In this document: piece by piece, positions 1 to 64,000 of the stretch | Layout of the letters: the number at the start of each line of letters is the position of its first letter | Position numbering within the stretch: position 1 is the first letter of the stretch | Origin: an uncultured Anaerolineales bacterium | GTDB lineage: Bacteria > Chloroflexota > Anaerolineae > UBA7937 | Reading direction: 5' to 3' | Length of the DNA: 64,000 nucleotides | NCBI GenBank assembly: GCA_964383935.1 | Contig: CAYLIE010000001.1 | Location: 11,073-75,072, forward strand | Program-made: the position numbers and the translations under genes | The notes under the pieces: generated by a model | Seen by the model: only the letters and a program-made list of their open reading frames with translations | Told to the model about the DNA's origin: nothing | The model's database searches: none

Positions 1-1
1 G

Positions 2-130
2 GGCACCATCACTTTGGCTCAGGTGCGGGATCTCTTCTCCACCAGTCGCAAGTACGCCCAAGCCTTCCTAGAAGATTTGGATGCCCAAGGGATCACCAGA
101 AGGGCGGGGGATGAGAGAGTGCTTAGGTAG
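2..130 (+). CDS. selB: selenocysteine-specific elongation factor SelB, C-terminal winged-helix fragment (5' partial, gene runs off window start)
   Basis: Frame-2 translation ...[42 protein letters not shown] matches the conserved SelB C-terminal WH4 motif (RKYA..LE.LD..GiTrR.GD.RVL). Stop TAG at 128-130. Confidence 0.6.
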
Positions 131-139
131 GAGGAGACC

Positions 140-1309
140 TTGCCTCTTGAGTTAGGCCTCATAAGTGAACAGTTGGAGGAGATGGCTCGTGCTTTAAGAG
201 GGATGAAGAGCCAGGAGATAGAGCGGGCTCGCCTCCTATTGAGGGAGACCGACCCTGACAAGTTGAGGGCCAAGATAGAGAAAGCCAAGACCTCTTGGCT
301 CCTGGCTTGGCCTGAAAACACCCTTTCTGGAGCCTATCCTGCCCCGGAGCCTCCTTTGAACTTCAGCGTGGCGGCCACCGATGGCTCTTATATCAGACCA
401 GACCGACACATTCCGGCTCGCTTCGTGGTCATCAATATAGGTTCGGCGCTACTCACCTATGGCGATGACCCTATGGCGCGGCTAGATTCGAAGAGCCATT
501 TCTATTTCCGGGAGGAGGAACTCCGCATCCCCCACCCCTTCAAAGACCTTCATCTGGAGGGAGAGTTTCTGGGGGCCAGACGGACGGTCTTAGAGTTAGA
601 GGCTTTGGTAGAGGTCGCCGCCCAAGGTACAAAACCGGTGGTGGGCCTTCAAGACGGTAGCCTCATCCTTTGGGGGCTGCCTACCACCGATGACCCGGAT
701 GATATCTCGGTGCGAGACCATTTCTTGCATCCTTTTTTGGGAGCCCTCCAAAAGTTGCGGGCCCAGGGCATACCGGTAGCCAGTTACCTCAGTCAGCCTC
801 AGAGCAAAGATGTGGTTAATTCATTGCGAGTTGAGATCTGCGATAACGACCCGGTCAACTGCGATAAGTGCTCTTATGTGGCCCAGCGCCAGCGGCCTAT
901 CTGCAGCCACTTGGCGGGGGTCTTAGACCGTCAGATTTTCGCCACCTTGAAGCCAGGGGAGCGTTCGGATATCTATAAGGGCTCATCGAAGATCCTTCGA
1001 GTGGGATACGGCGGGCAGGGGATATATTTCTTCTACTTGAACGTGGGGCAGGAGATCGTCCGATTGGAGATTCCCCAATGGGTGGCCGGCGATGAGGAGA
1101 AGTTGAACCTCCTCCAGGCCTTGGTTTACGACCAATCTCGGCGGGGTCGAGGGTACCCTTCTGCCTTGCAGGAGGCTCATGAGCAGGCGGTCATCACCGG
1201 GCCCGAGAGACGGGTGGTGGAGAGCCTGGTGGAGCAGGCATTGGCTAGGGAGGGGGTGGAGTTTTTCAGGTCGGGGAAAGCCACCAGCAAAAGGGAGCGA
1301 GGGGTATGA
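140..1309 (+). CDS. nurA: NurA-domain 5'-3' nuclease
   Basis: TTG start 8 nt after a GGAGGAG RBS. NurA-like N-terminal motif 'SVAATDGSYIRPDRHIPARFVVINIG'. Sits in an operon ending in a HerA-like ATPase. Stop overlaps the next start (ATGA at 1306-1309). Confidence 0.65.
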   Translation: MPLELGLISEQLEEMARALRGMKSQEIERARLLLRETDPDKLRAKIEKAKTSWLLAWPENTLSGAYPAPEPPLNFSVAATDGSYIRPDRHIPARFVVINIGSALLTYGDDPMARLDSKSHFYFREEELRIPHPFKDLHLEGEFLGARRTVLELEALVEVAAQGTKPVVGLQDGSLILWGLPTTDDPDDISVRDHFLHPFLGALQKLRAQGIPVASYLSQPQSKDVVNSLRVEICDNDPVNCDKCSYVAQRQRPICSHLAGVLDRQIFATLKPGERSDIYKGSSKILRVGYGGQGIYFFYLNVGQEIVRLEIPQWVAGDEEKLNLLQALVYDQSRRGRGYPSALQEAHEQAVITGPERRVVESLVEQALAREGVEFFRSGKATSKRERGV

Positions 1310-1896
1310 GGATTGGGGAGATCATCCAGACGAGAAGCACCGGTTTCGTAGCCGAGAGTTACCAGTTGCATCAGCCTCCCGCCTTGGGTAGCCTGGTCAA
1401 AGTTAAGGTGGATGATCACCGAGAGATCTACGCCGTGGTTTCCTATGGGGAGACGGGGGGCATCGAACCCGGCCGACGAGCGGTGCGCTGGAGCACCGAT
1501 GAGGTCTTCGATGAGGCGATCTATAAGGAGCACCCAGAACTGAGGCGCACCCTGCGCACCGAGTTCACCGCTCTCCCCGTAGGGAGTGTGGAGGGAGAAG
1601 AGGCGAGGCAGGGGTTGCCTTCTGAGCCTCCACCTATGCATTACTCGGTCTATTTATGCCAGTCGGAGGAGGTACATCGCTTCACCGAGGAACTCTACTA
1701 CCTCCGTCTCCTTCTGACTGGTGAGGGACCGGTTCCCAAGGAGCAACTCTTGGTAACCCACCTGCGAGAGGTCTATCGGGCTCGGGGCAAAGATGAGGAG
1801 TGGCTCTCGAGGGCGGCGCGGGAGATCGCCAGATTGTTAAAGCGGGACTATGACCGGTTGATGACCGTGCTTTTGGGGATAGAGTCAGCTAGTTGA
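1306..1896 (+). CDS. hypothetical protein, NurA/HerA-operon associated; possible small beta-barrel (HAS-barrel-like) protein
   Basis: 196-aa ORF translationally coupled to nurA (ATGA overlap). N-terminus MRIGEIIQTRSTGFVAESYQ...LGSLVKVKVDDHREIYAVVSYGETG resembles a HAS-barrel beta-rich pattern. Codon usage matches the neighbours. No firm homology recognised. Confidence 0.45.
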   Translation: MRIGEIIQTRSTGFVAESYQLHQPPALGSLVKVKVDDHREIYAVVSYGETGGIEPGRRAVRWSTDEVFDEAIYKEHPELRRTLRTEFTALPVGSVEGEEARQGLPSEPPPMHYSVYLCQSEEVHRFTEELYYLRLLLTGEGPVPKEQLLVTHLREVYRARGKDEEWLSRAAREIARLLKRDYDRLMTVLLGIESAS

Positions 1897-1932
1897 GCTA
1901 AGCCAGAGCAATAGATGTGAGAGGCTATTGAA

Positions 1933-2697
1933 GTGGCAAAAGGACGGTATAGATTAGAATTCCCTTTGGAGTCATTCCTTACCTCGGGCAAAGAAATTGG
2001 CTCGCAGGACAAGGGTATCAGACTAGTTCCAAATCCAGACAGGAATAACTTGCTTGACAAAGGAATCGTTGAAATTGAAGCTCGTTCGATGGAGCAAGCG
2101 TGGGATGAAGCGCATGACACTCTATCAGGCTATCTCAGCATTTTGTCTTATGAATATGACTGCCCCATCCGGATCTCAGACCCACCTAGCTGCCACGAAA
2201 TTTCGCCTGCCGCTAGTGGAAGAACCACTCGCAGCGTTTCGCAGACCGCAAGGGCGTATATTGCTGGCTCAGCGCGCATAGACCGTTTACCCGATGTTGC
2301 TAAATATCAATCGATGCAAGTTGCCTTAGCTTGCTATAGGGAGGCCAGAAGTTCTACCAACGAATTTCATCAGTACCTGAACTACTACAAGGTGATAGAG
2401 AATCTTTTGGACGCGAAGGGCACGCCGGGGAAGAAAGGAAAGAAGACCGTGGATGTCCTTCACGAGAAATTGAACGAGGTTGGCGTCACTATTGATAGTA
2501 AGCGTATCAGCCAAGACCAGGCAAAAGAGATATACAAGGATTCCCGGTGCGCTTTAGCCCATGCTGGTAAGCAACCGACTTTGACTAGAGACAGGATAAG
2601 GGATGTGAGAAGAGTTCGCAAAGGGGTGCCAGTAATAAAGGATATTGCGCGGCAGTGTTTAGAGTGGAAAAAGCGATCACTAGAGGCAAGTCCGTAG
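1933..2697 (+). CDS. hypothetical protein with C-terminal Rx4H (HEPN-like) motif; low-GC insert
   Basis: GTG start after a GAGAGG RBS (an ATG at 2089 is an alternative start). GC is about 45% against about 60% for the flanks. C-terminal 'KDSRCALAHAGKQ' matches R-x4-6-H. Confidence 0.5.
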   Translation: MAKGRYRLEFPLESFLTSGKEIGSQDKGIRLVPNPDRNNLLDKGIVEIEARSMEQAWDEAHDTLSGYLSILSYEYDCPIRISDPPSCHEISPAASGRTTRSVSQTARAYIAGSARIDRLPDVAKYQSMQVALACYREARSSTNEFHQYLNYYKVIENLLDAKGTPGKKGKKTVDVLHEKLNEVGVTIDSKRISQDQAKEIYKDSRCALAHAGKQPTLTRDRIRDVRRVRKGVPVIKDIARQCLEWKKRSLEASP

Positions 2698-2706
2698 GAG
2701 AAACTG

Positions 2707-4329
2707 ATGGCACGTAAGCGCTTAGGTGTAGTAACCGATGGAGCCTTCGAGGCGGGGCTCACGGTGCGGCTGGATCCGGGTTGTTCCACCGAGGATTTGC
2801 GGATCGGCAGTTTCGTGGTTGTGGAGGGACGTAGCCATAGGTTCTTCTGCACCATCACCGATATGCGACTGCAAGCCACAGATCCCGGACTTCTGGCTGA
2901 CCCACCTCGTGATGCCTCTCCTTTCGTCACCAGGGCCTTGGCGGGGGTAAGTAGTTACGCTACGGTACAGGTGAAGCCTCATCTCATGCTGGATATATCG
3001 AAAGGAGTGGGAGAGGAGACCCCGCCGGAGCCGGTGCGCACCATCCCCATGCATTTCGCCGAACTCTACGAGGCCTCGGGACTCGATTTCGCCACCGTCT
3101 TCGGCGAGGAGGGAGGGATGAACTTCGCTATGGGGGCTCCCCTCACCATGGAACTCCCCATCTGCCTCCGGCTGGATCGATTCGTGGAGCGTTCCAACGG
3201 CGTCTTCGGCCAGACGGGGACGGGGAAGAGTTTCTTGGCCCGCCTTCTCCTGGCGGGGATCATCAAATCTAAGGCGGCGGTGAACCTGGTCTTCGACATG
3301 CATAACGAGTACGCTTTCGGAGCCCAAACGGAGGATGGGGGGTGGGTCAAGGGGTTGCGCGACCTCTTCGGCCCCCAGGTGCTTGTCTACTCCCTAGATG
3401 AGGAGTGGGGAGCCCGGCGGAATGTGGATGTGACCTTGAAGGTGGGGCTCAACCAGATGGAGTTGGGGGATGTCTTGCTCCTGGCTGAGGAGTTAGAGTT
3501 GAGCCCCACGGCGGTCACCACCGCCGAGTTGGTCTATGCCCGCTTCGGAAGGGGCTGGATGAGAAGGCTGGTGGCGCTGGAGAGTGGCGATAGCGAGGCG
3601 CTGAAGGAGTTTTGCGACCTCACGGGCGCCCAATCGGAGTCCCTGAAAGCCCTTCAACGTAGGGTGAAGCGGATCGCCGGTCGGGAGTATGTGCGAGACG
3701 AGGTGGCCTTCTCCGCCATCGATGAGATGGTGGCCGCTTTGGATAGGGGGCAACATGTGGTCTTGGTTTTTGGCCGCCACGACACACCTCTCGATTATAT
3801 GTTGGTAGCCAATATCGTGGCTCGAAGGGTGCGCCGGCTATATCAAGAGAAGGTAAACAGGTACGAGGGGACGAGAGACGAGGCGGACAAGCCGCAACCT
3901 CTCCTCATCACCTTAGAGGAGGCCCACAAGTTCTTGAGCCCCCAGGTCTCCAGACAGACCATTTTCGGCACCATCGCCCGGGAATTGAGGAAGTTCTATG
4001 TGACCCTCATGGTGATCGACCAGAGGCCCAGTGGGATAGACCCGGAGGTGATGAGCCAGTTAGGGACTCGAGTGACGGGGAAACTCACTGACCAGCGGGA
4101 TATCGACAGCGTTTTCACCGGGGTAGGAGGGCGGAGTTTCTTGCGTGGGGCCTTAGAGAGTCTAAATACCCGTCAAGAGATCCTCATTCTAGGCCACGCC
4201 GTCCCCATGCCCATCGTTCTCAGGACCCGTCAGTACGACGAGGGGTTCTATAGGGCTATGGGGGCTAGAGGTAGGGAAGGGAAAGAGAGGCAGGCTCTCA
4301 AAGATATCGCCGACCTATACGGGGATTAG
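2707..4329 (+). CDS. herA: HerA-like (DUF87/FtsK-HerA superfamily) hexameric ATPase/helicase
   Basis: N-terminal HAS-barrel-like region (GVVTDGAFEAGLTVRLDP...GSFVVVEG). Walker A 'GIFGQTGTGKSF' and Walker B 'LLITLEEAHKFL'. Good RBS AGGAGAAACTG-ATG. Same operon as nurA. Confidence 0.75.
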   Translation: MARKRLGVVTDGAFEAGLTVRLDPGCSTEDLRIGSFVVVEGRSHRFFCTITDMRLQATDPGLLADPPRDASPFVTRALAGVSSYATVQVKPHLMLDISKGVGEETPPEPVRTIPMHFAELYEASGLDFATVFGEEGGMNFAMGAPLTMELPICLRLDRFVERSNGVFGQTGTGKSFLARLLLAGIIKSKAAVNLVFDMHNEYAFGAQTEDGGWVKGLRDLFGPQVLVYSLDEEWGARRNVDVTLKVGLNQMELGDVLLLAEELELSPTAVTTAELVYARFGRGWMRRLVALESGDSEALKEFCDLTGAQSESLKALQRRVKRIAGREYVRDEVAFSAIDEMVAALDRGQHVVLVFGRHDTPLDYMLVANIVARRVRRLYQEKVNRYEGTRDEADKPQPLLITLEEAHKFLSPQVSRQTIFGTIARELRKFYVTLMVIDQRPSGIDPEVMSQLGTRVTGKLTDQRDIDSVFTGVGGRSFLRGALESLNTRQEILILGHAVPMPIVLRTRQYDEGFYRAMGARGREGKERQALKDIADLYGD

Positions 4330-4358
4330 CGAAGAGGCGGTTGCCATTTCCATATCGA

Positions 4359-4382
4359 GCCCGACCTGAAAAATGGTCGGGC
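4359..4382 (+). terminator. GC-rich hairpin downstream of herA (possible terminator, no U-tract)
   Basis: GCCCGACC-tgaaaaat-GGTCGGGC perfect 8-bp stem, 30 nt after the herA stop. Confidence 0.35.
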
Positions 4383-4587
4383 AGTTGACATGAGGTGGAT
4401 GATCTAACCCAAACACGAAAGGGAGTTCTAGGGAGGGGGAGGTCGTCATTTTGAAAGATGTCCGTCTAATACGCCGGTGGGGGGAATAGACGGAAAAATC
4501 GCGGCCTAATACCGAGTTAGGCGGCGTAGTACACATTCCGGGGATGGCACTCAGCCATTCGCGTAGACCCCCAAAAGGAGGTTTACC

Positions 4588-4959
4588 ATGAAAGAGCAAC
4601 ACAAGTACACTATCAACTTGGATTCAGAGTTCGGTTTCCTTGAGCTAATTGACGTACCAAGCCTCGTTGCCGCCTGCCAGGAGCAATGGTACAACCAGAC
4701 TCTTTGTCAGGTGAATGACTGTGTAGTTCGCCTCGGCGTCATGCAAGGGGAATTTCATTGGCACAAACATGATGAAGAAGACGAGTTCTTTTTCGTCCTC
4801 CAGGGCAAGTTTCTAATCGATCTAGAAAATGAGACGATAACACTTGAACCCCACCAGGGTTATACTATCCCGAGAGGGGTCGTACATCGTACCAGAGCAC
4901 CGGAACGGACGGCCATCCTTATGGTGGAGGCGAGTTCGGTAAAGCCAACTGGGGACTGA
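4588..4959 (+). CDS. cupin-domain protein
   Basis: Strong RBS AAAAGGAGG 7 nt before ATG. Cupin motifs G-EFHWHKHDEEDEFFFVLQG and PRGVVHRTRAPERTAILMVE. GC is about 45%, below the flanks. Confidence 0.7.
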   Translation: MKEQHKYTINLDSEFGFLELIDVPSLVAACQEQWYNQTLCQVNDCVVRLGVMQGEFHWHKHDEEDEFFFVLQGKFLIDLENETITLEPHQGYTIPRGVVHRTRAPERTAILMVEASSVKPTGD

Positions 4960-5151
4960 AATTAGCCTTCCCTGGTAGTTCGAGCGTGATAAGTGGCAAC
5001 TACTGCAAGCACGTCTTTATCGCTCCGGTCTTGCCTGGCTTAACCGCCTTCGCTCCGCGGGTGAACGATAGCCAGAGAATCGGTACGGCGGGTTTCCCTG
5101 GCCCAACGATGCCAGGACGGGCGAAACCTGCTCTACTACCAGATAGTAAAC

Positions 5152-5172
5152 CGTCGCAGGTAAACTGCGACG
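5152..5172. terminator. bidirectional-looking hairpin between cupin gene and permease gene 3' ends
   Basis: CGTCGCAG-gtaaa-CTGCGACG perfect 8-bp stem, about 45 nt beyond the minus-strand permease stop. A/T runs on both sides (ctcaaaaagg / ggtttact). Confidence 0.4.
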
Positions 5173-5215
5173 CTCAAAAAGGTGTAACCCCACCATTGTC
5201 TGAGAGCCCTCCGGA

Positions 5216-7492
5216 TTACCCCCGTATAGTGATCTCCCGTATCCAGGATCTCACCGGCCCTTGATACCTCTTGACCATGATCACCGTCTTAGAGCACTCC
5301 TCAGCCACCCGGCGGGGGATAGCGCCAAGAAGCAATTGGTCGAAGAGCCCTTCTCGCGTGGCCCCCAGGATCACTAGGTTGTACCCCCCAGCCTCTTTTA
5401 GGATGCCGGCGACCGCATCGGGAGCCGTGACCACTTTAGTTTCCAGGGGGTAATCATAGGGGGCTATGGTCTGCTTCAACATTTTCCCTGCCCACCTACC
5501 CTTTTCCTCATCTCCCTCTCGAACTACATATAGTGCGGTTATAGTGGGCTTGATCCCCTCTTGCTCTTCGTATTGACGGGCTTGGGAGATAGCCAACTCC
5601 AAGGCCAGGGAGGTGTTGGGCCCTCCGGCGGTGGGGACTAGGATCCGGCTCAACCCTTCCCTCTTCCTGAACCTGACCACAGCGAGATCGCAAGGTGGGT
5701 TCCTGCTCACGTAATCTATCACTTGGCCGAAGGCTTTATCCTTGCTCTCCGTGTAGCCCAGCCAACCTAGAAGGATGAGGTTAGATTCCCTCTTGATGGC
5801 GGTATCGATGATCGCCTTCCCTACATCATGTCCCATGCGTATCATGGTGTGAACCGGGACATCCACCTCTTTGGCGTGCCTTATGACTTCCTCTAAGAGA
5901 GGTTTCCCTTCGCGCAAGAAATGGCGACCCTCGGAGAGGGAGAGTTGCAAGGGCACCCTTACTACATGGAGGGCGAAGAGTTCTCCGGCTTGGTCTTTGG
6001 CGATGGCGCTTCCCAAGATGCTCAACATATGGGCCTGCTGCTCATCGGCGACGGGGATGAGGACCGAATACTCCCTTACCGCCACTACCTCTTCGTGGAT
6101 GATCTCAAATAGTTCCTCCATGGCCTCGGTGCGGGAGGCGTAGACGTAGTAGAAGAGGAGCCCCCCCACTATCCAAAGGAGAGTAGTGTACCAGGCGATA
6201 GGGCTCAGCCGGAAGAGATAGAGGGCCAGGAATATTTGGCTGCCTATAGCGGCCAGAGGGACAAAGGGGAGCCAAGGAACTTTGTAGCCGCGATCGAGGT
6301 CCGGCCGCTTCTTGCGGAGGCTAATAAGGGCCAGATTAACCATCATGAAGAGGAGGAGGAACATGATATCGGCTGCGCTGGCCACATCTTTGATGGGCAA
6401 GGTAGTCACCATCAATATCACCAAGCCTGTAGAGACGGCGATGGCCCATTGAGGGGTTCTGTGCTTAGAGTGAACCTGGGCGAAGAAGGGTGGCAAGTTA
6501 CGGTCTCGCCCCATGGCGAAGGATACCCGAGAGGAGGAGTAGATGGTGGCGTTGAGGGCGGACATGGTGGACATCAGCCCCCCGATGATTATCACCGCTG
6601 CCCCCCCAGGTAGCAACTGCTTTGCCGCTTCCACCAATGCCACCTCTGCGTGCTTTCCCAAGTATAGCCAGGTGGGGAGATCCCCGGAGTCGATGGCTCC
6701 CAAGGCTACGAAGGCTACAGCCAGATAGATGAAGACCACGATAGCCACAGAGAGGAAGGTGGCGCGGGGGATGTTGCGCTTGGGGTCTTTGACCTCCTCC
6801 CCCGATTGGGCCACGATCTCATACCCCTGGAAAGCGATGGCGGTCAACCCCATAGCCCCCAAGATGCCCCCTAAGCCGCGGGGCAAGAAGGGGTAAAAAT
6901 GTCCTTGCCAGGTTTGATTGGTCATAGCGCGGAGACCAAAGAGTACGAAAACCGCCAGGATGACTATCTTAGCCAAAGTTACGATATTGCCCACCGCCCC
7001 CGTCTCCGAGGCCCCCAGGTAGTTTATATAACCGAAGAGAAGAGCCATGCATATGGCTAGGAGTATAGCCGCCTGGGGTTCGGGAAGACCGAGGAGGGAG
7101 AGGTTTCCTAAAAAGAGGAGATGGGCAGCGTAGGTCCCGAAACCTAGCGCATAGAGGCTACAGGCTAAAGAGTGGGCAAACCACGACATCCAGCCGCTGA
7201 GGAACCCGAAGATATTGGATAGACCTTCTTTGATCCAGAGGTAGCCCCCTCCAGCCTCGGGGAAGCAAGAACCTAGTTCGGCGTAAGAAGCAGCGGTGCA
7301 AAGGGTTACCAACCCATTGAGGAGGAAGGCCAGAAGTAGACCGGGGCCTGCTTCGCCCGCGGCGATGCCGGTCAAAACAAAGATGCCAGCCCCGATCATA
7401 GCTGCCACGCCGATCATGGTGACATCAAAGAGCCCCAGATCGCGGCTGAGCGAAACCCCTACCCTCTGCCTAGCCCTAATCACTCCGCCCAC
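5216..7492 (-). CDS. APC-family amino acid permease fused to tandem C-terminal universal stress protein (UspA) domains
   Basis: 758 aa. N-terminal 12-TM APC permease sequence (GVAAMIGAGIFVLTGIAAGEAGPG...). C-terminal UspA-like repeats (VLIPVADEQQAHMLSILGSAIAK... and LVPTAGGPNTSLALELAI...). Confidence 0.8.
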   Translation of the reverse strand: MGGVIRARQRVGVSLSRDLGLFDVTMIGVAAMIGAGIFVLTGIAAGEAGPGLLLAFLLNGLVTLCTAASYAELGSCFPEAGGGYLWIKEGLSNIFGFLSGWMSWFAHSLACSLYALGFGTYAAHLLFLGNLSLLGLPEPQAAILLAICMALLFGYINYLGASETGAVGNIVTLAKIVILAVFVLFGLRAMTNQTWQGHFYPFLPRGLGGILGAMGLTAIAFQGYEIVAQSGEEVKDPKRNIPRATFLSVAIVVFIYLAVAFVALGAIDSGDLPTWLYLGKHAEVALVEAAKQLLPGGAAVIIIGGLMSTMSALNATIYSSSRVSFAMGRDRNLPPFFAQVHSKHRTPQWAIAVSTGLVILMVTTLPIKDVASAADIMFLLLFMMVNLALISLRKKRPDLDRGYKVPWLPFVPLAAIGSQIFLALYLFRLSPIAWYTTLLWIVGGLLFYYVYASRTEAMEELFEIIHEEVVAVREYSVLIPVADEQQAHMLSILGSAIAKDQAGELFALHVVRVPLQLSLSEGRHFLREGKPLLEEVIRHAKEVDVPVHTMIRMGHDVGKAIIDTAIKRESNLILLGWLGYTESKDKAFGQVIDYVSRNPPCDLAVVRFRKREGLSRILVPTAGGPNTSLALELAISQARQYEEQEGIKPTITALYVVREGDEEKGRWAGKMLKQTIAPYDYPLETKVVTAPDAVAGILKEAGGYNLVILGATREGLFDQLLLGAIPRRVAEECSKTVIMVKRYQGPVRSWIREITIRG

Positions 7493-7544
7493 TTTCTATA
7501 TGGTTATAAATCAAATCATCTATGGGCATCGGTAGAGGCCTCTT

Positions 7545-8747
7545 CTATAGACCTAGGAGGCGAAGAAGGCAGCCCTCTCCCCCGGGAGAGGGCGTAACCG
7601 GGGTTAGTTCTTCTAGGTAAGCGGCGTAAGCATCGGCCCGGCCTGACCCCTGGTCGTTGGGTGAGAGTCCTAAATCTAGAGCCGTCTCCATGAGAAGGGC
7701 TTTCAGTTGGGCGGGGGTCAACTCCGGCTTCGCTTGCAGGATGAGGGCCGCTATCCCTGAGGCGTGGGGGGTGGCCATACTGCTTCCCGAGAGTTCGGTA
7801 TAATTTTCGCCTGCCGGGTTGCCCAAAGAGGTATCCTTAGCCCGGCAGGAGATGATGCTCGCACCGGGGAGAAGGATATCCGGCTTGATCCGCCCATCGG
7901 TGGTAGGGCCTCGGGAGGAGAAATCGGCCACCTCATCCTGGTCGGTGGAGGCCCCCACGGTGATCACTTGCTTCGCGCATCCTGGGGGGCCGATGGTATA
8001 AGGTGCGGGCCCTCCGTTCCCGGCCGCCACGCAGACCACGTACCCCTTCTCCACCGCCACGTCACAGGTCTCAGAGAGGGCATCGGTGCCATCGCAGGGG
8101 GGGGCGCCCCCCAAGGAGAGGTTGATGATATCTACCTCTTGCCCTACGGCCCACTCGATGCCGGCCATCACATCGCTCATCAGGCCGGCCCCTTCCCGGC
8201 CTAGGACCTTGGCGATATAGAGGCTCGTCTCTGGCGCCAGGCCGCGGTACCTGCCCTCTGAAGCGCGCCCGCTACTGGCGGCTATCCCTGCTACATGGGT
8301 ACCATGGCCATCCCGGTCTTGTGGCCCTTCGCCGGTGAAATCGGCCGTAGCCACGATCCGTCCTGCGAAGTCGGGATGGTAGGGGTCTATCCCCGTGTCC
8401 AAAATGGCGATTTTCACCCCTTTCCCGGTATAGCCTGCTTCCCACACCCGAGGCGCGCCGATGAGAGGGACCGAGGCGTCGAGGCAGACGCGGACGGGGA
8501 GATCTGGCCATATCCTCTCTACATCCGGATCACGGCTCAAACTCTCAATAACTTTCGGGGTGGTGGTGAGGGCCGCCGCGGGGATGATCCGGAAGGTGCG
8601 CGAGGGACGTATGCCGACCAGAAGAGTCTCCAGGGGGCGCTTGCGGAACTTCCCGTATTTGACGATGACCGGGATCTGGGCATCCACGGGCTTAATTTTC
8701 ATATCTCGGAGCAGAGAATGAGCGATCTTCTCCATAACACCCTTCAT
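7545..8747 (-). CDS. subtilisin-like S8 serine peptidase with N-terminal I9 propeptide
   Basis: Catalytic triad motifs DTGIDPYHPDF, HGTHVAGIAAS and GSSMATPHASGIAALIL. Confidence 0.85.
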   Translation of the reverse strand: MKGVMEKIAHSLLRDMKIKPVDAQIPVIVKYGKFRKRPLETLLVGIRPSRTFRIIPAAALTTTPKVIESLSRDPDVERIWPDLPVRVCLDASVPLIGAPRVWEAGYTGKGVKIAILDTGIDPYHPDFAGRIVATADFTGEGPQDRDGHGTHVAGIAASSGRASEGRYRGLAPETSLYIAKVLGREGAGLMSDVMAGIEWAVGQEVDIINLSLGGAPPCDGTDALSETCDVAVEKGYVVCVAAGNGGPAPYTIGPPGCAKQVITVGASTDQDEVADFSSRGPTTDGRIKPDILLPGASIISCRAKDTSLGNPAGENYTELSGSSMATPHASGIAALILQAKPELTPAQLKALLMETALDLGLSPNDQGSGRADAYAAYLEELTPVTPSPGGEGCLLRLLGL

Positions 8748-8760
8748 ATCAGGGATAGGG

Positions 8761-9018
8761 CTAGGTTAGGGCTCGCACCTCCCTATCCTCTTCCAGGGAA
8801 ACGACCCACCCCTCTCGCAGAAGAGCCAAGGCAGAGGAAGCCTCACATTCGATGGCTAGAGCCTTGATGAGTGCCAGTTCTCGCTTTACTTTAATTCCCT
8901 TCCTAGCCAAGAGAGAACGGTAGGCTTTAGGTTCGCCTCTGGTGCGCACGAGGAGCCGAACCTTGGCCTCAGGCTCCTTCATCAATCGTCGCTTGAAAGA
9001 TCTATCGATTTTTCCCAA
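8761..9018 (-). CDS. small I9 propeptide-like protein upstream of the S8 protease gene
   Basis: 85-aa ORF whose pattern (KVRLLVRTRG...LARKGIKVKRELALIKALAIE) resembles the protease N-terminal inhibitor domain. Co-directional, 14 nt upstream of the protease gene. Confidence 0.35.
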   Translation of the reverse strand: MGKIDRSFKRRLMKEPEAKVRLLVRTRGEPKAYRSLLARKGIKVKRELALIKALAIECEASSALALLREGWVVSLEEDREVRALT

Positions 9019-9095
9019 CTATCTTTCCTCTCGAACTACATGGAGAGATAATACCACCGCCTTACCTTACCGTCAAGGAGCGTGCGTAGGTAAGC

Positions 9096-9499
9096 CAAGA
9101 GATGGTGACCGCTCTTCTTGCAGGACCAGGGGGTGTTTAAGAGAACATCTCGTCTTAAGGGAGGACCGGTTATATGAGAGGCTCTTAGAGGGCTCGGAGT
9201 CGGTTCTCAGAAGGGTAGAGGCGGCTCGGGAGGTGCAGAGAGGGGTTCGAGGGGATGCAACTTACCTGCAACGCTGAGATGGGGTCAGCAGAGGTGAGGG
9301 AGTATTGCCGACTCGGCGATACGGGGAGGAGCCTTCTTAGATCGGCGATGCACCGGTTGTAGATGAGCGCCAGGGCCTTTCATCGTATCTTGAAGTTGGC
9401 TCGTACCATAGCGGACCTGGCTGGAGGGGAAGAGATCACCACCGCTCATCTGGCGGAGGCTATTCTGTATCGGCCAAAAGGCAGATATGAACCAGGATA
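9096..9499 (+). pseudogene. comM: comM/yifB (Mg-chelatase-like competence ATPase) C-terminal remnant, 5'-truncated and frameshifted
   Basis: Three frames give ...SESVLRRVEAAREVQRGVRGDATYLQ, then MQLTCNAEMGSAEVREYCRLGDTGRSLLRSAMHRL*, then [40 protein letters not shown]. Together these match the last roughly 110 aa of ComM/YifB (cf. ...RVMAARERQ...LNAWL...LKVARTIADI...LQEAVSYR). N-terminal roughly 400 aa absent. Confidence 0.6.
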
Positions 9500-9616
9500 G
9501 GCTCAACCCTCCTCGGGGTTGTGGGTCGTGTTCCCAGTTGGCTGTAGTCGATGCTGAGGGAAAGAGGGGAATGCAGCCCTGCGCCTGCGCACAAGCAAGC
9601 GTTCCTCGGCTCTTCG

Positions 9617-10591
9617 CTACTCTGTAACGAAGGGCCTACCCAAGGCTGACGGCGGGGCTACCCGCAACGCTTCCCTTAGCAGGCGGCGTATCCGAGGCGG
9701 GAAGAGGGAAAGGAGACGCTCCAGAGCCCCCCCACTTACGAAGAGAAGAACTAAAATCATGAGAGCAAAAGGCGCTGCCTGGAAGACCTGGGTAGGCACC
9801 CCGGGGATGCTCCGCTGTAGAATGCCACCTAGTGATATTAGCGCCCCGAAGAGGTAGGCTCCAAAGGCCACTCGAAGTGGGTGCCAACCTCCAAAGATGA
9901 CGATAGCCAGAGCGATCCAGCCATTGCCCAGGGTGTGTCCTTCGCTCCAGCCTAATTTCACGCTCAAGGAGTAGGCAGCGCCGGCGATCCCTACCAAGGC
10001 GCCGCCCGTCATCGTGTAGAGATACCGCAGTCGGTTGACGTTAACCCCCCGGGCAAAGGCCGCCTCTGGCCTCTCCCCAACCCCTCGTAGCCTGAGCCCT
10101 GCCTGGGTCTTGAATATCCAGAACCAGACCACGACTATGAGCACGATACTGGCGTAAACCAGAATATCATGTCTAAAGAATATCTCCCCCACGACAGGGA
10201 TATCACGCAACAGGGGGATGGGCATATGGGGAACCCTAGGGCCCGGTCGGCGAACAAAGGGCTCACCCAGGAAGTTAGCCAATTCAGCGCCCAGGAGGGT
10301 GAGCACAAAGCCCACCGCTACCTGGTCCTGATGCAAGGTAATACTAGCGAAAGCGATGAGGAGCGCAATAAGGGCTCCCACCATCATGGCGGCCAAAAAG
10401 CCCAAAACCACATTTCCGGTCAGATAGGCCACCGCGAAGCCACTCATGGCCGAGAGCATGATGGAGCCATCCAGGGAGAGGTTTATAACCCCTGCCCTCT
10501 CACTGATCGTCTCACCCATGCCGGCTATGACCAGCGGGGAGGAGTCAGCCAACACCGAGCCTAGAATGCGAATCAGAAAAGCGATCTCCAT
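9617..10591 (-). CDS. ABC transporter permease (BMP/nucleoside-type uptake system)
   Basis: 324-aa polytopic membrane protein with overlapping stop/start to the upstream permease. Shares an operon with a BMP-family lipoprotein and a duplicated-ABC ATPase. Confidence 0.75.
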   Translation of the reverse strand: MEIAFLIRILGSVLADSSPLVIAGMGETISERAGVINLSLDGSIMLSAMSGFAVAYLTGNVVLGFLAAMMVGALIALLIAFASITLHQDQVAVGFVLTLLGAELANFLGEPFVRRPGPRVPHMPIPLLRDIPVVGEIFFRHDILVYASIVLIVVVWFWIFKTQAGLRLRGVGERPEAAFARGVNVNRLRYLYTMTGGALVGIAGAAYSLSVKLGWSEGHTLGNGWIALAIVIFGGWHPLRVAFGAYLFGALISLGGILQRSIPGVPTQVFQAAPFALMILVLLFVSGGALERLLSLFPPRIRRLLREALRVAPPSALGRPFVTE

Positions 10592-11622
10592 CAGTCCCCT
10601 CTAAGGAGCCTCGTCCTAAGGCCAGCCACCAACAACACAGAGAGCACCAGACCGGCCTCCAGTACACCCGCCAGTGAAGGGTCCAGTTGCATCCGTAGGT
10701 GAAGCCGGGCTGCGCCCACCCCGATGGCGGCGAAGAAGAGGGCCACGGGGGCCACCCCTAAGGCCCTGAAACCAGATAGCATAGTCACTAAAAGGGCCAG
10801 ATAGCCGATACCGCCAGAGATCTGAGGTATGTCCCTCCCCCAAACACCGGAGACCTGAACCACCCCTGCCAGTCCAGCCAGGGCCCCACAGAGGGCGAAG
10901 GACAAAAGCATATGCCGGTTGGTGGCTATGCCCAAGAGATAGGCTGAGCGGACGTTCTTGCCTATAGCCTTTAACTGCAAACCCCATAAGGTGCCTCGTA
11001 GGATGAAGAAAACCACCACCACGGCCATGACAGCCAGGAGCAAAGAAACCGGACTAAGCCGCAACCCGGCCAGGCGGGGCAGCCAGGCCGCCGGTTGGAA
11101 GGGGTCCGTGCCTTGCATGGTGGCCCCCAGGTCCGGCCTCCAAGGCTTGGCGATTAACCAGATGTTGGTGGTCATGGCTATGAAATTCAGGCCCAGTCCC
11201 GCGAATATTTCGTGCACGCCCCCGTAGACCTTCAATGTCCCGGCCAAGAATCCCCAGAGAGCACCTCCGATCATCCCGGCCACTATCATGAGGGGGAGTA
11301 AGAGCATTACTGGGAGATAGATGTTACGGGCTACCCAAGTAGCGAATATGACTCCAAAGATGATCTGGCCCTCAACGCCGATATTCCAGAGGCCAGCGGT
11401 AAAAGTAAAGAGAAGGCCTGCAGAACAGAGCACCAGGGGCACCCAGACTACCAGGACGTCGGCTATCTTGGCCGGGCTCTCCGATGCCCCCTGTAAAAGA
11501 TGCTTATACGCCTCCAAGGGAGGAGCGCCAGCAGCGATGAGAACGAGAGTAGAGAGCATCAAGGCCAAGGCGATAGGAGCCAGGCCAAGGAGCAGATTCG
11601 CTAACCTGTGAGAGTAGGTCAT
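10591..11622 (-). CDS. ABC transporter permease (BMP/nucleoside-type uptake system)
   Basis: 343-aa polytopic membrane protein. 4-nt overlap with the ATPase gene upstream. Confidence 0.75.
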   Translation of the reverse strand: MTYSHRLANLLLGLAPIALALMLSTLVLIAAGAPPLEAYKHLLQGASESPAKIADVLVVWVPLVLCSAGLLFTFTAGLWNIGVEGQIIFGVIFATWVARNIYLPVMLLLPLMIVAGMIGGALWGFLAGTLKVYGGVHEIFAGLGLNFIAMTTNIWLIAKPWRPDLGATMQGTDPFQPAAWLPRLAGLRLSPVSLLLAVMAVVVVFFILRGTLWGLQLKAIGKNVRSAYLLGIATNRHMLLSFALCGALAGLAGVVQVSGVWGRDIPQISGGIGYLALLVTMLSGFRALGVAPVALFFAAIGVGAARLHLRMQLDPSLAGVLEAGLVLSVLLVAGLRTRLLRGD

Positions 11623-13151
11623 CCTCTTTTTCCCCCGATCAAGTAGCCCAGTTGCTCCACGTCCGTCTGGTTGGCATCCAAGATCTCAAGCATCCTTCCC
11701 CCTGAAAAGACCAGAATCCTATCGCTGCGCTCCAAGATCTCGTCCAGATCCGCGGAGGTAAAGAGTATGGCTGTGCCTTCTTCTCTACGCTCCAGCAACC
11801 TATCCCAAACCCACAGCGCCGACTCCACATCTAGGCCACGGGTGGGGTGCTCGAGGAGAAGAAGCCGCAAGGAATCGGGAAGTAGAGCCAAAAGTGCTCG
11901 CTGCTGGTTGCCGCCGGAGAGCCCCTCCACGAGGGTGGAAGGGCTGCCTATAATGTTGAACTCTTCGATTTTGCGCGCGGTATCCCCTCTAGCCAAAGCC
12001 CAGTTAATGAAGAAGGGAGACCTTCCCTTTCTAGCCAGCACGAAATGCTCCGTCAAATTCAAGCCTGGGATCAGACCCTCTTCTAGTCTCCCTGCAGGGA
12101 GGTAAGCCCCTCCCGCATCTAAGAACCTCTGGTACGATTTGCCACTCATATCCTTTCCCTGGAGGGAGAGAGAGCCTCTACTGGGCTTGATGAGGCCCGC
12201 ACAGGCTCGCAAGAGGAGCCTCTGCCCGCTACCCTCCAAGCCCGCCAGCCCGATCACCTCACCAGCCCTTACCCGCAAGGAGATGGGGGAAAGGTCAAAT
12301 CTATAGGTGTGCACACCCAACTCCCTCAACTCAAGAACTGGCTCGCCCAGGGAAACCTCCTCGGCGACACGCGTGGTGATTGCCTGTCCGAACATAAGGC
12401 GCACCAGCTCCTCGGAGGTACAGGGCATGGTTATTTCCCCGGCCACTTTCCCCCTCCTCAAGACGGTGACTTCAGAACAGAGTTCCAGCACCTCCTCTAG
12501 TTTATGAGAGACGAAGATCACCGACTTACCCTCTTCCTTCGTCAGCCGGTGCAGGGTGGCAAAGAGGGTCACCTTCTGCGGAGTGGAGATCCCGGTGGTT
12601 GGTTCATCGAAGATCAACACCTCCACACCCAGGGAGAGTAACCGTACGATCTCCAACTGCTGCCTTTCCCCCACGGCAAGGGTATTCACGTAGGCTTCAG
12701 GATCTAGGGCGAACCCAAACCTCTCCGAGAGTTCCAAAAGTTCCTTCCTCGCCGGCTGTCTCTTCTGCAAGAAACCGCTATCTCGTCCGAAAAGGAAGTT
12801 ATCTAGCACCTTCAAAGGGGGGAAATCCAAAGGATCTTGATGAAGCATCCCTATCCCCTTTTCAATGGCCTGGGCTGGAGAGGAGAAGAAGGTCTCTTTT
12901 CCGTCTAGAAGAACCCTTCCCCCCTCAGGACTCAAGAAGCCAGAGAGAACTTTCATGAGGGTGGTCTTGCCAGCGCCATTCTCCCCCAACAATCCATGGA
13001 TGGTCCCCGGCTCCACGTTCAGGGAGATACCATCGTTGGCGCGAACGCTGCCAAAGTATTTCTTGATCTCTTTCAGTTCGACTTTCATCGCTTCTCTTGC
13101 CAATGCCAAGGGAGGGGCAAAGCGACAGGCCGTCACCTCCCCCTCCCTCAA
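11619..13151 (-). CDS. ABC transporter ATP-binding protein with two fused ABC domains
   Basis: Walker A GENGAGKTTLMKVLSG, signature LSGGNQQR, and a second domain GLAGLEGSGQRLL ... LLLEHPTRGLD. 510 aa. Confidence 0.85.
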   Translation of the reverse strand: MREGEVTACRFAPPLALAREAMKVELKEIKKYFGSVRANDGISLNVEPGTIHGLLGENGAGKTTLMKVLSGFLSPEGGRVLLDGKETFFSSPAQAIEKGIGMLHQDPLDFPPLKVLDNFLFGRDSGFLQKRQPARKELLELSERFGFALDPEAYVNTLAVGERQQLEIVRLLSLGVEVLIFDEPTTGISTPQKVTLFATLHRLTKEEGKSVIFVSHKLEEVLELCSEVTVLRRGKVAGEITMPCTSEELVRLMFGQAITTRVAEEVSLGEPVLELRELGVHTYRFDLSPISLRVRAGEVIGLAGLEGSGQRLLLRACAGLIKPSRGSLSLQGKDMSGKSYQRFLDAGGAYLPAGRLEEGLIPGLNLTEHFVLARKGRSPFFINWALARGDTARKIEEFNIIGSPSTLVEGLSGGNQQRALLALLPDSLRLLLLEHPTRGLDVESALWVWDRLLERREEGTAILFTSADLDEILERSDRILVFSGGRMLEILDANQTDVEQLGYLIGGKRG

Positions 13152-13162
13152 AGCGAAGATCT

Positions 13163-14356
13163 CTACTCGCTCGGCCCCTCCATGCCTTCCAGGAGTTGCC
13201 TCAGGTACCAGATCTGCTCATCGGTGGCTACCTGGCCCTCCGCCAGATAGGTGGTGCCATCCTGGTAGTTGAGGGGGCCTACAAAGAGCTTGATGTCGCC
13301 GGAAGCCAGCCCCGAGATGTACTCTTGCACTTGCGCCTTCTGAGCCTCGGGCAGCCCATCCCCGAAGAGGAAGCCCGCGTGGCTAGTGTCGGGGTTGTTG
13401 ATGTCGCTCCAATCGGGGCCGTTCCAATCCCAGCTCTGTTTCCAGGTGCCATCCACCACCGCCTTGACCGTGGAGAGGTAAGCCGGACCCCAGTTGAAGT
13501 AGGGCACCCCCAGGCAGATATCAGGGGCTTCGTCGCAGGCATAGATGTAGTCATAGGGGATGGCGAAGACGCGCGCGCCCTGATCAGCCCGTTGTTTGGC
13601 CACCACCAGGCCCTCCGTGGTGTCGATCCCGGAGATCACCACATCGGCTCCCTCATCGAAGAAGCCGTTGGCCACCACGGTGGGATCGAGGGTAACTCCT
13701 GGGAGATGGAACCAGAAACCGATCCAGGTCACGATGAAGCGCAGATCGTCAGGGTCCAATCCCTGGTAGTGCTCATAGCAGTAGCGAGCCCCTAGATAGG
13801 CCGCTGAGGCTAGCCGGCGGGTCTCGTCGTTGATCAGGGGGCCCAGGTAAGCGATGGTCCCGCTGTCGGTCATGAGGGCGGCGGTGCAGCCAGCGACGCC
13901 CTTCATATACTCCATCTGGCCCATAAAGTTGCCTTCGTTGGATGGGGCTTCCCCGGTTAGCACATCGTCGCCCGAGACGTTGATGAAGACGATCTCCGGG
14001 TACTTCTCGGCCACCCCGATGGTGTCCTCTTCAAAAGCATCGGAGGTGGTGAGGATCAGTTGAGCCCCCTGGGCCACCATATCGTCCACCACCTGTTCCA
14101 GGGTCACCTCGCCTCCGGGGATGAGGCTCTCATAGACGATGAAATCCGACCCGGGAACGTGCTCTTTTGCGTATTCAGCCGCGATATAGTGGGCCTCGCT
14201 CCATCCATGGTCGTCTTTGGGGCCCACCAGAACGATGCCGAAGAGGAACTCCTCGGGGGTAGGGGTGGCTGCCGGAGTCGCTGGTCCCGCACAACCTGCT
14301 ACTAGAAGAGCCACCACTACTAGAAGCGCCCATAGGCCAATGACACGTTTAGACAT
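13163..14356 (-). CDS. BMP-family (basic membrane protein) ABC substrate-binding lipoprotein
   Basis: Lipoprotein signal MSKRVIGLWALLVVVALLVAGC with a Pro/Thr linker. Start set at the internal ATG 14356, preceded by AAGGAGGG RBS; the ORF track extends 22 codons further upstream. Confidence 0.75.
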   Translation of the reverse strand: MSKRVIGLWALLVVVALLVAGCAGPATPAATPTPEEFLFGIVLVGPKDDHGWSEAHYIAAEYAKEHVPGSDFIVYESLIPGGEVTLEQVVDDMVAQGAQLILTTSDAFEEDTIGVAEKYPEIVFINVSGDDVLTGEAPSNEGNFMGQMEYMKGVAGCTAALMTDSGTIAYLGPLINDETRRLASAAYLGARYCYEHYQGLDPDDLRFIVTWIGFWFHLPGVTLDPTVVANGFFDEGADVVISGIDTTEGLVVAKQRADQGARVFAIPYDYIYACDEAPDICLGVPYFNWGPAYLSTVKAVVDGTWKQSWDWNGPDWSDINNPDTSHAGFLFGDGLPEAQKAQVQEYISGLASGDIKLFVGPLNYQDGTTYLAEGQVATDEQIWYLRQLLEGMEGPSE

Positions 14357-14823
14357 CTTCTCCCTCCTTAAGTGCACTAATAGACCCACTTCAGTGCTCT
14401 GCTCTCCGCTCCCTTCTATCACCTCCCTTTCGCTGCTTGAGGCCTGCTAATGCTGCTAGGCGCAGAACCTTATCTCAGGCCGCATCAGCCTCCCAGCCTA
14501 GTCGCTCTTTCGAGCCCTCCAAACTGAAGTGTAGCACAATCCGCCATATTTGGCAATGGCCAGAGGCCGAGAGAAAAAATTTTCAAATTACCTTACTGGT
14601 CCTTGGAGAATGGACTGATACTAAGCAATTCAACTGGCATCGTTTCAGCTACGAGTTGGTCAAAAGATGGCGAGGAGATGACTCTTGTGGTACACTAGCG
14701 AGAGTTGCCATGGGGCGGGGAGGAAGAGCGAATTCTCTGTATGCACGGATCGAGGCCACTCTTCTGATAGGGGATGTGAAGATCAGGCCAGGCCGCTCGG
14801 AGCAACGTTTGGGAGGGGAATAG

Positions 14824-15801
14824 GTGATCAGGCCATCCTTTAGGGATATCTTGGCTGCGCAACGAAATGTGGGGGGACTCATAAGGAGGACACCTTTAGA
14901 ATATTCCCCCCTCCTCAGCCGCAAAACCGGCTGCCAACTCTATTTGAAACTGGAGAATTGGCAGAAGACCGGCTCCTTCAAAGTGCGGGGGGCCACTAAC
15001 AAGGTAGCTAGCCTCTCGGAGGCGGAAAGAGCCGAGGGTTTAGTTACCGCCTCCTCGGGGAACCACGGACTGGGGGTCTTCTACGCTGCTCGGGCCCTCG
15101 GTGGCTTGAAGGCAACGGTATTCGTTCCCACCAATGCTCCTCGGTCGAAAGTGGAGAAGTTGCAAGGGTTCGAAGGGCAACTTTTTCTGGAGGGCAAGGA
15201 CTACGACGAGGCGGATACGATAGCGCAAGAATTCGCCCGGAAGCAAGGGGCTACCTATATCCACGCTTATGAGGATTCGGAGGCTATCGCTGGGCAGGGC
15301 ACTGTGGGGCTGGAGATCATGAGCGACCTACCGAAGGTAGAAGCGCTTCTGGTGCCTGTAGGTGGCGGCGGCCTCATCTCTGGGGTGACTATCGCTGCCA
15401 AGACGATTAACCCTGGGGTGAGGGTGATCGGCGTTCAGTCAGAGGCCTCGCCGTCGGGCTATCTCTCTCTGAGGGATGGCCGTGCCTATGAGAGGTACGA
15501 GGCAGCCCCTACTATAGCCGAGGGGTTGGCAGGGGGGTTCGGGAGACTACCCTTGGAACTGATTAAGGGACGTGTGGAGGAGATAGTTCTCGTCACCGAG
15601 GAGGAGATCCGGGCAGCGGTGTTGGCTCTCTTGGAGTCAGACCAACTGGTAGTGGAGGGGGCTGGGGCCGTAGGTGTAGCGGCGCTTCTCGCGGGGAAGA
15701 TCGACCTTGAGGGCAAGAAGGTGGCGACGATCCTCTCGGGGGGCAACATCGACACCGACCTCCTCTTCCAGATAATGGCTGAGCGTTATGGAGGGGAGTA
15801 G
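14824..15801 (+). CDS. threonine/serine dehydratase-like PLP-dependent enzyme (fold type II)
   Basis: PLP-lysine motif 'SFKVRGATNK' and glycine-rich loop 'VPVGGGGLISG'. 325 aa. GTG start after a GGGAGGGG RBS. Confidence 0.75.
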   Translation: MIRPSFRDILAAQRNVGGLIRRTPLEYSPLLSRKTGCQLYLKLENWQKTGSFKVRGATNKVASLSEAERAEGLVTASSGNHGLGVFYAARALGGLKATVFVPTNAPRSKVEKLQGFEGQLFLEGKDYDEADTIAQEFARKQGATYIHAYEDSEAIAGQGTVGLEIMSDLPKVEALLVPVGGGGLISGVTIAAKTINPGVRVIGVQSEASPSGYLSLRDGRAYERYEAAPTIAEGLAGGFGRLPLELIKGRVEEIVLVTEEEIRAAVLALLESDQLVVEGAGAVGVAALLAGKIDLEGKKVATILSGGNIDTDLLFQIMAERYGGE

Positions 15802-15802
15802 A

Positions 15803-16616
15803 ATGAAAGTCTATATCTCCTGCGATATGGAGGGCATCTCTGGAGTAGTAAGTGGCGAACAGACCCACATGGGCAACAAGGAGTATGAACGGGCTTGCAA
15901 ACTTATGACCGAGGAGGCTAATGCGGCCATCGAGGGGGCGTTGGTTGGCGGAGCGACGGAGGTCGTGGTTAACGACGTCCAGGGGGAAGGACGGAATATC
16001 CTCATCGAGGGGTTGAACCCCAGGCCCGACTCATATCGGGTTGCCCCCAGGCCTTGGGGCATGACGCAAGGGATAGACGGAACCTTCGGCACCGCCTTTT
16101 TCATCGGATACCACGCTCAGGCGGGGACGAGAGATAGCGTCATCGCTCATACCGTTAGCGGCCGCATCTATCAGGTGAGACTCAACGGAGAGCCGATAGG
16201 CGAGACAGGGCTCAACGCCGCTCTAGCTGGCTACTTTGGCGTTCCCGTGGTCTTGGTCACAGGGGATAGTTGCTAGTCGAGGAGGCTAAGACCTTTCTGG
16301 AGCCTTCTTTGGAGACGGTGATCGTCAAAGAGGGGTATGGCACTCGGGCCGCCAAGTGCCTGTCGCCCCAAAGGGCACAACAACTGATCAGGGAGGCAGC
16401 AGAGAGTGCTTTGGAGGGGGGTGGGAAGCCCTTTAGGGTTTCCCCTCCTCTCCCCTCACTTTGAGTGTGGATTTCGCAAGGGGGGTACAGAGTGAGATGG
16501 CTGGACTGATTCCCGGCGTGGTGCGTCTTGAGAGCCGCCGGGCAGGGTATGCTGATGATGACTATTTAACCATCTACAAGGTCTTCCGGGCTATGAACAG
16601 CCTGGTGGCTCGATGA
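15803..16616 (+). pseudogene. dppA: D-aminopeptidase DppA (peptidase M55) split into three frames
   Basis: MKVYISCDMEGISGV...VLVTGDS* at 15803-16276, then LLVEEAKTFLEP...KPFRVSPP* in the -1 frame at 16270-16464, then MAGLIPGVVRLESRRAGYADDDYLTIYKVFRAMNSLVAR* at 16497-16616. All three match consecutive parts of DppA. Two frame disruptions, the second in a C/G-rich run. Confidence 0.5.
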
Positions 16617-16632
16617 CCTTAGGGAGGGGAGT

Positions 16633-17628
16633 ATGTCTCGGGAGATCCGTGTTATCCATTATGGCCTGGGAGCCATCGGTAGTCAGATAGCCAGGCTAGT
16701 CCTTTCCAGGGAAGGGATGCGGTCTGTGGCCGCCATCGATATCGACGAGGGAAAAGCGGGCCGGGATCTGGGCGCGGTGATCGGTCTTGACCGACTTTTG
16801 GATATACCCGTCTCTAAAACCTTGGCCTCCGCTCTGGAGGGGAAAGAGGCTGAGGTGGTTCTCCATTCCACAGGCTCCTTCTTGGAGAAAGTGATCTCCC
16901 AGTTGTGGGAGGTTATCAGCGCTGGCCTCCATATCATCTCCACCTGTGAGGAACTGGCCTACCCCGCGGCTCAGCACCCCAAACTTGCGGTCGAGATCGA
17001 TGCCTTGGCTAAGGAGCGAGGGGTTACGGTCTTAGGCACCGGTGTTAACCCTGGATTCATAATGGACACCCTGCCTCTAGTTATCACCGGGGCTTGCCAG
17101 GAGGTCCAACGGATCTATGTTAGGCGGAGGGTGGATGCTGGTCGCCGCCGGCTCAGCCTGCAGCGGAAGGCGGGAGCGGGGCTCACCCTGACTGGGTTTC
17201 AGGATGGGGTGAAGGCTCGCCGGGTGGGACATATAGGCTTGCGGGAATCGGTGGCCATCATCGCTGGGGCCCTGGGTTGGGAACTAGAATCCATAGAGGA
17301 GAGCCTGGAGCCGGTGATCGCTGAGCGGCCGATGCGTACCCAGTTCTTGGAGGTGGAAGCAGGTCAAGTAGCGGGTGTACATCAGATCGGGCGGGGGATC
17401 AAGGATGGACAAGAGGTGATAACCCTTGACCTAGAGATATGTGTGGGTCTGGAGGGGGCAAAAGATACCATTTCTGTGGAGGGGAGACCCTCTGTCAAGT
17501 TAACTATTGAGGGGGTGCAGGGCGATATCGCCACCGCGGCTATGGTGGTGAACGCCATCCCCCGGATGGTCGATGCGCCGCCGGGCCTGGTGACTATGGC
17601 CGATCTGCCCCTCGTTTGCGCCCCCTAG
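16633..17628 (+). CDS. DapB-like NAD(P)-dependent dehydrogenase (dihydrodipicolinate reductase / 2,4-diaminopentanoate dehydrogenase family)
   Basis: N-terminal Rossmann motif IRVIHYGLGAIGSQIARLV. 331 aa. Co-directional with amino-acid catabolic genes. Confidence 0.55.
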   Translation: MSREIRVIHYGLGAIGSQIARLVLSREGMRSVAAIDIDEGKAGRDLGAVIGLDRLLDIPVSKTLASALEGKEAEVVLHSTGSFLEKVISQLWEVISAGLHIISTCEELAYPAAQHPKLAVEIDALAKERGVTVLGTGVNPGFIMDTLPLVITGACQEVQRIYVRRRVDAGRRRLSLQRKAGAGLTLTGFQDGVKARRVGHIGLRESVAIIAGALGWELESIEESLEPVIAERPMRTQFLEVEAGQVAGVHQIGRGIKDGQEVITLDLEICVGLEGAKDTISVEGRPSVKLTIEGVQGDIATAAMVVNAIPRMVDAPPGLVTMADLPLVCAP

Positions 17629-17814
17629 GGCCAGGCAGGCCTTTACAGATCGCCGCCTAGTCTCTAGTTAGGGGTTATATCTGCCTCGGCAAGGGAGGCT
17701 CTCTCACTTGAGGGAACCTCCCTTTAGGTCTGTCGGAGCCATTTGTGATATAATGAACAACAGTAGCGAACTGTCTTCACATAGTTGTGGGGAAACGATC
17801 CAAGGGAGGATGGA

Positions 17815-18747
17815 ATGCCACTCTTGAGAAGCCTGCTTTTGCGTCTTTCCCGCAGCACGACCCTTCGAGATTTCATCGTGGGGTTCAGTGTCTCCCGGCG
17901 GATGAGTCGCCGCTTCGTGGCTGGGGAGACCCTGGAGGAAGCGATCGAGGCGATCAGGTCTCTGAACCAGAGGGGGATCCTAGCCACCATCGACCACTTG
18001 GGGGAGAACGTCACCTCCCAAGAGGAGGCCCATCAGGCGATGGAGGAGTACCTGAGAGCCCTGGATGGGTTGGCGGATTCGGGGGTGGATTCGGGGGCGA
18101 GCCTCAAACTTACCCAGATGGGGCTTGATATCGATCGTAGTTTCTGCCAAGGGAACGTAGGCCAGATCGTGGAGAAAGCCAAAGGGTATGGTATCTTTGT
18201 GCGGATAGACATAGAGGGCTCACCCCATACGGAGAGGACAATCCAGGTCTATAGAGCCTTGCGGCAGAGGTACGACAACGTGGGGATCGCCATCCAATCC
18301 TATCTTTATCGTTCAGAGGATGATGTACGGCAGATGATACCCCAGGGGTTAAACGTTCGTTTGTGCAAAGGGGCTTACGACGAGCCGCCCGACATCGCCT
18401 TCCCCGATAAGAGGGATGTGGACGCCAACCTGATAAAACTGACGGAGATGCTCCTCACCGAAGAGGCGAGGAGGGCAGGATGCTACCCGGCCCTAGCCAC
18501 TCACGACGAGAGGATCATCAACTGGTGCAAGGAGCACGTTCAAAAAGAGGGTATCGGCAAAGAGGAGTTCGAGTTCCAGATGCTCTACGGCATCCGCCCT
18601 CAGTTACAGCAGGAGTTGGCAGACCAGGGTTATCGGGTTCGGGCCTATGTCCCTTATGGGAATTCTTGGTACCCCTATCTTATGCGCCGCTTGGCTGAGC
18701 GGCCAGCCAACCTCTTTTTCCTTTTGGGGAACCTCTTTAAGGCTTAG
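17815..18747 (+). CDS. proline dehydrogenase (monofunctional PRODH)
   Basis: Start set at MPLLRSLL, which follows an AAGGGAGGA RBS. Conserved PRODH C-terminal region ...YGIRPQLQQELADQGYRVRAYVPYGNSWYPYLMRRLAERPANLFF. Confidence 0.8.
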   Translation: MPLLRSLLLRLSRSTTLRDFIVGFSVSRRMSRRFVAGETLEEAIEAIRSLNQRGILATIDHLGENVTSQEEAHQAMEEYLRALDGLADSGVDSGASLKLTQMGLDIDRSFCQGNVGQIVEKAKGYGIFVRIDIEGSPHTERTIQVYRALRQRYDNVGIAIQSYLYRSEDDVRQMIPQGLNVRLCKGAYDEPPDIAFPDKRDVDANLIKLTEMLLTEEARRAGCYPALATHDERIINWCKEHVQKEGIGKEEFEFQMLYGIRPQLQQELADQGYRVRAYVPYGNSWYPYLMRRLAERPANLFFLLGNLFKA

Positions 18748-18849
18748 TGAGGCGACATTACCAGGTGGTATGGATGAACAGTGTTTGCGATTCGCGGAGT
18801 TTATCCTGACCCCGCAACCTCCCAAAAGATTCGGAGCAAGGAGTTACAA

Positions 18850-20398
18850 ATGAGACCTGAGTTCAAGAATGAGCCCATAATCGATTTTTCCCAGCCGGCC
18901 AACAGGGAGGCGATGGAGAAAGCCCTGGCCCAGGTGGAGTTAGAACTGGGTAGAAGGTACCCTCTCATCATCGGGCGGAGAGAGGGTGGAAACGGGGGAG
19001 GGGTTTGATTCCACAAACCCCTCCCACCCCCGGCAGGTGGTAGGGAGATTCGCCCAGGCGGCTCAGGTGGTGGCTAAGCGGGCGGTGGAGGTGGCTAACG
19101 AGGCGTTCCAGAGGTGGAAGAGGGTAGAGCCAGAGGTGCGAGCCCGTTACCTCTTCAAAGCGGCGGCTGAACTGAGGCGGCGAAGGCTGGAGTTCGACGC
19201 CTGGATGGTCTACGAGGTAGGCAAGAACTGGGTGGAAGCGGATGCCGACACCGCCGAGGCGATAGATTTTCTGGGGATCTATGGTCACCAGATGCTCCGC
19301 TTGGCTTTGCCCCAGCCAGTGACCACCATAGAAGGAGTGGAAAACGAACTGGTCTATATCCCCCTTGGGGCGGGGGCGGTCATCTCTCCCTGGAACTTCC
19401 CTTGTTCCATCATGGTAGGCATGACCATGGCCTCGGTGGTGGCGGGCAATACGGTGGTCTTGAAGCCGGCCTCCACCTCGCCCACCATAGCCGCCAAATT
19501 TATGGAGATATTGGAGGAGGTGAGCCTCCCCCCAGGGGTAGTGAACTTCCTCCCTGGCCCAGGCGGGGTGATAGGTGACACCTTGGTCACACATCCCAAG
19601 ACCCGGTTCATCGCCTTCACCGGTTCCAAGGAGGTGGGGCTGCGGATCAATGAACTTGCGGCCAAGCCCCAAACGGGCCAGGTTTGGATCAAGCGCACCA
19701 TCCTGGAGATGGGAGGCAAGGATGCGGTGGTGGTGGATTCCAGTGCTGACTTGGAGGCGGCCGCGGAAGGGATCGTCACCTCCGCTTTTGGGTACCAGGG
19801 GCAGAAATGCTCCGCAGGCTCTCGAGCCATCATCTTGGATGATGTCTATGATCAGGTGGTGGATAGAGTGGTGGCCCTTGCGGCGAAACTCACCATCGGC
19901 CCGGTGACAGACCCCCATAACTACCTAGGTCCAGTCATCGACCAAGCGGCCTTTGACAAGATAATGGGGTATATCGAGATCGGGAGGAGGGAGGCCAACT
20001 TATTGGCAGGTGGCCAGCGCGCCATAGAGGAAGGTTACTTCATCCAACCCACCATCTTCGGGGATGTGCCCCCTGAGGCTCGCATCGCCCAGGAGGAGAT
20101 TTTCGGGCCGGTGCTTTCCATTATAAGGGCCCGAGATTTCGATCATGCTCTGGAGATTGCCAACGCCACCGAGTATGGTTTGACGGGGGCGGTCTATAGC
20201 CGCAACCGAGAACATCTGGAGCAGGCCCGCCGAGAGTTTCATGTAGGCAACCTCTACTTCAACCGCAAATGCACCGGGGCCCTGGTGGGGGTGGAGCCTT
20301 TTGGAGGCTTCAATATGAGCGGCACTGACTCCAAAGCCGGGGGCCGAGATTATCTCTTGCTCTTCACCCAAGCCAAATCCATCTCAGAGCGGCTCTAA
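18850..20398 (+). pseudogene. 1-pyrroline-5-carboxylate dehydrogenase (ALDH family), interrupted by a 1-nt frameshift near 18995
   Basis: N-terminus MRPEFKNEPIIDFSQPANREAMEKALAQVELELGRRYPLIIGRRE in one frame, body (V)ETGEGFDSTNPSHPRQVVG...470 aa in the +1 frame. Join lies in the G-run gagagggtggaaacggggg. Removing one G restores a continuous RocA-like protein. Confidence 0.6.
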
Positions 20399-20402
20399 GA
20401 GT

Positions 20403-21011
20403 TTGTGGGAGGATGATGTGGAGAAGACGCCCAGCACAGACAAGAGCCTGGAGGAGTTGACGGACCGGGCTCGGCGGATGGCTCTCCGCTACGTGGAGGT
20501 GAGCCCCTATCGCCTGAACCCCGACCAGGATATCTGGGAGGGGATCGTCAAGGGTATAGGTCGACAGGCTTATACCTTCGGTTGGCCCTACTGTCCTTGA
20601 CAGGAGCGGACCGGCGATCCCGTGGAGGATCGCAAATTCATCTGTCCTTGCTACCGCCACGAACAAGATATCGCCGAGACCGGCCATTGCATCTGCCACC
20701 TCTTCGTGAGCGAGGATTATCGACCGCCGAAGATGGAGAGCCCACCTATCCGAGAGGAGGGTAGCCCCTGGCCTCGCATCGTGGTCTATGGCACATACTG
20801 GTGTAGCGACACCATCCGCACCAGGCGTTTCCTCAACCGCCATGGTGTTCCTTTCACCCTCATCGACGTGGACAAAGATCCCCAGGCAGCCCAGAGAGTG
20901 AAGGAGTGGAACCGAGGTTTCCTCTCCACCCCCACGTTGGATATCGAGGGGCATATCGTCACTGAGCCCTCGGACGAAGAGCTAGCGAGACTTCTGGGGA
21001 TAGAGGCGTAG
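20403..21011 (+). CDS. candidate selenoprotein: ferredoxin-thioredoxin reductase catalytic-subunit-like domain fused to a glutaredoxin-like domain; in-frame TGA (20598-20600) read as Sec
   Basis: ORFs 20403-20600 (...YTFGWPYCP*) and 20622-21011 (FICPCYRHEQDIAETGHCICHLF...VVYGTYWCSDTIRTRRFL...) share a frame. Reading through gives GWPYCP-U-QERTGDPVEDRKFICPC...CHC, the FTR-C pattern CPC-x15-CPC-x-CHC with the second Cys of the first CPC replaced by TGA. selB is present in the window. TTG start 20403 or GTG 20418. Confidence 0.55.
20614..20633 (+). promoter_or_regulatory. candidate bacterial SECIS hairpin 13 nt downstream of the in-frame TGA
   Basis: GCGATCC-cgtgga-GGATCGC, 7-bp perfect stem with a GU-containing apical loop. 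Position fits the bacterial SECIS window (+11 to +37 from UGA). Confidence 0.45.
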
Positions 21012-21072
21012 GTTCTTGGGAGAGGTGAAAGTGGTGGTTTAGTAGTCCGTCTGAGGGTCAGAAGGGAGGCCT

Positions 21073-21942
21073 TTGATGCAGATAGATTTCTTTAGCCTAC
21101 TATGGATCGTCTTCATTATCATGACCTTGATCCCGGCCATCAACCGCAGGCTCGTAGAGAGGAGCCGGCAACGGTTGATGCGGGCCATGGAGGAGAAGCG
21201 AGGATCGAGGCTCATCACCCTCATCCATCGCCAAGAGGCCTTGAGTTTCTTGGGGATAGCCTTCTCTAGGTACATAGACATCGAGGACTCGGAGCAGGTT
21301 CTGCGGGCTATCCGCCTCACCCCCGAGGATCTGCCTATAGACATCGTCCTCCATACCCCGGGAGGCTTGGTCTTGGCTGCGGAGCAGATCGCCCACGGCC
21401 TGGTGAAGCATAAGGCCAAGGTCACGGTTTTTGTGCCCCATTACGCCATGTCGGGAGGGACTTTCGTGGCCTTGGCGGCGGATGAGATTGTGATGGAGGA
21501 GAACGCCGTTCTGGGCCCCGTCGATCCTCAGTTGGGGAAATACCCTGCCGCTTCCATCCTCACCGTCTCCGAGGTTAAGGATATAAACGAGATGGACGAT
21601 GAAACCCTCATCCTCTCCGATATGGCTCGCAAAGCCCAGAAACAGGTGCACGCGTGTCTGGTGGAGATCCTTGTGGCCAACGATATGCCTCAGGATAAGG
21701 CGGAGAAGATAGCCACGACCCTAAGTTGTGGCCAGTGGACCCATGACTACCCCATCACCTTTGAAGAGGCGAAGGAACTGGGGTTACCTGTCTCCTCCGA
21801 CCTGCCGAACGAGGTCTATCAATTGATGGAACTTTTCCCCCAGGCAGCAGGCCGGCGACCCTCGGTGGAGTATATCCCTCTCCCCTACCGCCGCGAAGAA
21901 CCGCCAGAGAAGCAGAAGGGCCAGAGTTGGAGATACTCTTAG
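21073..21942 (+). CDS. SDH-family / ClpP-SppA-fold serine protease-like protein (S49-like)
   Basis: N-terminal TM segment, then 'IVLHTPGGLVLAAEQIAHGL' and 'HYAMSGGTFVALAADEIVM', typical of the Clp/S49 fold. Confidence 0.55.
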   Translation: MMQIDFFSLLWIVFIIMTLIPAINRRLVERSRQRLMRAMEEKRGSRLITLIHRQEALSFLGIAFSRYIDIEDSEQVLRAIRLTPEDLPIDIVLHTPGGLVLAAEQIAHGLVKHKAKVTVFVPHYAMSGGTFVALAADEIVMEENAVLGPVDPQLGKYPAASILTVSEVKDINEMDDETLILSDMARKAQKQVHACLVEILVANDMPQDKAEKIATTLSCGQWTHDYPITFEEAKELGLPVSSDLPNEVYQLMELFPQAAGRRPSVEYIPLPYRREEPPEKQKGQSWRYS

Positions 21943-22616
21943 ATTTCGACTTGGAGTTGGAAACCTCTCGCATCCTGGAGCTCCTGGGCGGCACGACCCT
22001 AAAGGAGGAGCGCTATCTACAAGTGATCCAGGGGATGATCCATCGGGCCCGGGGACTCCTGGAGCCGGTGATCCTCTACGACCTCTTCTCCGTGGAGGAG
22101 ATACACCCTGGAGAGGTGGTGTTGAAAGAGGCGAGACTGAGGAGCAAGGGGCTGGCCAAACTTTGGGTTCAGGCCCGTGAGATAGCCTTGATCCTCTGCA
22201 CCATCGGGCCGGCCCTGGATGAGCAGGTCTCCGCCTACTTCATCGCCTCCGACCCCCTTGGGGGCCTGGTCCTAGATGCTATAGGGACCGCCGCCCTCGA
22301 GGAGTTGGCGGAGGAAGCTTGCCGCCTCATAGCGGAGATAGCCAAGGAGAAGGGTTGGGAGGCCAGCGCCCCCCTCAGCCCGGGGAACCTGGATTGGGAT
22401 CTAGAGGAGCAGCGAGTCTTCTTCGCTCTCTTGCCCGCAGAGGGGATAGGGCTCCGGTTAAAGGAGAGTTACCAGATGACCCCTCTGAAATCGCTCTCCC
22501 TGGCCATGGGGCTGGGAGAGGAGGTTCTTCCTTCCATAGAGGAGTCACCCTGCGCCTACTGCTCCTTGGGTGGGAGGTGTAGATATCGCCGAGAGATAGA
22601 GCCCCTTCCAAGGTAG
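21927..22616 (+). CDS. methionine synthase B12 activation-domain-like protein
   Basis: 229 aa. Motif 'YQMTPLKSLSLAMGLG' resembles the M.P..S.SG..F signature of the MetH activation domain. TTG start overlapping the previous gene's end. Confidence 0.4.
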   Translation: MEILLDFDLELETSRILELLGGTTLKEERYLQVIQGMIHRARGLLEPVILYDLFSVEEIHPGEVVLKEARLRSKGLAKLWVQAREIALILCTIGPALDEQVSAYFIASDPLGGLVLDAIGTAALEELAEEACRLIAEIAKEKGWEASAPLSPGNLDWDLEEQRVFFALLPAEGIGLRLKESYQMTPLKSLSLAMGLGEEVLPSIEESPCAYCSLGGRCRYRREIEPLPR

Positions 22617-22656
22617 GAAGGGGCATCTTATATGGCAGGGTTAGGAGAGGTTTTAA

Positions 22657-23043
22657 CTAGGCCGGCTGTTTCGCCTTCTGCTTTTCCAAGTAATCCTCAA
22701 TGGCCGCATGGATGGCATCGGCCGCCAGGTTAGAGCAGTGCATCTTGATGGGGGGAAGGCCGTCCAAAGCCTCGGCTACCGCTTTGTTAGTTATCTCCAT
22801 CGCCTCTTCTATAGTTTTCCCCTTCACCATCTCCGTAGCCATGGAACTAGTGGCGATAGCCGCCCCACAGCCGAAGGTGCGGAATTTGATATCCGCTATG
22901 CGGTCATCTTTTACCTTGATGAAGATCTCCATCAGGTCGCCACAGACGGGGTTCCCTTCTTTCCCCACACCATCTGGATCTTCTATTACCCCCACATTGT
23001 GGGGGTTCATAAAATGCTCCATCACCTTTTCAGAGTACATCAA
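22657..23043 (-). CDS. nifU: Fe-S cluster assembly scaffold NifU/IscU
   Basis: MMYSEKVMEHFMNPHNVG...NPVCGDLMEIFIKV...FGCGAAIATSS...HCSNLAADAI, the three conserved Cys of IscU-type scaffolds. Confidence 0.85.
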   Translation of the reverse strand: MMYSEKVMEHFMNPHNVGVIEDPDGVGKEGNPVCGDLMEIFIKVKDDRIADIKFRTFGCGAAIATSSMATEMVKGKTIEEAMEITNKAVAEALDGLPPIKMHCSNLAADAIHAAIEDYLEKQKAKQPA

Positions 23044-23064
23044 GAGGGTTCCTTTCTCCCTAGT

Positions 23065-24240
23065 TTACGGAGCCGTGGTGTAGAGGGGTGACATGGAACG
23101 GAGCCGCTCCACTATCCCCGGCAAGAGTTCCAGTAGATAGCCCACATCCTTCTCGCTGTTCTCGTGGCCCAGGGTGAGGCGTAAAGAGCCATGGGCTACC
23201 TCGGGAGGGATGCCCATGGCCAAAAGGACGTGGGAGGGCTCCAGGGAGGCCGAGGTACAGGCGGAACCGCTGGAAGCGGCTATGCCCATCATATCCAAGC
23301 CCAGAAGCATCCCTTCCCCCTCTACGTAATTTATGGTAAAACTGGCGTTATTGGGCAGCCTCTCTTTAGGGTGACCGGTCAACTGGGTGTCCGGGATGGA
23401 GGAGAGGATGTCCTCGATTAAGCGGTCTCGGAGGGCTACGAGTTTGCGATTGTTCTCCTCCCGGTGCTCTTGGGCCAACTTGAGCGCCGTGGCCAACCCC
23501 ACGATGCCGGCCACGTTCTCCGTACCCGCCCGTCGGTTCAGTTCATGGGACCCGCCGGTCTGGGTGGGGAGAAGCCGCACTCCTCGCCGCAGGTAGAGAA
23601 CCCCCACCCCCTTGGGCCCGTAGAGCTTGTGGGCCGAAAGCGAGAGAAGATCTGCCTTAAGGGCTTTTACATCTAGGTCTAGGGCTCCTCCCGCCTGGAC
23701 GGCGTCGGTGTGGAAGGGTATCTTGTGGGCTCGAGCGATCTCCCCTATCTCGGCGATGGGCTCGATGGTCCCCACCTCGTTGTTGGCATACATAATGGTG
23801 ATGAGGATCGTCTTTTCGGTGATAGCTTTCTCCACATCGGCGGGATCGACACGGCCGTACTTATCTACCGGCAGATAAGTGACCTGAAAGCCAAAATGCC
23901 TCTCCAGTTGCTCGCAGGTGTGACCCACGGCGTGGTGCTCGATGGAAGAGGTGATGATATGGTTCCCCTTGCCCCGGTCCATGAAGGCTATACCTCGGAT
24001 GGCCAAATTATCGCTCTCCGAGCCGCAACTGGTGAAAACTATCTCTCTGGAAGTGCAGTTTAAGATCTGGGCCACATCGGCCCGGGCCTCATCTATCGCT
24101 TTGCGTGCCTCCTGTCCTAGGCGATAGACGCTGGAGGCGTTGCCGTACCCCTCGGTGAGGTAGGGGAGCATAGCCTCCACCACCCGGGGGTCCACCGGGG
24201 TGGTAGCCGCATGATCCATATATACCGTACGCTTGGCCAT
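23065..24240 (-). CDS. nifS: cysteine desulfurase (NifS/IscS family)
   Basis: PLP-dependent class V pattern with active-site loop 'SSGSACTS'. 391 aa. Confidence 0.85.
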   Translation of the reverse strand: MAKRTVYMDHAATTPVDPRVVEAMLPYLTEGYGNASSVYRLGQEARKAIDEARADVAQILNCTSREIVFTSCGSESDNLAIRGIAFMDRGKGNHIITSSIEHHAVGHTCEQLERHFGFQVTYLPVDKYGRVDPADVEKAITEKTILITIMYANNEVGTIEPIAEIGEIARAHKIPFHTDAVQAGGALDLDVKALKADLLSLSAHKLYGPKGVGVLYLRRGVRLLPTQTGGSHELNRRAGTENVAGIVGLATALKLAQEHREENNRKLVALRDRLIEDILSSIPDTQLTGHPKERLPNNASFTINYVEGEGMLLGLDMMGIAASSGSACTSASLEPSHVLLAMGIPPEVAHGSLRLTLGHENSEKDVGYLLELLPGIVERLRSMSPLYTTAP

Positions 24241-24243
24241 CTT

Positions 24244-25173
24244 TCAGACTCCTTCGAAAAGTTCGGTGCTTAGATACCTTTCCCCTGTATCGGGCAGGAC
24301 TGCGACGATCAGTTTGCCTTTGTTCTCTGGCCTCTTGGCTACCTCTAAGGCGGCGAAGGCGGCAGCGCCAGAGGAGATACCTGCCAGGATCCCTTCCTCC
24401 TTGGCTAGCCGCCGAGCCATGGTTGCGGCATCCTCGTTTTTTACCTGGAAGACCTCGTCTACGAGGTCCAATTGTAAGACGTCGGGGACGAAGCCAGCAC
24501 CTATCCCTTGGATAGGGTGGGGCCCTGGCTCTCCGCCCGAGAGGACCGGGGAGGCGGCTGGCTCCACGGCGATGGCCTTGAAGTTGGGTTTGAGAGGTTT
24601 TATCACCTCCGCCACGCCGGTGATGGTTCCTCCTGTTCCCACGCCGACCACGACAATATCTACTTTCCCCTCGGTATCCTCCCAGATCTCTTTAGCCGTG
24701 GTTCGGCGATGGATCTCCGGGTTGGCTGGGTTCTTGAACTGCTGGGGGATGAAATACCTGGGATCCCGGGCCGCTAACTCTTCGGCCTTCCTTACCGCCC
24801 CGGGCATCCCTTCGGCTCCGGGAGTCAAGATGAGTTCCGCACCGAAAGCCTTAAGCAACTTTCTCCGCTCTACCGTCATCGTTTCGGGCATGGTGAGAAC
24901 CAGCCTATACCCCTTTGCTGCGCAGACGAAAGCCAGAGCGATGCCCGTATTGCCGCTGGTTGGTTCCAAGATGATGGTATCCTCTTGGATGAGACCTTCC
25001 CGTTCCGCGGCCTCGATCATGCTAACTCCGATCCTGTCCTTGACGCTGGCCAAAGGGTTGAAGGACTCCAGTTTGGCAAGCACGGTGGCCTCCACCCCCC
25101 TTGTGACCTTGTTTAACCTCACGAGAGGTGTGTTGCCGATAGTTTCAGTGATATCTTCGTAGATCCTTCCCAT
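24244..25173 (-). CDS. cysK: cysteine synthase A (O-acetylserine sulfhydrylase)
   Basis: [10 protein letters not shown]...ASVKDRIG...[10 protein letters not shown], classic CysK motifs. 309 aa. Confidence 0.85.
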
Positions 25174-25175
25174 GC

Positions 25176-25955
25176 TCAGGCCTCACTTTCTCGCTCTATT
25201 GTCCCCTCTTGGCTAGCGAGAGCGTTCTCTAACTCCTGAACCCTCCCTTCCAAAGTGGTAATTTTCGATGCCAAGCCGTTGATCGCCTCTACTACCGGGT
25301 CGGGGAGTTTACCATGTTCCAGGGTCAGAAAGGTAGGCTCCTCAGCCCCTTCTCCCTTCACCACCCTTCCGGGCACGCCCACCACCGTCGCTCCTGGGGA
25401 CACGGGTTTAACCACTACTGAGCCAGAGCCGATCTTGGCATGGTCCCCGATGGTAACGGCTCCCAAGACGATGGCATCCGACCCCAGAACCACACAATTC
25501 CCGATGGTGGGGTGGCGCTTTGTCTTCCTCAGAGATGTCCCTCCCAATACCACCCCTTTATACATGAGGACATCGTCGCCAATCTCCGCCGTCTCCCCGA
25601 TCACTATACCCATCCCGTGGTCGATGAAGAGTCGGCGGCCGATCTTAGCCCCGGGATGGATCTCTATACCGGTAAGAAAGCGGTTGATATGGGAGAGGAG
25701 ACGGCCCCAAAAGAGCAAATTACGCTCCCAGAGGAGATGGGCTACCCGGTGCATCCAGATGGCGTGGAGGCCGGGGTAGAAGAAGAGTACCTCCAGTGTG
25801 CTTTTGGCTGCCGGATCTTTGGCGAAGACGGTGTCGATATCCTCTCGAAGCCAAGCGAGCATCTCTTGCCACCGACCTAGAACCCCTCTGGAGCGAGGAT
25901 CGCTCTCCTCGGCTGGTTCTGGGGTTAACCTTTCTACCCTGTCGCACTCGACCAT
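25176..25955 (-). CDS. cysE: serine O-acetyltransferase
   Basis: SATase N-domain followed by hexapeptide repeats [45 protein letters not shown]-terminal extension present. Confidence 0.8.
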
Positions 25956-25957
25956 TT

Positions 25958-26362
25958 TTACACTAACTCCGCTAAGGTGGTGGAATCCAGTATCTCGGCA
26001 ATACCGTCGTGCACCCTTTTCCAGACTACCCGCGTGGAGCAGGTTTCGCTCATCTCACAGCACTCCAACTCTACCGACTCCAATAGACACTCCACAGGAG
26101 CGATGGCTACCTCCAGGGCTCGCATTATCTCGCCCATGGTAATGGCTTCAGGCTCCTGAGCCAGGGCATAACCACCCTTAGCCCCGCGCTTGCTCCTCAC
26201 CAGGCCAGCCTTTCTCAAGGGAGCGATGATCTGTTCCAGATAGGCCAGGGAAAGGCCCTGGCGTCGTGCCACCTCGGAGAGGGAGGTATGACCCTGGCCG
26301 AAATCGCGCGCCAACTCGGCCATCACCCGAAGCCCATATTCCCCTTTAGTAGTGATGCGCAT
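25958..26362 (-). CDS. Rrf2-family transcriptional regulator (IscR/CymR-like)
   Basis: [18 protein letters not shown]...[41 protein letters not shown] plus a C-terminal Cys triad (ECCEMSETC). First gene of the cysE-cysK-nifS-nifU operon. Confidence 0.8.
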
Positions 26363-26429
26363 AATTAATTCCTAGTAAAATAGTCGGAAATAATAATACC
26401 ATATTTGGTCTTATTTGTCAAGAGTGATC

Positions 26430-26458
26430 TTGACAGAGCCTAGAAAATGTAGTAGAAT
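26430..26458 (+). promoter_or_regulatory. consensus sigma70-type promoter for the 26537 gene, in the divergent AT-rich intergenic region
   Basis: TTGACA (26430-35), 17-nt spacer, TAGAAT (26453-58). An adjacent near-palindrome TTGTCAAG-n5-CTTGACAG (26415-26436) could be an operator. Confidence 0.55.
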
Positions 26459-26536
26459 TTAATTAGACCTTTCGCCGGTGTGGGGTGTTATACCCCACCT
26501 TTTTTGGAGATTATGTTTTTAGAGGTGATGGAGTAG

Positions 26537-26881
26537 ATGAAGACGGTCTATTTCAGGAGCGAATTGCTTTTCCCTCACGAGTGCGTCTCTGACCTGATGG
26601 ATATAAGGGACGGGAAGTGGCAGAAGTTAGTAGCCCGAGTGGCCTCCTTGCCGGACACCCATGAGGATAGTCTAGCCTTCTCCTTGATGATGATTAGGCT
26701 TTGTGGCTGCCTCAGGTGCAACCCAGGTAGTTATAAGGCCTCGTTGGGCTGCTCTGATTGCGCTCGACGGATGATCGGTATGCTCAAGCAATCGGACATG
26801 AAACTTATAGAGCGTTTTCGTCGGGCGAAGGAGGATGTCCGGCGCTATCTAGCGGGTGAGATGATGGAGATTCTGGAGTAG
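26537..26881 (+). CDS. Cys-rich hypothetical protein (putative zinc-binding), low-GC stand-alone transcription unit
   Basis: 114-aa ORF with LCGCLRCNPG...LGCSDCARR. Own consensus promoter and a textbook intrinsic terminator. GC about 47%. Confidence 0.5.
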   Translation: MKTVYFRSELLFPHECVSDLMDIRDGKWQKLVARVASLPDTHEDSLAFSLMMIRLCGCLRCNPGSYKASLGCSDCARRMIGMLKQSDMKLIERFRRAKEDVRRYLAGEMMEILE

Positions 26882-26900
26882 CGGGTTCTTCAAAGGGTGT

Positions 26901-26935
26901 GAGCCGCCTATCGTATGAGAGGCGGCTCTTTTTTT
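26901..26935 (+). terminator. rho-independent terminator
   Basis: GAGCCGCCT-atcgtatgag-AGGCGGCTC followed by TTTTTTT. Confidence 0.8.
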
Positions 26936-27111
26936 GGCTTCCCGCTCGCTCGTCTCGGTGATATAATGAATTGGAGGAAGAGGAAGAAGGCCGACATCCT
27001 TATCTTGGAGACCTCCGACTACCGGGATTTGGCCTATCGCTTCGGTGGCAACCTGGTGGCCGGGGCCTTCAAGGGAGGTCGATCTGTCTGGCCCCAGGAG
27101 GTTGACTGACC

Positions 27112-27768
27112 TTGCGAATCGACCTCCACGTGCACACCGCCTATTCCTACGATTGCTGGATGTCCCCTCAGGCGGTGATGAGGGCCGTGCAGCGGAATAA
27201 CAAGGTAGACGCCATCGCCGTCCTGGACCATGACGAAATAGAAGGGGCCCTTAGGCTGGCCGAGGTCGCCCCCTTTCCGGTGATAGTGGGGGAGGAGGTG
27301 CTCACCAAAGAGGGAGAGATAGGGGGGATATTCCTTAAGGAGAGGATCCCTCCAGGGCTGCCTCTAAAAGAGACGGTGGATAGGATCAAGGAGCAAGGGG
27401 GGCTGGTATATGCCACCCACCCTCTGGCTCGGGATGTGCCCAAGAGCGTGGGGCGCGAGGCTCTGGAGTCGATCATAGATAGGATAAATATCATCGAAGG
27501 TTTCAACGCTCGCATCCGGCATAAATCCGATAACGAAGAGGCGAAAGAGATAGCCCAAAGGCACGGCATCGCCGTGGCCGCAGGGAGCGATGCCCATTTC
27601 CCCTGGGAGATCGGGCGAGCAGGTATCGAGATAGCCCCCTCCTCTACCCCCCAAGAGTTCTTAGAAAACCTCCGTCAGGCCCGAATATTTGGCCGGCGAA
27701 CTCCTTATATCTTCGCCGGCCTCACATACATCATCTGGTGTGCTCATAGGTTTCTAAAGCGGTTATAG
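27112..27768 (+). CDS. PHP-domain metal-dependent phosphoesterase
   Basis: MRIDLHVHTAYSYD...AVLDHD...YATHP, PHP histidine/aspartate motifs. TTG start. An extended -10 (TGATATAAT near 26955) lies upstream. Confidence 0.7.
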   Translation: MRIDLHVHTAYSYDCWMSPQAVMRAVQRNNKVDAIAVLDHDEIEGALRLAEVAPFPVIVGEEVLTKEGEIGGIFLKERIPPGLPLKETVDRIKEQGGLVYATHPLARDVPKSVGREALESIIDRINIIEGFNARIRHKSDNEEAKEIAQRHGIAVAAGSDAHFPWEIGRAGIEIAPSSTPQEFLENLRQARIFGRRTPYIFAGLTYIIWCAHRFLKRL

Positions 27769-29298
27769 GCGAGTCTCCAGCAACCCCTCGATCTGAGCCA
27801 TCAGTTCCTCTGTCCTATCTTCGAAGCCTCCTATCTGCTCCTCGAAGGCTCTAGCCAGGTCCTCATCGGCGAGGGAGGTGGCGTTGGTGCGCACGTTGAG
27901 GGCTGAGCCGCGCACCGCGGCCTTCGCCATCTGGGCCGCCGTCCCTGTGTCGGGCAGGACGTTGGGGTTACCTTTCTCGGCCACGGTGAGCAAGACCTCT
28001 AAGACTTTCACCGCCCTATCGGCCACGGCCAAAGGGACGCTAGCCGCACCACGGAGGGCCATCTGAACGGCCATCGTCCGGCTCTCTTTTTCCTCTTCTG
28101 TATCCTTAGGCAGGCTGTAGGCCGCCAGCAACGCCTCGAAGGCTTGGGCATCCTCCTCGATAAAGGCGAAGAGATCCTTTTGGAGACCTCGTGCCTGTTC
28201 CAAGGCCGCCCTCATCTCCTTCTCCGCCTCGGCGTACTCCTCTTTCCCCACCGTCAATTGGCAGGCCATGCTGGCCAGGGCCGCGGCTAAAGCCCCGGAG
28301 AGGGCGGCTACGCTCCCTCCCCCCGGGGTGGGTGAAGGGCTTGCCACCTCCTCCAAGAAGGCCCTCATATCCGCTTTGGGCTCCGCTACCAGAGCCTCCT
28401 CTGGCACCTCCAGTTGCCTCTCCAGAACCTGCTCCTCGGAGAGATCTTCCAGTCGCAAATAGTATTCCGCGCTCTCTAGGAGGGCTCCCTCCGGCACCAG
28501 CCCCACGATCTCGCTTCCCACCACTGTTACCCCATACCGGGCTGCCTCTCGTCTGATCATCTCGAAAACGCGATAGAGAGGCGTCTGGTGGTAGTTGGTC
28601 ATGTTCATAGAGACTTGAGCCAGCCCCCGCTGGGCGATATAGAGCCCTAGGGCTTTCACATATCTTAGGCCTCCAGAGGAGTGGCGGATGGCTCTAGCGA
28701 TCTTTTGGGCGACCTCCACATCGTCGGCATTCAAGTAAACGTTATAGGCGATGAGAGGGTCGCGGGCTCCCACCACCGTGGCCCCGGCCTTGCCTAATTG
28801 CCGTGGGCCGTAGTCTGGCTCTCGATCCAGATCGGTCTCGATCGTCTCCTTGAGCCCCTCGTATTCGCCGCGGCGGATGTAGGCCAAATCTTTTCTCTCT
28901 GGCCTGGTGGCGGCTTTCTCATAGAGGTAGACCGGTATCGAGAGTTCGGCGCCTATCCGCTCCCCTAGCCGCCTAGCCATCTGGACGCACTCTTCCATGG
29001 TGACCCCCCTCAGGGGGATCAAGGGCACGACGTCCGTGGCGCCGACCCTAGGGTGCTCTCCCTGATGCTCTTCCATATCTATCAGTTCCGCCGCCTTTTT
29101 CACGGCCCGGAAGGCTGCCTCCTCCACCGGCTCTGGCTCGCCAGCAAAGGTCACCACGGCCCGGTTGTGATCGGCGTCCATCTGAAGATCTAAGAGTTGG
29201 GCCCCCCTAACTCCTGTGATCTCGGCCATTATTTGATCGATGACCTCTTTCCTTCTCCCTTCGCTGAAGTTGGGGACGCATTCCACGAGCCTTCGCAT
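27763..29298 (-). CDS. glutamate formimidoyltransferase / formiminotetrahydrofolate cyclodeaminase (bifunctional FTCD-like)
   Basis: N-terminal MRRLVECVPNFSEGRR...HPRVGATDVVPLIPL (formiminotransferase) and a C-terminal helical cyclodeaminase-like domain. 511 aa. Confidence 0.75.
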   Translation of the reverse strand: MRRLVECVPNFSEGRRKEVIDQIMAEITGVRGAQLLDLQMDADHNRAVVTFAGEPEPVEEAAFRAVKKAAELIDMEEHQGEHPRVGATDVVPLIPLRGVTMEECVQMARRLGERIGAELSIPVYLYEKAATRPERKDLAYIRRGEYEGLKETIETDLDREPDYGPRQLGKAGATVVGARDPLIAYNVYLNADDVEVAQKIARAIRHSSGGLRYVKALGLYIAQRGLAQVSMNMTNYHQTPLYRVFEMIRREAARYGVTVVGSEIVGLVPEGALLESAEYYLRLEDLSEEQVLERQLEVPEEALVAEPKADMRAFLEEVASPSPTPGGGSVAALSGALAAALASMACQLTVGKEEYAEAEKEMRAALEQARGLQKDLFAFIEEDAQAFEALLAAYSLPKDTEEEKESRTMAVQMALRGAASVPLAVADRAVKVLEVLLTVAEKGNPNVLPDTGTAAQMAKAAVRGSALNVRTNATSLADEDLARAFEEQIGGFEDRTEELMAQIEGLLETRL

Positions 29299-29361
29299 CG
29301 GTATCCTCCCTCCCCATGAATGGTAAAAATCATAATATCATAACAAGAGGTGATCTTCAAC

Positions 29362-29390
29362 CTTGCTTGGGGTTGACTTCTGGGTTATAA
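29362..29390 (+). promoter_or_regulatory. sigma70-type promoter for the 29422 gene
   Basis: TTGCTT, 17 nt, TATAAT (29385-90), 31 nt upstream of ATG. Confidence 0.45.
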
Positions 29391-29421
29391 TAGGCGAAAG
29401 GATCGGGAAGAAAGGTCGTTC

Positions 29422-30069
29422 ATGGCCAAACGGAGCCGCGTACTCGACCCCCAAGAGTTGGAGGGGGCCATCAATCAGGTTCAAGGTGTGGTCGCCAACC
29501 GGGTAGTCCCCGGCGATAAGGACGATCTCTCCGAGATCCATGTTATGGCCTCCACGGAGCGGGCTCCGAAGCAGATCGTCAGGGACATCGAGTCGCTGCT
29601 TTTCGTCAAGTTCGGTTTTCGAGTCGACTACCGGAAGATAAGTCTCGTCCAGTTGGGGGAGGAACAGATTTTGCCGTTGGGTCTCTCCCGTCTCAAACTT
29701 ATCTCTGTGCATTGCCAGGCCGGGCCAGTTGGCGCGGAGGCGGAGGTTCAAATCGGGAGCCCGGAAGGGTTGCATGTGGGTTTGGCCCAGGGTGAGGGGA
29801 TAGGGGAAGCGGAACTGGTAGTCCAAGCCACTCTTAACGCCCTCCAGCAGGTGGTGGGAGCCAAAGCGGAACTGGCTCTACAAGGAGTGGAGCGGTTCGA
29901 TTTGGGAGGGAGAGAGATCATAGTGGTGCAGGTCTCTTACCTCTTCCCCGCTGGCGAAGAGACCCTTTTGGGAGTTAGTTTCGTCGGAGGCGAGGGAGAG
30001 AAGGAGGCCAGCGCAAGGGCGGCCTTAGACGCTGTGAACCGCCGCCTACCGGTGATGAGACTTTCCTAA
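29422..30069 (+). CDS. hypothetical protein (two-domain, beta-rich)
   Basis: 215-aa ORF with its own promoter. No family recognised. Confidence 0.45.
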   Translation: MAKRSRVLDPQELEGAINQVQGVVANRVVPGDKDDLSEIHVMASTERAPKQIVRDIESLLFVKFGFRVDYRKISLVQLGEEQILPLGLSRLKLISVHCQAGPVGAEAEVQIGSPEGLHVGLAQGEGIGEAELVVQATLNALQQVVGAKAELALQGVERFDLGGREIIVVQVSYLFPAGEETLLGVSFVGGEGEKEASARAALDAVNRRLPVMRLS

Positions 30070-30146
30070 CCTTTCCTAGCGCTATCCCGTTACTCATCTC
30101 TTCTAATTTATAGAAAAAGGTCCTCTTTTTTAGTCCCTTTGAGGCA

Positions 30147-30175
30147 TTGACATCCTCTTCAGGATATGATAGAAT
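30147..30175 (+). promoter_or_regulatory. consensus sigma70-type promoter driving a structured leader and small ORF
   Basis: TTGACA (30147-52), 17 nt, TAGAAT (30170-75). Confidence 0.55.
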
Positions 30176-30313
30176 GCAATAGGCCGGTGAGAGGCGTGCC
30201 TGGGTGGTCTAACCTCTCCTAGGGAGGTGCAGGCGGAAGCCTGAAGCGGAGAGAAGGGGAATCTAACTTGGGCTCTTCAGGGGCCCAAAATGAGCGAAAG
30301 GAGATTCCCCGAC

Positions 30314-30409
30314 ATGAAATGGCGCACCGTCTACCTGAGAGCGCTATATGTGTTGCTCACCATCACAGCACTAGTGCTCGCCAGCGGCGCCGGCAGCAAG
30401 TGGAACTGA
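30314..30409 (+). CDS. small hydrophobic peptide (31 aa) in the leader of the HD-GYP gene
   Basis: AAAGGAG RBS 10 nt upstream. MKWRTVYLRALYVLLTITALVLASGAGSKWN*. The RBS lies in a 9-nt inverted repeat (GGGGAATCT...AGATTCCCC, 30271-30279 and 30302-30310). Hairpin GAGCCT-n7-AGGCTC overlaps the stop. Confidence 0.35.
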   Translation: MKWRTVYLRALYVLLTITALVLASGAGSKWN

Positions 30410-30499
30410 GCCTCCCTGGCAGGCTCTCACCGGCTCTTTCTTGCTGCCCAGGCGAGTCTCTTCATCAAGGTTGATAGTGGGCTAATATATGGTAAGATA

Positions 30500-30527
30500 G
30501 GAAGAGCCTCCAATGGGAGGCTCTTCC
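30500..30527 (+). promoter_or_regulatory. perfect 12-bp GC-rich hairpin 25 nt upstream of the HD-GYP gene start (attenuator/terminator-like)
   Basis: GGAAGAGCCTCC-aatg-GGAGGCTCTTCC followed by CTTTG. Confidence 0.5.
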
Positions 30528-30552
30528 CTTTGCCCAGTGGAGGGGAATCCCA

Positions 30553-31851
30553 GTGAGAGCCTTGCCCAGAGCCGCTAAACTATATATCGTTGCTCTAGTC
30601 CTTATAGCGGGCTTTATCATAGCCACCTCCATCCCGCTCTTGCCTACCACCCCCTCCGGGCTAGCCACCTTGGGCCTCTTTGCCCTCATGTTGTGCCTTG
30701 CTGATCTCCTTCCCATCGTTATGCTGGCAGAGAGGGGAGAGGTCGTCATGTCCACGGCTATTCAGATCGGTTCCATCATCCTCTTCGGGCCGGCTTTCGC
30801 CGCCTTCGCCACCATACTGGGTACCCTGGCCGCCGAGATCATCAGGCGAAGGGTTTGGTACAAGGCAGCCTTCAACGCGGCCCAGTTTGTTATCACGGTG
30901 GCTACCGCGGGCATCATATATATGGGCCTCGCCGATGAGACCCCCGCCCATTTGAACTCCTTGCCCGACTTGATGGCTCTCTTGGTAGCCGGGCTAGTCT
31001 ACTATTTTATGAACGATTCTCTGGTCGTAGTGGCAGTGGCTCTGGCGGAACACAGCCCTGTCCTAACGGTTTGGCGGACGGCTTTTAGAGATGTGGCTTG
31101 GCACAATGTGGCCATGATCCCTTTGGGGGCTATGTTCGCCCTTCTCTGGCAAATCCAGCCTTGGAGCGTTGTGCTGGCCATCCTCCCCGTGTTCGTCGTT
31201 CGCTCATCGATGGGGCTGGTGCGCCAGTTGCGGGATCAAACCAAAGAGGCCTTGATAGCCCTAGCGGACACCATCGACGCTAGGGATTCTAGCACCTACC
31301 AGCACTCCCAAAGAGTGGCTGAGTATGCGGAGATGATCGCCCGCCAGATGAGGCTCCCCTATGATGAAGTCGAACTGATCCTCACCTCCGCTCGGTTACA
31401 CGACCTGGGAAAGATAGGGATGGACAACGCGATGCTATACAAACCGGGTTCCCTTTCCAACGAGGAGCGGAGGAAATTCCAGCGGCATCCCTCTATCGGG
31501 GAGTCTCTGGTGGGGTATTTCCCCGCTTTCGGCGCCGGTCGCGACATCGTGCGTCATCATCATGAGCATTTTAATGGTAGGGGCTACCCTAACGGCAAGA
31601 AAGACGAGGAGATACCTCTAGGGGCCAGGATCCTGGCCGTGGCCGATGCCTACGACGCGATGATTTCGGATCGTCCCTACCGCCCGGCCATGTCCGAAGA
31701 GAAAGCGATAGCGGAACTGAAGGCTGGAAGCGGCACTCAATTCGATCCCCAAGTGGTGAAGGCATTCCTTTCGGTCCTAGAGGGAAAAGAACAAGAGAGG
31801 CGCGTAGCCCAGTCAAAATCGGAGGCTCTCTCTGAGGCTAGCGAGGTATGA
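30553..31851 (+). CDS. membrane-anchored HD-GYP domain c-di-GMP phosphodiesterase
   Basis: N-terminal multi-TM sensor region. HD motif 'RLHDLGKIG' and 'HHHEHFNGRGYPNG' (GYP). Confidence 0.8.
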   Translation: MRALPRAAKLYIVALVLIAGFIIATSIPLLPTTPSGLATLGLFALMLCLADLLPIVMLAERGEVVMSTAIQIGSIILFGPAFAAFATILGTLAAEIIRRRVWYKAAFNAAQFVITVATAGIIYMGLADETPAHLNSLPDLMALLVAGLVYYFMNDSLVVVAVALAEHSPVLTVWRTAFRDVAWHNVAMIPLGAMFALLWQIQPWSVVLAILPVFVVRSSMGLVRQLRDQTKEALIALADTIDARDSSTYQHSQRVAEYAEMIARQMRLPYDEVELILTSARLHDLGKIGMDNAMLYKPGSLSNEERRKFQRHPSIGESLVGYFPAFGAGRDIVRHHHEHFNGRGYPNGKKDEEIPLGARILAVADAYDAMISDRPYRPAMSEEKAIAELKAGSGTQFDPQVVKAFLSVLEGKEQERRVAQSKSEALSEASEV

Positions 31852-32783
31852 CTTTCTTTATCGTCGTCTCCATACTCGTCGCCCTGCTGAGGGGAGGGGG
31901 TCTCCTACGGCTGGGTGAACTCCGTCTCCGCCACGGCTACCTCATCCTCTTGGGACTAGCCTTGCAGTTGTTCGTCTTCTCCCCTCTCGGGGCTCGCTGG
32001 GAGCCTTGGATCGGCTACCTCTATCCAACCTCCTTGGCTCTCCTTCTCCTGGCCGTTGCCCTTAATCGGGATCTTCCGGGGATCAGGCTCCTCGGTTTAG
32101 GGCTTTTTTTTAACCTCTTGGTGATAGCGGCCAACGGCGGCCTCATGCCTATCTCCGTCGAGGCTGCGCGTCGGGCGAGACTCTTCGACGTGATAGCCAC
32201 GCTACAGGCTACGGGCCGCCACAGGCATATGGCTCTTATGGATGAGGGGACCAAACTTTGGTTTCTGGGGGATACCATCGTCTTGGGGTACCCCTTGCCT
32301 TCGGCCCAGGTCTTCAGTCCCGGCGACATCCTGGTGGCTCTGGGCGCTTTCATCTTCCTGCAATGGGCGATGCTGGGCCCCAACTGGCTGCCCCGTTACC
32401 TCCAGGAAGGGAAGCCGGTCGCCTATCTTCTCTCCTTAGGCCAGACCTCCTGGGTCAAGGGGGCTGCCATATTCGGCCTAGGGCTGCTTTTGGGTTGGCT
32501 GATTATAGGATGGGTTCTATGGCCGGTGGAGTACTGCGATACCGATCCTCCCGACCTTCGGCGGAATCACCAGGAGGTCTATATCTCGTTGGTGGCCGAC
32601 TCCTTTGGCCTTAATGGGGACGTACAACTGGCCAGAGAGCGGCTGCGAGATTTTAACGAAGAGGAGATAGGGGATATTATCTTGACTCTCTTGGAGAGGC
32701 AGGAGGAGGATCTTGCCAAAAGCCAAAGGCTCCGCGATCTGGCTCAGGCTCTCGCCTTGTCTCTAGCCCCTGGTGGGGAGTAG
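31848..32783 (+). CDS. DUF5317-like integral membrane protein with cytoplasmic C-terminal extension
   Basis: ATGA overlap with the HD-GYP stop. Multi-TM N-terminal region. Such membrane proteins are commonly paired with c-di-GMP enzymes. Confidence 0.45.
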   Translation: MTFFIVVSILVALLRGGGLLRLGELRLRHGYLILLGLALQLFVFSPLGARWEPWIGYLYPTSLALLLLAVALNRDLPGIRLLGLGLFFNLLVIAANGGLMPISVEAARRARLFDVIATLQATGRHRHMALMDEGTKLWFLGDTIVLGYPLPSAQVFSPGDILVALGAFIFLQWAMLGPNWLPRYLQEGKPVAYLLSLGQTSWVKGAAIFGLGLLLGWLIIGWVLWPVEYCDTDPPDLRRNHQEVYISLVADSFGLNGDVQLARERLRDFNEEEIGDIILTLLERQEEDLAKSQRLRDLAQALALSLAPGGE

Positions 32784-34919
32784 TTTTTCCATTTGGGCGA
32801 AGCTGACCAGAAGCCTTTTGGGCTTCATCCCCACGAAGGCCACCACTACTTCCTCATCGTCCCCTGCCAACTTACTGGAGACGACTACCCCCTCTCCGAA
32901 TTGAGGGTGGCGGACTTTGTCGCCAGGATTGAACTGGCGCACTTCCACAGCCGCGGGACCCCTTGGAAGCCAAGTCGCGCGCTCATATTCGGTGCTTCCC
33001 CTCACTAACTGAGGGGGGATGTCGAGGAGGAAGCGGGAAGGGGTATTCACTTGGGAGAGGCCTCGCAAGGTGCGACGGAAGGTGTGGATCAGGTAAAGCC
33101 GTTCCTTGGCCCGGGTGATCCCCACGTAACAGAGGCGACGTTCTTCCTCCATCGCTTCCCGATCATCGAAGGAGCGGCTGTGAGGGAGGACCCCTTCCTC
33201 CAAGCCCACGATGAAGACCACCGGGAACTCCAGCCCTTTGGCCATGTGGAGGGTGAGGAAAGTGGGGGCGTTAGCCCGCTCATCATAGTTGTCTACATCG
33301 GAGACCAGAGCCACCTCTTCCAAGAAGGTCGTCAACCCCACCTGGGGAGCGAGATCGGCGTACTCGCTGGCTACGCTCCGCAACTCCATCACGTTATTCC
33401 ATCGCTCTTCGCCTTGCTCTGTGCCGTCCCTTACATACTCGGCGTATCCTGTCCTCTCCAAAATGAGATCGAAAAGTTCAAGGAGATCTAACCTCAGGCC
33501 GGCATCGACTAGCTCCTCTAGGAGATTGGCGAATCCTGAGAGGATGCGCTTACTGCGAGGGTGAAAGGGTGTCTCCTCTTTCTCCCGTCCTTCGGATAGC
33601 CGACCTAGGGCGGTGTGTATAGGGACCCCTAGCCGGTTAGACCACACCATAAGTTGCTCTAGAGTCTTTTTCCCTATAGCCCTGCGGGGCACATTGATGA
33701 TCCGTAACAGGCTAAGAGCGTCATAAGGGTTATGGACGAGGCGCAGGTAGGCGATGATATCCTTCACCTCCCGCCGCTCGTAGAACCTGGTGGCCCCCAC
33801 CAGACGGTAGGGCACGCCAGCCCGCACGAAGGCGTCCTCTAGGGCCCGAGATTGGGCGTTGGTACGATACATAACCGCGCAGTCGCCGAGATCGCATACC
33901 CCTCGTGCTTCCAACCGTTGTATCTCGCCCAGGACGTATTGGGCCTCCTCTTCCTCGTCGTAGGCCTCGATGATGGTGAGGGGGAGACCACACTCTTCCT
34001 CTGTCCAGAGCCTCTTCTCCACCCGCGCCTCATTTTTGGAGATGACCGCGTGGGCTGCGTCCAAGATGTTCTGGGTGGAGCGGTAGTTCTGTTCCAGGAG
34101 GATGATCTTCGCCTCTGGGAAGTCCTTCCGAAAACGGCGGACATTGCGGAAATCGGCCCCCCGCCAGGTGTAGATGCTCTGGTCCTCATCCCCTACTGCA
34201 AAGAGGTTCCGGTGCTCTAAGGTCAAGAGTTTCACCAGTTCATATTGAACCATATTTGTATCCTGGAATTCGTCCACCAGGACATGTTGGTAGCGCCTTC
34301 GGTACTTATCCAGAACATCTCCCTCATTTCGAAAAAGATCTACGGTCTTGGTGAGAAGGTCATCGAAATCTAGGGCGTTGTTTGTGGCCAAGAGTTCCTG
34401 ATAACGGTGGTAGACTCTCCTTGCTATCTCATGCCAGTAGGTGGGAGAGGGGAAAGCGGAAGGGGGGATCAGTTCGCACTTGGCGTGGGAGATGGCGGCC
34501 AGGAGCGCTCTGGGGCGATAGCTCTTCTTGTCGAGCCCTAATTCATCTATCGCTTCGGCTACTAGGTTAGCCTGGTCGTTCTCGTCATAGATGACAAAAC
34601 TTCTCTCTATCCCTGCTCGTTCGCTCTCCCGGCGGAGGATGCGGACACAGGTGGCGTGAAAAGTGCCTATCGTTATCTCCCGAAGCCCATGGCCCAGGAG
34701 TTGGAAGAGACGCTCTTTCATCTCTCGGGCCGCCTTATTGGTAAAGGTAACGGCCAAGAGGTGGTAGGGTTTTACGCCTCGCTCCTTGACCAGATAAGCC
34801 ACTCGATGAGTAAGCACCCGGGTCTTGCCGCTGCCCGGCCCCGCCACCACTAAGATGGGTCCCTCAGGGCCTTCTACAGCCTGGCGTTGAGCGGGGTTAA
34901 GACCTTCCAAGATATTCAT
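32763..34919 (-). CDS. pcrA: ATP-dependent DNA helicase PcrA/UvrD
   Basis: Motif I 'AGPGSGKTRVLTHRVAYLV', UvrD motifs throughout and a C-terminal Tudor-like tail. 718 aa. Confidence 0.85.
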   Translation of the reverse strand: MNILEGLNPAQRQAVEGPEGPILVVAGPGSGKTRVLTHRVAYLVKERGVKPYHLLAVTFTNKAAREMKERLFQLLGHGLREITIGTFHATCVRILRRESERAGIERSFVIYDENDQANLVAEAIDELGLDKKSYRPRALLAAISHAKCELIPPSAFPSPTYWHEIARRVYHRYQELLATNNALDFDDLLTKTVDLFRNEGDVLDKYRRRYQHVLVDEFQDTNMVQYELVKLLTLEHRNLFAVGDEDQSIYTWRGADFRNVRRFRKDFPEAKIILLEQNYRSTQNILDAAHAVISKNEARVEKRLWTEEECGLPLTIIEAYDEEEEAQYVLGEIQRLEARGVCDLGDCAVMYRTNAQSRALEDAFVRAGVPYRLVGATRFYERREVKDIIAYLRLVHNPYDALSLLRIINVPRRAIGKKTLEQLMVWSNRLGVPIHTALGRLSEGREKEETPFHPRSKRILSGFANLLEELVDAGLRLDLLELFDLILERTGYAEYVRDGTEQGEERWNNVMELRSVASEYADLAPQVGLTTFLEEVALVSDVDNYDERANAPTFLTLHMAKGLEFPVVFIVGLEEGVLPHSRSFDDREAMEEERRLCYVGITRAKERLYLIHTFRRTLRGLSQVNTPSRFLLDIPPQLVRGSTEYERATWLPRGPAAVEVRQFNPGDKVRHPQFGEGVVVSSKLAGDDEEVVVAFVGMKPKRLLVSFAQMEKLLPTRG

Positions 34920-34959
34920 ATTTTCATTTTATCACCTTTCGTCCTCCCTGGCCAAAGGT

Positions 34960-34988
34960 TTGACAAAGAGCCATTCGAGGGCTATAAT
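34960..34988 (+). promoter_or_regulatory. perfect-consensus sigma70 promoter for the lysE-like gene
   Basis: TTGACA (34960-65), 17 nt, TATAAT (34983-88). Confidence 0.6.
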
Positions 34989-35037
34989 CTCCCAAACCTC
35001 CCGTTATATGAAATCGCGCTCTACCCCGAGAGAGAGA

Positions 35038-35654
35038 TGGAGATCGGTTTCCTGCTTAGAGGGTTCATCATCGGTTTCTCAATTGCTGCCCCTGTCGGGC
35101 CCATCGGTGTGTTATGCATACGTCGCACATTGGCTGAAGGTCGCACCTCTGGTCTCGTCTCTGGTCTGGGGGCTGCCACGGCTGATGCCATCTATGGCTG
35201 CATTGCTGGATTCGGTCTGACCTTCATTTCGAGCAGCTTAATCAGTGGACAAGTATGGCTTCGCCTTATCGGCGGTATGTTTCTCTGTTATCTGGGCCTC
35301 AAGACCTTCCTGGCTCGGCCTGCTCAGCAAGCGGCCTCAGCCAAAGGAGATGGGCTCCTTGGTGCCTATGCCTCAACTTTTTTCCTGACGCTCACAAATC
35401 CGATGAGCATCTTTGCTTTTGCGGCGATAGTTGCCGGGTTGGGGGTGGCAAGCGCAAGTGGGAACTATCTCTCTGTGGGAGTATTTGTCTTAGGTGTATT
35501 TATCGGCTCAACCCTATGGTGGCTTATCCTAAGCGGTGGTGTCGGCGTGTTTCGGGCAAAGTTCAGCCCTCATGGGTTGCGGTGGGTGAACAGGATTTCA
35601 GGCGTAATCATCACGGGGTTTGGTTTGCTTGCGCTCCTGAGTCTGAGAGTATGA
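35038..35654 (+). CDS. LysE/RhtB-family amino acid exporter
   Basis: 205 aa from MEIGFLLRGFIIGFSIAAPVGPIGVL. Six TM segments typical of LysE translocators. GC about 50%. Confidence 0.75.
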
Positions 35655-35674
35655 GAGCACAACTTCATATAGTA

Positions 35675-35785
35675 GTGGCGTGTTTGCGGTCCGTCCCGCT
35701 GAAAGCGGGGCTCACCCGAATCTCGCTTTGCGGGGCTTCGCAAACACGCAGGTCGACAGGTTTGGCGTTCCTTTTCTTTGGCCAC
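35675..35785. repeat. nested inverted-repeat element between lysE and the adenine deaminase gene
   Basis: Outer GTGGC...GCCAC. 11-nt perfect inverted repeat GCGTGTTTGCG (35678-88) / CGCAAACACGC (35739-49) enclosing hairpin CCCGCT-gaa-AGCGGG and a GCGGGGCT direct repeat. Confidence 0.45.
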
Positions 35786-35965
35786 TGGCGGGGCGATCTC
35801 TATCGATGGGTAGTCAATCAACTACTCTTCTAAGGAGAGCCCATGGCGACTGAACTGGCATGCCCAGCCCTCTATAAAGTGTCGTCTCGGACACCATATA
35901 CCCCATGCTACAGCATCGGTATGGGGTCTTGATATAAAGGACCTTCAAGGGCGAAGGAGGCGAAA

Positions 35966-37675
35966 ATGGAACTCGACCAGCTGATCAAAGTGGCGCGCGG
36001 CGAAGAGAAGGCCGACCTGCTTCTCAGGAACGCCCAACTAGTGAACGTCCTCTCTGGGGAGATCCATGAGGCTGACGTGGCTCTCTTCGGTAGTTTGATC
36101 GTGGGCCTGGGGGCTTACGAGGCCCGGGAGGTAATAGACTTGGAGGGCGATTATCTCTCTCCCGGCCTCATCGACGGCCACGTACACATCGAGAGTGCCA
36201 TGATCCGCGTCCCCGAGTTCGCCAGGGCGGTGGTGCCCCATGGGACTACTACGGTGGTGATCGACCCCCATGAGATCGCCAACGTTATGGGCCTGGACGG
36301 CATAAGATATATGCTGGAATCGAGCAAGCATAACCCCTTAAGCGTTTATGTAATGGTGCCTTCCTGTGTCCCCTCTACGGAGATGGAGACGGCAGGGTCT
36401 CACCTTACGGCCTATGATATATGGCCCCTCTTGAGCGATGAATGGGTTTTGGGGGTGGCGGAGATGATGAACTACCCCGGCGTGTTAGAGAGGGAGCCAG
36501 ATGTCTTGGAGAAGATAAGGATCGGTCAGCATAGTCGTATAGACGGACACGCTCCACGCCTCACCGGTCGAGATCTGAACGCTTATGTGGCGACTGGTAT
36601 CTCCTCCGATCACGAATGCACTACCCTGGAGGAAGCGCGGGAGAAGTTACGCCTGGGGATGTATATCATGATCCGGGAGGGGAGTGTGGCCAGGAATTTG
36701 GAGGCCCTACTCCCCTTAGTAACCCCGAAAAACGCTGGACAATTCATGTTTGTGAGCGATGACCTCCTTCCCGGGGACCTTTTGGACGAGGGGCATATCG
36801 ATCATATAATCCGGAAGGCGGTCGGTTTGGGACTTGACCCCCTCCTCGCCATTCAGTTAGCCACCATAAACACCGCTCGGTACTTCGGTTTGAATGATCG
36901 AGGGGCCGTCTCCCCCGGCTACAGGGCTGATCTGGTGGTCTTCGACAACTTCCAAGATCTCAACATCAAGAAGGTCTTCCGGGGAGGTCAACTGGTAGCC
37001 CAAGATGGACAACTCATGCCCGGGGTCTTTGCGCCTCGGGAGGTGCCCTTGCGGAGTTCCATCAATGTGGCCAGGATATACCTAGAAGATTTCCAGATAA
37101 AGGCGGAGGGCAAGCGGGCTAGGGTAATCGGGCTGACTCCCCAGCAAGTGGTGACCCAGAGATTGGTGGAGGAGGTGAGGATAGAGGATGGCCTGGCGGT
37201 GGCCGATGTGGGGCGAGACATTCTCAAGTTAGCGGTCGTCGAAAGGCATCAAGCCTCAGGGAGCATAGGGTTGGGCTTTGTCAAGGGGTTCGGCCTCCAG
37301 CGAGGGGCTCTGGCCTCCTCCGTGGCTCACGACTCCCATAATATCATAGTGGTAGGGACTAGCGATGCCGATATGCTCAAGGCGGCGGTGGAGATCGTGA
37401 AGATGCGCGGGGGGTTAGTCGTAGCGGCTGACGGTGAGGTGCTAGCCACCCTTCCTTTGCCTATCGCCGGGCTCATGTCTGACAAGTCGATCGAGGAGAC
37501 GAGGACTGAACTGGATGAATTAGAGACTGCGGCCCAGGGTCTGGGCTGTCAGGTGGATAGCCCCTTCATGGCCATGTCGTTCTTGGCCCTTCCCGTCATC
37601 CCCGAACTCAAGTTGACAGACAAGGGGCTAGTGGATGTGACCCAGTTCAAGATAGTCTCTCTGTTTGAGGAGTAG
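35966..37675 (+). CDS. ade: adenine deaminase
   Basis: RBS GAAGGAGG. SPGLIDGHVHIES amidohydrolase metal-binding motif. 569 aa. Confidence 0.85.
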   Translation: MELDQLIKVARGEEKADLLLRNAQLVNVLSGEIHEADVALFGSLIVGLGAYEAREVIDLEGDYLSPGLIDGHVHIESAMIRVPEFARAVVPHGTTTVVIDPHEIANVMGLDGIRYMLESSKHNPLSVYVMVPSCVPSTEMETAGSHLTAYDIWPLLSDEWVLGVAEMMNYPGVLEREPDVLEKIRIGQHSRIDGHAPRLTGRDLNAYVATGISSDHECTTLEEAREKLRLGMYIMIREGSVARNLEALLPLVTPKNAGQFMFVSDDLLPGDLLDEGHIDHIIRKAVGLGLDPLLAIQLATINTARYFGLNDRGAVSPGYRADLVVFDNFQDLNIKKVFRGGQLVAQDGQLMPGVFAPREVPLRSSINVARIYLEDFQIKAEGKRARVIGLTPQQVVTQRLVEEVRIEDGLAVADVGRDILKLAVVERHQASGSIGLGFVKGFGLQRGALASSVAHDSHNIIVVGTSDADMLKAAVEIVKMRGGLVVAADGEVLATLPLPIAGLMSDKSIEETRTELDELETAAQGLGCQVDSPFMAMSFLALPVIPELKLTDKGLVDVTQFKIVSLFEE

Positions 37676-37693
37676 GCAAGGGTTGTCTATCTT

Positions 37694-38337
37694 TTAAGTT
37701 ATGCTTGCTGGGCAGTTATAGCCTGTGAAACCTATACAGGCTTCAAGAGGAGTGGCGGGTGCTTTTACCCCTACCCTCTTTAAGGCTGTGTAGAGGTGGC
37801 ACAACGGCAACCCCATGACGTTGGCGTAGCACCCCTTCACCTTAGCCACCGGTCGAAACTCCTTATCTTGTATAGCATAACCTCCTGCTTTATCGAAAGG
37901 CTCCCCTCGCCCTATATAGCGCGTTATCTCCTCCTGGGAATAGTCCCTCATCCATACTTGCGTATCGGCCACTTCCTCTCTTTTCTCTCTTGTGGCCGCA
38001 TTGAGAACTATCACGCCGCTGATAACCCGATGCTTCTTCCCCCTCAGCGCCTCTAGGACGGCCACTGCTTCGTCTCCATCCCCTGGCTTTCCCAGGATCT
38101 TATCCCCTAGTATGACCAGGGTGTCGGCGGCCACGATGACAGCCTCCGGGTGGCTCATTGCCGCTTTTTGAGCCTTGGCGGAGGCCAGACGCAAAGCGGT
38201 GCTCTTCGGGTTTTCCCCCTCCAAGGGGGTCTCTTCTACTTGGGGATCGACCACCTGAAAGGGCAGGCCCAAGAGGGCGAAGAGTTCCTTTCGCCGGGGT
38301 GAACTGGAGGCTAAAACTATCATTGATTTCTCGACCA
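37694..38337 (-). CDS. maf: Maf-family nucleoside triphosphate pyrophosphatase
   Basis: MVEKSMIVLASSSPRRKEL...VIVAADTLV...YIGRGEPFDKAGGYAIQ. ORF extends to 38365; start here set at the Maf-typical position. Confidence 0.75.
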
Positions 38338-38528
38338 TGCCTCTTATTGTATCCTCTTTTGGCATTTCCTCAAAGGGTGGTATACTTGATATCGTGATAT
38401 ACCCAACCCTCTCTTGAAGGAGAAGAACGAACTCGATTTCGGCTCCCTGGAGCCCGGTGATCTCTTGTTAGTGGCCAACCCCACCGAATTCTTGCGGCTC
38501 GTTGTTATAGAATAGATAGGAGGCTCAC

Positions 38529-39353
38529 ATGCCGGTCATAGATTTTCACCTGCACCCCGTGAAATACGAGACCTATCAGCCCGGGGCTAAGGGTTATCTG
38601 GAGTCGGTCATCGGCGAGGATCTGGAGGGGTATATCGAACGGATGGCTACCCCCGAGGCAGTAGTGGAGATGCTGGAGGAGAGCGGAGTGGATTATGCCG
38701 TAGTCTTGGCGGAACTGAGCCCCATCACCACGGGTATGATGAGCAATGAAACGATAGCGGAGTTCTGCCAGGCATCGGAACGGCTCATCCCTTTCGCCAA
38801 CATCAACCCCTATCTGGTGGCCAGCCCGGCGGAGGAACTGGAACGGTGTGTGAAGGGAGTTGGCTTCCGGGGCCTGAAACTCTACCCTACCTATCAGCAT
38901 TTCTACCCTAACGAGAGTGCGCTCTACCCTCTCTATGCCCGGGCTGAGGAACTGGGGATACCGGTGATGATCCACACCGGCTCTTCTGCTTTCCGCGGAT
39001 CGCGGCTAAAATACGGCGATCCCCTCTTCATAGACGACGTGGCCGTGGATTTCCCTAACCTAGTGCTCATCCAGGTGCATAGTGGCCGAGGCTTCTGGTA
39101 CGACCGGGCTCTCTTTTTAGCCCGGCTCCATGAAAACGTCTATATGGAGATAGCCGGGCTGCCGCCTCAGAAACTTTTAACCTACTTCCCTGATCTGGAG
39201 AGGAACTCGGCAAAAGTGCTCTTCGGCTCCGACTGGCCGGGGGTGAAAAGCATCAAAGCCAATATCGAGGCCCTGAGAGCCTTGCCCATAAGCGAGGAGG
39301 CCAAGAGAAAGATATTGGGGGGAAACGCGGCTCGGATTCTGGGAGTTGAGTAG
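38529..39353 (+). CDS. amidohydrolase-2 (TIM-barrel metal-dependent hydrolase) family protein
   Basis: MPVIDFHLHPV...IHTG...GSDWP pattern of PF04909-type hydrolases. 274 aa. Confidence 0.7.
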   Translation: MPVIDFHLHPVKYETYQPGAKGYLESVIGEDLEGYIERMATPEAVVEMLEESGVDYAVVLAELSPITTGMMSNETIAEFCQASERLIPFANINPYLVASPAEELERCVKGVGFRGLKLYPTYQHFYPNESALYPLYARAEELGIPVMIHTGSSAFRGSRLKYGDPLFIDDVAVDFPNLVLIQVHSGRGFWYDRALFLARLHENVYMEIAGLPPQKLLTYFPDLERNSAKVLFGSDWPGVKSIKANIEALRALPISEEAKRKILGGNAARILGVE

Positions 39354-39357
39354 GTCT

Positions 39358-42204
39358 CTACTCCTCGATTCGGATCGTGGCTAAGATGACCCTATCCCCT
39401 TCTAGCCGGTTTCCCTCTTCATCGAAGGCGGGAAGGCGCGTCCCCGTTTCGGCTTGGTACATCCCCACCTCTAGGAGGTAGGAGCCAGAAGGAGCATTGG
39501 GGGGGACGGGGATCTCGTATTCGTCTCGTACCACCTCCCCTTCCAGCCAGCCGGTGGTGGGGTGTTTGCCCCCTTGTGGCGGGTTATCTTTCTGACCCCA
39601 GAGTTGCCCTCCTTCATTCAGAAGGTGGGTGAAGACGGTATAACTGGTGCTCATCTCCCTCTGGGCTTGCCAGTAAAGGACTAGGTGCAACTCCCCTCCT
39701 GGCTTAGCCACCTTGCTCTGCAAATCATATCCCAGAAGGGTAACCACCTCTCCCAGGTTGATCGTTAAGGGGTGCTCCGGGGAGGGGAGGGCGAACTCTC
39801 TAGGCCGCTCCAAGATGCGAACGGGACTGAGGACGATGCTCTCCCCTGAATCTCCGACTAGAGGAAGATACTCCCCCGTTTCCATATCGAAAACCCGAAG
39901 CAAGAGGCGATATCCCCCTGGGGGGGTTTCGGGAGGGATGGCGTAGTCAAAACGGTCGCGGACGATCTCCCCGGCCTTCCAGCGGCTGGTAGGGTAATCC
40001 CCATCTAAGGGTTGGCGGCGGAGTTCCCCGAACCCATTTCCTTCCTCATCGGCGAGGAAGACGGAGAGGGCGTAATCTCTCTTTGGTTGGCCTTGCGCTT
40101 GCCACCAGAGGGAGATGTGTATTCTCTCCCCAGGGCCCGCCCGGCGACGGCTGACCCCCCGCCCCAAGAAAATCAATTTATGGTCCAAGTTGCCCCGACG
40201 AGGCTGGGGTATCTCCAAGGCCTCTAAAGGAACGGAGGTCGCCTTGGCTACGACGAGGGGTTCGGAGGAGAGAGCGTCCAGGTAGGGTTCTTCCGCCATC
40301 TTAACCCTCTTTCCCGTAGCCCGGTCATAGAGGCCTATTTGGAGGCGATATTCTCGGGGCGGCGTATCGGGGGGGATGGGGAGAGTGAACCACTCTGCTA
40401 CCAGGTCGCCCTCTTGCCAACTGGAAGGGGGATAGCCCAAGGAGTCGGCTTGGGCCCAAAGGTAGCCTCGCAGATCCACCAGATGGAGGAAGAAGGAGTA
40501 ATCTATATCCCCTCTTGCCCTGCTGAGGGCGCGCCAGTAGAGGACGAGTTGTAAGGGCTCCCCGGCTCGAGGCAGGGAGACGAGATCATATCCCAAGATC
40601 TCGATCTGGTTATCGAGATTGGCTGAAAGGGGATAGTGGGGTTGGATCTTTTGGAGACCAGCCAGATCTCCTAAATCCAAGCGGTAGGCCTGAAAGGCTG
40701 GCTCTCCCTGGGGGTCGAGGACGCTATCCGCTACTGGCAGGCTAGAGAAATAGTCGTCTTTCCATTCCTCTCGCAAGGGGCCGGTGGCAGGGAAGATATA
40801 GGTCACCTCCTCGCGGGCAGGGAAGACGAGGGACCTCTGTCCGTTGAACCATCTGATGAAGCGGGGTTTCCCCAACATATAGTTTAGGACTTGTTGATCT
40901 AAATCGGCGGCGAACTCCGCGGAGATGCAGATGGTACCCCCCTCTAACTGGCTCAAGTACCGGGCCACCTCTGTCAGATCGGCTCGATAGATCTCCCGCA
41001 CCCCAGGGTTTTGAGCCCAGAGGAGAAAATAATCGCGGTAGGTGAAAAGGGCTGTGGCCAAGAAGAGGGCACCTATAGCCCCCATAGCTACCCTTTTGGC
41101 GGTCTCCCCCTTCCTCTGAGTGAGCCACCTCCAAGCGGCCACGATGGCTATCGAAGGGAGGGTATATATCGCTCCCAGGGCGCCGATGGCCCTCAGGGTA
41201 GAAGGGCTGGCCCGAGTTATGGCGCTGGTTATGAGGTTTAAGGGCAGCCAGAGGAGAAGAAAAGCGTACTCTGGTCTCTTGAACCTGGCTAGACAGATAA
41301 GGAGACCTCCATAGAAGAGGAGAGAAGTTAGGGGGTCGAAGACCGGACGCCCCGCCAGGTTGTATCGCCACTCTGGGTCGCCGCGAAGGCTGAACATCCC
41401 TAGAACATTCAAGGCGTCTTTGAGTACAGGTCGGGGGTCGCCTTGGAAGAGGAGGTGGAGGTGGTCGCTGAGATCGCGCACCCTGGCCGTGGAAGCGAGG
41501 GGATTTCTCTGCAAGTGATAGCCCATGGGGAGAAAGACCACCGAGGCCACGATGAAGAGGAGGACGATACCCTTAAGGTTGCTACGGAGGAGATCTCTGT
41601 GCCAGATGAAAAGGTAGAGCACGAAGAAGGCAAGAGTTGCAGCCACCAGGGGAGCCGAGGTGTAGGTATACTGAGCCAGGCCCAAAATGAAGCCCGAGGC
41701 CAGGAACCATGTCGTACCTCTCTTTAGCCCCTGCCAAGAGAGGTAGAAGCAGGCGAGTTCCAGGAGAAGGAGGGTAATAGGGCGCAACCCCACGCGACTA
41801 TCGAAGATATGCCAGAAAGAGATCGCTACCCCGGCGGCGGTGAGGAGGGCTACCTCTGAGCCGAAGAGTTCCTTGGTCAAGCGGTAGAGTATGGCGATGC
41901 TCACGACCCCTGAAAAGACGGCCACCAGGCGGAGGGCGAAATAGTTCTCCCCCAGAAGGGTGATAGAAAGAGCCGTTAGATAAGGGTAGAGGGCCTCCTC
42001 CCCGCCGTTGGCATCAAAAAAAGCGGGGAACTCTCCTTTAAGGATATAGGTGGCGAAGTTGGCTTTGAATATCTCATCGTGCTGAAGGCCAGGGGGAGCG
42101 GCCTGGAAACGGTAAGTCCGAAGGAAGGTGGCCAGGAGAAGGATAACGACGATTAGCCAAAGGGTTCGTCGATTTGCCGAGGTCTGAACACCGCTCTTTT
42201 GCAA
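39358..42204 (-). CDS. GT39/ArnT-PMT-family membrane glycosyltransferase with three C-terminal repeat domains
   Basis: N-terminal multi-TM GT-C region (LQHDEIFKANFA...). C-terminus has three roughly 110-aa repeats with LxLYWQA...F.HL.D..G..W.Q.D..P..G.YPTS.W..GE.V.D.Y.IP. Confidence 0.7.
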   Translation of the reverse strand: MQKSGVQTSANRRTLWLIVVILLLATFLRTYRFQAAPPGLQHDEIFKANFATYILKGEFPAFFDANGGEEALYPYLTALSITLLGENYFALRLVAVFSGVVSIAILYRLTKELFGSEVALLTAAGVAISFWHIFDSRVGLRPITLLLLELACFYLSWQGLKRGTTWFLASGFILGLAQYTYTSAPLVAATLAFFVLYLFIWHRDLLRSNLKGIVLLFIVASVVFLPMGYHLQRNPLASTARVRDLSDHLHLLFQGDPRPVLKDALNVLGMFSLRGDPEWRYNLAGRPVFDPLTSLLFYGGLLICLARFKRPEYAFLLLWLPLNLITSAITRASPSTLRAIGALGAIYTLPSIAIVAAWRWLTQRKGETAKRVAMGAIGALFLATALFTYRDYFLLWAQNPGVREIYRADLTEVARYLSQLEGGTICISAEFAADLDQQVLNYMLGKPRFIRWFNGQRSLVFPAREEVTYIFPATGPLREEWKDDYFSSLPVADSVLDPQGEPAFQAYRLDLGDLAGLQKIQPHYPLSANLDNQIEILGYDLVSLPRAGEPLQLVLYWRALSRARGDIDYSFFLHLVDLRGYLWAQADSLGYPPSSWQEGDLVAEWFTLPIPPDTPPREYRLQIGLYDRATGKRVKMAEEPYLDALSSEPLVVAKATSVPLEALEIPQPRRGNLDHKLIFLGRGVSRRRAGPGERIHISLWWQAQGQPKRDYALSVFLADEEGNGFGELRRQPLDGDYPTSRWKAGEIVRDRFDYAIPPETPPGGYRLLLRVFDMETGEYLPLVGDSGESIVLSPVRILERPREFALPSPEHPLTINLGEVVTLLGYDLQSKVAKPGGELHLVLYWQAQREMSTSYTVFTHLLNEGGQLWGQKDNPPQGGKHPTTGWLEGEVVRDEYEIPVPPNAPSGSYLLEVGMYQAETGTRLPAFDEEGNRLEGDRVILATIRIEE

Positions 42205-42448
42205 CTGCTCTCTCCTATCGTTGGGAACGCATGAAGGATTATAACAAACCTCGTGACTAGGGGGTAGATATGGTTGCGCAGGAGACTAATAGAGTTCTAC
42301 TCAAAGTTCCCTCGAAGAGGATATCGAAAGCCTCATCGTAGTGTAACAAGTCTCATACAGCCGGAAGAAGGTGGCTATTAGTATAGCCAAGACCAGAAGC
42401 GCGATCTTCGACACAGAGGTTTGTGAGACCATACGCTTTGCCAGCCTC

Positions 42449-45307
42449 TTAGCGCACCAGTCGGATGGGCGTCTCCCCCAAAAGGAGCCTCTCTCCTATA
42501 TGGTTCCCCTCTTGGTCGTAGATGGGTAGCCGCATTGAGGTCGAAGCATCGTACATACCGATCTCGATGAGGTAATCTCCGAGAGGTGCATCCTCTTTAA
42601 GGGGGATCTCATACTCATCTACGATGTACTCCCCTTCGATCCAACTGGTGGTGGGGAGGGTCCAGTCGCCGGGAACAGCGTCTTTCTGTCCCCAGATGCC
42701 ATCTTCTTCATCGACGAGGTGAGTGAAAACGGTATAAGAGGTCCCCATTTGAGCCAGGGCCTGCCAGTAGAGGGTGAGATGCAAACTCCCGCCGGGACGG
42801 CTTTCTGTCGATGTCAGGTCGTAGCCCAAGAAGAGGACGCTGTCCCCCAAGCGGGCCCAGAGCGGGTGTTGGATGGCTTTAGGTGGCTCAGTGGAATGGG
42901 CTCTTCCTTCCACTTCGATAGTGGTAAGGGCCAGTTCCTGGGCTCGCCAGAAGGGCCAGCGACCGATGGTCAAACGGGTTCCGTTCTCTGAGCGTTGGAG
43001 TCCCAAAAGCAGGCGGTAGTGGCCAGGAGGCAGATTAGCCAGTAGCAGCAGTCGATAGGGATCGCGAGTGAGACTATCAACCGGCCACCGACTGGTAGGG
43101 TAGGTGCCATGGATGGGGGCTTTCTCTTCCTGGACCCAGGTTTTGCCGCTCTCATCCTCCAGATGCAAGGAGACTTTATACTCTTCCATCTCAGTCAAAG
43201 CCTGCCAAAAGAGGGTCACCTCTGTCTCCTCGCCGGCAAGGTAAGGACCCTCGCCCAGGCTATAGCCTAAGAGCCGCATCCCTCCTTCGAAGTCGGCTTG
43301 CTGAGGGTACTGGATGGGGAGCGCCTCCACCGGTGGCTGGCGAGCGGGTAGAACGACTTTCACCTCTCCCAATATCGCTTCCACCCCCAGAGGTTCTCCT
43401 AGCGATGTCACCTCCAGGGGAGCGCTTTCGGGGGCACTGTAAAGGGAGAGGCGAAGTTGGTAGGTGCCGGGAGGGGTTCCGGCGGGCACCAAGAGGCCTT
43501 GGCTATCCCTAAGAGTGGCCCCCAGGGGTAGTTCGGAGAAAGGGCGGAGCCCAGCGAGGGGCTCGCTATCGTGACTGGCCCATACATAGCCACTCTTGTC
43601 CGTCAGACGCAAGGCTACTCGATACCTCTCTTGGAAATGGTCTATCCTTTGCCAAAGGAGATCCACCCTTATCACCCCCCAGGCGGCTTCCACCGGTTGG
43701 GCACTTATCCCATAGGCTTGGAGAAGCATCAGGCCTCCAAATTCCAGTGACCGATCGCTGGCGGTGAGGGAGGCTTGGCTGGCGTAGGCGGCAAGTTTCG
43801 TGCTCTGGCTATACCACTCGGCGAGGAAGGGGTAATATTCTCGACTCAGGTACTCCTCGACCTCGCTCTCCAAGATCCTCCCCAATACTTGATGGGTAGG
43901 GAACCAGAGACGGGGGTGTTGGGAAAGTAGCCCATCTAGCCCCTGGCCCATGAGATGGGGGCGCTCCATCCACCGCTCCTGTGTCACGTCGGTCTCTTCC
44001 TTGGGGGTGAGGTAAAGGAAGGGCAAGGGGGCTGGGTAGTAACTGCGAAAGTAGCCCACCTGCCAAGGGTGGACGACCAAGATCACATCTTTCGGTTGGG
44101 CTAGCGCCTCCATTCGGGCGATAAGGGGGCGGTAGTCGTCTTCTGCATACCGCGGGATGGTATAGAAATAGAAAAGAGAGAGGCCGCAAACGGCGATCAA
44201 GATCAACCCCGTCAAATATAGAAGGGTTCTCTTTCCCTTTAGAGAAGAGAGACCCAAAGCCACTAAGATATAGAAGGCCGGCGTGGCCAGGAGGAGGAGT
44301 CGCTCTATCCCTATGGCTCTAAAGGGGAAGCGGAGGTTGATGAGAAACCCCGAAAGTAGGGGAACGAAGAGGTAGAGGAGGAGGAAAACGATGCCTTCTT
44401 CTCCCTCCTGCTCCAGGGAAACCCTCGAAGCGGGAAGAAGAGCGCTTCCCACCCCTAGAGCAGCGAAAAGCAAGGGTATGATGCCCAACCAAGCCAGATA
44501 GGTAGGCTCAGGCAGATGTCCTATGCCAAAGGCGGCTAGATGGCTTCCCATATAGGTAGCGAAGCCCAGGGGAAGGTCGGCCTCCTTCACTAACTTGGTA
44601 GCCACGTAATCGATCAATTTGCTCCCCGCAAAGAGGATCCAAGGGGCATAAAGGAGGAGCCAGATCGCTTGAGCGACGAGCCATTTGAAGATCAGGAAAC
44701 GGTAACGACGAGCCAGGATGAGGAAAAAGAGCGTCTGGGCTAAGGGTATAAAGGCCGCATAGTATTGAGTGTATGCCGCCGCGGTAGTGGTCAAGATGTA
44801 GGCTACCCAGAGACCTATTGAGAGTTGGCCTTCTTTCAACCCTTTCCATATCTGCAAGGCGAAAAGAGTAGATAGGAGTCCTAGGAAAGTGACCAGGGCG
44901 TACATGCGGGCCTCTTGGGAGTAGTAGATAGGAAAGGGGGCCACAGCCCAAACCAGAGCGGCCAGCAGACCTATCGAGGGGTTAAAGAGGCGGCGGGCCA
45001 CGAGGAAGATGACAGTGACCGAAAGAACGCCCACCAGGAGGGAGAAGAAGCGGATGGCGAAAGGGCTAGGCCCCAGGAGTAGTACCCAAAGGTGGAGAAG
45101 TAGATAGTAGAAGGGAGGGTGAATATCGATGGCCGTGCGGGCCATCATGGAGAGGATATCGCTGGTGGCGAAATAGACCGTCCACCCCTCATCCCACCAG
45201 AGAGGTTGAAACTCCAGCCTGGCGATGCGGAGGGCGAAGGCCAAAAAGGTGATCAAGGTGAGCCAATAGGCCAAAGGTACTCTTTGAAGGATCGAATATC
45301 TTCTCAT
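42449..45307 (-). CDS. GT39/ArnT-PMT-family membrane glycosyltransferase paralogue with three C-terminal repeat domains
   Basis: Same architecture as the neighbour. Last repeat about 50% identical to that of the 39358 gene (LGYDL.S...PGG.LHL.LYWQA...SYTVFTHL...G..WGQKD). Confidence 0.7.
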   Translation of the reverse strand: MRRYSILQRVPLAYWLTLITFLAFALRIARLEFQPLWWDEGWTVYFATSDILSMMARTAIDIHPPFYYLLLHLWVLLLGPSPFAIRFFSLLVGVLSVTVIFLVARRLFNPSIGLLAALVWAVAPFPIYYSQEARMYALVTFLGLLSTLFALQIWKGLKEGQLSIGLWVAYILTTTAAAYTQYYAAFIPLAQTLFFLILARRYRFLIFKWLVAQAIWLLLYAPWILFAGSKLIDYVATKLVKEADLPLGFATYMGSHLAAFGIGHLPEPTYLAWLGIIPLLFAALGVGSALLPASRVSLEQEGEEGIVFLLLYLFVPLLSGFLINLRFPFRAIGIERLLLLATPAFYILVALGLSSLKGKRTLLYLTGLILIAVCGLSLFYFYTIPRYAEDDYRPLIARMEALAQPKDVILVVHPWQVGYFRSYYPAPLPFLYLTPKEETDVTQERWMERPHLMGQGLDGLLSQHPRLWFPTHQVLGRILESEVEEYLSREYYPFLAEWYSQSTKLAAYASQASLTASDRSLEFGGLMLLQAYGISAQPVEAAWGVIRVDLLWQRIDHFQERYRVALRLTDKSGYVWASHDSEPLAGLRPFSELPLGATLRDSQGLLVPAGTPPGTYQLRLSLYSAPESAPLEVTSLGEPLGVEAILGEVKVVLPARQPPVEALPIQYPQQADFEGGMRLLGYSLGEGPYLAGEETEVTLFWQALTEMEEYKVSLHLEDESGKTWVQEEKAPIHGTYPTSRWPVDSLTRDPYRLLLLANLPPGHYRLLLGLQRSENGTRLTIGRWPFWRAQELALTTIEVEGRAHSTEPPKAIQHPLWARLGDSVLFLGYDLTSTESRPGGSLHLTLYWQALAQMGTSYTVFTHLVDEEDGIWGQKDAVPGDWTLPTTSWIEGEYIVDEYEIPLKEDAPLGDYLIEIGMYDASTSMRLPIYDQEGNHIGERLLLGETPIRLVR

Positions 45308-45344
45308 AGGTATATCGGGCTGTATTATAACACACAGGATGTAA

Positions 45345-45373
45345 GGGAGAAAACTTGAGTTTTCTCTCCTTTT
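45345..45373 (+). promoter_or_regulatory. terminator-like hairpin in the rplI leader
   Basis: GGGAGAAAAC-ttga-GTTTTCTCTCC (10-bp stem with one G-U pair) followed by TTTTGG, 20 nt before the L9 start. Confidence 0.4.
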
Positions 45374-45392
45374 GGTGTATGATAGTAAAGGT

Positions 45393-45851
45393 ATGGATAT
45401 ACTTCTCCTTCAAGACGTGGAGGGGGTAGGGAAGGCTGGTGAGGTTCGCGCTGTGGCTGGAGGATACGCCCGCCATTTCCTCATCCCTCGAGGCCTAGCC
45501 GTGGTGGCTACCGAGGGCGCTCTCAAGGAAGCGGAGGGTTGGCGCCAGGCCCAGGCGCGGCGCGAAGAGCGGCAGAGAGCCAAGTTTGAGGACTTGGCGG
45601 CGCGGATGGAGAAGACAACCCTTAACTTCAAGGCCAAGGTGGGCGAGAAGGAGAGACTCTACGGCTCGATCACCAGCGGGGATATCGCGGAAGCCCTGGA
45701 GAGGGAGTTGGGAGAGGGCATCGATAAGCGAAAGATCGACCTTCCAGAGCCCATCCGGGAATTGGGAACCTATCAGGTGGCCGTACGGCTCATGGGAGAT
45801 CTCTCGCCTGAGGTCACTGTAGTGGTGGAGGAAGCCTCGGAGGGAGGGTAG
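45393..45851 (+). CDS. rplI: 50S ribosomal protein L9
   Basis: MDILLLQDVEGVGKAGEVRAVAGGYARHFLIPRGLAV, a near-consensus L9 N-terminus. Confidence 0.9.
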   Translation: MDILLLQDVEGVGKAGEVRAVAGGYARHFLIPRGLAVVATEGALKEAEGWRQAQARREERQRAKFEDLAARMEKTTLNFKAKVGEKERLYGSITSGDIAEALERELGEGIDKRKIDLPEPIRELGTYQVAVRLMGDLSPEVTVVVEEASEGG

Positions 45852-45852
45852 C

Positions 45853-46200
45853 GTGGAAGAGGATAGAGAGCGGTATTTTCTCATCAAGCATCTCATCAGC
45901 AACATCAGGTGTGCGGTCTGTAGCCAGCGGTATGAGCCCAAGGATGTGCGGATCCTGGGCCGCCAGGATGACCTCTGGATCATGGGGGTGACCTGTGCCC
46001 ATTGCGATACGCAGGGGATGATCTTCGCCGTGGTGCGCGAGGGCCAGCCCCCAGAGGTGATCACGGAGATGACGCCCGAGGAGTTAGCCAGAATCCCGGA
46101 ACTCTCCCCCATCGATGCCGACGATGTTCTGGATATGCACCGGCTCTTGAGAGATTTCAAAGGCGATTTTTACGATCTTCTGGGGGAGAATGAGACTTAA
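45853..46200 (+). CDS. hypothetical zinc-ribbon-like protein coupled to rplI
   Basis: GTG start 1 nt after the L9 stop. Paired CxxC motifs (CAVCSQ...CAHCDT). Confidence 0.45.
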   Translation: MEEDRERYFLIKHLISNIRCAVCSQRYEPKDVRILGRQDDLWIMGVTCAHCDTQGMIFAVVREGQPPEVITEMTPEELARIPELSPIDADDVLDMHRLLRDFKGDFYDLLGENET

Positions 46201-46218
46201 GGACAGAGGTTTAAGAGA

Positions 46219-46246
46219 AGCCACCGCCGACAGGCGGTGGCTTTTT
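46219..46246 (+). terminator. rho-independent terminator after the rplI operon
   Basis: AGCCACCGCC-gaca-GGCGGTGGCT followed by TTTTT. Confidence 0.75.
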
Positions 46247-47309
46247 AATATGCCCGCGATAGGAGGTGGCGGTTCCCGATATGAACGTTAGTCAGACCGG
46301 CCTGGCGAGCTGCACGTTCGGCCTCTTCCGCATGGCGCACTGAGGTGCGCGGCAGATCATGGATATAGAAGTGGGGGTGGAACCCCAAGAGAGAGTAAGG
46401 GATATTTGGATCTAGGGAGGCGATGAAGCGGGCGATACCACTTACCTCTTGGGCATCGACATACCCTGGAACTAGAAGGGTGCTAGCCACCACCAACGAC
46501 GGTTCGGGGCGTTGCGAGATATACCTGGCAGTCAGGGCGAAGTTCTCTAACGTCTGTCTGTTCGTCACCCCCGTGAGGGCCAGATGTAGGTTTTCATCAT
46601 AGGCCTTAAGGTCGAACTTCACGCATCCCCCCGTCTCCAAAGACAACCTCACCGCTTGCTCTAAGGCCTTCGGTTCTAGGGAGCCGTTGGTCTCCCAGCA
46701 AACCCTCACCCCCCGTCGGGCCAGGATGCGGGAGGTAGCCAGGGCGTGAGGGATTTGCGGCGTAGGGTCGCCCCCGAAATAGCAGATACAGAAGGTCCGT
46801 GAATCGGCCTTCTCCGCTAACTCTTGAGCGCTCAGGCCATTGTCCCGAGGCGACATCTGGCGGTAATGCCAGTTCTGACAGAAGAGGCAGTTGAAAGAAC
46901 AGGCCCCGTAGAAGACGGCTAGGTTATGGTAGCCGTACATCTTGCTCCCTTCACAGACCCAGGCGGCCACACAGTTGGTGGGCAAGGGGTCATAATACCA
47001 GTGGAGGATCCCCTTCTTGGCGGTTCCCGCCAGGTGAACCAATTTTCCACCTTCGTTAGTGCGCAGGCCACAGAACCCCCGCCCGCCTTCTGGGATCAGA
47101 CATTCATTGACACAAAGGGGACATCGTACCCCTTTATCATCCCGGGGCGGCTCCGGGGAGAGGTTGAACTCCCAGCGCGTGGCGTGCTGCACCTCCCTTA
47201 TGGAGGGAAGAACCTCATTTGGGAAAGCGCGGATACAATCCACACAGGCCCCTAGTGTGGAAGCGATGAGAGGGGAAGATCTCCCACAATGCGAGCAACG
47301 CCCAGCCAT
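46245..47309 (-). CDS. radical SAM protein (PflA/AmrS-like) with extra N-terminal Cys cluster
   Basis: CxxxCxxC 'GACSFNCLFCQNW' plus an N-terminal CSHC...CVDC cluster. 354 aa. Confidence 0.6.
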   Translation of the reverse strand: MAGRCSHCGRSSPLIASTLGACVDCIRAFPNEVLPSIREVQHATRWEFNLSPEPPRDDKGVRCPLCVNECLIPEGGRGFCGLRTNEGGKLVHLAGTAKKGILHWYYDPLPTNCVAAWVCEGSKMYGYHNLAVFYGACSFNCLFCQNWHYRQMSPRDNGLSAQELAEKADSRTFCICYFGGDPTPQIPHALATSRILARRGVRVCWETNGSLEPKALEQAVRLSLETGGCVKFDLKAYDENLHLALTGVTNRQTLENFALTARYISQRPEPSLVVASTLLVPGYVDAQEVSGIARFIASLDPNIPYSLLGFHPHFYIHDLPRTSVRHAEEAERAARQAGLTNVHIGNRHLLSRAY

Positions 47310-47312
47310 GAT

Positions 47313-48413
47313 CTATTCAGTCTCTATCTCCAGCGTGGGGGGGACGACCTCTATCCAGGAGTTACCTTCGGCCAAGGAAATGGGGTTTCCTGCCTCGTCG
47401 AAGAAGGAAAGCATATTCCCCGTGCCCGCCCAGACCCAATGGGCAGGGACGAGATAGCCATCCCTGAAGATAACCGCTTTCCCCTCGCCGTTAAGGACGA
47501 TGCGAAGCGAATGCACATAGTTGTACTCATCCTCGATGATGTCAGTCTCTTCGTGCTCAGCCCAGATGACGATCACATTTGCGGCGTTGATCTGTTCCCC
47601 GCTGGAGGCTTCGAAGGAAAGAGCCTCATTGAGGAAGCGAAGGTTCTTTTGCGAGGCAGCATCCCAGCGCCAGCCCACGCGGTTGTCGACGAAGTAGGGG
47701 ATGATGATCTCACTTCTGGTCTCCTTAGAGATGGCAGGGTCCAGGGGGCCGAAGAGAAGCGGGGGAACCCGCATAGGGTGCTGCCACTTTTCCCTCTCTT
47801 CGGCGATCTGCCAGAGGGTGAAGGTGCTGGTGAAAGTGTTGTAGGGCCATCCTTCCTTTGGGCCCTTGTTGAATCCGGGGTCGCCGCGAGTCTCATCTAA
47901 CCTGGGGAAGTTGGTCTCGTTGTTGAGCACCCAGAGCACCCCCGGGCTGGCCCCAGTATGGGCCACGATGCCGTCGAAGAGATAGGCTAGGGGGATATCG
48001 ATGAGACGAGCGCTCCTCACCGCCCCGATCTTCTCGAAATCCTGACAAAGATAGACAGCATCGAGGCGGGTTATCCCCCCCTCGGCGAGATGCTCGATGA
48101 TTATATCCGCCTTATGGAGCCCGGACTGGGGGCGGGATCTTTTGTCGTTACCTATTTTGACTATCAGAGGCCTGCGCAGCGCCTTTTCCGGTTCCTCCAT
48201 CGCTTCCCCGGTCAAGGGGCAGCGATCGGATTGTGGGGTCGGTGTAGGAGTTGGTGGCTCTGGGGTGTTGGTGGGAGCGACGGGGGTGACCAGGGGTCGA
48301 GGGGTCTTGGTGGGGGTAGGGGTAGCGATGGGACCGCTCGGCCCGCAGCCCCCAAGGAGGGTGACCAGAAAGCCTATTAAAAGGAGCGAAATCGCTCCCT
48401 TCGAACGTGCCAT
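47313..48413 (-). CDS. DUF3048-like secreted lipoprotein
   Basis: Lipobox LLGGC, a Pro/Thr-rich linker, then CPLTGE, typical of YerB/DUF3048 proteins. Confidence 0.5.
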   Translation of the reverse strand: MARSKGAISLLLIGFLVTLLGGCGPSGPIATPTPTKTPRPLVTPVAPTNTPEPPTPTPTPQSDRCPLTGEAMEEPEKALRRPLIVKIGNDKRSRPQSGLHKADIIIEHLAEGGITRLDAVYLCQDFEKIGAVRSARLIDIPLAYLFDGIVAHTGASPGVLWVLNNETNFPRLDETRGDPGFNKGPKEGWPYNTFTSTFTLWQIAEEREKWQHPMRVPPLLFGPLDPAISKETRSEIIIPYFVDNRVGWRWDAASQKNLRFLNEALSFEASSGEQINAANVIVIWAEHEETDIIEDEYNYVHSLRIVLNGEGKAVIFRDGYLVPAHWVWAGTGNMLSFFDEAGNPISLAEGNSWIEVVPPTLEIETE

Positions 48414-48810
48414 ACTCCTGACCTCCAGCTCAGATACTGGTCAGATTATAGCATATCCTGCTCTGGCTATCGAGTCAAAGAGGGGGGACAAGTAGGGCAG
48501 AGGGTCTCGATCTCTTGGGGCGCCTATGCTTGAGGCTCCTGCTCTCCTATGATATGATAAAATTAGCCGCCGACCTTGGCGGCGGTGAGGAAAAGCGGGA
48601 CAAAAGGTCGCTTGGATCGCAATCGCGACCGAGACGGTGGGGGATAGGGATGAAGTTTGGCCTCTCGGAGCATTGGGAGGCCATTTCGATCTATAGAGGG
48701 GCTTTTATAGCGAGGGAATAGAATCAGGACGCTGGGGGGGGAGCCACCGTTCTCATCACCTTGGCGGTGATCCTCCCCTGGCTTCCGAATAACATATCTT
48801 GGAGGGGGAA

Positions 48811-49803
48811 ATGGCTAAGAAACTATATAATGCCATCACCGATGTGTCCGGTATCCGCGTGGGTCACATCACCGATGCTCAAGCGCTGACCGGCTGCACC
48901 GTGGTGCTCTGTGAAAGAGGGGCTGTGGTAGGAGTGGATCAGAGAGGTGGGGCTCCTGGCACGCGCGAAACGGATCTGGCCCGACCTTTGCATCTGGTGC
49001 AAGAGGCTCACGCGGTGGTCCTTTCAGGTGGGAGCGCTTTTGGGCTAGATGCAGCCAGCGGTGTAGTTCGCTACTTAGAGGAGAAAGGGGTGGGCTTCGA
49101 TGCTGGTGTGGCTCGAGTGCCTATCGTGCCCGCTGCTATTTTGTACGACCTGGATGTGGGAGATCCCAGCATTCGTCCCGATGCTAAGATGGGATACGCC
49201 GCCTGCCAAGCGGCGACATCAGGTCTCATAGAGGTGGGGAACGTTGGTGCCGGCACGGGTGCCAGTGTGGGTAAGATCCTCGGGCCCGGCCGGGCTACAA
49301 AGTCAGGGCTGGGGACAGCGAGCATCGACTTGGGTGGGGGGCTTATCGTGGGCGCCTTAGTGGCGGTCAACGCCTTTGGCGATGTGATCGATCCCTCCAC
49401 AGGGGAGATCATCGCTGGGGCCAGGCGGTTGCGCGGGGGTGGGTTCGCCGATACCCTAAGCACCATGAGGGGTTTTGTGGGCAAGGCCATCATGCGCTTC
49501 GCTAGCCGGGGGCATACGATTATAGGTGTGGTGGCTACCAACGCCCGGCTGAACAAAGAGGGGGTGAATAAGGTAGCCCAGATGGCCCACGACGGTGTAG
49601 CCCGGGCCATTCGTCCCTCTCACACCATGTTCGACGGGGACACACTTTTCGCCCTAGCCACCGGCGGGAAGAAGGCTGATGTCAACCTGGTAGGGGCGTA
49701 CGGCGCGGAGGCTATGTCGGCAGCCATCCTCTCTGCTGTGCGCCAGGCGAAAAGCACTGGGGGGCTTTTAGCCTGGCGGGATCTGCAATCCAGCCCTGGC
49801 TGA
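48811..49803 (+). CDS. S58/DmpA-family (P1) aminopeptidase
   Basis: ITDVSGIRVGHITD...TGCTVVLC...GGAPGTRETD...LSGGSAFGLDAASGV. Start ATG 48811 after a GGAGGGGG RBS. Confidence 0.75.
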   Translation: MAKKLYNAITDVSGIRVGHITDAQALTGCTVVLCERGAVVGVDQRGGAPGTRETDLARPLHLVQEAHAVVLSGGSAFGLDAASGVVRYLEEKGVGFDAGVARVPIVPAAILYDLDVGDPSIRPDAKMGYAACQAATSGLIEVGNVGAGTGASVGKILGPGRATKSGLGTASIDLGGGLIVGALVAVNAFGDVIDPSTGEIIAGARRLRGGGFADTLSTMRGFVGKAIMRFASRGHTIIGVVATNARLNKEGVNKVAQMAHDGVARAIRPSHTMFDGDTLFALATGGKKADVNLVGAYGAEAMSAAILSAVRQAKSTGGLLAWRDLQSSPG

Positions 49804-49957
49804 AGCCAGCGTCGTTACCTCTGGCTAGGATAGATGTCAAATCACCCTGGTCTTCAATCTCGTGGCAGACGGCTACGCCAGGGCAAAAGAGCTGAACCTT
49901 CTCCCGCTGCCCGATCTGCTTGGGTTCCCGCCGGAATAATACGCTCAACAAAAATGA

Positions 49958-49974
49958 GCGGCCTCTTCGGCCGC
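49958..49974 (-). terminator. hairpin with U-tract on the minus strand downstream of the recombinase gene
   Basis: GCGGCC-tcttc-GGCCGC. On the minus strand it is followed by TCATTTTTGTTG. Confidence 0.4.
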
Positions 49975-50065
49975 CCATCTCACGTTGCCACCCACTCTAG
50001 AAGCTTCGGGGCGTGGCACTTATGCCCCCGACTGGAGATGAGGGCGTAGATAACCGCAATGTCGT

Positions 50066-51628
50066 CTAGTCGCATTTTATCTCGAATTTCTCCGCATTTT
50101 CTTTCAATATCCCGATTTCTCGGAAAAGCGGCATAAAAGCGAGCTTGGGTCTGAGGGCGACTAGCCTCTTTTGGACCGGATCGCAATAGACCGCCTCAAA
50201 GAGAGCAGAGAGAATCTCGCTCCTCTCTTTTTTGGTCGCACTTTGCCAGGCCATCCTCATTGTCTTCAATTGATCCGCCGTGATGTCAATCTTGGCTCTC
50301 GGGGGCGGATTCAAGTTAGCTAGGGCCGCTTCGACTTCCGCCTTGCCTCGCCGGAATTGCTCTTCGTCTATCAGAACTTCCAAATAGAGGCTCTTAAGCC
50401 TCTTCAGTTTCTCCTCTAGCCTCGCTCGTTCTTGCTCTACGTTCGTTGTCTGCTCCCTTGCATTGACCAATTCCTCTATGCGAGTTTGCCAGTCAGGGGG
50501 CAGTTCAAGTCTAGTGATAATCTGCCCGATTTGCTCCTCAAGTCCTGATTCGTGAACCCGCCATCGGGGAGCGGTACAAGGGATTTGCTTGAAGTATGAC
50601 ATACAACGGTAGAAACTGACCCCGCTGCGGCTAGTCTCGCCCGTCATAGCCTTACCGCAGCCCTCGCAGATAAGCATCCCCCGGAAGAGATAGGTGCGAA
50701 ACTTAGGAGTGAAAGTTCGTGCCCTCCTCCGGTTGCGAATGCGAATCTCCTGGCACCTGTCCCACGACTCTTGAGAGACAATGGCCTGTTGCTTGCCTGG
50801 GAACCTCTGGCCCTTGTGGGTTACGTAGCCGAGATAGATTGGGCTCGTGATGGCTTTCTTTACGGTATCTCCTATCCAGAGTCTTCTACCCCAGCGAGTA
50901 TTCATCTGATAGCCCAAACGAGTCAATTCACGCGCCACACTGTTGTAGGAATACTGCCCTGTGGCGTAGAGTTCAAAAAGCTTTATCACCCCTTCACTGT
51001 CCACAGGATGCACAATCGGAATCCGCCCATCTCCTTGATCTTCGTGGCCCAAGTTGGGGCAAAGATGGTCTCCGCAGTTCGAGCACAGGCCAAGGCAATA
51101 TCCGGTTGCTAGATTGCCGAGCCACAACCCTTCCCTGGCTCGTTGGCTGAGCCCCTTCTTGATCTCCTGGCCCAAGTTCTCCGAATACCATTGGGCTAGG
51201 GCTGCAAGAATGTGCATTTGCAGTCGGCCCTCGGGCCGGGTGTAGTCGAAACGCTCTTGGATCGACACAAAGCCGATACCGTGGTCCGCCAACTGCCCCA
51301 GGTAGGTGATCGTATCTCGGAGGCTGCGGCTGAAACGATCCAACTTGTGGATTACCAAGACATCAAAAAGGCCAGCCTCTGCGTCCTTCATCATCTGCTC
51401 GAACTGTGGACGCCGAGCTGACCTTCCTGAGAAGCCAGGGTCAAGGTATTCGGAGACTACTTGCCAGCCTTCGGACTCGCAATACTCCCGGCAGCGCCCT
51501 ATTTGGGCGTCAAGTGAATAGCCCTCGGTCTGCTCTTCAGTTGATACACGCGCGTAAAGAACAGCCCTCACGATTGCACCCCAGGCTATTCTACCCGGAA
51601 GGTTGCACCTTGTCAACCCCTTGGTCAA
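50066..51628 (-). CDS. large serine recombinase (resolvase/invertase N-domain + recombinase + zinc-ribbon)
   Basis: VLYARVSTEEQ (catalytic Ser), DRFSRS, LGYQMNTRWGRRLW recombinase domain and a CEGCGK zinc ribbon. TTG start at 51628 or GTG at 51571. Confidence 0.85.
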   Translation of the reverse strand: MTKGLTRCNLPGRIAWGAIVRAVLYARVSTEEQTEGYSLDAQIGRCREYCESEGWQVVSEYLDPGFSGRSARRPQFEQMMKDAEAGLFDVLVIHKLDRFSRSLRDTITYLGQLADHGIGFVSIQERFDYTRPEGRLQMHILAALAQWYSENLGQEIKKGLSQRAREGLWLGNLATGYCLGLCSNCGDHLCPNLGHEDQGDGRIPIVHPVDSEGVIKLFELYATGQYSYNSVARELTRLGYQMNTRWGRRLWIGDTVKKAITSPIYLGYVTHKGQRFPGKQQAIVSQESWDRCQEIRIRNRRRARTFTPKFRTYLFRGMLICEGCGKAMTGETSRSGVSFYRCMSYFKQIPCTAPRWRVHESGLEEQIGQIITRLELPPDWQTRIEELVNAREQTTNVEQERARLEEKLKRLKSLYLEVLIDEEQFRRGKAEVEAALANLNPPPRAKIDITADQLKTMRMAWQSATKKERSEILSALFEAVYCDPVQKRLVALRPKLAFMPLFREIGILKENAEKFEIKCD

Positions 51629-52698
51629 GCACCCTTCGAAGGATTGTCGCTATCAACCTGCAAAGTTGCTCAACTTCCGCCGACATGATCCCGCCTCAAA
51701 GCCAAGCCGTCACCAGCGACGCCACACCAGGGAACCCGAAGTTCCCTGTACCTCCAACGGGGGTACCTCGATTCCATCGCCTTCTTCTACTCTGCCGTTT
51801 TCTCCCTTTAGGCGGAAGCCCGGCCTCGTCTCTCACATCTCACCTCAGCCGTGACTAGGCTACTTGAACCATCCGTATGCAGCGCACACTTCCGCTTCCG
51901 AATCATCTCGCTATGTCAGAACGCATCAATGCCACTCACTGGCACCAAGTCAGCAGTCTCTTCCTCAGGCCACGGTTGTCCTTCCTGTCGGCCTTCTTGC
52001 GGAAAATGAGGTCCCGGGCCGCATCTTTTCCGCTCAATAGACCTCGGCACCCTCCAGGCAGGTGCAACGCCTCATTGTCTCAACAAGCCTCCTAATCCAC
52101 GCGGCAAACTACAAGAGGGCCATACGGCTGATTGGAGGTTTTCTCGCACTCAGGACGAGGATCACCCTTCTCTCTTCTTAGAGCTCTCCGAATGTCAAGT
52201 CTCTTCCTGTTGTGCCTGATCCTACAGCTCATCCTGCATCTGGTTCGAACCGAGAAATTTACGTCGTAAAACTGGGACATCCGCCCGTACGTCAACTTTT
52301 GGATGAGCAGCCGACTGAGAAGGTACTGCCCCGGGACCGCCTCGAGCGCGGGCCGATGCTACGTCAGCGCTATGGGCTGGTCGGCCGCGCGCTCCCGTCA
52401 ACCTCGCCGACCCCCCGGCTCTTGGTCTTCTATGTTCATCTTCTTCCACAGATTGACCGATGAGTAACGCTTTCAAGGGCGACACCCTTTCCCCTGCGTC
52501 TCTTCCGATGTCACGAGCGACCTGGTGCGATACTTCTCGCACCAGGGTGGCCATCGTAGTTCCTCTCCGGAAACGCCCGTTCGCTGTCAAACAAAAAACC
52601 TCGCCATTTCGGCGAGGCAACGGATCAGCGCATCCTCTAGGGCCAGCCTTGCTGGGGAGCCAAAGCGGGCCCGCCTCCGGGGGATTTTCGTACGACCG

Positions 52699-53150
52699 TC
52701 AACGTTTCTTCTCTGGAACTGCGCCTTTGTTGACGATGTCGGCATGATGAGTTGGCGCTCCAATGATTTTGTGGTCCACCTTGGTCATAATGATAGATTT
52801 CTTGCCAAGGACACGCTCTCGCATCGGGCCTACATGAAGATCTCGGTCACCTGAAAGTGATCGGCCATCTCCGCGAGGTCCATCCGTTGAGCGAAGCACG
52901 CCCTGGAACAGGTCTCGGGACATGGCCACTTCGGCCAGCTGGAACACCAGCCGCCGGGCGTGGCGCACCAGGCGACCCCCAACCTTGATCAATTTCACCT
53001 GCACGCTGCGGAGCGACCAGTCCCTTACGGCCCGAGGAAGCCCCACCCGCCGGAGGAAGTTGCCCAGGTTGTACCCCAGGATGAACAGGGCCAGCCGCGC
53101 TTGGTTGGCCAGATATCGGTGGCACGACAGCCCAGTCCACTTGAGGGCCT
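52699..53150 (-). mobile_element. DDE transposase C-terminal remnant (IS4/IS1380-like), N-terminally truncated
   Basis: Continuous minus-strand frame ALKWTGLSCHRYLANQARLALFILGYNLGNFLRRVGLPRAVRDWSLRSVQVKLIKVGGRLVRHARRLVFQLAEVAMSRDLF, the conserved C-terminal helix region of DDE_Tnp_1-type transposases. Stop codon immediately upstream, no catalytic domain. Confidence 0.6.
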
Positions 53151-53572
53151 ACTTTGCTTTCACTGACGTACACAAACACCTTTGTCCGACGCAGTTGGGC
53201 CTCTCTTGAGGAGCGATGCCTCGGGAAAGTGTTCTCTCTATTGAGTTATGGGTAGACCTTTCGGTCGCGTATTCAGCCTATAAGCAGTTTGCTCCTGGCT
53301 GTTCGGCCCTTGACAGTTACTCAGGGGAGCTGAGCTCATTCAGCCTTCTCCGGCTTACCTTGAGCTTCTGTCTCGGATCGTCGCCTCCTTGGTAAACTAG
53401 TCGATAGTGATCGATCCTTAGGATTCCATCGGGAGCTGAGCTCTACCGACCATTTATCTGGCGGACCGATGAGAACCCTCAGAAGGGAAACAATCTGTTG
53501 GGCCATCCCTCCTGTTATGCGGCTTTTCCGGGGAGCCGCACAGAAACCCATTCACATAGACTAACAATAGTA

Positions 53573-53588
53573 TAGCACAGGTGTGCTA
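53573..53588. repeat. 16-bp perfect palindrome TAGCACAGGTGTGCTA
   Basis: TAGCACA-gg-TGTGCTA in the non-coding stretch between the transposase remnant and the tandem repeats. Confidence 0.4.
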
Positions 53589-53689
53589 ATCTGTCAAGGG
53601 GTTCAGTGAAAAAGACAGCCCGATTGATACCCGTAGGCAAGTCCGATCGGGGCTAGCGAGCTCTTGCGCATCGCGGTGAAGCGAGCACA

Positions 53690-53850
53690 GAGGGAGACAC
53701 GAACAAGAGATTTACGGCGTAAATTTCTTTGGTCCTGCTGCCTACCGGCCAGAGAGAGAGTGACGAGTTTTACGCCGTAAATCTCTCGGGGGCTCCTATT
53801 CGCCGTTGAGGGAGACACTGTGATAGGTTTTACGCCGTGAATCTTACATG
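53690..53850. repeat. three tandem roughly 58-60-bp imperfect direct repeats, each carrying a 13-15-bp palindrome TTTACG(G/C)CGTAAA
   Basis: Unit 1 agggagacacgaacaagagATTTACGGCGTAAATttc (palindrome 53710-24). Unit 2 ...gagTTTTACGCCGTAAATctc (53769-81). Unit 3 agggagacactgtgataggTTTTACGCCGTGAATctt (53829-41). Confidence 0.6.
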
Positions 53851-53940
53851 GCGCTTCGGAGAGTCTGCAAAGAAGGATAGCCGCCTTGCAGAAGATACAT
53901 GCTGGTCGGCTTCGGTAGGGCTGACAGTTATAGTATCTAA

Positions 53941-54144
53941 CTACCACTCACACTCACCACACGCCTCTTTTCCTTCACTGACAACCGTCCCGTCACCTAG
54001 TGATGCTCTCCCTCCTGCATCGACCCAAGTATCCAGCATCAGATTCTGGAACTCCACTCCATTGTAAGGCCTATGATGATCTTCTCCTCGTAAGATGCAT
54101 CGATCATGGATATGGATATCCATCTTCCTTATCAATCTCACCAT
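53941..54144 (-). CDS. small hypothetical protein (67 aa) downstream of small peptide C1
   Basis: Strong RBS AAGGAGGAA-ATG. MVRLIRKMDIHIHDRCILRGEDHH.... The 137-aa track ORF is more likely two genes. Confidence 0.35.
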   Translation of the reverse strand: MVRLIRKMDIHIHDRCILRGEDHHRPYNGVEFQNLMLDTWVDAGGRASLGDGTVVSEGKEACGECEW

Positions 54145-54215
54145 TTCCTCCTTTCTTGTGGTCTTCCCTTGGTAGTCATGTACATTGCTTTGTGAGACTC
54201 CAAGGCACGACTCTC

Positions 54216-54317
54216 CTACGGGCCGTCTTTCTTCCGCTTCTTCCCAAAACTCAGGGCTAGAGCCATAAGGATGATGGCAACCACCATGCCGAGCAACAGG
54301 CCGGGGATAGTTGGAAT
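54216..54317 (-). CDS. small hydrophobic peptide with basic C-terminal tail (paralogue C1; type I toxin-like)
   Basis: Frame gives (I)PTIPGLLLGMVVAIILMALALSFGKKRKKDGP*. Synonymous changes relative to C2 at 58127-58216. AAGGAGGTG RBS 9 nt upstream of an ATT codon. Canonical ATG (MVVAIIL...) 10 codons in. Confidence 0.45.
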   Translation of the reverse strand: MPTIPGLLLGMVVAIILMALALSFGKKRKKDGP

Positions 54318-54970
54318 AGATCACCACCTCCTTACTACTTTTCGACTTTAGCAAAAGCGTGTCCGGCGGTCAAGGGTCAGTCTCAGACGGTTCGTCATTG
54401 TGGGGCCTGAAGGCGGCGGTGCACCGCGCCCACCCCCACGGGCCGGAGCCGAAGTCCCCGCTGGAAACCCGCTCCCGAGACAGAGGGCTACTTAGTAGAT
54501 CAATCTTCTCTTATAGGAGGATGAGCGGCGGCTTTGGCAAGCCTAGCAGAGGTCGAAAACAGCTTGCCGACAGCCGACTCGGAGCGGGCGGACTTTCGGC
54601 TCTGATGAGAGGAGGCCTCTCGCAGGGGGCGAGAAGGCGTCCATATCCCCCACCGCCGTCAACTTTTCGATGTCAAAGAGAGCGGATTTCGAAGGATATA
54701 TCCCAAGAGGGATTTATCCCCCCCGGTTTTCGGGGCTCTCCGGGCTTCTAGGAGGCCGACCGTGCTCAGGAAAGCACCCCGAGCTTGCTTAGGGTTCACT
54801 TGCCCCTGCGCTTCGCTCACGGGGTGCTGAAAACAACCCTCCGGCCTTCGGCGGGCAACTCCCCCTTCCCAGGCGGAGATGACGGGCTGTTCTCTCCTTC
54901 GCGCGCTTCTACCATTTGACTCCAATTCTAACTATGCTACAATACATGCAAAGCTATGGAGGGAAGGCGA

Positions 54971-56770
54971 ATGCACATCACCCACTTCAGGGCTAAGCAC
55001 TTTCGCTGCCTCTATGATACGGACTGGATAGCAATCCACGATTTGACCGTTCTGATCGGTGAGAACGATGGAGGCAAGACGGCAACGATTGATGCCCTTG
55101 AGATTCTGCTCACCATTAAGCCCCCCGACACAGAAGATTTTTCTTTCGTGCCAGGGAGCCAGGAGCAGCACGAACAGGAAATGGTTTTGGAGGCAAAATT
55201 CACCCTTGAGTCGAACGACGTTTCTGCGTTGCAGGAGTTCTGCAGGTACAGTAGCGAGCAGCTAATCATTCGTCGGGATTTCTCCCCGGATTCTGCTGGG
55301 CCATGGACATATAGAACGATGGTTCACGCTGATGAAAGGCTGTCTGCAGATCTGGCCGCCTATACCGTAGCTACACTCCGTGAGATAGCGGAGGAACACG
55401 GGATAGACGTCCCCTTGAGTCCAAAGGCCGACATCGTCGATGCTATCGAGACATGGCTCGCCACTCAGCCGTTGTTTGAGGGATACCGAGAGTTGCCGCG
55501 TGCCGCTCGCGACCTGCTTCCCCAGGTTCAAGTGTTCAGGTCAGCACAGGCACTTGACCCGCAGAGAGAGGTAGACGCTGTTCTCCGAACTGTCTTCGTT
55601 GCCGAGATAGATGGTGAAACATATCGGGGTAAACTGGGTGACATATCCGCTCAAATTGAAGCTAGCCTCAACGAGCGTGTGTCCAGGTTAACACCCGTCG
55701 TTCAAAAATATCGTCCTGAGATCACGGAAGTACGCGTGGATCCTCGTTTCGACTATTCGCGCGGGCTAGCCACGTCGCGCCTCCAACTCATCGGACAGGA
55801 TGGCCACCCCATAAGCCTTGACAAACGCGGAGAAGGCATCAAGCGCCAAGTGACACTGGCTGTCTACGAGTGGAATTCGGAGCTTCTAGCCGCTCGTCCG
55901 GAGGAAGGTGCCCGCCCTCTCCTCCTGGCTTTCGACGAACCCGATAGTCATCTCGACTATTACTCTCAGCGCAAGATATTTGAGATTATACGGAGTCTCG
56001 TCAAACCGGGGATTCAGATAGTCGTCTGCACCCACTCGCTTAATCTCATAAACCGCGTCCCCCTAACCAACATAAATCATTACTGCTTGGACGATCACTA
56101 TTGCACGCGGGTGACCGCTTTGCAGAGCGATGATCCCGCCACGCTTGAGTATTTCGTCGACGACATAGGCAAGAATATGGGCTTGGAAAACAGCCTCATG
56201 TTTCACGAGCGTTGTTTTCTCGTTGTGGAGGGCCCAAGTGAAATGAACGCTTTACCCCCGCTCTTTCGCGTTTGGCACGAGGACGGGCTCAGTCTAACAT
56301 CTGCTGGTATCCGGTTGCTGAACGGTCAGAACAACGTTGGAGCGAGGAATTTCGCCAAGTTCCTTAACGACAATAATCGCAATGTCGTCTTCATGCTCGA
56401 TTCGGATTCTCGAACAGATCCCACAGGCCGCGTCTTCTCTGAGGAAAGCCTTCGTCGCGCAGGTTTTGATATCGATCGCCAGGTCTTCTTCGTCGGAGAT
56501 AGGGAGTTCGAGGATGCGTTCAGTGACACGCTTTGGGCCAGAGTCGGCAATACTAGATGGCCTCCAGAAGACGGGCGACCTTGGCAACCGGATGATTTTT
56601 CAGGCCGCAGGTCCCAAGACAAGAAATTCTCCGATGGCCTTTGCGCCGCATTCCGAGCGTCCAAGCCCAAAATAGCTTATGAACTTGCGAAGCGTGTAGC
56701 CGACCCCACTGAGATCCCCGCTCAAATCCAACGGTGTTTTAAGCACGCACTGGCGTTGGCGAATTCCTAG
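54971..56770 (+). CDS. OLD-family ATP-dependent endonuclease (N-terminal AAA_15/21 ATPase + C-terminal TOPRIM)
   Basis: RBS GGAGGGAAGG. MHITHFRAKHFRC...IHDLTVLIGENDGGKTATIDALEIL (Walker A), LLLAFDEPDSHLD (Walker B), TOPRIM CFLVVEGPSEMNALPPLF...VVFMLDSD. Confidence 0.75.
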   Translation: MHITHFRAKHFRCLYDTDWIAIHDLTVLIGENDGGKTATIDALEILLTIKPPDTEDFSFVPGSQEQHEQEMVLEAKFTLESNDVSALQEFCRYSSEQLIIRRDFSPDSAGPWTYRTMVHADERLSADLAAYTVATLREIAEEHGIDVPLSPKADIVDAIETWLATQPLFEGYRELPRAARDLLPQVQVFRSAQALDPQREVDAVLRTVFVAEIDGETYRGKLGDISAQIEASLNERVSRLTPVVQKYRPEITEVRVDPRFDYSRGLATSRLQLIGQDGHPISLDKRGEGIKRQVTLAVYEWNSELLAARPEEGARPLLLAFDEPDSHLDYYSQRKIFEIIRSLVKPGIQIVVCTHSLNLINRVPLTNINHYCLDDHYCTRVTALQSDDPATLEYFVDDIGKNMGLENSLMFHERCFLVVEGPSEMNALPPLFRVWHEDGLSLTSAGIRLLNGQNNVGARNFAKFLNDNNRNVVFMLDSDSRTDPTGRVFSEESLRRAGFDIDRQVFFVGDREFEDAFSDTLWARVGNTRWPPEDGRPWQPDDFSGRRSQDKKFSDGLCAAFRASKPKIAYELAKRVADPTEIPAQIQRCFKHALALANS

Positions 56771-56778
56771 GAGGGGCC

Positions 56779-57039
56779 ATGAACAGAAACGAAATCGTCG
56801 ACACCATAAGACGTGCCGGAAGAGAAAAAACAATTCTCTGGATACGAGCATACGAAGCCGATGGCTCAATCGAACCCAGAGAGGTTGAGCCCTATAGCTT
56901 TCGTCCATCAGGCACCACGGAGTGTTTCTTCTTTTACTGCCTGCTCCACAAGGGAACTCGTAACTTCCTGGTTGACAAGATCATTGAAGTGCGACTCACC
57001 GACAAGCGCTTTGAACTGCGCTGGCCCATAGAACTATAG
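56779..57039 (+). CDS. stand-alone WYL-domain protein coupled to the OLD nuclease gene
   Basis: ATG 8 nt after the OLD stop, with RBS overlapping the stop. EVEPYSFRPSGTTECFFFYCLLHKGTRNFLVDKIIEV matches the WYL ligand-sensing fold. Confidence 0.6.
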   Translation: MNRNEIVDTIRRAGREKTILWIRAYEADGSIEPREVEPYSFRPSGTTECFFFYCLLHKGTRNFLVDKIIEVRLTDKRFELRWPIEL

Positions 57040-57261
57040 ACGTTCATTCAGCTCGAATAGCCAGTCGGCCAAGAGACACGTTTCTTCGTCAAATGACACT
57101 TAGACGAACAAAAAGCCCGTGGGCCCGCGATCGCTTTCCGATCCTTTCAAACCTTCTCATCTTGCCAGAGCCAGTAAAACCAGGCCGGGTGAAGTGGACG
57201 GCTTCGCCTTTTAAGAATTGACCCTCTCGCTCTTTTCAAAGACTTTGCAGGAAATAAAAAC

Positions 57262-57286
57262 CGCACCCCGAAGGGTGCGTTCTGTT
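57262..57286. terminator. bidirectional rho-independent terminator between the OLD-WYL operon and the NYN gene
   Basis: AAATAAAAAC-CGCACCC-cgaa-GGGTGCG-TTCTGTT. The minus strand reads hairpin then GTTTTTATTT. Confidence 0.7.
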
Positions 57287-57345
57287 AAACCAATATATTT
57301 ATATCACAGCATGACATTTTTGTCAAGTTTTTCAAGTAGGATCAC

Positions 57346-57888
57346 TTATCTTCGTTGAACCGTTTGTTGTATATCCTCAAGGAATCGGTATTCTTGGCAG
57401 GCAAGCTTTAGCTCCCAAGAGAGGGTTTTGCGAGAAGAGAAAACCACCAGCGTTTTCCCCAAATCCCTCAGGCGCTTTCCAAGATCGGCAAAGTCACTGT
57501 CCCCCGAGAACAAAATGACGCAATCCAAATCCGCCCTCTCTAGAAGAATATCAGCGGTCATCTCCACATCGAAATTGGCCTTGTATACAAAGGTGTATCC
57601 ATACAACTTCCAATAGGGATGGTCCTTGTCAATGGCGATCTTTTTGAGAGGTTTAGTGATGGTGGTAAAGCCGATCTTATCCAAATACCGCAAATATTTG
57701 GGCATTTTGCGATCGCCCTTCTTTAGGCCGGTGTAGTAGCGAAACTCCAGCACGTCAAACTCTTGTTGAACAAGGGCTTTGACCTTCTCCCAGTCGATAC
57801 TCCAGCCCAGCTTGCGCTGGGTGTAGAACATGTTGGCGCCGTCAATATATACTTTTGCTCTGGGTTTTTCCCGAGAAAGATGGGCCAT
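57346..57888 (-). CDS. NYN-domain (LabA-like, PIN-fold) putative RNase
   Basis: KVYIDGANMFY...DCVILFSGDSDFADL NYN motifs. Leaderless arrangement, TGCTATAAT -10 ending 6 nt before ATG. Confidence 0.7.
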   Translation of the reverse strand: MAHLSREKPRAKVYIDGANMFYTQRKLGWSIDWEKVKALVQQEFDVLEFRYYTGLKKGDRKMPKYLRYLDKIGFTTITKPLKKIAIDKDHPYWKLYGYTFVYKANFDVEMTADILLERADLDCVILFSGDSDFADLGKRLRDLGKTLVVFSSRKTLSWELKLACQEYRFLEDIQQTVQRR

Positions 57889-58057
57889 GGGTCTATTATA
57901 GCACCCAGCCCCTTACTTCAACAAGTTGACTAGCGAGGAGCACCCCGGGGGTTCTAAGGCAGAAGTAGAAGCCCAAGCCAAAATTTCAAAATCAACCCAA
58001 CCGATCTGCCACTTGCCACCACGACGGCGCGCCTCTATAGAGACTTAACACCACGAT

Positions 58058-58082
58058 GGCATGCTTGTATATACAGCATGCC
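58058..58082. repeat. 25-bp near-perfect palindrome between small peptide C2 and the NYN promoter
   Basis: GGCATGCT-TGTATATACA-GCATGCC (one-base bulge). Confidence 0.45.
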
Positions 58083-58126
58083 ACAGACGGTCAAGCGCGC
58101 TCACGAAAGCCACCGGCCCCGCCCAT

Positions 58127-58216
58127 CTACTTTCGTTTCCTGCCGATAGACAGTGCCAGCCAGATCAGTATTGTGGAAAGCAGCATGCCCAGCAACAGTC
58201 CAGGGATAGTTGGAAT
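58127..58216 (-). CDS. small hydrophobic peptide with basic tail (paralogue C2)
   Basis: (I)PTIPGLLLGMLLSTILIWLALSIGRKRK*. GGAAGGAAG RBS 9 nt upstream of ATT. First 10 codons identical to C1 at protein level with synonymous nucleotide changes. Confidence 0.45.
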   Translation of the reverse strand: MPTIPGLLLGMLLSTILIWLALSIGRKRK

Positions 58217-58383
58217 GAATCATCACTTCCTTCCTCTCTCATCGTAGCATAGAGAAAACGGGCCGATCAATATGAAGAGGTGTTCGCAACTAGGGCAGGA
58301 AAGTCAGGGATGGGACCACCGGAGGAGACCACCTCGGCCCACTGCGAATTGATCATTGACAGGGGTATCCTCAATTTGCTACT

Positions 58384-59166
58384 GTGAGAATGGAGGGGAT
58401 GCCCGGAGCTATCCATTGGGCTTCTGGAGGGCGCACCAGCCATGCAATGTGCCACAACCAGCCGCCCGGGGAAGCCGAATCTGTTCTCATGAAGGAAAAG
58501 CAACCCGTTCACCACACATCTGACGAACACGCTGTGTCATCGGAGCAGAGGAAAGAATATCCCCTCGGCAGAAGCATCGTTAGACGGCTCAAGAAAACAC
58601 TCAACGAAGAGTGGGACTCTTGGCTGGTGGAGGAAGACGAGGATACCTTCAAGACCCTCTACCTGACAGAGCGACGGGTGTGCATCCCCGAACATCTGCT
58701 TAGCGGCGAGATCATGGAGGACATCATGAGTCTTTTCTACTACCCCCTCTCCACCGTCAGGGAGGAGCTCAAGGAGCGCACAGAGGCAAAGGAGTTCATC
58801 TCTATCTTTGTCCAACCCTCATACACGGACACCTCTTTTGCCGTGATGGTGGCCGGAGAAAAAGCTCTGTTGACCGTCTCTGACAAGGCGTGGAACTTCT
58901 ACTGGGATAGTGAAGAGGAGATGGTGAAGGAGCTGGAGAGTTGGTATCAGATTGCTGAAGCCAGGCTCAAGGGCGGACCCAGGCTCTTCGGCGGTGATGC
59001 CTGGGCACTTGAGACCCTGCTACGGCAGGTGAGGGAAGAGGACATTCCCAGGCTGCAAGAGGAAAGCCGCTGGCGGGCTGACGAACTCCGCAGAGCCCTT
59101 GATCTTCTCTCCCGCTTGCTTGAAGAGCCACGGGATAGAGAAGAATCGCTCCAGGACCTCAGCTAG
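58384..59166 (+). CDS. hypothetical protein (acidic, helical)
   Basis: 260-aa ORF in the island. Start uncertain (internal ATGs at 58443 and 58492). No family recognised. Confidence 0.4.
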   Translation: MRMEGMPGAIHWASGGRTSHAMCHNQPPGEAESVLMKEKQPVHHTSDEHAVSSEQRKEYPLGRSIVRRLKKTLNEEWDSWLVEEDEDTFKTLYLTERRVCIPEHLLSGEIMEDIMSLFYYPLSTVREELKERTEAKEFISIFVQPSYTDTSFAVMVAGEKALLTVSDKAWNFYWDSEEEMVKELESWYQIAEARLKGGPRLFGGDAWALETLLRQVREEDIPRLQEESRWRADELRRALDLLSRLLEEPRDREESLQDLS

Positions 59167-59261
59167 GGGAGAGCAGGGAACAGAGGAGACCCCAGGCTCC
59201 CAGGAACTTGTTCCTTTGCAGGGCGAGAAAGGCCGCGAGCTACTTATACTATTATATATAT

Positions 59262-59822
59262 ATGAAGGAACGTGAACCCGATTTCGAAAACGAGAAGATA
59301 CGGGCCTGGCTGATAGGGCCTTCCTTAGAGGGTCCCGCGGAAAAGGAGCAAGATCTTGAAGGTCTCGAGAAAGACCCAACTGTCATAACCATTGATGAGG
59401 AGACCGAAGAGATATTCGAGAGTCGCGCCTATCACTTCAGGCCTGGCCCGGAGACCTTCTCTTTTCTCCTTGGCTCGCTAGCCAAGACGATGGGTGAGAA
59501 TCTTGCTGAGATCCCTCCGGAGGAGCTTGTGGATCATGTGATGGACATGATCGAAGGCACTGGTATCAAGTTCCTGGCCAAGCGGCGCAAGGAGGATGGT
59601 CGAATCACCTTTATTTTGGTGGGGATCAGTTGCCATTCACGGTCGCTCCTCGATCGCCAGGAATTGGTCAAGGAGGCCGGTTATCGCAAGGCGGTCCAGG
59701 AGTTTGAAGAGCTCCCCCTTTCAAGGGCGATCCTTTCGCCACCGGCAGTGGTCACCCTTGAGGAGTGGCGCCGCTATGCTGAGGAAGGTCCCCTCTCAAG
59801 AAGCGAACGCGAGGGAGAATAG
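59262..59822 (+). CDS. hypothetical protein
   Basis: MKEREPDFENEKIRAWLIG.... 186 aa from ATG 59262; track ORF starts at 59208. No family recognised. Confidence 0.4.
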   Translation: MKEREPDFENEKIRAWLIGPSLEGPAEKEQDLEGLEKDPTVITIDEETEEIFESRAYHFRPGPETFSFLLGSLAKTMGENLAEIPPEELVDHVMDMIEGTGIKFLAKRRKEDGRITFILVGISCHSRSLLDRQELVKEAGYRKAVQEFEELPLSRAILSPPAVVTLEEWRRYAEEGPLSRSEREGE

Positions 59823-59874
59823 AAAGAGCCAGACTTGAGCTGGGAAGGAAGAAGCCTCCAGGCCACGTTGATGC

Positions 59875-59982
59875 CTACCTGGGCTTTCTCTTCCGTCCCT
59901 TCTCAACCATGACCGGAAGAGCCAGTAACCATATGAAGACCGTGATTCCTACAAGAAGCCATTCTAGAGGCGTCAAGGCCAT
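59875..59982 (-). CDS. small hydrophobic peptide with basic tail (paralogue C3, canonical ATG)
   Basis: AAGGAGGTG RBS, 9 nt, then ATG. MALTPLEWLLVGITVFIWLLALPVMVEKGRKRKPR*. Same RBS spacing and architecture as C1 and C2. Confidence 0.55.
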   Translation of the reverse strand: MALTPLEWLLVGITVFIWLLALPVMVEKGRKRKPR

Positions 59983-60501
59983 ATGTTCAATCACCTCCTT
60001 CGGAGAAAGAGACAACTCATCAAGTATCCAGATATAAACAGGGTCAGTCCTATGAGTGTCACTCGAAAGGAAAACCCTCGCTCGGAAAGAATCTGTCCGA
60101 AGACGAGGGCTCCAATCGCTATATTTGCCAGATCGACTAACTTGTCCGCAGAAAGCCTTCGATGATCCTCGTTGAAGCGGATAACCATGCACTCTGATGT
60201 TAGCACATTGAGCGAGATGCTGTCAATACCACAATACGGAGTATCCTAGGCGAAGCATAGACAGCCGACCTGCACATAGCGATCTGGTCTACATTTCCCC
60301 CCTTTACCGCCTTTTCCTTATTTTGTTTTCCCTCGCGCCCGCGCGAAAGAGGGGATTGAGAGAGCTGGGGGAGGGTAGACGATATGCCTATGTGCAATCC
60401 GATTCCACTGACATCCGCTAATGAGAAATGCTCAAGGTGTCCCTGAGTAATAGTCTGATCAGGATGGAGCTTATGCGCCTTTGTATGACTCTTGGTAATA
60501 G

Positions 60502-60530
60502 TTGACTGTTACGGTGCCATAGGTTATACT
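60502..60530 (+). promoter_or_regulatory. sigma70-type promoter for the PAPS-reductase-like/PLD/NTPase operon
   Basis: TTGACT (60502-07), 17 nt, TATACT (60525-30), 65 nt before the ATG. Confidence 0.5.
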
Positions 60531-60595
60531 GGTTGCAAACCTAAATCCTTCTCTGCAGGTTCGCAATCTCGCACGCTACAGAAACGGGCAGGTGA

Positions 60596-61321
60596 ATGCA
60601 GGTACCAGAGTGGCTGGGGCATCTGCAAGAGGCTGAAACCGCGTACGTGCTGTTTTCGGGCGGCAAAGACAGTTCGGCGGCCCTGGTGTACACCAAGGAG
60701 CTGAGTGACGAGTTTTGCGAATCTCCTCGATTAGTAGCGGTCCATGTGGATACGACGGCGGGACTTCCTGCTGTTGAAGAGTTCTCAAAGCAGTTCTGTA
60801 GTCATGTTGGCGTGCCTCTTACGGTTTTGAGGCCTGAAGAGGACTATTTTAGTCTAGTGAAGCGTTGGGGCGTGCCGCGCCCTAGGGCGAGGTGGTGTTG
60901 CTTCCATCTGAAAATAGAGCCGATCAAGTTGTTCCTTGATGGGCAGAAGAATTACGTGGTCTTGGACGGGATGCGAAGGCAGGAATCACGGAAGCGCTCC
61001 CAGTATCCGCCCACCTACGATCATCCCCATTTTGGGCTGGTAATTCACCCAATTATAGATTGGACAAAGGACAGAGTTGAAGATTTCATTGCCTCAAGGG
61101 ACTTGCCTATCAATCCAGCGTACGAAATGGGATTCAGTTCCTGGGAGTGCTGGTGTGGTGTGTTCAAGCGAAAGTGTGAATTTGAGAAACTGCGGGATGT
61201 GGATAGGGACTTCTTCATGAAACTGGTGGAACTGGAGGATTCCCTTACAAGTGGGTATGCTTACGCCTATTTTGATGGCAAACCCTTCTACCTAAAGGGT
61301 CTACTACAGGAGAAAGATTGA
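60596..61321 (+). CDS. PP-loop ATP pyrophosphatase of the PAPS-reductase/DndC-SspD-like family with Cys cluster
   Basis: PP-loop 'VLFSGGKDSSAAL'. Cys-rich segments RARWCCFH and WECWCGVFKRKCEF suggest an Fe-S site. 241 aa. Confidence 0.65.
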   Translation: MQVPEWLGHLQEAETAYVLFSGGKDSSAALVYTKELSDEFCESPRLVAVHVDTTAGLPAVEEFSKQFCSHVGVPLTVLRPEEDYFSLVKRWGVPRPRARWCCFHLKIEPIKLFLDGQKNYVVLDGMRRQESRKRSQYPPTYDHPHFGLVIHPIIDWTKDRVEDFIASRDLPINPAYEMGFSSWECWCGVFKRKCEFEKLRDVDRDFFMKLVELEDSLTSGYAYAYFDGKPFYLKGLLQEKD

Positions 61322-61322
61322 T

Positions 61323-61859
61323 TTGCAAGTGGAAGTTGTGGCAAACCAGCATCATCGTGGAGTGATAGAACGCTTATTGGAAGGAAGGCCGTTCCGCGTG
61401 CGGCTGTACGCACTACACGTTCATGATGTCCAACTGATCAGCTCTTCGCTAGGATTGCGCTTAATCAGGCTATTGGGGTCAGATTGTACAGTAACGGTAG
61501 CTTTTGGAGACAGGCTTTGGGACACGGAGACGGGCAGCCCCAGGAACGAGTTATGTAGGCAAGTCCTCGACTTCTTGAAGGAGATCGAGGATTATGGGGC
61601 AAACGTGTGGCACGTACCAGATCCCTTGCTACACGCAAAAGTCCTATATGTTGAGGAAGAAATGCCGGGTGCCGGGCGAACGAGTCGTGCGTTGGTGAGT
61701 AGCGCGAACTTCACGGAGACGGGTATTGGCGGTAGCAACTTTGAACTGGGGATCGGTTTCGAAGACTTAGAGGCGTGCCCAATCCTGGCACAGAGCATAA
61801 AGAAGTTCACCGATGGAGTACTCGGTGCAGCCAGACCTATACCTTGGGAAGGAGTTTAG
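61323..61859 (+). CDS. phospholipase D (HKD)-like nuclease-family protein
   Basis: Single HKD-like motif HAKVLYVEEE...GRTSRALVSSANFTETG. Start 2 nt after the previous stop. 178 aa. Confidence 0.55.
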   Translation: MQVEVVANQHHRGVIERLLEGRPFRVRLYALHVHDVQLISSSLGLRLIRLLGSDCTVTVAFGDRLWDTETGSPRNELCRQVLDFLKEIEDYGANVWHVPDPLLHAKVLYVEEEMPGAGRTSRALVSSANFTETGIGGSNFELGIGFEDLEACPILAQSIKKFTDGVLGAARPIPWEGV

Positions 61860-62978
61860 ATGATGTGGTTCGAGAGGTACAACTTCAAAGAAGATCCCTA
61901 CGTGGTGCGCGATCCATTCGAGACTTCACTAGAGTTCATCCAATGGGATAGGGAGGACCTCGTACACAAGAAGAATCTTGACTTTTTCATAAGGGATGTC
62001 GTAGGTGGCTATCGCGTTGGATTGAAGGTGTATGGCGCCAGTGGCAGTGGGAAAACCTGGTTGCTGAGATATCTCCAGAAAGAATTGGTGCGGCAGCTTG
62101 GTGACGAGGTAGTTGTTCTCTATGGAAAGATTCCGCGGTTTGATCCCACGTTCTGGGTCTTCTATGACATGGTAGTGAAGGGTTGGCTCGACCATCGAAG
62201 TAGAATCCTAGAGACCATCGCAAGGACAGCCGGTGACGTGGAATCCGCATGGCAGGAGCACATAGGAGACGCTGACTTGGCAAGCTGTCTATGGAGGCTA
62301 AAGTACAAGGCTGACGAAAAGGTAACAATCAGCCTTTGTGAGCATTGGTTAAGGGGCACAAAGATTCCGGTTCGTGACCTGAGCCAAGTCGGTGCAACGG
62401 CTTCACTGGATCGCGACTACTCGAGGTATTCCGTCCTTGTCCAATTATTGGACCTAGCCTTGCAGGCTTTCGGCACATGCGTCCTCATGGTTGATGAGCT
62501 TGAGAATGCTCCTGGGTCACTCGCTCGGGCGCTCGGCGATGCCCTCAGAGACCTCTTGGATAGCTTCTCCGAGCGATTCGCATTGGCATGCAGCTACACA
62601 GCTCAAGCGGCGGACGAGTTGCTCGATAGGGGATACGGAGAGTTCTTGTTCAGGCGCTTGGAGTGGCACGTAAAGCTTGATCCAATCACGCCTGACAACG
62701 CTCCTGGCGTTTTTAGGGTCCATCATGGCACGTACCGAAAGCCTGGACATGAGGGCGATCAATTGGCTCCCTTCACGGAGCAAGCACTACGCAGGTTGTT
62801 GAGGGAAATGGAGCCAGAAAAGTGGTATCCGGGGTTCATATTCCCTAATTGTGGAGTCTTAGGGCGTCTAGCGAGTGAAGCAAGTGCTGATACGATAGAC
62901 GAGACTTTTGTGGAGACGACGGCGTTTCAGAAGCGGGAAGTCTTTCCATACCTGGGGCCAGAGTCCAGACTTATATAG
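61860..62978 (+). CDS. P-loop NTPase (AAA/ORC-like) of unknown family
   Basis: ATG immediately after the PLD stop with an AAGGAG RBS. Walker A 'VYGASGSGKTWLLRYL' and Walker B 'CVLMVDELEN'. 372 aa. Confidence 0.55.
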   Translation: MMWFERYNFKEDPYVVRDPFETSLEFIQWDREDLVHKKNLDFFIRDVVGGYRVGLKVYGASGSGKTWLLRYLQKELVRQLGDEVVVLYGKIPRFDPTFWVFYDMVVKGWLDHRSRILETIARTAGDVESAWQEHIGDADLASCLWRLKYKADEKVTISLCEHWLRGTKIPVRDLSQVGATASLDRDYSRYSVLVQLLDLALQAFGTCVLMVDELENAPGSLARALGDALRDLLDSFSERFALACSYTAQAADELLDRGYGEFLFRRLEWHVKLDPITPDNAPGVFRVHHGTYRKPGHEGDQLAPFTEQALRRLLREMEPEKWYPGFIFPNCGVLGRLASEASADTIDETFVETTAFQKREVFPYLGPESRLI

Positions 62979-63967
62979 GAGAGCTTGCCGTCCCGACCAG
63001 CTATGGCTGACTGCACTATGCCTTCATTCGCCAATCGCCTAATTAGCCGCCGCAAAGTCTTCTCTTCGAGTACGCAGTACCGTTCTATCAGTAGGCTCAT
63101 ACAGACATATACACTGATGGAACGTACGTCAGACAAGCGCAGCTGTGGTCTCTCAAAGAGGGCGTAGGCCTTACGGAACAGCTCGAGAAAACGCGCGCGG
63201 CTAGGCTTGTGCTCATATCGAAAGTCAGGGAGACATCCAGGCGCGTCACCTACGTAGGCAGATGCTGCCCAATAGATCTTCTCCTGCAGTTCAGCGCCCT
63301 CCTTGGAGAAGAGACCGAGCAGCTTCTGTGCCATGCTTGTTAACTGAAGCCGTTGAGGATTCACGAGGCCCAGTTGCTGCAACCAAAATCGGAAACAATC
63401 AAAGTTGTTCCGCACTTTCCTTGGTGGGGAGTCTGGCTGCCTAGAGAAGTGCAAGGACAAATACGCCTTGTCCTCCCAGGTGCTACAGGTGCTATTGGAC
63501 AAGACCCTTTGGCCGTAAGACGTGATGACTCGTTCTATGGGTCCGCCTGCATTCTGAGAGATGGCTCCTAGAGCAGAACTGAACTGCAACGGGAGGTACA
63601 GGGCAAGAGCGCGAAAATAGAATACCTTTTCTGCAAGTTCAAGGGTTTTGTTTGACTTTGCAGGCACCAGAGCGCAAAGCGCTTTTCCCTCGCTGGAAAG
63701 CACATAGCCGCCATTCTCGCGCGTCACTAGTCCGAGTGATTCCATGGCGCGCAAATGCCTCTTGATCACCTTGACATTCGTCAGACCCAGCTCTTTCTGA
63801 ATCAAGGGCACAAGCATATCAGTTTCCATAAGTCCTTCGGGGCGCATGATGTGGCAAATTCCCGTGAAGCGGTGCAATTGCCCCTCTGACGTGGTCAGGT
63901 CTGCCAGGAATCCAGTGCGCGAGACTTCCATGCGATTGGTATTCGCTTCCTTATCTACTATGTCCAT
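62927..63967 (-). CDS. hypothetical protein with winged-helix (MarR/HxlR-like) DNA-binding region
   Basis: LIQKELGLTNVKVIKRHLRAMESLGLVTRENGGYVLSSEGKAL. 346 aa. Convergent with the NTPase gene, ends overlapping by about 50 nt. Confidence 0.4.
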   Translation of the reverse strand: MDIVDKEANTNRMEVSRTGFLADLTTSEGQLHRFTGICHIMRPEGLMETDMLVPLIQKELGLTNVKVIKRHLRAMESLGLVTRENGGYVLSSEGKALCALVPAKSNKTLELAEKVFYFRALALYLPLQFSSALGAISQNAGGPIERVITSYGQRVLSNSTCSTWEDKAYLSLHFSRQPDSPPRKVRNNFDCFRFWLQQLGLVNPQRLQLTSMAQKLLGLFSKEGAELQEKIYWAASAYVGDAPGCLPDFRYEHKPSRARFLELFRKAYALFERPQLRLSDVRSISVYVCMSLLIERYCVLEEKTLRRLIRRLANEGIVQSAIAGRDGKLSYISLDSGPRYGKTSRF

Positions 63968-64000
63968 ACCAAACTAGGCTATAGACATATTGTACGCACA

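Follow-up and report, generated by a model that had tools for sequence, protein, structure and literature searches.

A conserved array of palindromic units upstream of a promoter in a Chloroflexota mobile element, a candidate operator or loading-site array

Three short repeats at the edge of a defence island are best read, in our view, as an array of operators or loading sites, at which a dimeric protein would act on the adjacent promoter in a manner similar to the KorB/OB and KorA/OA pairs. We give this explanation an even chance. Its parts differ in firmness: the units are probably protein-binding sites of the element, to judge from their sequence, an action on the adjacent promoter is evenly poised, and it is rather unlikely that the binding protein belongs to the ParB/KorB family. 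The array lies in a non-coding control region that is best conserved at the three repeats and that belongs to a mobile element of Anaerolineae-type bacteria. Arrays of this kind are already known from plasmids and integrative elements; the element itself, found here in Chloroflexota, has not been described previously.

The window is the whole stretch of 64,000 nucleotides that was analysed. It contains no convincing gene between 51629 and 54955, and the array is located within this non-coding stretch. The features of the region are the following:

50066-51628, minus strand: large serine recombinase (Resolvase, Recombinase and Zn_ribbon_recom), left of the non-coding stretch and 2 kb from the array
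52258-52270: fourth, isolated site, TTTACGTCGTAAA, about 630 bp upstream of the start of the serine recombinase
52894-53166, minus strand: C-terminal fragment of an IS-type DDE transposase (Pfam DDE_Tnp_1_4), which replaces the 3' end of the leader and the 508-aa gene
53167-53562, minus strand: leader or non-coding RNA, only the 5' part of about 400 nt (about 535 nt in intact copies), with two GAGCUCAGCUC hairpins
53569-53597, minus strand: sigma-70-type promoter, TTGACA-17-TATACT with an upstream TG, a match to the consensus at 11 of 12 positions
53573-53588: second palindrome, O1, 16 bp, TAGCACAGGTGTGCTA (TAGCAC-N4-GTGCTA), between the -35 and the -10 element
53694-53726: short unit 1 (P, promoter-proximal), core TTTACGGCGTAAA at 53711-53723, core conservation 0.95
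53705-53729: extended dyad of unit 1, 25 bp, AAGAGATTTACG-G-CGTAAATTTCTT; the whole P site is AAGAAATTTACGCCGTAAATTTCTT
53752-53784: short unit 2 (M), core TTTACGCCGTAAA at 53769-53781, core conservation 0.93
53812-53844: short unit 3 (D), core TTTACGCCGTGAA at 53829-53841 with one mismatch, core conservation 0.91
53842-54206, minus strand: rest of the long unit, which amounts to about 387 bp when site D is counted
53915-53945, minus strand: near-invariant block of the long unit, AGTTAGATACTATAACTGTCAGCCC
54956-56770: OLD/GajA-like ATPase-nuclease, defence island, right of the non-coding stretch
57346-57888: NYN nuclease, defence island
60596-62978: AAA ATPase, defence island
Further members of the defence island: a PAPS-reductase (SspD/BrxP/DndC-like) and a PLD protein (DrmC-like)

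Reading of the sequence and a repeat search both led to a unit of 33 nt that is present three times, with start-to-start distances of 58 and 60 bp. The three palindrome-bearing repeats with a spacing of about 60 bp, which had been described in the first-pass annotation, are thus real, and the upstream sequence said to be shared by units 1 and 3 is also present (GAGGGAGACAC). In the repeat search the copies were 70-79% identical to the reference copy, and each of them carries a 13-bp dyad, TTTACG-N-CGT(A/G)AA. Site D doubles as the site of the first long unit. By simple arithmetic, 64 kb should contain about 0.004 exact matches to the 13-mer when its centre is left free, and at up to two mismatches four sites were found in the 64-kb window, compared to a mean of 0.5 in shuffled sequences. 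Around the fourth site (52258-52270), nothing except the site itself matches other copies. The strongest argument against a chance occurrence is the conservation in at least ten related loci.

The array indeed recurs in related elements. The segment 53167-54206 of the window is 79-86% identical to at least ten copies in Anaerolineae MAGs and metagenomes. A BLAST search with 53166-54206 revealed about 82% identity over about 1040 bp to three loci from Anaerolineae/Anaerolineales MAGs (L025, L031 and L065) and to L040, which is located on a contig binned as Bathyarchaeia. The homology to the relatives stops at about 53167 on one side and at about 54203-54206 on the other. A seed scan of one genome per species, in which two sites 35-60 bp apart were demanded and arrays were thereby favoured, yielded 65 loci. 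None of these is identical to the window copy, and therefore the window's genome is absent from the genome collection. Exact look-ups of the OLD and recombinase proteins of the window retrieved no record. A conserved 21-mer led to four additional metagenome loci (L066-L069) and to nothing in viral contigs, and look-ups of a neighbouring protein added L070-L072, L077 and L078. One MAG, W31_47 with the accession GCA_034419095.1, carries at least three copies (L031, L065 and L080/L081).

Within the array, conservation is highest in the 13-bp cores, which are on a par with the promoter. The core conservation values given above are mean pairwise identities, and they compare with 0.93 for the promoter, 0.82 for the spacers between the cores, 0.79 for the stretch between sites and promoter, and 0.75 for the long unit. 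In about 50 sites of the related loci the arms TTTACG/CGTAAA are near-invariant, and all four bases occur at the centre. Invariant arms around a free centre would be expected of sites whose dimeric binder ignores the central base, which supports the earlier view that the dyads are of the dimer-bound kind. The spacing of the short units varies from 57 to 61 bp and their number from two to three among the copies (the proximal cluster of L070 and that of L077 contain two sites each), and thus the sites look autonomous, not like parts of a rigid phased structure. The repeats are not remnants of a coding sequence, as no reading frame over the array is conserved in the relatives; most copies have stops in every frame, and the copies differ by indels of 1, 2 and 4 nt. 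They also do not form a CRISPR array, as had been stated before, because the units are only 70-79% identical, the "spacers" are conserved between genomes (0.82), and cas genes are absent nearby.

A consensus scan of the local context identified a single strong promoter, which is on the minus strand at 53597-53569 and invariant in all copies. Transcription would start near 53562 and proceed toward lower coordinates. The functional direction is thus that of the minus strand, with the array upstream of the conserved promoter, and the first description, which placed it upstream of the cargo, needs correcting in this respect. The 16-bp palindrome that had been reported in addition is present about 120 bp from unit 1; it is not separate, however, as it sits inside the promoter, where it occupies exactly the spacer. 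The arms of this O1 palindrome are invariant across the copies, and its four central bases vary. The leader that follows is a conserved structured RNA, to judge from sequence comparison and folding. Its mean pairwise identity is 0.89, the 393 nt present in the window fold with a z score of -4.2 against shuffled sequences, and a consensus from ten sequences has 125 pairs, with a long-range helix that closes a domain of about 300 nt and four pairs with compensatory changes. The 3' end has a terminal hairpin and then a U-rich tract, right ahead of the ribosome-binding site. A small ORF in the leader is disfavoured because of frameshifting indels. Rfam 15 had zero matches at gathering score in the whole window and zero matches at E<=1 in L066 (2300-5400); at E<=10, the region 51600-55000 had two chance-level matches to eukaryotic families (E 2.3 and 5.4, well under the gathering scores), both at 52149-52679 and thus outside of array and leader. 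A GTGCG at the leader start hinted at the 5' end of a group II intron, a candidate that was rejected for lack of Rfam support.

In the relatives the order on the minus strand is cargo, long units, short units, a spacer of about 100 bp, promoter with O1, leader, ribosome-binding site, and an ORF of 508 aa. The cargo is variable, is encoded on the opposite strand, and consists mostly of defence genes; the earlier placement of the repeats in a mobile element, at the edge of its defence-gene cargo, is supported. The long units of about 387 bp occur in one to three tandem copies with one site each, and in L078, L065, L077 and L066 a second, partial array copy is found beyond the cargo. The backbone begins with the 508-aa gene, which is followed in some loci by a MazE-PIN pair. 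Further downstream are ORFs of 199 and 188 aa, the fifth backbone gene, which encodes a protein of 1079 aa with DUF6094 and an SNF2/DEAD-type helicase (methylase-helicase), RadC, an ORF of 82 aa, a UvrD-like helicase of 660 aa, ORFs of 99, 142-155 and 257-270 aa, and a DnaG-type primase (351 aa or split in two). On four contigs, unrelated host-like or defence genes are present within about 1 kb past the primase, which indicates that the right end of the element lies just after the primase gene. No Pfam family was found for the backbone ORFs of 508, 199, 188, 82, 99, 155 and 257 aa. The 508-aa family has 12 members among 5.8 billion proteins, and a tblastn search with the 508-aa protein against plasmid and phage collections gave no match. 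An AlphaFold model of this protein (pLDDT 69) features a long coiled coil and a beta domain, for which Foldseek retrieved nothing from the PDB at E<=0.001. One database protein, P0012, joins the first 78 residues of the family to a C-terminal portion of a large serine recombinase; this fusion is a rearrangement of the same kind as that of the window.

The palindromes of the array type, termed O2, are also found inside genes. One intragenic site recurs at the same place, about 390 nt from the start of the 508-aa gene (L025, L040, L066, L070, L077 and L078), and another has a fixed position inside the 1079-aa gene (L066, L070/L076, L077 and L078/L079). In the intragenic site of L070 a change of the central base alters an amino acid, and the arms are retained. 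O2 sites are absent from L073, the locus of a distant 508-aa homologue. A LexA-like gene after the primase in L080 has no O1- or O2-like site close upstream, and weak matches are found only 5-6 kb downstream.

The dispersed dyads with a free centre, the upstream cluster, the intragenic sites and the dyad within the promoter led to the proposal of regulator loading, for which KorB/KorA and BisD are precedents. A sequence-specific dimer would dock on each O2 palindrome (TTTACG-N-CGTAAA), i.e., at the cluster with centres about 155, 213 and 273 bp upstream of the promoter start on the minus strand, at additional sites every 387 bp or so further upstream, and inside the 508-aa and 1079-aa genes. 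From these sites a regulator would be nucleated or loaded that acts on the promoter from a distance, jointly with a second protein at O1. The resulting repression would keep the backbone operon (508-aa ORF, methylase-helicase, RadC, UvrD-like helicase and primase) silent as long as the element is integrated. One point against this model is that the arrays of long units are split by cargo genes, which it does not explain. An extended version goes further: O2, O1 and the leader would together make up a circuit for long-range silencing, of the KorA/KorB type and built around a binder that is not recognisable as a ParB, and the array of long units would be a landing pad, with defence-gene cargo inserted between array copies. 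Such a binder would be a new DNA-loading protein among the ORFs of 508, 199, 188, 82, 99, 155 and 257 aa, or a hijacked host protein. We regard this full combination as quite unlikely.

The seed scan also yielded about 28 loci of Streptomyces, Planobispora, Planomonospora and Nonomuraea, with a G+C content of about 0.7. They contain the identical core TTTACG(S)CGTAAA in clusters of two to six sites, about 40-80 bp apart. The flanks differ, being tc...ga or gtg...cac in the actinomycetes versus ga(a/g)a...(a/t)(c/t)(t/c) in the Anaerolineae. One locus matches an annotated linear plasmid of Streptomyces albidoflavus, on which the sites are intergenic and upstream of a gene for a "ParB/RepB/Spo0J family partition protein", which is followed by "ParA". 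About 20 of these 28 or so loci encode a ParB homologue, and these proteins match the Pfam families ParB_N and HTH_ParB, with weak matches to the KorB domain. The Streptomyces loci had been found by the motif alone; in them a site centre is 86-94 bp upstream of parB in all nine loci with a complete gene start, and a site centre is 16-19 bp past the parA stop codon in 13 of 13 cases. Based on these fixed offsets, the 13-mer behaves as a cognate ParB site, and we infer from its position that this is its role in the actinomycete plasmid clade. A literature search for the 13-mer retrieved no relevant paper. In the actinomycete plasmids the sites flank a ParB and ParA operon, whereas the Anaerolineae arrays are without such genes, and the 13-mer could be common to both by convergence.

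An HMM built from the actinomycete ParB proteins (filters off, E<10) retrieved nothing from the window or the related loci, which represent about 35 kb of the element. The search covered the window, L025, L031, L040, L065-L070, L073 and L076-L080, and left out L081 and the left end of the element; three backbone ORFs of L081 were included in the families used for hhalign. With hhalign, seven backbone families and one single-sequence flanking ORF reached a probability of at most 1.3% against ParB. No ParA was found in the window or in the 35 kb sampled, and no KorA-like gene in the sampled parts of the element. A conserved regulator gene next to the array was also not found, as what lies beside it changes from locus to locus: L025 has a Trans_reg_C gene, L065 an XRE gene and L031 NYN/ATPase genes, and L070, L077 and L078 have AbiEi/AbiEii. 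AbiEi was considered as a binder and rejected, AbiE being present in just three locus groups. The wHTH protein of the island (62927-63967), which had been put forward as a partner for binding experiments, is not a convincing candidate either. It has only sub-threshold matches (the best with E 0.011 and 16 bits, versus a cut-off of 35 bits), is part of the cargo and not of the backbone, and is not conserved with the array.

Several other roles of the units have to be weighed. They could be a pure centromere, i.e., parS-type sites for a ParB encoded elsewhere, in another part of the element or by the host, and they would serve segregation of the element once it is excised and replicates. In actinomycete plasmids this 13-mer is found at fixed distances on either side of parB-parA, tandem units with palindromes resemble plasmid centromeres such as F sopC, and the primase and the helicases of the backbone make an autonomous replicating phase plausible. 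However, the lack of ParB and ParA described above argues against it, and in every copy the cluster is fixed relative to an invariant promoter with a second operator, which a centromere alone would not need; a pure centromere is thus unlikely. The primase and the UvrD-like and SNF2-type helicases, together with the repeated dyads and the long non-coding region, are also compatible with the iterons of a replication origin, which an initiator of the element would open beside the backbone replication genes. The iterons of the lambda ori are likewise dyad-symmetric, and in one relative, genes similar to Phage_rep_O and DnaA_N lie 5-6 kb off. Iterons are nevertheless improbable: the window and L066 arrays contain no DnaA box and L078 a single one with one mismatch, an AT-rich stretch is absent (the lowest G+C content over 40 bp is 0.33-0.35, at the promoter in the window and L066), spacings of 57-61 bp and about 387 bp contrast with an iteron phasing of 20-24 bp, and sites also occur within genes, up to 7 kb off. 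In addition, the Phage_rep_O-like gene is confined to the L070 group. The primase and helicases themselves are encoded 4-12 kb downstream of the array. The units could also be substrates of site-specific or homologous recombination, used for the insertion or the exchange of defence cargo, since AbiE, an nSTAND NTPase and IS elements lie between direct copies of "array A" and "array B" (L078, L065, L077 and L066), backbone and cargo meet at the array in all copies, that of the window included, and a large serine recombinase is encoded 2 kb off in the window. Serine recombinases have a 2-bp crossover and tyrosine recombinases a spacer of 6-8 bp, and the single-base centre of the odd-length dyad is incompatible with both. 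The relatives have no recombinase alongside their arrays, and, as the element ends after the primase, a link to the recombinase of the island is doubtful. Moreover, the intragenic sites with conserved positions would remain unexplained; cargo exchange is therefore very improbable as the role of the units. Res-type accessory sites were also rejected, because of the single-base centre, the large type and the 2-kb distance of the recombinase, and its absence near the arrays of the relatives. Of the functions that had been suggested initially, the operator array is thus favoured by the evidence, and neither an origin nor recombination sites found support.

A function at the RNA level, with transcribed hairpins as processing sites, terminators or an antitoxin-like repeat RNA, has hardly any likelihood. 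The 181-nt array does fold better than shuffled sequences (z -3.1), which happens because the palindromes pair with one another. However, neither strand has a predicted promoter upstream of the array, the A/U-rich stems close loops of 1-3 nt, the arm sequences do not covary but are invariant, there is no Rfam match, and a toxin-like gene is absent downstream. A single-strand promoter similar to Frpo/ssi was rejected, as a 285-bp long unit folds no better than shuffled sequences on either strand (z -0.7 and -0.8). A different question is whether the array of the window has retained any function. The 508-aa gene was not found in the window by tblastn, and the remaining backbone genes are absent from it as well. 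At about 53167, where intact copies go on with the last 140 nt of the leader and the ORF, the window runs into the transposase fragment. Since the backbone is absent and the leader is cut, the window copy is a truncated relic, and its array would control, at most, a truncated leader transcript. It may therefore be a functionless, decaying remnant, whatever its role is in intact elements, and we consider this as a tentative possibility that has to be taken seriously. The arm mismatch in unit 3 would fit such a decay, but mismatches in the arms are also present in the intact copies L025, L040 and L068. In addition, the identity of the window to intact copies (82-86%) is the same as that among intact copies, and promoter and O1 are intact. 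A remnant in the window is compatible with the operator array in intact elements, and the two explanations are not opposed.

If the reading as an operator or loading-site array holds, it would open a way to study how a so far unannotated family of integrated Chloroflexota elements is regulated; their backbone proteins mostly lack Pfam families, and their defence cargo includes AbiE, Avs-like NTPases and OLD/Gabija-like proteins, with CBASS nearby. For the window alone the significance is modest, as the relic array marks a backbone deletion beside a defence island. The parts worth following are the link of the motif to the actinomycete ParB and its ParB-less context. TTTACG(S)CGTAAA is proposed as an undescribed cognate site of a ParB clade of actinomycete plasmids, and its presence in ParB-less elements of another phylum would then mean convergence or a new binder.

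Several known systems can be compared to the array. F sopC, the lambda ori and plasmid oriV contain tandem direct units, each with a dyad that binds a dimer, and the array shares with sopC and with iterons the tandem dyad-bearing units in non-coding DNA of a mobile element. However, the unit length varies here between 57 and 61 bp, no partition or initiator gene is adjacent, and there is neither an AT-rich stretch nor a DnaA box apart from the one-mismatch match in L078. The core of the RK2 OB site is TTTAGC(G/C)GCTAAA, a short palindrome with a free centre like TTTACG(N)CGTAAA in the Anaerolineae element. The likeness to KorB-OB extends to the many copies over one mobile element, some close to the promoter and others more than 1 kb from it, and to a second, different palindrome that overlies the core promoter. 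In RK2 the distance between OB sites and promoters ranges from 4 bp to over 1 kb, the OA site of KorA lies over the -10 element, and KorB is a CTP clamp of the ParB family that slides from OB to the promoter (PMC11790492). In contrast to OA, O1 is in the promoter spacer. The Anaerolineae sites are arranged in tandem units of 57-61 bp and about 387 bp, and the element is integrated, not an IncP plasmid; genes of the KorB/ParB family or similar to korA were not found in its sampled parts. The second precedent is BisD of ICEclc, which loads at palindromes of an integrated element, two of them intragenic, and controls promoters that are many kb away (PMC12409273). Palindromic sites on an integrated element, some of them inside genes, are thus common to BisD-bisS and the Anaerolineae element, in which their role as loading sites is putative. 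The bisS sequence is different (GAGCTATCCCC-n-GGGGATAGCTC), and BisD is an activator and a recognisable ParB-fold protein encoded on the ICE, an equivalent of which was not found in the Anaerolineae element. As for ParB/KorB-type sites in general, a cognate gene with ParB_N and HTH domains was not found in the scanned parts of the element. A palindrome of 13-16 bp is present in multiple copies, with about 50 sites in the relatives and four in the window, and the same site accompanies ParB elsewhere, in the Streptomyces plasmid loci. Because no cognate ParB gene was found in these parts, our proposal is that the array would work like a ParB/KorB system, not that it is a member of this group.

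In related loci, two direct copies of array segments enclose cargo genes, namely AbiE, an nSTAND/Cap4 NTPase, IS21/IS3 elements and a metalloprotease. The array segments lie at the following positions in four related copies of the array region:

L078, 1373-1991 and 8334-9357: array segments flanking cargo
L065, 4452-4953 and 7042-7737: array segments flanking cargo
L077, 4549-4925: array segment flanking cargo
L066, 2389-3058: array segment flanking cargo

As the cargo is sandwiched in this way, the region of the array behaves as an insertion hotspot for cargo. The features of the window itself that are of relevance here are:

52258-52270: fourth site, isolated, located about 630 bp upstream of where the serine-recombinase gene starts
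52894-53166, minus strand: fragment of an IS-type transposase (DDE_Tnp_1_4), from its C-terminal part, adjoining the truncated leader
53167-53562, minus strand (L066 4735-5273): leader or ncRNA, conserved and structured, which separates the 508-aa ORF from the promoter and is about 535 nt long
53573-53588: palindrome TAGCAC-N4-GTGCTA, between the -35 and -10 elements of the promoter, which is invariant in all copies
54956-62978: defence-type cargo

The cargo of the window starts with an OLD/GajA-like ATPase-nuclease, a NYN nuclease and two ORFs of 260 and 204 aa, which could not be assigned to a family of any kind. These are followed by genes for a PAPS-reductase (SspD/BrxP/DndC-like), a PLD protein (DrmC-like) and an AAA ATPase, and the latter three look like a single operon. 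The cargo region also contains a 62-bp direct repeat (54275-54336 and 58174-58235, 82% identity). A non-coding segment of 195 bp (54715-54907) is 77% identical to positions 6936-7130 of the related copy L070; in the window it is located directly upstream of the OLD-family gene, and in L070 its neighbours are AbiEi on one side and a 319-aa gene on the other. Its orientation relative to the array is inverted between the two.

The leader has a folding z of -4.2 and a consensus structure of 125 pairs including a long-range closing helix, it contains two GAGCUCAGCUC hairpins, and its terminal hairpin is followed by a U-rich tail. Rfam holds no family for it. The 3' end is missing in the window, and the adjoining transposase fragment marks the event, either a deletion or an insertion, by which the backbone was lost, i.e., the mobile-element genes from the 508-aa ORF through the primase. 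A chimeric ORF of 339 aa on a 3.3-kb contig (P0012) joins residues 1-78 of the 508-aa family to the C-terminal portion of a large serine recombinase, which suggests that rearrangement between a recombinase gene and the gene of the 508-aa family is recurrent, the window being another instance. The promoter palindrome probably acts as a second operator, to which another protein would bind. The flanks of the isolated fourth site have no homology to the arrays.

The core of the array sites, the 13-mer TTTACG(S)CGTAAA, was also found in other genomes. Two or three MAGs of Prevotella or Prevotellaceae contain many clusters per genome, each with two or three copies about 21, 42 or 66 bp apart (L001-L003, L006-L009, L012, L015-L019, L021, L028, L029, L034-L036, L038, L049, L051, L055, L059, L060, L062, L063). 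These clusters look like a dispersed repeat family, and only in L001 is a ParB gene nearby. In a Pseudomonadota MAG (L061, 321-381), two sites directly precede a gene for an AcaB-domain regulator, which is followed by a DUF3158-like ORF with a sub-threshold score (E 0.0018, 18.4 bits versus a 27-bit cut-off); this arrangement is suggestive of an integrative conjugative element. In Planobispora and Planomonospora loci, the copies have gtg...cac flanks and number up to 14. Plasmid loci of Streptomyces have the 13-mer at two places, 86-94 bp upstream of parB and 16-19 bp past the end of parA (plasmid loci with the 13-mer: L075, which is NZ_CP109248.1, L004, L005, L010, L023, L024, L027, L044, L047, L048, L050, L056). 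These offsets make it a candidate for an undescribed parS of this Streptomyces-plasmid ParB clade.

Follow-up and report, generated by a model that had tools for sequence, protein, structure and literature searches.

A gene for an OLD-family nuclease and a gene for a small WYL-domain protein occur side by side, as a unit of two, in bacteria and archaea that are only distantly related, and the pair suggests a variant, so far undescribed, of an anti-virus system that is already known. The window, that is, the whole stretch of 64,000 nucleotides analysed here and to which all coordinates refer, carries this pair together with an NYN gene that converges on it and two paralogous genes for small membrane peptides. 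Taken as a whole, the locus is best explained by a two-gene OLD-WYL operon (about 54.95-57.06 kb) as the functional unit, an explanation that we consider fairly likely, and it would best be read as an effector nuclease, OLD, under the control of a WYL subunit whose probable ligand is single-stranded DNA (ssDNA). The following features enter the argument:

54216..54317, minus strand: pep1, small membrane peptide (IPTIPGLLLGMVVAIILMALALSFGKKRKKDGP) with a probable ATT start (repeat D1, translation, substitutions); a neighbour, outside the module
54916..54943, plus strand: putative promoter-like site TTGACT-16-TGnTACAAT just 5′ of OLD (consensus scan, 10/12 matches, extended -10)
54971..56770, plus strand: OLD-family nuclease, N-terminal ABC ATPase and C-terminal TOPRIM, 599 aa (Pfam, PADLOC, motifs, fold)
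56768..56781, plus strand: junction of OLD stop, Shine-Dalgarno sequence and WYL start (TAGGAGGGGCCATG; read from the sequence)
56779..57039, plus strand: stand-alone WYL-domain protein, 86 aa, no HTH, no WCX (Pfam WYL, AF2, Foldseek)
57262..57279, no strand assigned: GC-rich hairpin separating OLD-WYL from the convergent NYN gene (terminator scan)
57346..57888, minus strand: NYN/LabA-like gene (Pfam NYN PF01936, 2.8e-24); a neighbour, judged outside the module
58127..58216, minus strand: pep2, paralogous peptide (IPTIPGLLLGMLLSTILIWLALSIGRKRK; repeat, translation, substitutions); a neighbour, outside the module

The first gene of the pair encodes a genuine OLD-family ATPase-TOPRIM protein. 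Its open reading frame occupies 54956-56770 on the plus strand and includes an alternative ATG at 54956 that would give 604 aa; the start at 54971 is most likely, because the resulting length matches that of a database protein (P0001, 599 aa) and a GGAGG lies 7 nt upstream. The protein matches AAA_15 (6e-22), AAA_21 and OLD-like_TOPRIM (2e-5; PF20469 scores 25.4 bits, cut-off 23.2) in Pfam, as well as the AriA, GajA and Old models of PADLOC (~1e-20 to 1e-22). An ABC-type ATPase with Walker A, Walker B and H-loop precedes a C-terminal TOPRIM with the conserved Glu and DxD, the motifs reading GENDGGKT, DEPDSHLD, CTHS, EG and DSD, and the catalytic set is intact: K36, D322/E323, H355, E420/G421 and D477/D479 are invariant in an alignment of 25 homologues. 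The AF2 model (pLDDT 86) predicts a full-length OLD-like fold. Its best Foldseek match was 6p74 (E=1.8e-16, 651 columns), followed by GajA 8x5i, 8u7i and 8sm3, with TM scores to solved OLD folds of only ~0.5 because the domain orientation differs; a profile search against the PDB also found 6p74, at 4e-15. The class 1-type architecture that had been proposed for this protein is borne out by the intact motifs and by the identity of its best solved relative, the class 1 OLD of Thermus scotoductus (6p74).

The second gene encodes a protein that the WYL domain spans from end to end, with HTH and WCX both absent. Pfam WYL (PF13280) scores 28.2 bits against a cut-off of 21.8, and the AF2 model (pLDDT 93), consisting of one helix and five strands, predicts an Sm-like beta-barrel fold. 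Foldseek aligned this model with the WYL domains of PafBC, BrxR, CapW and DriD at TM scores of 0.75-0.80, and those of CapW (9c5g) and DriD (7tzv) were solved with bound ssDNA. The invariant R61 aligns with the canonical RxF-motif Arg of PafBC and BrxR. Position 49 is Cys in the window and Arg or Lys in most homologues, and may correspond to a ligand-contacting Arg site elsewhere. NCBIfam has no specific name for the OLD, WYL or NYN protein.

Translational coupling of the two genes, claimed in the initial annotation, is evident at their junction, where AGGAGG overlaps the TAG stop of OLD and the intergenic gap to WYL is 8 nt. WYL lies directly 3′ of OLD in the window, in L002 (Chloroflexota), L003 (Bathyarchaeia) and L005 (Bacillota), and in L082, L084 and L126-L128. 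OLD precedes WYL in all eight loci that could be assessed and that have a WYL with at least 67% identity to that of the window, the distance from OLD end to WYL start ranging from -21 to +33 nt, and in L005 besides. The closest relative, L002, is a Chloroflexota MAG whose OLD is 69% identical; it has only OLD and WYL in common with the window, and synteny stops exactly at the borders of these two genes. The pair moves horizontally as a unit. Small WYL genes adjoin at least five divergent OLD clades, 17-70% identical to the window OLD and in both gene orders, and WYL is better conserved than OLD, being 67-70% identical in L084 and L126 where OLD is ~30% identical. WYL is thus kept beside OLD as a coupled partner across phyla, in bacteria and archaea, as the proposal of a module presupposed. 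In the OLD clade to which the window belongs, only ~5 of 13 genome loci have WYL, so OLD can evidently work without it, and WYL may be an accessory and not an essential component.

The wider WYL-only family comprises 966 clusters at 50% identity, and its gene neighbours include GmrSD, AlwI, SIR2_2, HEPN, DUF6119, STAND, methylases and integrases; WYL is also fused to TIR and AbiEii domains. This defence company and these fusions fit a sensor bolted onto effectors, and since the window protein has no HTH it looks like a portable sensor of this kind rather than a transcription factor. A fusion of OLD to WYL was sought as Rosetta-stone evidence, and a Pfam scan of the 10 longest of 150 listed WYL-containing matches found none, these having TIR, AbiEii or Mu-portal fusions or no second domain. 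The window WYL had no tblastn match in plasmid or phage collections.

According to the mechanism that we propose, OLD would be the effector, an ABC ATPase with a TOPRIM nuclease that, by analogy with its relatives, nicks or degrades DNA. Such activity is established for P2 Old, TsOLD, GajA and a Vibrio class 1 OLD. Translational coupling would supply the 86-aa protein in fixed proportion to OLD, and WYL would most likely act as a trans-acting ligand-sensing subunit in physical contact with it. The ligand would be a short single-stranded nucleic acid, either phage replication or recombination intermediates or products of DNA damage, a proposal made because of the analogy with every solved WYL-ligand complex; in CapW and DriD, ssDNA binding resides in the WYL domain (PMC11662680). 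Ligand-bound WYL would then switch OLD on or release it, giving the pair its presumed anti-phage role.

Regulation could also run in the opposite direction, although we think this unlikely: OLD would be a self-sufficient class 1 enzyme, a type reported to be able to defend alone (PMC12392090), and WYL, rather than being an activating sensor, would keep it silent, either as an inhibitor of antitoxin or immunity type or as an autoregulator that binds RNA. A small, downstream, translationally coupled gene would suit this role, and OLD relatives without WYL exist, but the very high conservation of WYL would be unusual for an inhibitor co-evolving with a fast-evolving partner. The fusion of WYL to AbiEii, the toxin of a type IV toxin-antitoxin system, and an Sm-like fold that on the model could bind RNA would agree with inhibition, whereas known WYL domains are ligand sensors, a sensor accounts better for the TIR fusion and for the restriction-enzyme neighbours, and we know of no WYL antitoxin.

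The surroundings of the pair bear on whether the sensor-gated nuclease would serve immunity. A large serine recombinase gene (50066-51628) and a DDE transposase C-terminal fragment, an IS fragment (52702-53046), lie upstream, as the initial annotation had noted, and a PAPS-reductase/PLD/ATPase cassette lies downstream. The same annotation placed the genes in a low-GC island; GC content is indeed lower from 50 kb on, but the drop is modest (~0.50-0.56 against ~0.54-0.59 upstream). The best explanation of this setting is that OLD-WYL lies in a recombinase-associated island of defence-like cassettes. The 600-nt gap 5′ of OLD was also considered as the site of a retron-like or other non-coding RNA, a candidate that was rejected: Rfam gave no match there even at E<=1, folding of the 570 nt upstream of OLD gave weak z-scores (-1.7 and -2.5), and the gap is not conserved in L002.

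The OLD protein does not belong to a RecF/SbcC housekeeping clade. Its distant Streptomyces homologues nevertheless lie ~370 nt upstream of sbcD-sbcC, which leaves room for a DNA-repair reading that we rate as quite improbable, namely that OLD-WYL is a DNA-damage or repair accessory in which WYL senses ssDNA as PafBC and DriD do and OLD processes DNA ends. The WYL profile finds its best sequence match in PafBC, but the partners of the WYL family are restriction enzymes, SIR2, HEPN and TIR. Likewise, the archaeal OLD Cran1 serves a purpose other than defence (PMC12796447), but the pair studied here is spread patchily across phyla with flanks that are unrelated even between closest relatives, and it shares its island with a recombinase, an IS fragment and further defence-like genes.

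A larger unit had also been proposed, a cassette of five genes with OLD, WYL and the NYN RNase cooperating and the two membrane peptides bracketing the whole; we regard it as scarcely credible, and the comparative sequence data already contradict it. The genes are physically adjacent, but NYN is absent from all of the 122 OLD or WYL loci scanned for comparison (L002-L123), and the peptides, seen only in the window, from every other locus compared; neither is conserved with OLD-WYL in any of these loci. In L002 synteny ends at the OLD and WYL borders, while a related contig, L124, has only NYN in common with the window (77% nucleotide identity). NYN homologues are ~60% identical across Patescibacteria and Anaerolineae, the family being highly conserved in the former, and they occupy non-defence, housekeeping-type neighbourhoods. 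NYN was therefore rejected as a third component. The gene does converge on OLD-WYL from the minus strand as described, and TGnTATAAT 6 nt before its ATG makes a leaderless mRNA plausible. OLD-WYL and NYN have the hairpin terminator in common, as a cassette might; described as bidirectional, it scores as a strong or good terminator on the minus strand and has a weak T-tract on the plus strand.

The putative cassette is flanked by the two copies of a 106-nt direct repeat (54231-54336 and 58130-58235, 73% identical), with a core of 62 nt that is 82% identical (E=3e-11). The repeat encodes the minus-strand peptides (S/F)IPTIPGLLLGM...KKRKK with mainly synonymous differences, and its similarity is confined to the coding part and the Shine-Dalgarno sequence, without an identical core. 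For pep1, AAGGAGG lies 7-8 nt upstream and a promoter-like site lies at 54373-54345. A third similar peptide, pep3, is found further right at 59875-59982, outside the proposed cassette, and all three lie between successive cassettes of the larger island. Each has fewer than 60 aa, with one predicted TM helix and a charged tail; a type I toxin-like membrane peptide would combine these traits with a cis-antisense RNA. The flanking peptide genes reported as near-identical are thus a real paralogous pair, at 73% identity, but do not bracket a module; as borders or att sites they were rejected, being paralogous genes rather than recombination scars.

OLD nucleases are classed by partner: none, the GajB helicase, a retron RT, a split AriB or an archaeal membrane protein. 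OLD systems of one gene and of several genes are both established as defences (PMC10568477; PMC12392090), class 1 being single genes without a conserved partner (PMC10568477). The window OLD resembles class 1 (P2 Old, Thermus scotoductus 6p74, Vibrio cholerae) in its fused ABC ATPase and TOPRIM of ~600 aa, in lacking a helicase, RT or split TOPRIM, and in its best profile and fold match, 6p74, to which identity in the structural alignment is only 14%. It departs from class 1 in that many members of its clade have a conserved, coupled WYL gene; WYL is coupled to OLD in the window and in L002, L003, L005, L082, L084 and L126-L128. Gabija (class 2, GajA with the UvrD-like GajB) is similar in pairing an OLD effector with a second protein that engages nucleic acid, and GajA is the second-best fold match of the window OLD, with PADLOC GajA models at ~1e-22. 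GajB, however, is absent here and in related loci, the partner being an 86-aa WYL protein rather than an SF1 helicase. The contrast with Gabija drawn earlier holds: no helicase gene lies within 5 kb of OLD, and the sole UvrD-like gene of the window is PcrA (32763-34919), 20 kb off and with a PcrA/UvrD tudor domain. Retron systems (class 3) do not apply, with no RT among the neighbouring ORFs and no Rfam match, nor does PARIS (class 4), as ATPase and TOPRIM form one 599-aa polypeptide instead of separate AriA and AriB. Membership of Gabija, PARIS and retrons was rejected since the partner genes are absent.

On the WYL side, BrxR/CapW and PafBC/DriD have the same fold (TM ~0.8), defence-island contexts and ssDNA as their known ligand (PMC11662680), but they are dimeric transcription factors with HTH and WCX. 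The window protein lacks this wHTH-WYL-WCX architecture, is a WYL domain alone and so cannot act as they do. A functional likeness would be to WYL1, which Yan and colleagues (2018, cited in PMC6563490) reportedly described as an accessory protein of type VI-D CRISPR-Cas13d: WYL1 modulates a nuclease effector directly and not through transcription, but it is a larger protein with an RHH domain, and its partner is an RNA-guided RNase. We found no description of an OLD+WYL system in the searchable literature, in agreement with the initial view that OLD-WYL, with or without NYN, is not a described system.

A broader idea may be offered tentatively, as one that we doubt more than we believe: WYL mini-proteins of ~80-110 aa could be widespread trans-acting alarm subunits that detect single-stranded nucleic acid and exert post-translational control over many unrelated immune effectors, among them OLD, GmrSD, AlwI, SIR2, HEPN and the fused TIR and AbiEii domains, with OLD-WYL as the commonest pairing and a new OLD class. 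At 86 and 599 aa, the two proteins are of a size that makes biochemical and structural work straightforward. To our knowledge, all defence-associated WYL proteins characterised to date, Cas13d WYL1 excepted, are transcription factors. A conserved WYL partner would give class 1-like OLDs a concrete route for sensing infection, through ssDNA or another small nucleic-acid ligand, and would widen the part that WYL domains play in immunity from the control of transcription to the direct control of effectors.

The region had been annotated initially as a five-gene candidate defence module, consisting of OLD, WYL, NYN and two bracketing membrane-peptide genes, and ORF, Pfam and repeat analyses agree that all five are present as genes. 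The principal features are:

54216-54317, minus strand: pep1, small single-TM peptide with a K/R tail
54956-56770, plus strand: OLD ORF, encoding the ABC-ATPase/TOPRIM protein (likely start ATG 54971)
57262-57279, between OLD-WYL and NYN: GC hairpin
57346-57888, minus strand, convergent on OLD-WYL: NYN gene, 180-aa product
58127-58216, minus strand: pep2, of the same type as pep1
59875-59982, minus strand: pep3, of the same type
60596-62978, plus strand: PAPS-reductase/PLD/AAA_16 trio
62927-63967, minus strand, divergent: Csa3-like wHTH gene

An alignment of OLD homologues was scanned against one genome per species, giving 257 relatives, with 80 loci retrieved. A close WYL homologue lies directly 3′ of OLD in the closest relative, the Chloroflexota MAG locus L002 (OLD 69% identical), in L003 (Bathyarchaeia; 42%) and in L005 (Bacillota; 41%, with a WYL 53% identical to that of the window), and more divergent WYL genes adjoin OLD in L050 and L081. 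Beside the OLD of L013 is a 105-aa ORF whose WYL-like motif pattern was recognized by eye only and falls below both the A2 profile and Pfam WYL. The reverse scan, with a WYL alignment against metagenome contigs, returned 42 loci in which an OLD-type ATPase-TOPRIM was the commonest single neighbour (11/42), and three further WYL homologues examined individually are likewise located 3′ of OLD genes. Counting only loci with enough upstream sequence, the end of OLD falls −21 to +33 nt from the WYL start in all eight loci with a WYL at least 67% identical; these and L005 bear out the proposed pairing. By tblastx, the window island resembles L002 over 54950-57057 only, that is, over OLD and WYL alone. 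The pooled adjacency and the restriction of the L002 similarity to both genes show that the unit of inheritance and transfer is the two-gene OLD-WYL operon. As initially described, WYL is coupled to OLD: it starts 8 nt past the TAG stop of OLD, with an AGGAGG ribosome-binding site that overlaps this stop.

In a rough neighbour-joining tree (BLOSUM distances, 588 columns, without reference sequences), WYL-linked OLDs fall into at least five clades and are 17-70% identical to the window OLD; in the clade to which the window OLD belongs, WYL accompanies OLD only patchily, at ~5 of 13 genome loci. An actinobacterial MAG (L010, 7851-8060) carries a 70-aa KTSC-domain gene in the WYL slot after the OLD stop, with an ATGA overlap, an indication that this slot can be filled by different small partner genes. 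The WYLs of L084 and L126 share 67-70% identity with the window's, whereas their OLDs share only ~30%. Judging by these identities, WYL is under much tighter constraint than the OLD enzyme, a pattern more consistent with sensing of a universal ligand than of a phage protein that varies.

The NYN gene was found in none of the 122 comparison loci (L002-L123). Its homologues, ~60% identical across Patescibacteria and Anaerolineae, adjoin rubrerythrin, isochorismatase, NUDIX and M23 peptidase genes, among others, and contig L124 has the NYN gene alone in common with the window (77% nucleotide identity). Its membership of the module is thus rejected. The terminator that it was said to share with OLD-WYL is the hairpin, which is good on the minus strand and weak on the plus strand. 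On the minus strand at 57889-57915, an extended −10 box (TGnTATAAT) ends 6 nt short of the NYN ATG and no Shine-Dalgarno sequence is present, which makes the suggested leaderless mRNA plausible.

The bracketing peptides are encoded by a 106-nt direct repeat (54231-54336 and 58130-58235; 73% identity) and have the form (S/F)IPTIPGLLLGM...KKRKK on the minus strand. Because the two copies differ mainly at third codon positions, including an AGT/TCT serine switch, pep1 and pep2 are, on sequence grounds, real paralogous genes. In each gene an in-frame TGA lies one codon ahead of a conserved ATT, with a Shine-Dalgarno sequence 7-8 nt upstream, making ATT the probable start codon. Peptides of this type are absent from all other fetched loci, so they too drop out of the module, and a functional cassette of all five genes is very improbable. 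Across the six frames of the whole 64 kb there are no ORFs of this kind besides these two and pep3. All three are placed upstream of, and divergent from, a plus-strand cassette: OLD-WYL for pep1, two ORFs of 260 and 204 aa for pep2, and the PAPS-reductase/PLD/ATPase genes for pep3. A 71-aa two-TM ORF (59991-60206) precedes pep3, and its TGA stop overlaps the pep3 Shine-Dalgarno sequence.

From ~50 kb onward GC content falls modestly, and the window there contains a large serine recombinase, a DDE transposase fragment, OLD-WYL, NYN and then the two ORFs without assignment (58384-59166 and 59208-59822, plus strand), which matched nothing in Pfam, NCBIfam or PADLOC. These adjacent ORFs, between pep2 and pep3, are rich in acidic residues. 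To their right, next to the divergent Csa3-like wHTH gene, a tightly packed trio encodes a PAPS-reductase-like protein (best PADLOC matches BrxP and SspD, 1e-18 to 1e-19), a DrmC-like PLD protein and an AAA_16 ATPase; it resembles another defence-like cassette of the island, one that is unclassified. Left of pep1, where the sequence is non-coding, three copies of a ~33-nt repeat (53694-53844; spacing 58-60 nt) are each centred on the palindrome TTTACGGCGTAAA / TTTACGCCGTAAA, with one arm pair 100% complementary; they could represent operators, iterons or MITE-like elements. The ~600 nt between pep1 and OLD (54337-54955) are GC-rich (~0.58) and apparently non-coding, with no Rfam match, weak fold z-scores (−1.7, −2.5) and no conservation in L002.

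The OLD start at 54971 has a GGAGG 7 nt ahead of it, and the encoded protein agrees with the 599-aa database entry P0001. Its motifs are intact (Walker A GENDGGKT, Walker B DEPD, H-loop CTHS, TOPRIM glutamate VVEG and DxD DSD), and it matches Pfam AAA_15, AAA_21 and OLD-like_TOPRIM as well as the PADLOC AriA, GajA and Old models (1e-20 to 1e-22). The alignment profile best matches the class 1 Thermus scotoductus OLD (6p74; 4e-15), followed by Rad50, PtuA and GajA, and the AF2 model (pLDDT 86) likewise ranks 6p74 and then GajA across its full length.

The 86-aa WYL product scores 28.2 bits against Pfam WYL (cut-off 21.8), and its AlphaFold model (pLDDT 93) comprises a single helix and, after it, a barrel of five strands. 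By Foldseek it matches the WYL domains of PafBC, BrxR, CapW and DriD (TM 0.75-0.80), with the ssDNA-bound structures 9c5g and 7tzv among the matches, and in profile alignments the invariant R61 of the family aligns with the RxF-motif arginine of PafBC and BrxR. CapW and DriD contact ssDNA via conserved WYL-surface residues (PMC11662680). At position 49 the window protein has Cys in place of the Arg or Lys of most homologues. It lacks both an HTH and a WCX domain and therefore cannot act as BrxR or CapW do.

According to the reading that we consider most likely, and on balance favour, OLD would be a nuclease effector, probably with an immune role, and WYL a stoichiometric, translationally coupled sensor subunit in presumed contact with it. 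Binding of single-stranded nucleic acid arising from phage or plasmid replication or DNA damage, the putative ligand, would gate OLD, the sign of this regulation being likewise presumed. Alternatively, OLD could be self-sufficient, with WYL as its inhibitor, antitoxin or autoregulator, which seems unlikely. A role of OLD-WYL in DNA repair would be in keeping with the analogy to PafBC and DriD, and with OLD homologues of Streptomyces and other Actinomycetes (L015-L080; ~32% identical; for example L063 8198-9373), which lie ~370 nt upstream of sbcD-sbcC and in Streptomyces often near chromosome ends; we rate it as less probable still. In the complete genomes NZ_CP109551 and NZ_CP108867 the locus is duplicated at both chromosome ends, within the terminal inverted repeats.

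The gated-effector reading can be set beside the wider WYL family. When 1.84 billion cluster representatives were searched with a profile, 966 clusters matched at E≤1e-3 and 100 of these at E≤1e-10, the best matches being mostly WYL-only proteins of 77-112 aa; plasmid and phage collections gave no WYL match, and the 10 long matches checked included no OLD-WYL fusion. A few of the best matches are fusions to TIR (P0277, P0287), AbiEii (P0392) or a Mu-type portal (P0422). The last, an unexpected viral fusion of 614 aa, carries a C-terminal WYL of the same subfamily at residues 524-592. Neighbours other than OLD include GmrSD, AlwI, SIR2_2, two HEPN families and DUF6119, and further AAA_13 and SMC-like ATPases, a STAND NTPase, DNA methylases, integrases and a relaxase. 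These fusions and neighbours are the signature of a portable sensor/regulatory domain on immune effectors.

OLD classes are set by genetic context: class 1 stands alone, class 4 is split, and the partner is GajB in class 2, a retron RT in class 3 and an archaeal membrane protein in class 5 (PMC10568477; PMC12796447). None of the class 2-5 arrangements occurs at the window locus, and, unlike class 1 OLDs, which have no conserved partner, the window OLD has WYL. As initially suspected, the literature searched contained no description of such a pair. The OLD-WYL pair is well supported by comparative genomics, its function being putative, and by the context-based convention of the field it would constitute a further OLD class.

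What the first reader, a model, noticed from the sequence alone, without database searches (positions are those of the whole stretch)
54216..59982. Family of three small hydrophobic peptides with KRK-rich tails (type I toxin-like), two possibly starting at ATT
Three minus-strand ORFs share the same architecture: short N-terminus, one TM helix, basic tail. They are (I)PTIPGLLLGMVVAIILMALALSFGKKRKKDGP (54216-54317), (I)PTIPGLLLGMLLSTILIWLALSIGRKRK (58127-58216) and MALTPLEWLLVGITVFIWLLALPVMVEKGRKRKPR (59875-59982). The first two differ mostly by synonymous changes in the first 10 codons (ccc ggc ctg vs cct gga ctg), which argues for purifying selection on the peptide. All have a strong GGAGG-type RBS exactly 9 nt upstream of the putative start, but in C1 and C2 that codon is ATT rather than ATG/GTG/TTG. 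They bracket the OLD/WYL/NYN cassette. They could be type I toxins, holin-like effectors or membrane anchors of the defence modules.
Basis: seen in the sequence. Interest (0 to 1): 0.6.

Follow-up and report, generated by a model that had tools for sequence, protein, structure and literature searches.

The report
Tiny membrane-peptide genes starting at ATT
Three unannotated genes for 29-35-residue single-pass membrane peptides are real and evolutionarily conserved. Two of them start at the rare codon ATT. They belong to the conserved backbone of a mobile genomic island in uncultured Chloroflexi, but their function is still unknown.

Summary
The three minus-strand mini-ORFs exist as described and are genuine coding genes. 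Across 7 C1/C2-type and 3 C3-type sequences, substitutions cluster at third codon positions in the peptide frame only.

ATT is the real start of C1 and C2:
- It is invariant in 9 non-identical homologues.
- It lies 8-9 nt after the GGAGG core of a 9-11-nt extended Shine-Dalgarno sequence.
- An in-frame TGA sits 1-2 codons upstream.
- A distant homologue has GTG at exactly this position.

C3 (ATG start) is translationally coupled to an overlooked 65-aa two-helix membrane ORF. Its homology to C1/C2 is not established.

The conserved partners are not OLD/WYL/NYN. They are two orphan proteins, A (58489-59166) and B (59262-59822), which C2 and C3 flank. In other loci an HExxH protein (C) lies downstream of the peptide.

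All relatives come from Anaerolineae-like metagenomic islands carrying integrases and variable defence cargo. Gene callers miss these peptides.

The peptides look like type I toxins, but no conserved antisense RNA, structured leader or known toxin family was found. My best guess, at low confidence, is a low-dose membrane-active peptide throttled by the AUU start. A small membrane adaptor is nearly as likely.

The parts
54216..54317 (-). C1: 33-codon sORF, ATT start, single TM helix plus a GKKRKKDGP tail
   Evidence: Orthologues in L002 and L007 also start at ATT.
54319..54333 (-). Extended Shine-Dalgarno of C1 (AAGGAGGTGGTGATC). The GGAGG core lies 9 nt before ATT. It contains the in-frame TGA.
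54345..54373 (-). Sigma-70-like promoter of C1 (TTGACC-17-TAAAGT). It predicts a 5' UTR of about 20 nt.
   Evidence: Identical in L002.
54400..54915 (-). Conserved non-coding element of about 480-500 nt directly 5' of C1-type peptides. Its nature is unresolved (candidate ncRNA or cis element).
   Evidence: 80-89% identical copies in L001, L002, L003/4 and L007. No codon periodicity. No Rfam hit. Weak structural support.
58127..58216 (-). C2: 29-codon sORF, ATT start, TM helix plus a GRKRK tail
   Evidence: Orthologues in L001, L005 and L006; hybrid form in L003/4.
58217..58234 (-). SD region of C2 (GGAAGGAAGTGATGATTC). The orthologues have AAGGAGGTGATGATTC.
58241..58270 (-). Promoter-like TTGATC-18-TACGAT upstream of C2. 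The same layout occurs in the distant homologue L014.
   Evidence: Read from the sequence. Not reported by the consensus scan.
58067..58094 (-). Promoter-like block (TTGACC-N15-TATATAC) 33-60 nt after the C2 stop. It is conserved with the peptide even where the downstream gene differs (NYN or GIY-YIG).
59875..59982 (-). C3: 35-codon sORF, ATG start, TM helix plus a EKGRKRKPR tail
   Evidence: Orthologues in L007 and L009, and P0009.
59990..60000 (-). Extended SD of C3 (AAGGAGGTGAT). It overlaps the stop codon of the upstream 65-aa ORF, which implies translational coupling.
59991..60188 (-). 65-aa ORF with two predicted TM helices (MVIRFNEDHRRL...LFLRRR), the partner of C3. It was not in the finding.
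   Evidence: Seven homologous proteins at 78-89% identity.
60197..60226 (-). Promoter-like TTGACA-18-TAACAT for the 65-aa/C3 operon. The mRNA would be nearly leaderless.
58489..59166 (+). Orphan protein A (225 aa from the conserved MKEKQP start; the ORF is open from 58384). Divergent from C2.
   Evidence: No family, PDB or defence hit.
59262..59822 (+). Orphan protein B (186 aa from the conserved MKEREP start). Convergent with C3. A distant paralogue of A.
   Evidence: No hits.

Best explanation
SHOWN.
- C1, C2 and C3 are genuine protein-coding sORFs. Each encodes a 29-35-residue peptide with one hydrophobic helix.
- C1/C2-type genes start at AUU, placed 8-9 nt after the GGAGG core of a 9-11-nt extended Shine-Dalgarno sequence.
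- Each has its own promoter-like site.
- They are conserved backbone genes of a family of genomic islands in uncultured Anaerolineae-like Chloroflexota. The backbone order is C(HExxH) <- peptide <-|-> A B ->|<- C3 65aa. Variable defence cargo (here NYN, WYL fragment, OLD) is inserted between backbone parts.

INFERRED.
- The positive-inside rule puts the G(R/K)K tail in the cytoplasm and the short Pro-rich N-terminus (MPTIPG) outside.
- The invariant small residues (G10, A21, G25) suggest helix-helix packing, either as an oligomer or with a partner helix.
- The conserved weak start codon keeps synthesis low. Published values are about 1-10% of AUG. It also makes synthesis sensitive to initiation fidelity (IF3).

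MOST LIKELY MECHANISM (low confidence). A dose-limited, membrane-inserted, toxin- or holin-like peptide serves island maintenance or defence. The AUU start, rather than a demonstrated antisense RNA, acts as the brake. C3 together with the 65-aa two-helix protein forms a second small membrane pair of similar kind.
For: Coding and start codon:
- Third-position bias and the synonymous excess occur only in the peptide frame.
- Codons 2-10 vary at 4 synonymous and 2 nonsynonymous sites. Translation therefore begins at or before codon 2.
- An in-frame TGA lies 1-2 codons upstream, with no ATG/GTG/TTG in between.
- ATT is present in 9 of 9 C1/C2-type sequences, including the distant L010. GTG is at the identical position in L014/L016.
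- Extended SDs accompany conserved AUU/AUA starts in S. aureus and give about 10% of AUG output (PMC13009471). AUU gives 1-2% of AUG in E. coli (bioRxiv 10.1101/063800).

Linkage:
- A and B are found next to the peptides in window, L006, L007, L009, L014 and L016. A B-like gene (47% identity) is next to a peptide in L010-13.
- C lies downstream of the peptide in L002, L007, L014 and L016.

Toxin-like features:
- Size under 60 aa, a TM helix and a charged C-terminus.
- Several copies within one mobile island.
- Missed by annotation. There were no protein-database hits for C1/C2, and the genes are uncalled in the ENA and NCBI records.
- These are the published search criteria for type I toxins (PMC2887945, PMC5961336).

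Island context: a serine recombinase lies at the island edge, with housekeeping genes to its left.
Against: - No transcription, translation or toxicity data exist; the organism is uncultured.
- No antisense promoter or sRNA is conserved across the family.
- The predicted 5' UTRs are short, and the mRNA folds are no more stable than shuffled sequences (z = +0.1 to +0.8). This is unlike classical type I toxin mRNAs.
- The N-terminal motif and conserved synteny with protein genes fit a specific partner interaction at least as well as generic membrane damage.
- The basic tail is not conserved in distant homologues (RKPEDRHK, RKEGEHGH).
- B-like genes can occur without a peptide (L017/18).
- A and B can be deleted (L008).
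- Partners A, B and C have no predicted function; the AlphaFold models were poor.
Confidence: 0.4

Rival explanations
1. Non-toxic small membrane adaptor or regulator. The peptide is a low-abundance subunit that recruits or modulates a partner, in the manner of MgrB, AcrZ or MgtS. The partner could be the HExxH protein C, proteins A/B, or the 65-aa membrane protein. Such a complex could couple an envelope signal to island regulation.
For: - Synteny with A/B persists down to 47% identity of B and across three lineages.
- C lies directly downstream in four loci.
- Specific positions are invariant (P5, L7, L8, L17, A21, L22, G25, K27), rather than mere hydrophobicity.
- The only other conserved AUU-start small protein read about here, S. 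aureus cvfC1, is a putative regulator (PMC13009471).
Against: - A, B and C have no predicted TM segment or known domain.
- C is absent from this window, yet C1 is intact.
- C2 sits in front of unrelated genes (NYN, GIY-YIG).
- There is no interaction evidence.
Confidence: 0.3
2. Classical type I toxin-antitoxin loci. An undetected cis-antisense or divergently encoded sRNA represses each peptide mRNA.
For: - The peptide features match published type I criteria (PMC2887945, PMC5961336).
- Two tandem promoter-like units on the opposite strand (58011-58071) point into the 3' end of C2.
- C3 converges on gene B with only 52 nt between the stops and no predicted terminator. Overlapping antisense transcripts are therefore plausible.
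Against: - The antisense promoter-like units exist only in the closely related NYN-type loci. They are absent from L003/L005 and from C1-type loci, where conservation ends about 25 nt after the stop.
- There is no complementarity between the upstream 480-nt element and the C1 mRNA.
- No Pfam, NCBIfam or PHROG toxin family matches.
- The leaders are short and unstructured.
Confidence: 0.15
3. Leader peptide (uORF) or promoter-cassette element. Translation of the sORF mainly controls expression of the gene downstream (NYN, GIY-YIG or C). Alternatively, the conserved sORFs serve chiefly as homology patches for shuffling cargo.
For: - A same-strand gene always follows within 150-240 nt.
- A promoter-like block travels with C2-type peptides in front of different nuclease genes.
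- L003/4 is a C1/C2 hybrid.
- L008 is a clean deletion with one end inside C3.
Against: - Amino-acid-level purifying selection acts along the whole TM helix.
- NYN has its own extended -10 promoter and a leaderless start.
- No attenuator or terminator structure was found.
Confidence: 0.08
4. Remnants of C-terminal sorting signals (LPXTG- or PEP-CTERM-like) from decayed surface-protein genes.
For: C1 scores 18.2 bits against TIGR01167 LPXTG_anchor (cut-off 15.9) and 15.3 bits against Pfam Gram_pos_anchor.
Against: - Only the TM-plus-tail part of the model aligns (positions 14-33). No LPXTG motif is present.
- C2 and C3 do not hit these models.
- Every copy has its own promoter and SD, and a stop 1-2 codons upstream.
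- A profile search of 1.84 billion proteins found no large protein ending in this sequence.
Confidence: 0.02

Closest known systems
Type I toxins (Fst/Ldr superfamily; C. difficile CD2517.1-type; TxpA/BsrG/YonT of Bacillus prophages)
   Same: - Under 60 aa, one TM helix, and a charged or lysine/arginine-rich C-terminus.
- Several copies at one locus.
- Located in prophages, islands or next to defence genes.
- Usually unannotated (PMC2887945, PMC5961336).
   Different: - No sequence match to any known toxin family.
- No conserved antisense RNA.
- A short unstructured leader.
- A conserved AUU start.
- Conserved synteny with protein-coding partners (A, B, C).
- Toxicity is untested.
AUU/AUA-initiated genes with strong or extended SD (E. 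coli infC and pcnB; S. aureus cvfC1, ccpN, infC)
   Same: - The non-canonical start is conserved across homologues.
- It is positioned by an extended SD.
- The expected output is a few percent of AUG and is IF3-sensitive (bioRxiv 10.1101/063800; PMC13009471).
   Different: - Those products are cytosolic enzymes or regulators. These are membrane peptides of a mobile island in Chloroflexota.
- Initiation at this ATT is inferred from comparative evidence only.
Small membrane regulatory proteins (MgrB, AcrZ, MgtS, KdpF, CydX). Recalled from general knowledge, not tested.
   Same: - A 29-50-aa single-pass peptide.
- Conserved juxtamembrane residues.
- Encoded next to functional partners.
   Different: - No large membrane partner is encoded nearby.
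- No sequence similarity.
Sortase LPXTG C-terminal sorting signal (TIGR01167 / PF00746)
   Same: A hydrophobic helix followed by a K/R-rich tail. C1 passes the TIGR01167 cut-off on that part alone.
   Different: - Stand-alone genes.
- No LPXTG motif.
- No attached surface protein.
Class II holins / pinholins (comparison for the 65-aa ORF plus C3). From general knowledge.
   Same: - A 65-aa protein with two TM helices and a charged C-terminus, in a mobile element.
- A small second membrane gene is translationally coupled to it.
   Different: - No adjacent endolysin.
- No PHROG hit.
- The island is not recognisably viral.

Membership tests
Type I toxin-antitoxin system | Small (<60-70 aa) hydrophobic protein with a TM segment and a polar or charged C-terminus | tested here: met
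   Criteria as stated in PMC2887945 and PMC5961336.
Type I toxin-antitoxin system | Antisense or partially complementary sRNA antitoxin encoded at the locus | tested here: inconclusive
   Opposite-strand promoter-like repeats occur only in NYN-type C2 loci. None is conserved in C1-type or L003/L005. C3 may be overlapped by convergent A-B transcription. No RNA data are available.
Type I toxin-antitoxin system | Sequence membership in a described toxin family (Fst, Ldr, Hok, TisB, Ibs, TxpA/BsrG and others) | tested here: not met
   There are no such hits in Pfam, NCBIfam or PHROGs, even at E up to 10.
Type I toxin-antitoxin system | Growth arrest or membrane damage on overexpression, relieved by the sRNA | not testable with these tools
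   Requires an experiment.
Genes initiated at AUU (infC/pcnB/cvfC1 type) | AUU at proper spacing from a strong or extended SD, with no usable canonical start in frame | tested here: met
   - GGAGG plus 8-9 nt, then ATT.
- An in-frame TGA 1-2 codons upstream.
- The nearest in-frame canonical codon (TTG, codon 8) lies 30 nt from the SD.
Genes initiated at AUU (infC/pcnB/cvfC1 type) | Start codon conserved among homologues, or replaced by a canonical start at the same position | tested here: met
   ATT in 9 of 9 C1/C2-type sequences. GTG at the same position in L014/L015/L016.
Genes initiated at AUU (infC/pcnB/cvfC1 type) | Direct evidence of initiation (toeprint, TIS profiling, N-terminal peptide) | not testable with these tools
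   Uncultured source; no data.
LPXTG / sortase sorting signal | LPXTG-type motif immediately before the helix, at the C-terminus of a secreted protein | tested here: not met
   Only model positions 14-33 align. The ORF begins 1-2 codons after a stop. No large protein carries this tail.
Holin (for 65-aa ORF + C3) | Small TM protein encoded next to an endolysin in a lysis cassette | tested here: not met
   The neighbours are orphan genes A/B and PAPS-reductase/PLD/AAA genes. There is no lysin domain and no PHROG hit.
One homologous family comprising C1, C2 and C3 | Statistically supported sequence homology between C3-type and C1/C2-type | tested here: inconclusive
   - hhalign probability 26%, P = 7e-4 over 24 columns.
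- 67 of 2000 architecture-preserving shuffles reach the best observed score.

The most novel reading that the evidence does not exclude
The AUU start is the sensor. The peptides are membrane toxins whose translation is normally suppressed by IF3-dependent rejection of AUU. Anything that loosens initiation fidelity or lowers IF3 would then release a burst of toxin. Candidate triggers are phage takeover of translation, stress, or loss of the island. This would be a translation-fidelity-gated abortive-infection or addiction switch, built into the backbone of a defence island and needing no antitoxin gene.

A second unexcluded novelty is that the conserved 480-nt non-coding element upstream of C1-type genes is a new large RNA working with the peptide. 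It would resemble OLE RNA with its membrane partner.
Probability: 0.1. Interest if true: 0.8.

Novelty: new member of a known kind. Interest (0 to 1): 0.45.

Why it matters
- It adds a clean comparative case of a conserved AUU start codon outside infC and pcnB. The start is paired with an extended Shine-Dalgarno sequence, in a phylum where translation signals are little studied.
- Standard gene callers systematically miss a conserved gene family. The genes are absent from a 5.8-billion-protein database unless the start happens to be canonical.
- It redraws the local map. The conserved unit is an orphan backbone (peptide, A, B, C, 65-aa/C3) that frames interchangeable defence cargo. This gives landmarks for finding such islands in Chloroflexota.
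- If the peptides prove to be toxins gated by start-codon choice, that would be a new way of controlling a toxin.

Tried and rejected
- **Alternative frame from the GTG/ATG 7 nt upstream (VMIHSNYPW..., 41 aa in C2, 137 aa in C1).** Rejected. That frame shows no synonymous excess (22:236), and the codon lies only 2 nt after the SD core.
- **Opposite-strand ORFs.** Rejected by the same test.
- **Rfam.** No family at gathering threshold in the whole window. Nothing credible at E<=10 around C1. No tRNA or tmRNA.
- **Protein-database search with C1+C2 concatenated.** Nothing found. The minimum query length blocked direct searches.
- **Exact-protein look-up of OLD.** Not on record.
- **Plasmid megablast of the region.** No match.
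- **Viral contigs.** No peptide, element or B homologue.
- **Pfam, NCBIfam, PADLOC, PHROGs and PDB sequence searches for A, B, C and the 65-aa ORF.** Nothing, apart from a spurious beta-trefoil repeat match for C.
- **AlphaFold2 of A and B.** pLDDT 40 and 49, too poor for fold searches, so none were run.
- **SD-sequestering hairpins in the mRNAs.** They appear in the MFE folds, but the energies do not differ from shuffles.
- **Complementarity between the 480-nt element and the C1 mRNA.** None found.
- **Secondary structure of the 480-nt element.** Only 4 compensatory pairs out of 129, z = -2.3. Left unresolved.

Full report
**1. Checking the observation**

A six-frame scan of the whole 64-kb window looked for an ORF ending in a 15-26-residue hydrophobic stretch followed by a K/R cluster. 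It returned four hits only: C1, C2, C3 and a 65-aa ORF immediately upstream of C3. The pattern is therefore local and not background.

An alignment of the three loci shows that the C1-C2 DNA similarity starts at the Shine-Dalgarno sequence and ends at the stop codon. The flanks are unrelated.

There are minor corrections. C2 in this window has GGAAG rather than GGAGG. C3 has an 11-nt spacer, not 9. All three ribosome-binding sites are extended (AAGGAGGTGAT-like, 9-11 nt complementary to the 16S 3' tail).

**2. Are they coding, and in which frame?**

Scans of public genomes and metagenomes with the peptide motif recovered six loci:
- L001, from an uncultured Anaerolineales MAG, is 96% identical over C2 plus NYN.
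- L002 carries a C1 orthologue.
- L003 and L004 carry a hybrid peptide.
- L005 and L006 are C2-like.

Over 7 non-identical sequences, variable sites fall 9/7/17 by codon position in the peptide frame. Synonymous:nonsynonymous codon differences are 128:122. The two other sense frames give 22:236 and 25:230, and the antisense frames are also worse.

C3 orthologues lie uncalled behind homologues of the 65-aa ORF in L007 and L009. They give 4/6/14 and 26:18, against 6:34 and 9:32. Both peptide types are therefore under purifying selection as proteins.

**3. The ATT start**

- In every C1/C2-type sequence an in-frame TGA lies one or two codons upstream, with no ATG, GTG or TTG in between.
- The first canonical codon is TTG at codon 8, 30 nt from the SD.
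- Codons 2-10 vary at four synonymous and two nonsynonymous sites, so they are translated.
- ATT is invariant in 9 non-identical sequences, while the codons on either side vary.

A profile search of 1.84 billion representative proteins found three true relatives.
- P0011 (MPQLLLGMVLAMILLALALSLGRKEGEHGH) has the same promoter and SD layout in its DNA, with GTG exactly where C1 and C2 have ATT: GGAGGTGATGACCT GTG.
- P0010 was called from an upstream SD-less ATG. Its DNA reads GGAGGTGATTGCC ATT ACG, so ATT again sits 8 nt after GGAGG.
- P0009 is a C3 homologue.

The out-of-frame GTG/ATG at -7 lies only 2 nt from the SD core, and its frame shows no selection. ATT initiation is therefore strongly supported by comparative evidence, though not demonstrated experimentally.

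Published work gives the expected consequence. AUU yields 1-2% of AUG in E. coli, where only infC and pcnB are confirmed to use it (bioRxiv 10.1101/063800). In S. aureus, conserved AUU/AUA starts (cvfC1, ccpN, infC) all rely on extended SDs and give about 10% of AUG (PMC13009471).

**4. Transcription signals**

- C1 has TTGACC-17-TAAAGT.
- C2 has TTGATC-18-TACGAT, read by eye. The same layout occurs in L014.
- The 65-aa/C3 operon has TTGACA-18-TAACAT just before its ATG.
- The C3 SD overlaps the stop codon of the 65-aa ORF, which implies translational coupling.
- The predicted leaders are short, and the mRNA folds are no more stable than shuffled controls.

**5. What the peptides are really linked to**

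The window left of 49.8 kb is housekeeping. From the serine recombinase gene (50066-51628) onward it is an island. The island contains:
- transposase remnants
- an OLD/GajA-like nuclease
- a WYL fragment
- an NYN gene
- an SspD/BrxP-like PAPS reductase, a PLD-like protein and an AAA protein

Comparison of loci shows that OLD and NYN are variable cargo. The conserved neighbours are two orphan genes: A (58489-59166) and B (59262-59822). C2 is divergent from A, and C3 converges on B.

| Loci | Arrangement |
|---|---|
| L007, L009 | A and B recur with 65aa/C3 |
| L014/L016 (A and B 62-67% identical) | A and B recur with a divergent peptide |
| L010-13 | A B-like gene at 47% identity sits divergent from the ATT-start peptide |
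| L002, L007, L014, L016 | A third conserved gene, C, lies directly downstream of the peptide |

Gene C is about 280-300 aa and carries a conserved LIAHECGHLL (HExxH) motif. It is missing from this window. Here C1 is followed by a non-conserved 67-aa ORF, three TTTACGGCGTAAA-containing repeats and a transposase remnant.

The backbone is therefore C <- peptide <-|-> A B ->|<- C3 65aa.

The association is not absolute. A B-like gene sits among MazE/PIN modules without any peptide in L017/18. L008 is a clean deletion joining window-equivalents 59930 and 58397, which removes A, B and half of C3.

A, B, C and the 65-aa protein have no Pfam, NCBIfam, PADLOC, PHROG or PDB relatives. AlphaFold models of A and B were too poor to use.

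The surrounding loci carry integrases, excisionase-like HTH genes, PIN, a DnaD-like gene, DUF3987 with a terminase, or BREX and E1/E2 genes. None of the peptide, the element or B is found in the viral contig collection.

**6. Is C3 the same family?**

The shared features are LL(V/L)G(I/M), IWL(L)AL(P/S) and G(R/K)KRK. Profile-profile comparison gives only 26% probability (P = 7e-4). Shuffles of C3 that preserve its N-terminus, TM segment and tail reach the best observed score in 67 of 2000 trials. I treat C3 as a second family of the same architecture, possibly distantly related.

**7. Function**

The peptides fit the published descriptors of type I toxins (PMC2887945, PMC5961336):
- size under 60 aa
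- a TM helix
- a charged C-terminus
- several copies at one locus
- a mobile or defence context
- absence from annotation

The defining antitoxin RNA is not evident.
- Opposite-strand promoter-like repeats (58011-58071) exist only in the closely related NYN-type loci.
- C1-type conservation stops about 25 nt after the stop codon.
- The upstream 480-nt element has no complementarity to the C1 mRNA.
- No known toxin family matches.

The only family hit is C1 against the TM-plus-tail half of LPXTG_anchor. That hit reflects shared architecture. The genes are stand-alone, and no large protein in 1.84 billion ends with this sequence.

Several points fit a specific small-membrane-protein role about as well as a toxin role:
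- invariant positions (P5, L7, L8, L17, A21, L22, G25, K27)
- the non-conserved basic tail in distant homologues
- conserved synteny with protein genes

I therefore commit, at 0.4, to the following model. These are low-dose, N-out/C-in membrane peptides of the island backbone, toxin- or holin-like in action, with the AUU start as the expression brake. The adaptor model stands at 0.3 and a classical type I TA at 0.15.

**8. Side observations on recombination**

L003/4 combines a C1-type upstream region and N-terminus with a C2-type C-terminus and downstream block. A promoter-like block after C2 travels with the peptide in front of either NYN or a GIY-YIG fragment. Together with L008, this suggests that the short conserved genes also act as recombination joints between cargo modules.

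**9. Novelty and score**

This is a new sequence family of a known kind, namely small hydrophobic membrane peptides. Its unusual feature is a conserved AUU start, and that feature is well supported. Its genomic associations have been redrawn here. Its function is unknown. Interest is 0.45.

Noticed in passing
window 54400-54915 (minus-strand orientation); L001 2510-3007; L002 3362-3889; L003 5458-5929; L007 8891-9326 and partial inverted copy at 1921-2122: A non-coding element of about 480-500 nt, 80-89% conserved, with a nearly invariant 3' half.
- It lies directly upstream of C1-type peptides. In L001 it precedes a 94-aa TM protein instead.
- It shows no codon periodicity (p=0.42) and has no Rfam hit.
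- Covariation is weak (4 of 129 pairs) and the MFE z-score is -2.3.
- A promoter-like TTTGCA-16-TAGAAT lies at 54952-54925.
- It could be a new large ncRNA or a cis-acting island sequence.
   Followed up: partly
window 58489-59166 (+) and 59262-59822 (+): Orphan acidic proteins A and B are weakly paralogous; both begin MKE(K/R)xP. They are conserved at 45-90% identity in Chloroflexi MAGs and metagenomes. They have no family, defence, phage or PDB match, and the AF2 models were poor. They are the true conserved neighbours of the peptides.
   Followed up: partly
L002 4233-5072; L007 9648-10487; L014 5250-6119; L016 5655-6557 (absent from window): Conserved protein C, about 280-300 aa, carries an invariant LIAHECGHLL (HExxH, ImmA/IrrE-like motif). 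It lies directly downstream of the peptide gene. It has no Pfam hit. In the window it has been lost.
   Followed up: partly
window 59991-60188 (-): An unreported 65-aa ORF with two predicted TM helices and an RRR tail. It has a near-leaderless promoter, and its stop codon lies inside the SD of C3. Seven homologues are called in public data, while C3 itself is never called.
   Followed up: yes
window about 53720-53860 (-): Three direct repeats spaced about 55 nt apart. Two contain the perfect palindrome TTTACGGCGTAAA and one a near-copy. They lie between C1 and a transposase remnant, and look like iterons or operator sites.
   Followed up: no
window 58011-58071 (+): A tandem 29-nt repeat (ACTTGCCACCACGACGGCGCGCCTCTATA / ACTTAACACCACGATGGCATGCTTGTATA) lies between C2 and NYN. 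Each unit reads as a -35/-10 pair pointing antisense into C2. On the other strand it reads as repeated CGTGGTGGCAAG operator-like sites. It is conserved only in the closely related NYN-type loci.
   Followed up: partly
window 57888-57903 (-): The NYN gene has an extended -10 promoter (TGCTATAAT) only about 7 nt before its ATG. It is probably a leaderless mRNA.
   Followed up: no
L008 5259/5260 (window equivalents 59930 | 58397): A clean deletion variant removes B, A and the 3' half of C3. It fuses the 5' half of C3 to the region upstream of C2. The C3 start is also mutated to ATA there.
   Followed up: yes
L003/L004 5458-6152: A hybrid peptide gene combines a C1-type upstream element and N-terminal half with a C2-type C-terminal half and downstream promoter block. 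It is followed by a GIY-YIG fragment and an excisionase-like HTH gene.
   Followed up: partly
window 60596-62978 (+) and 62927-63967 (-): An SspD/BrxP-like PAPS reductase, a PLD-like (DrmC-like) protein and an AAA ATPase form a probable further defence cassette. A wHTH/Csa3-like regulator lies opposite them. The island begins at the serine recombinase (50066-51628), and DDE transposase remnants lie at about 52.7-53.0 kb.
   Followed up: no
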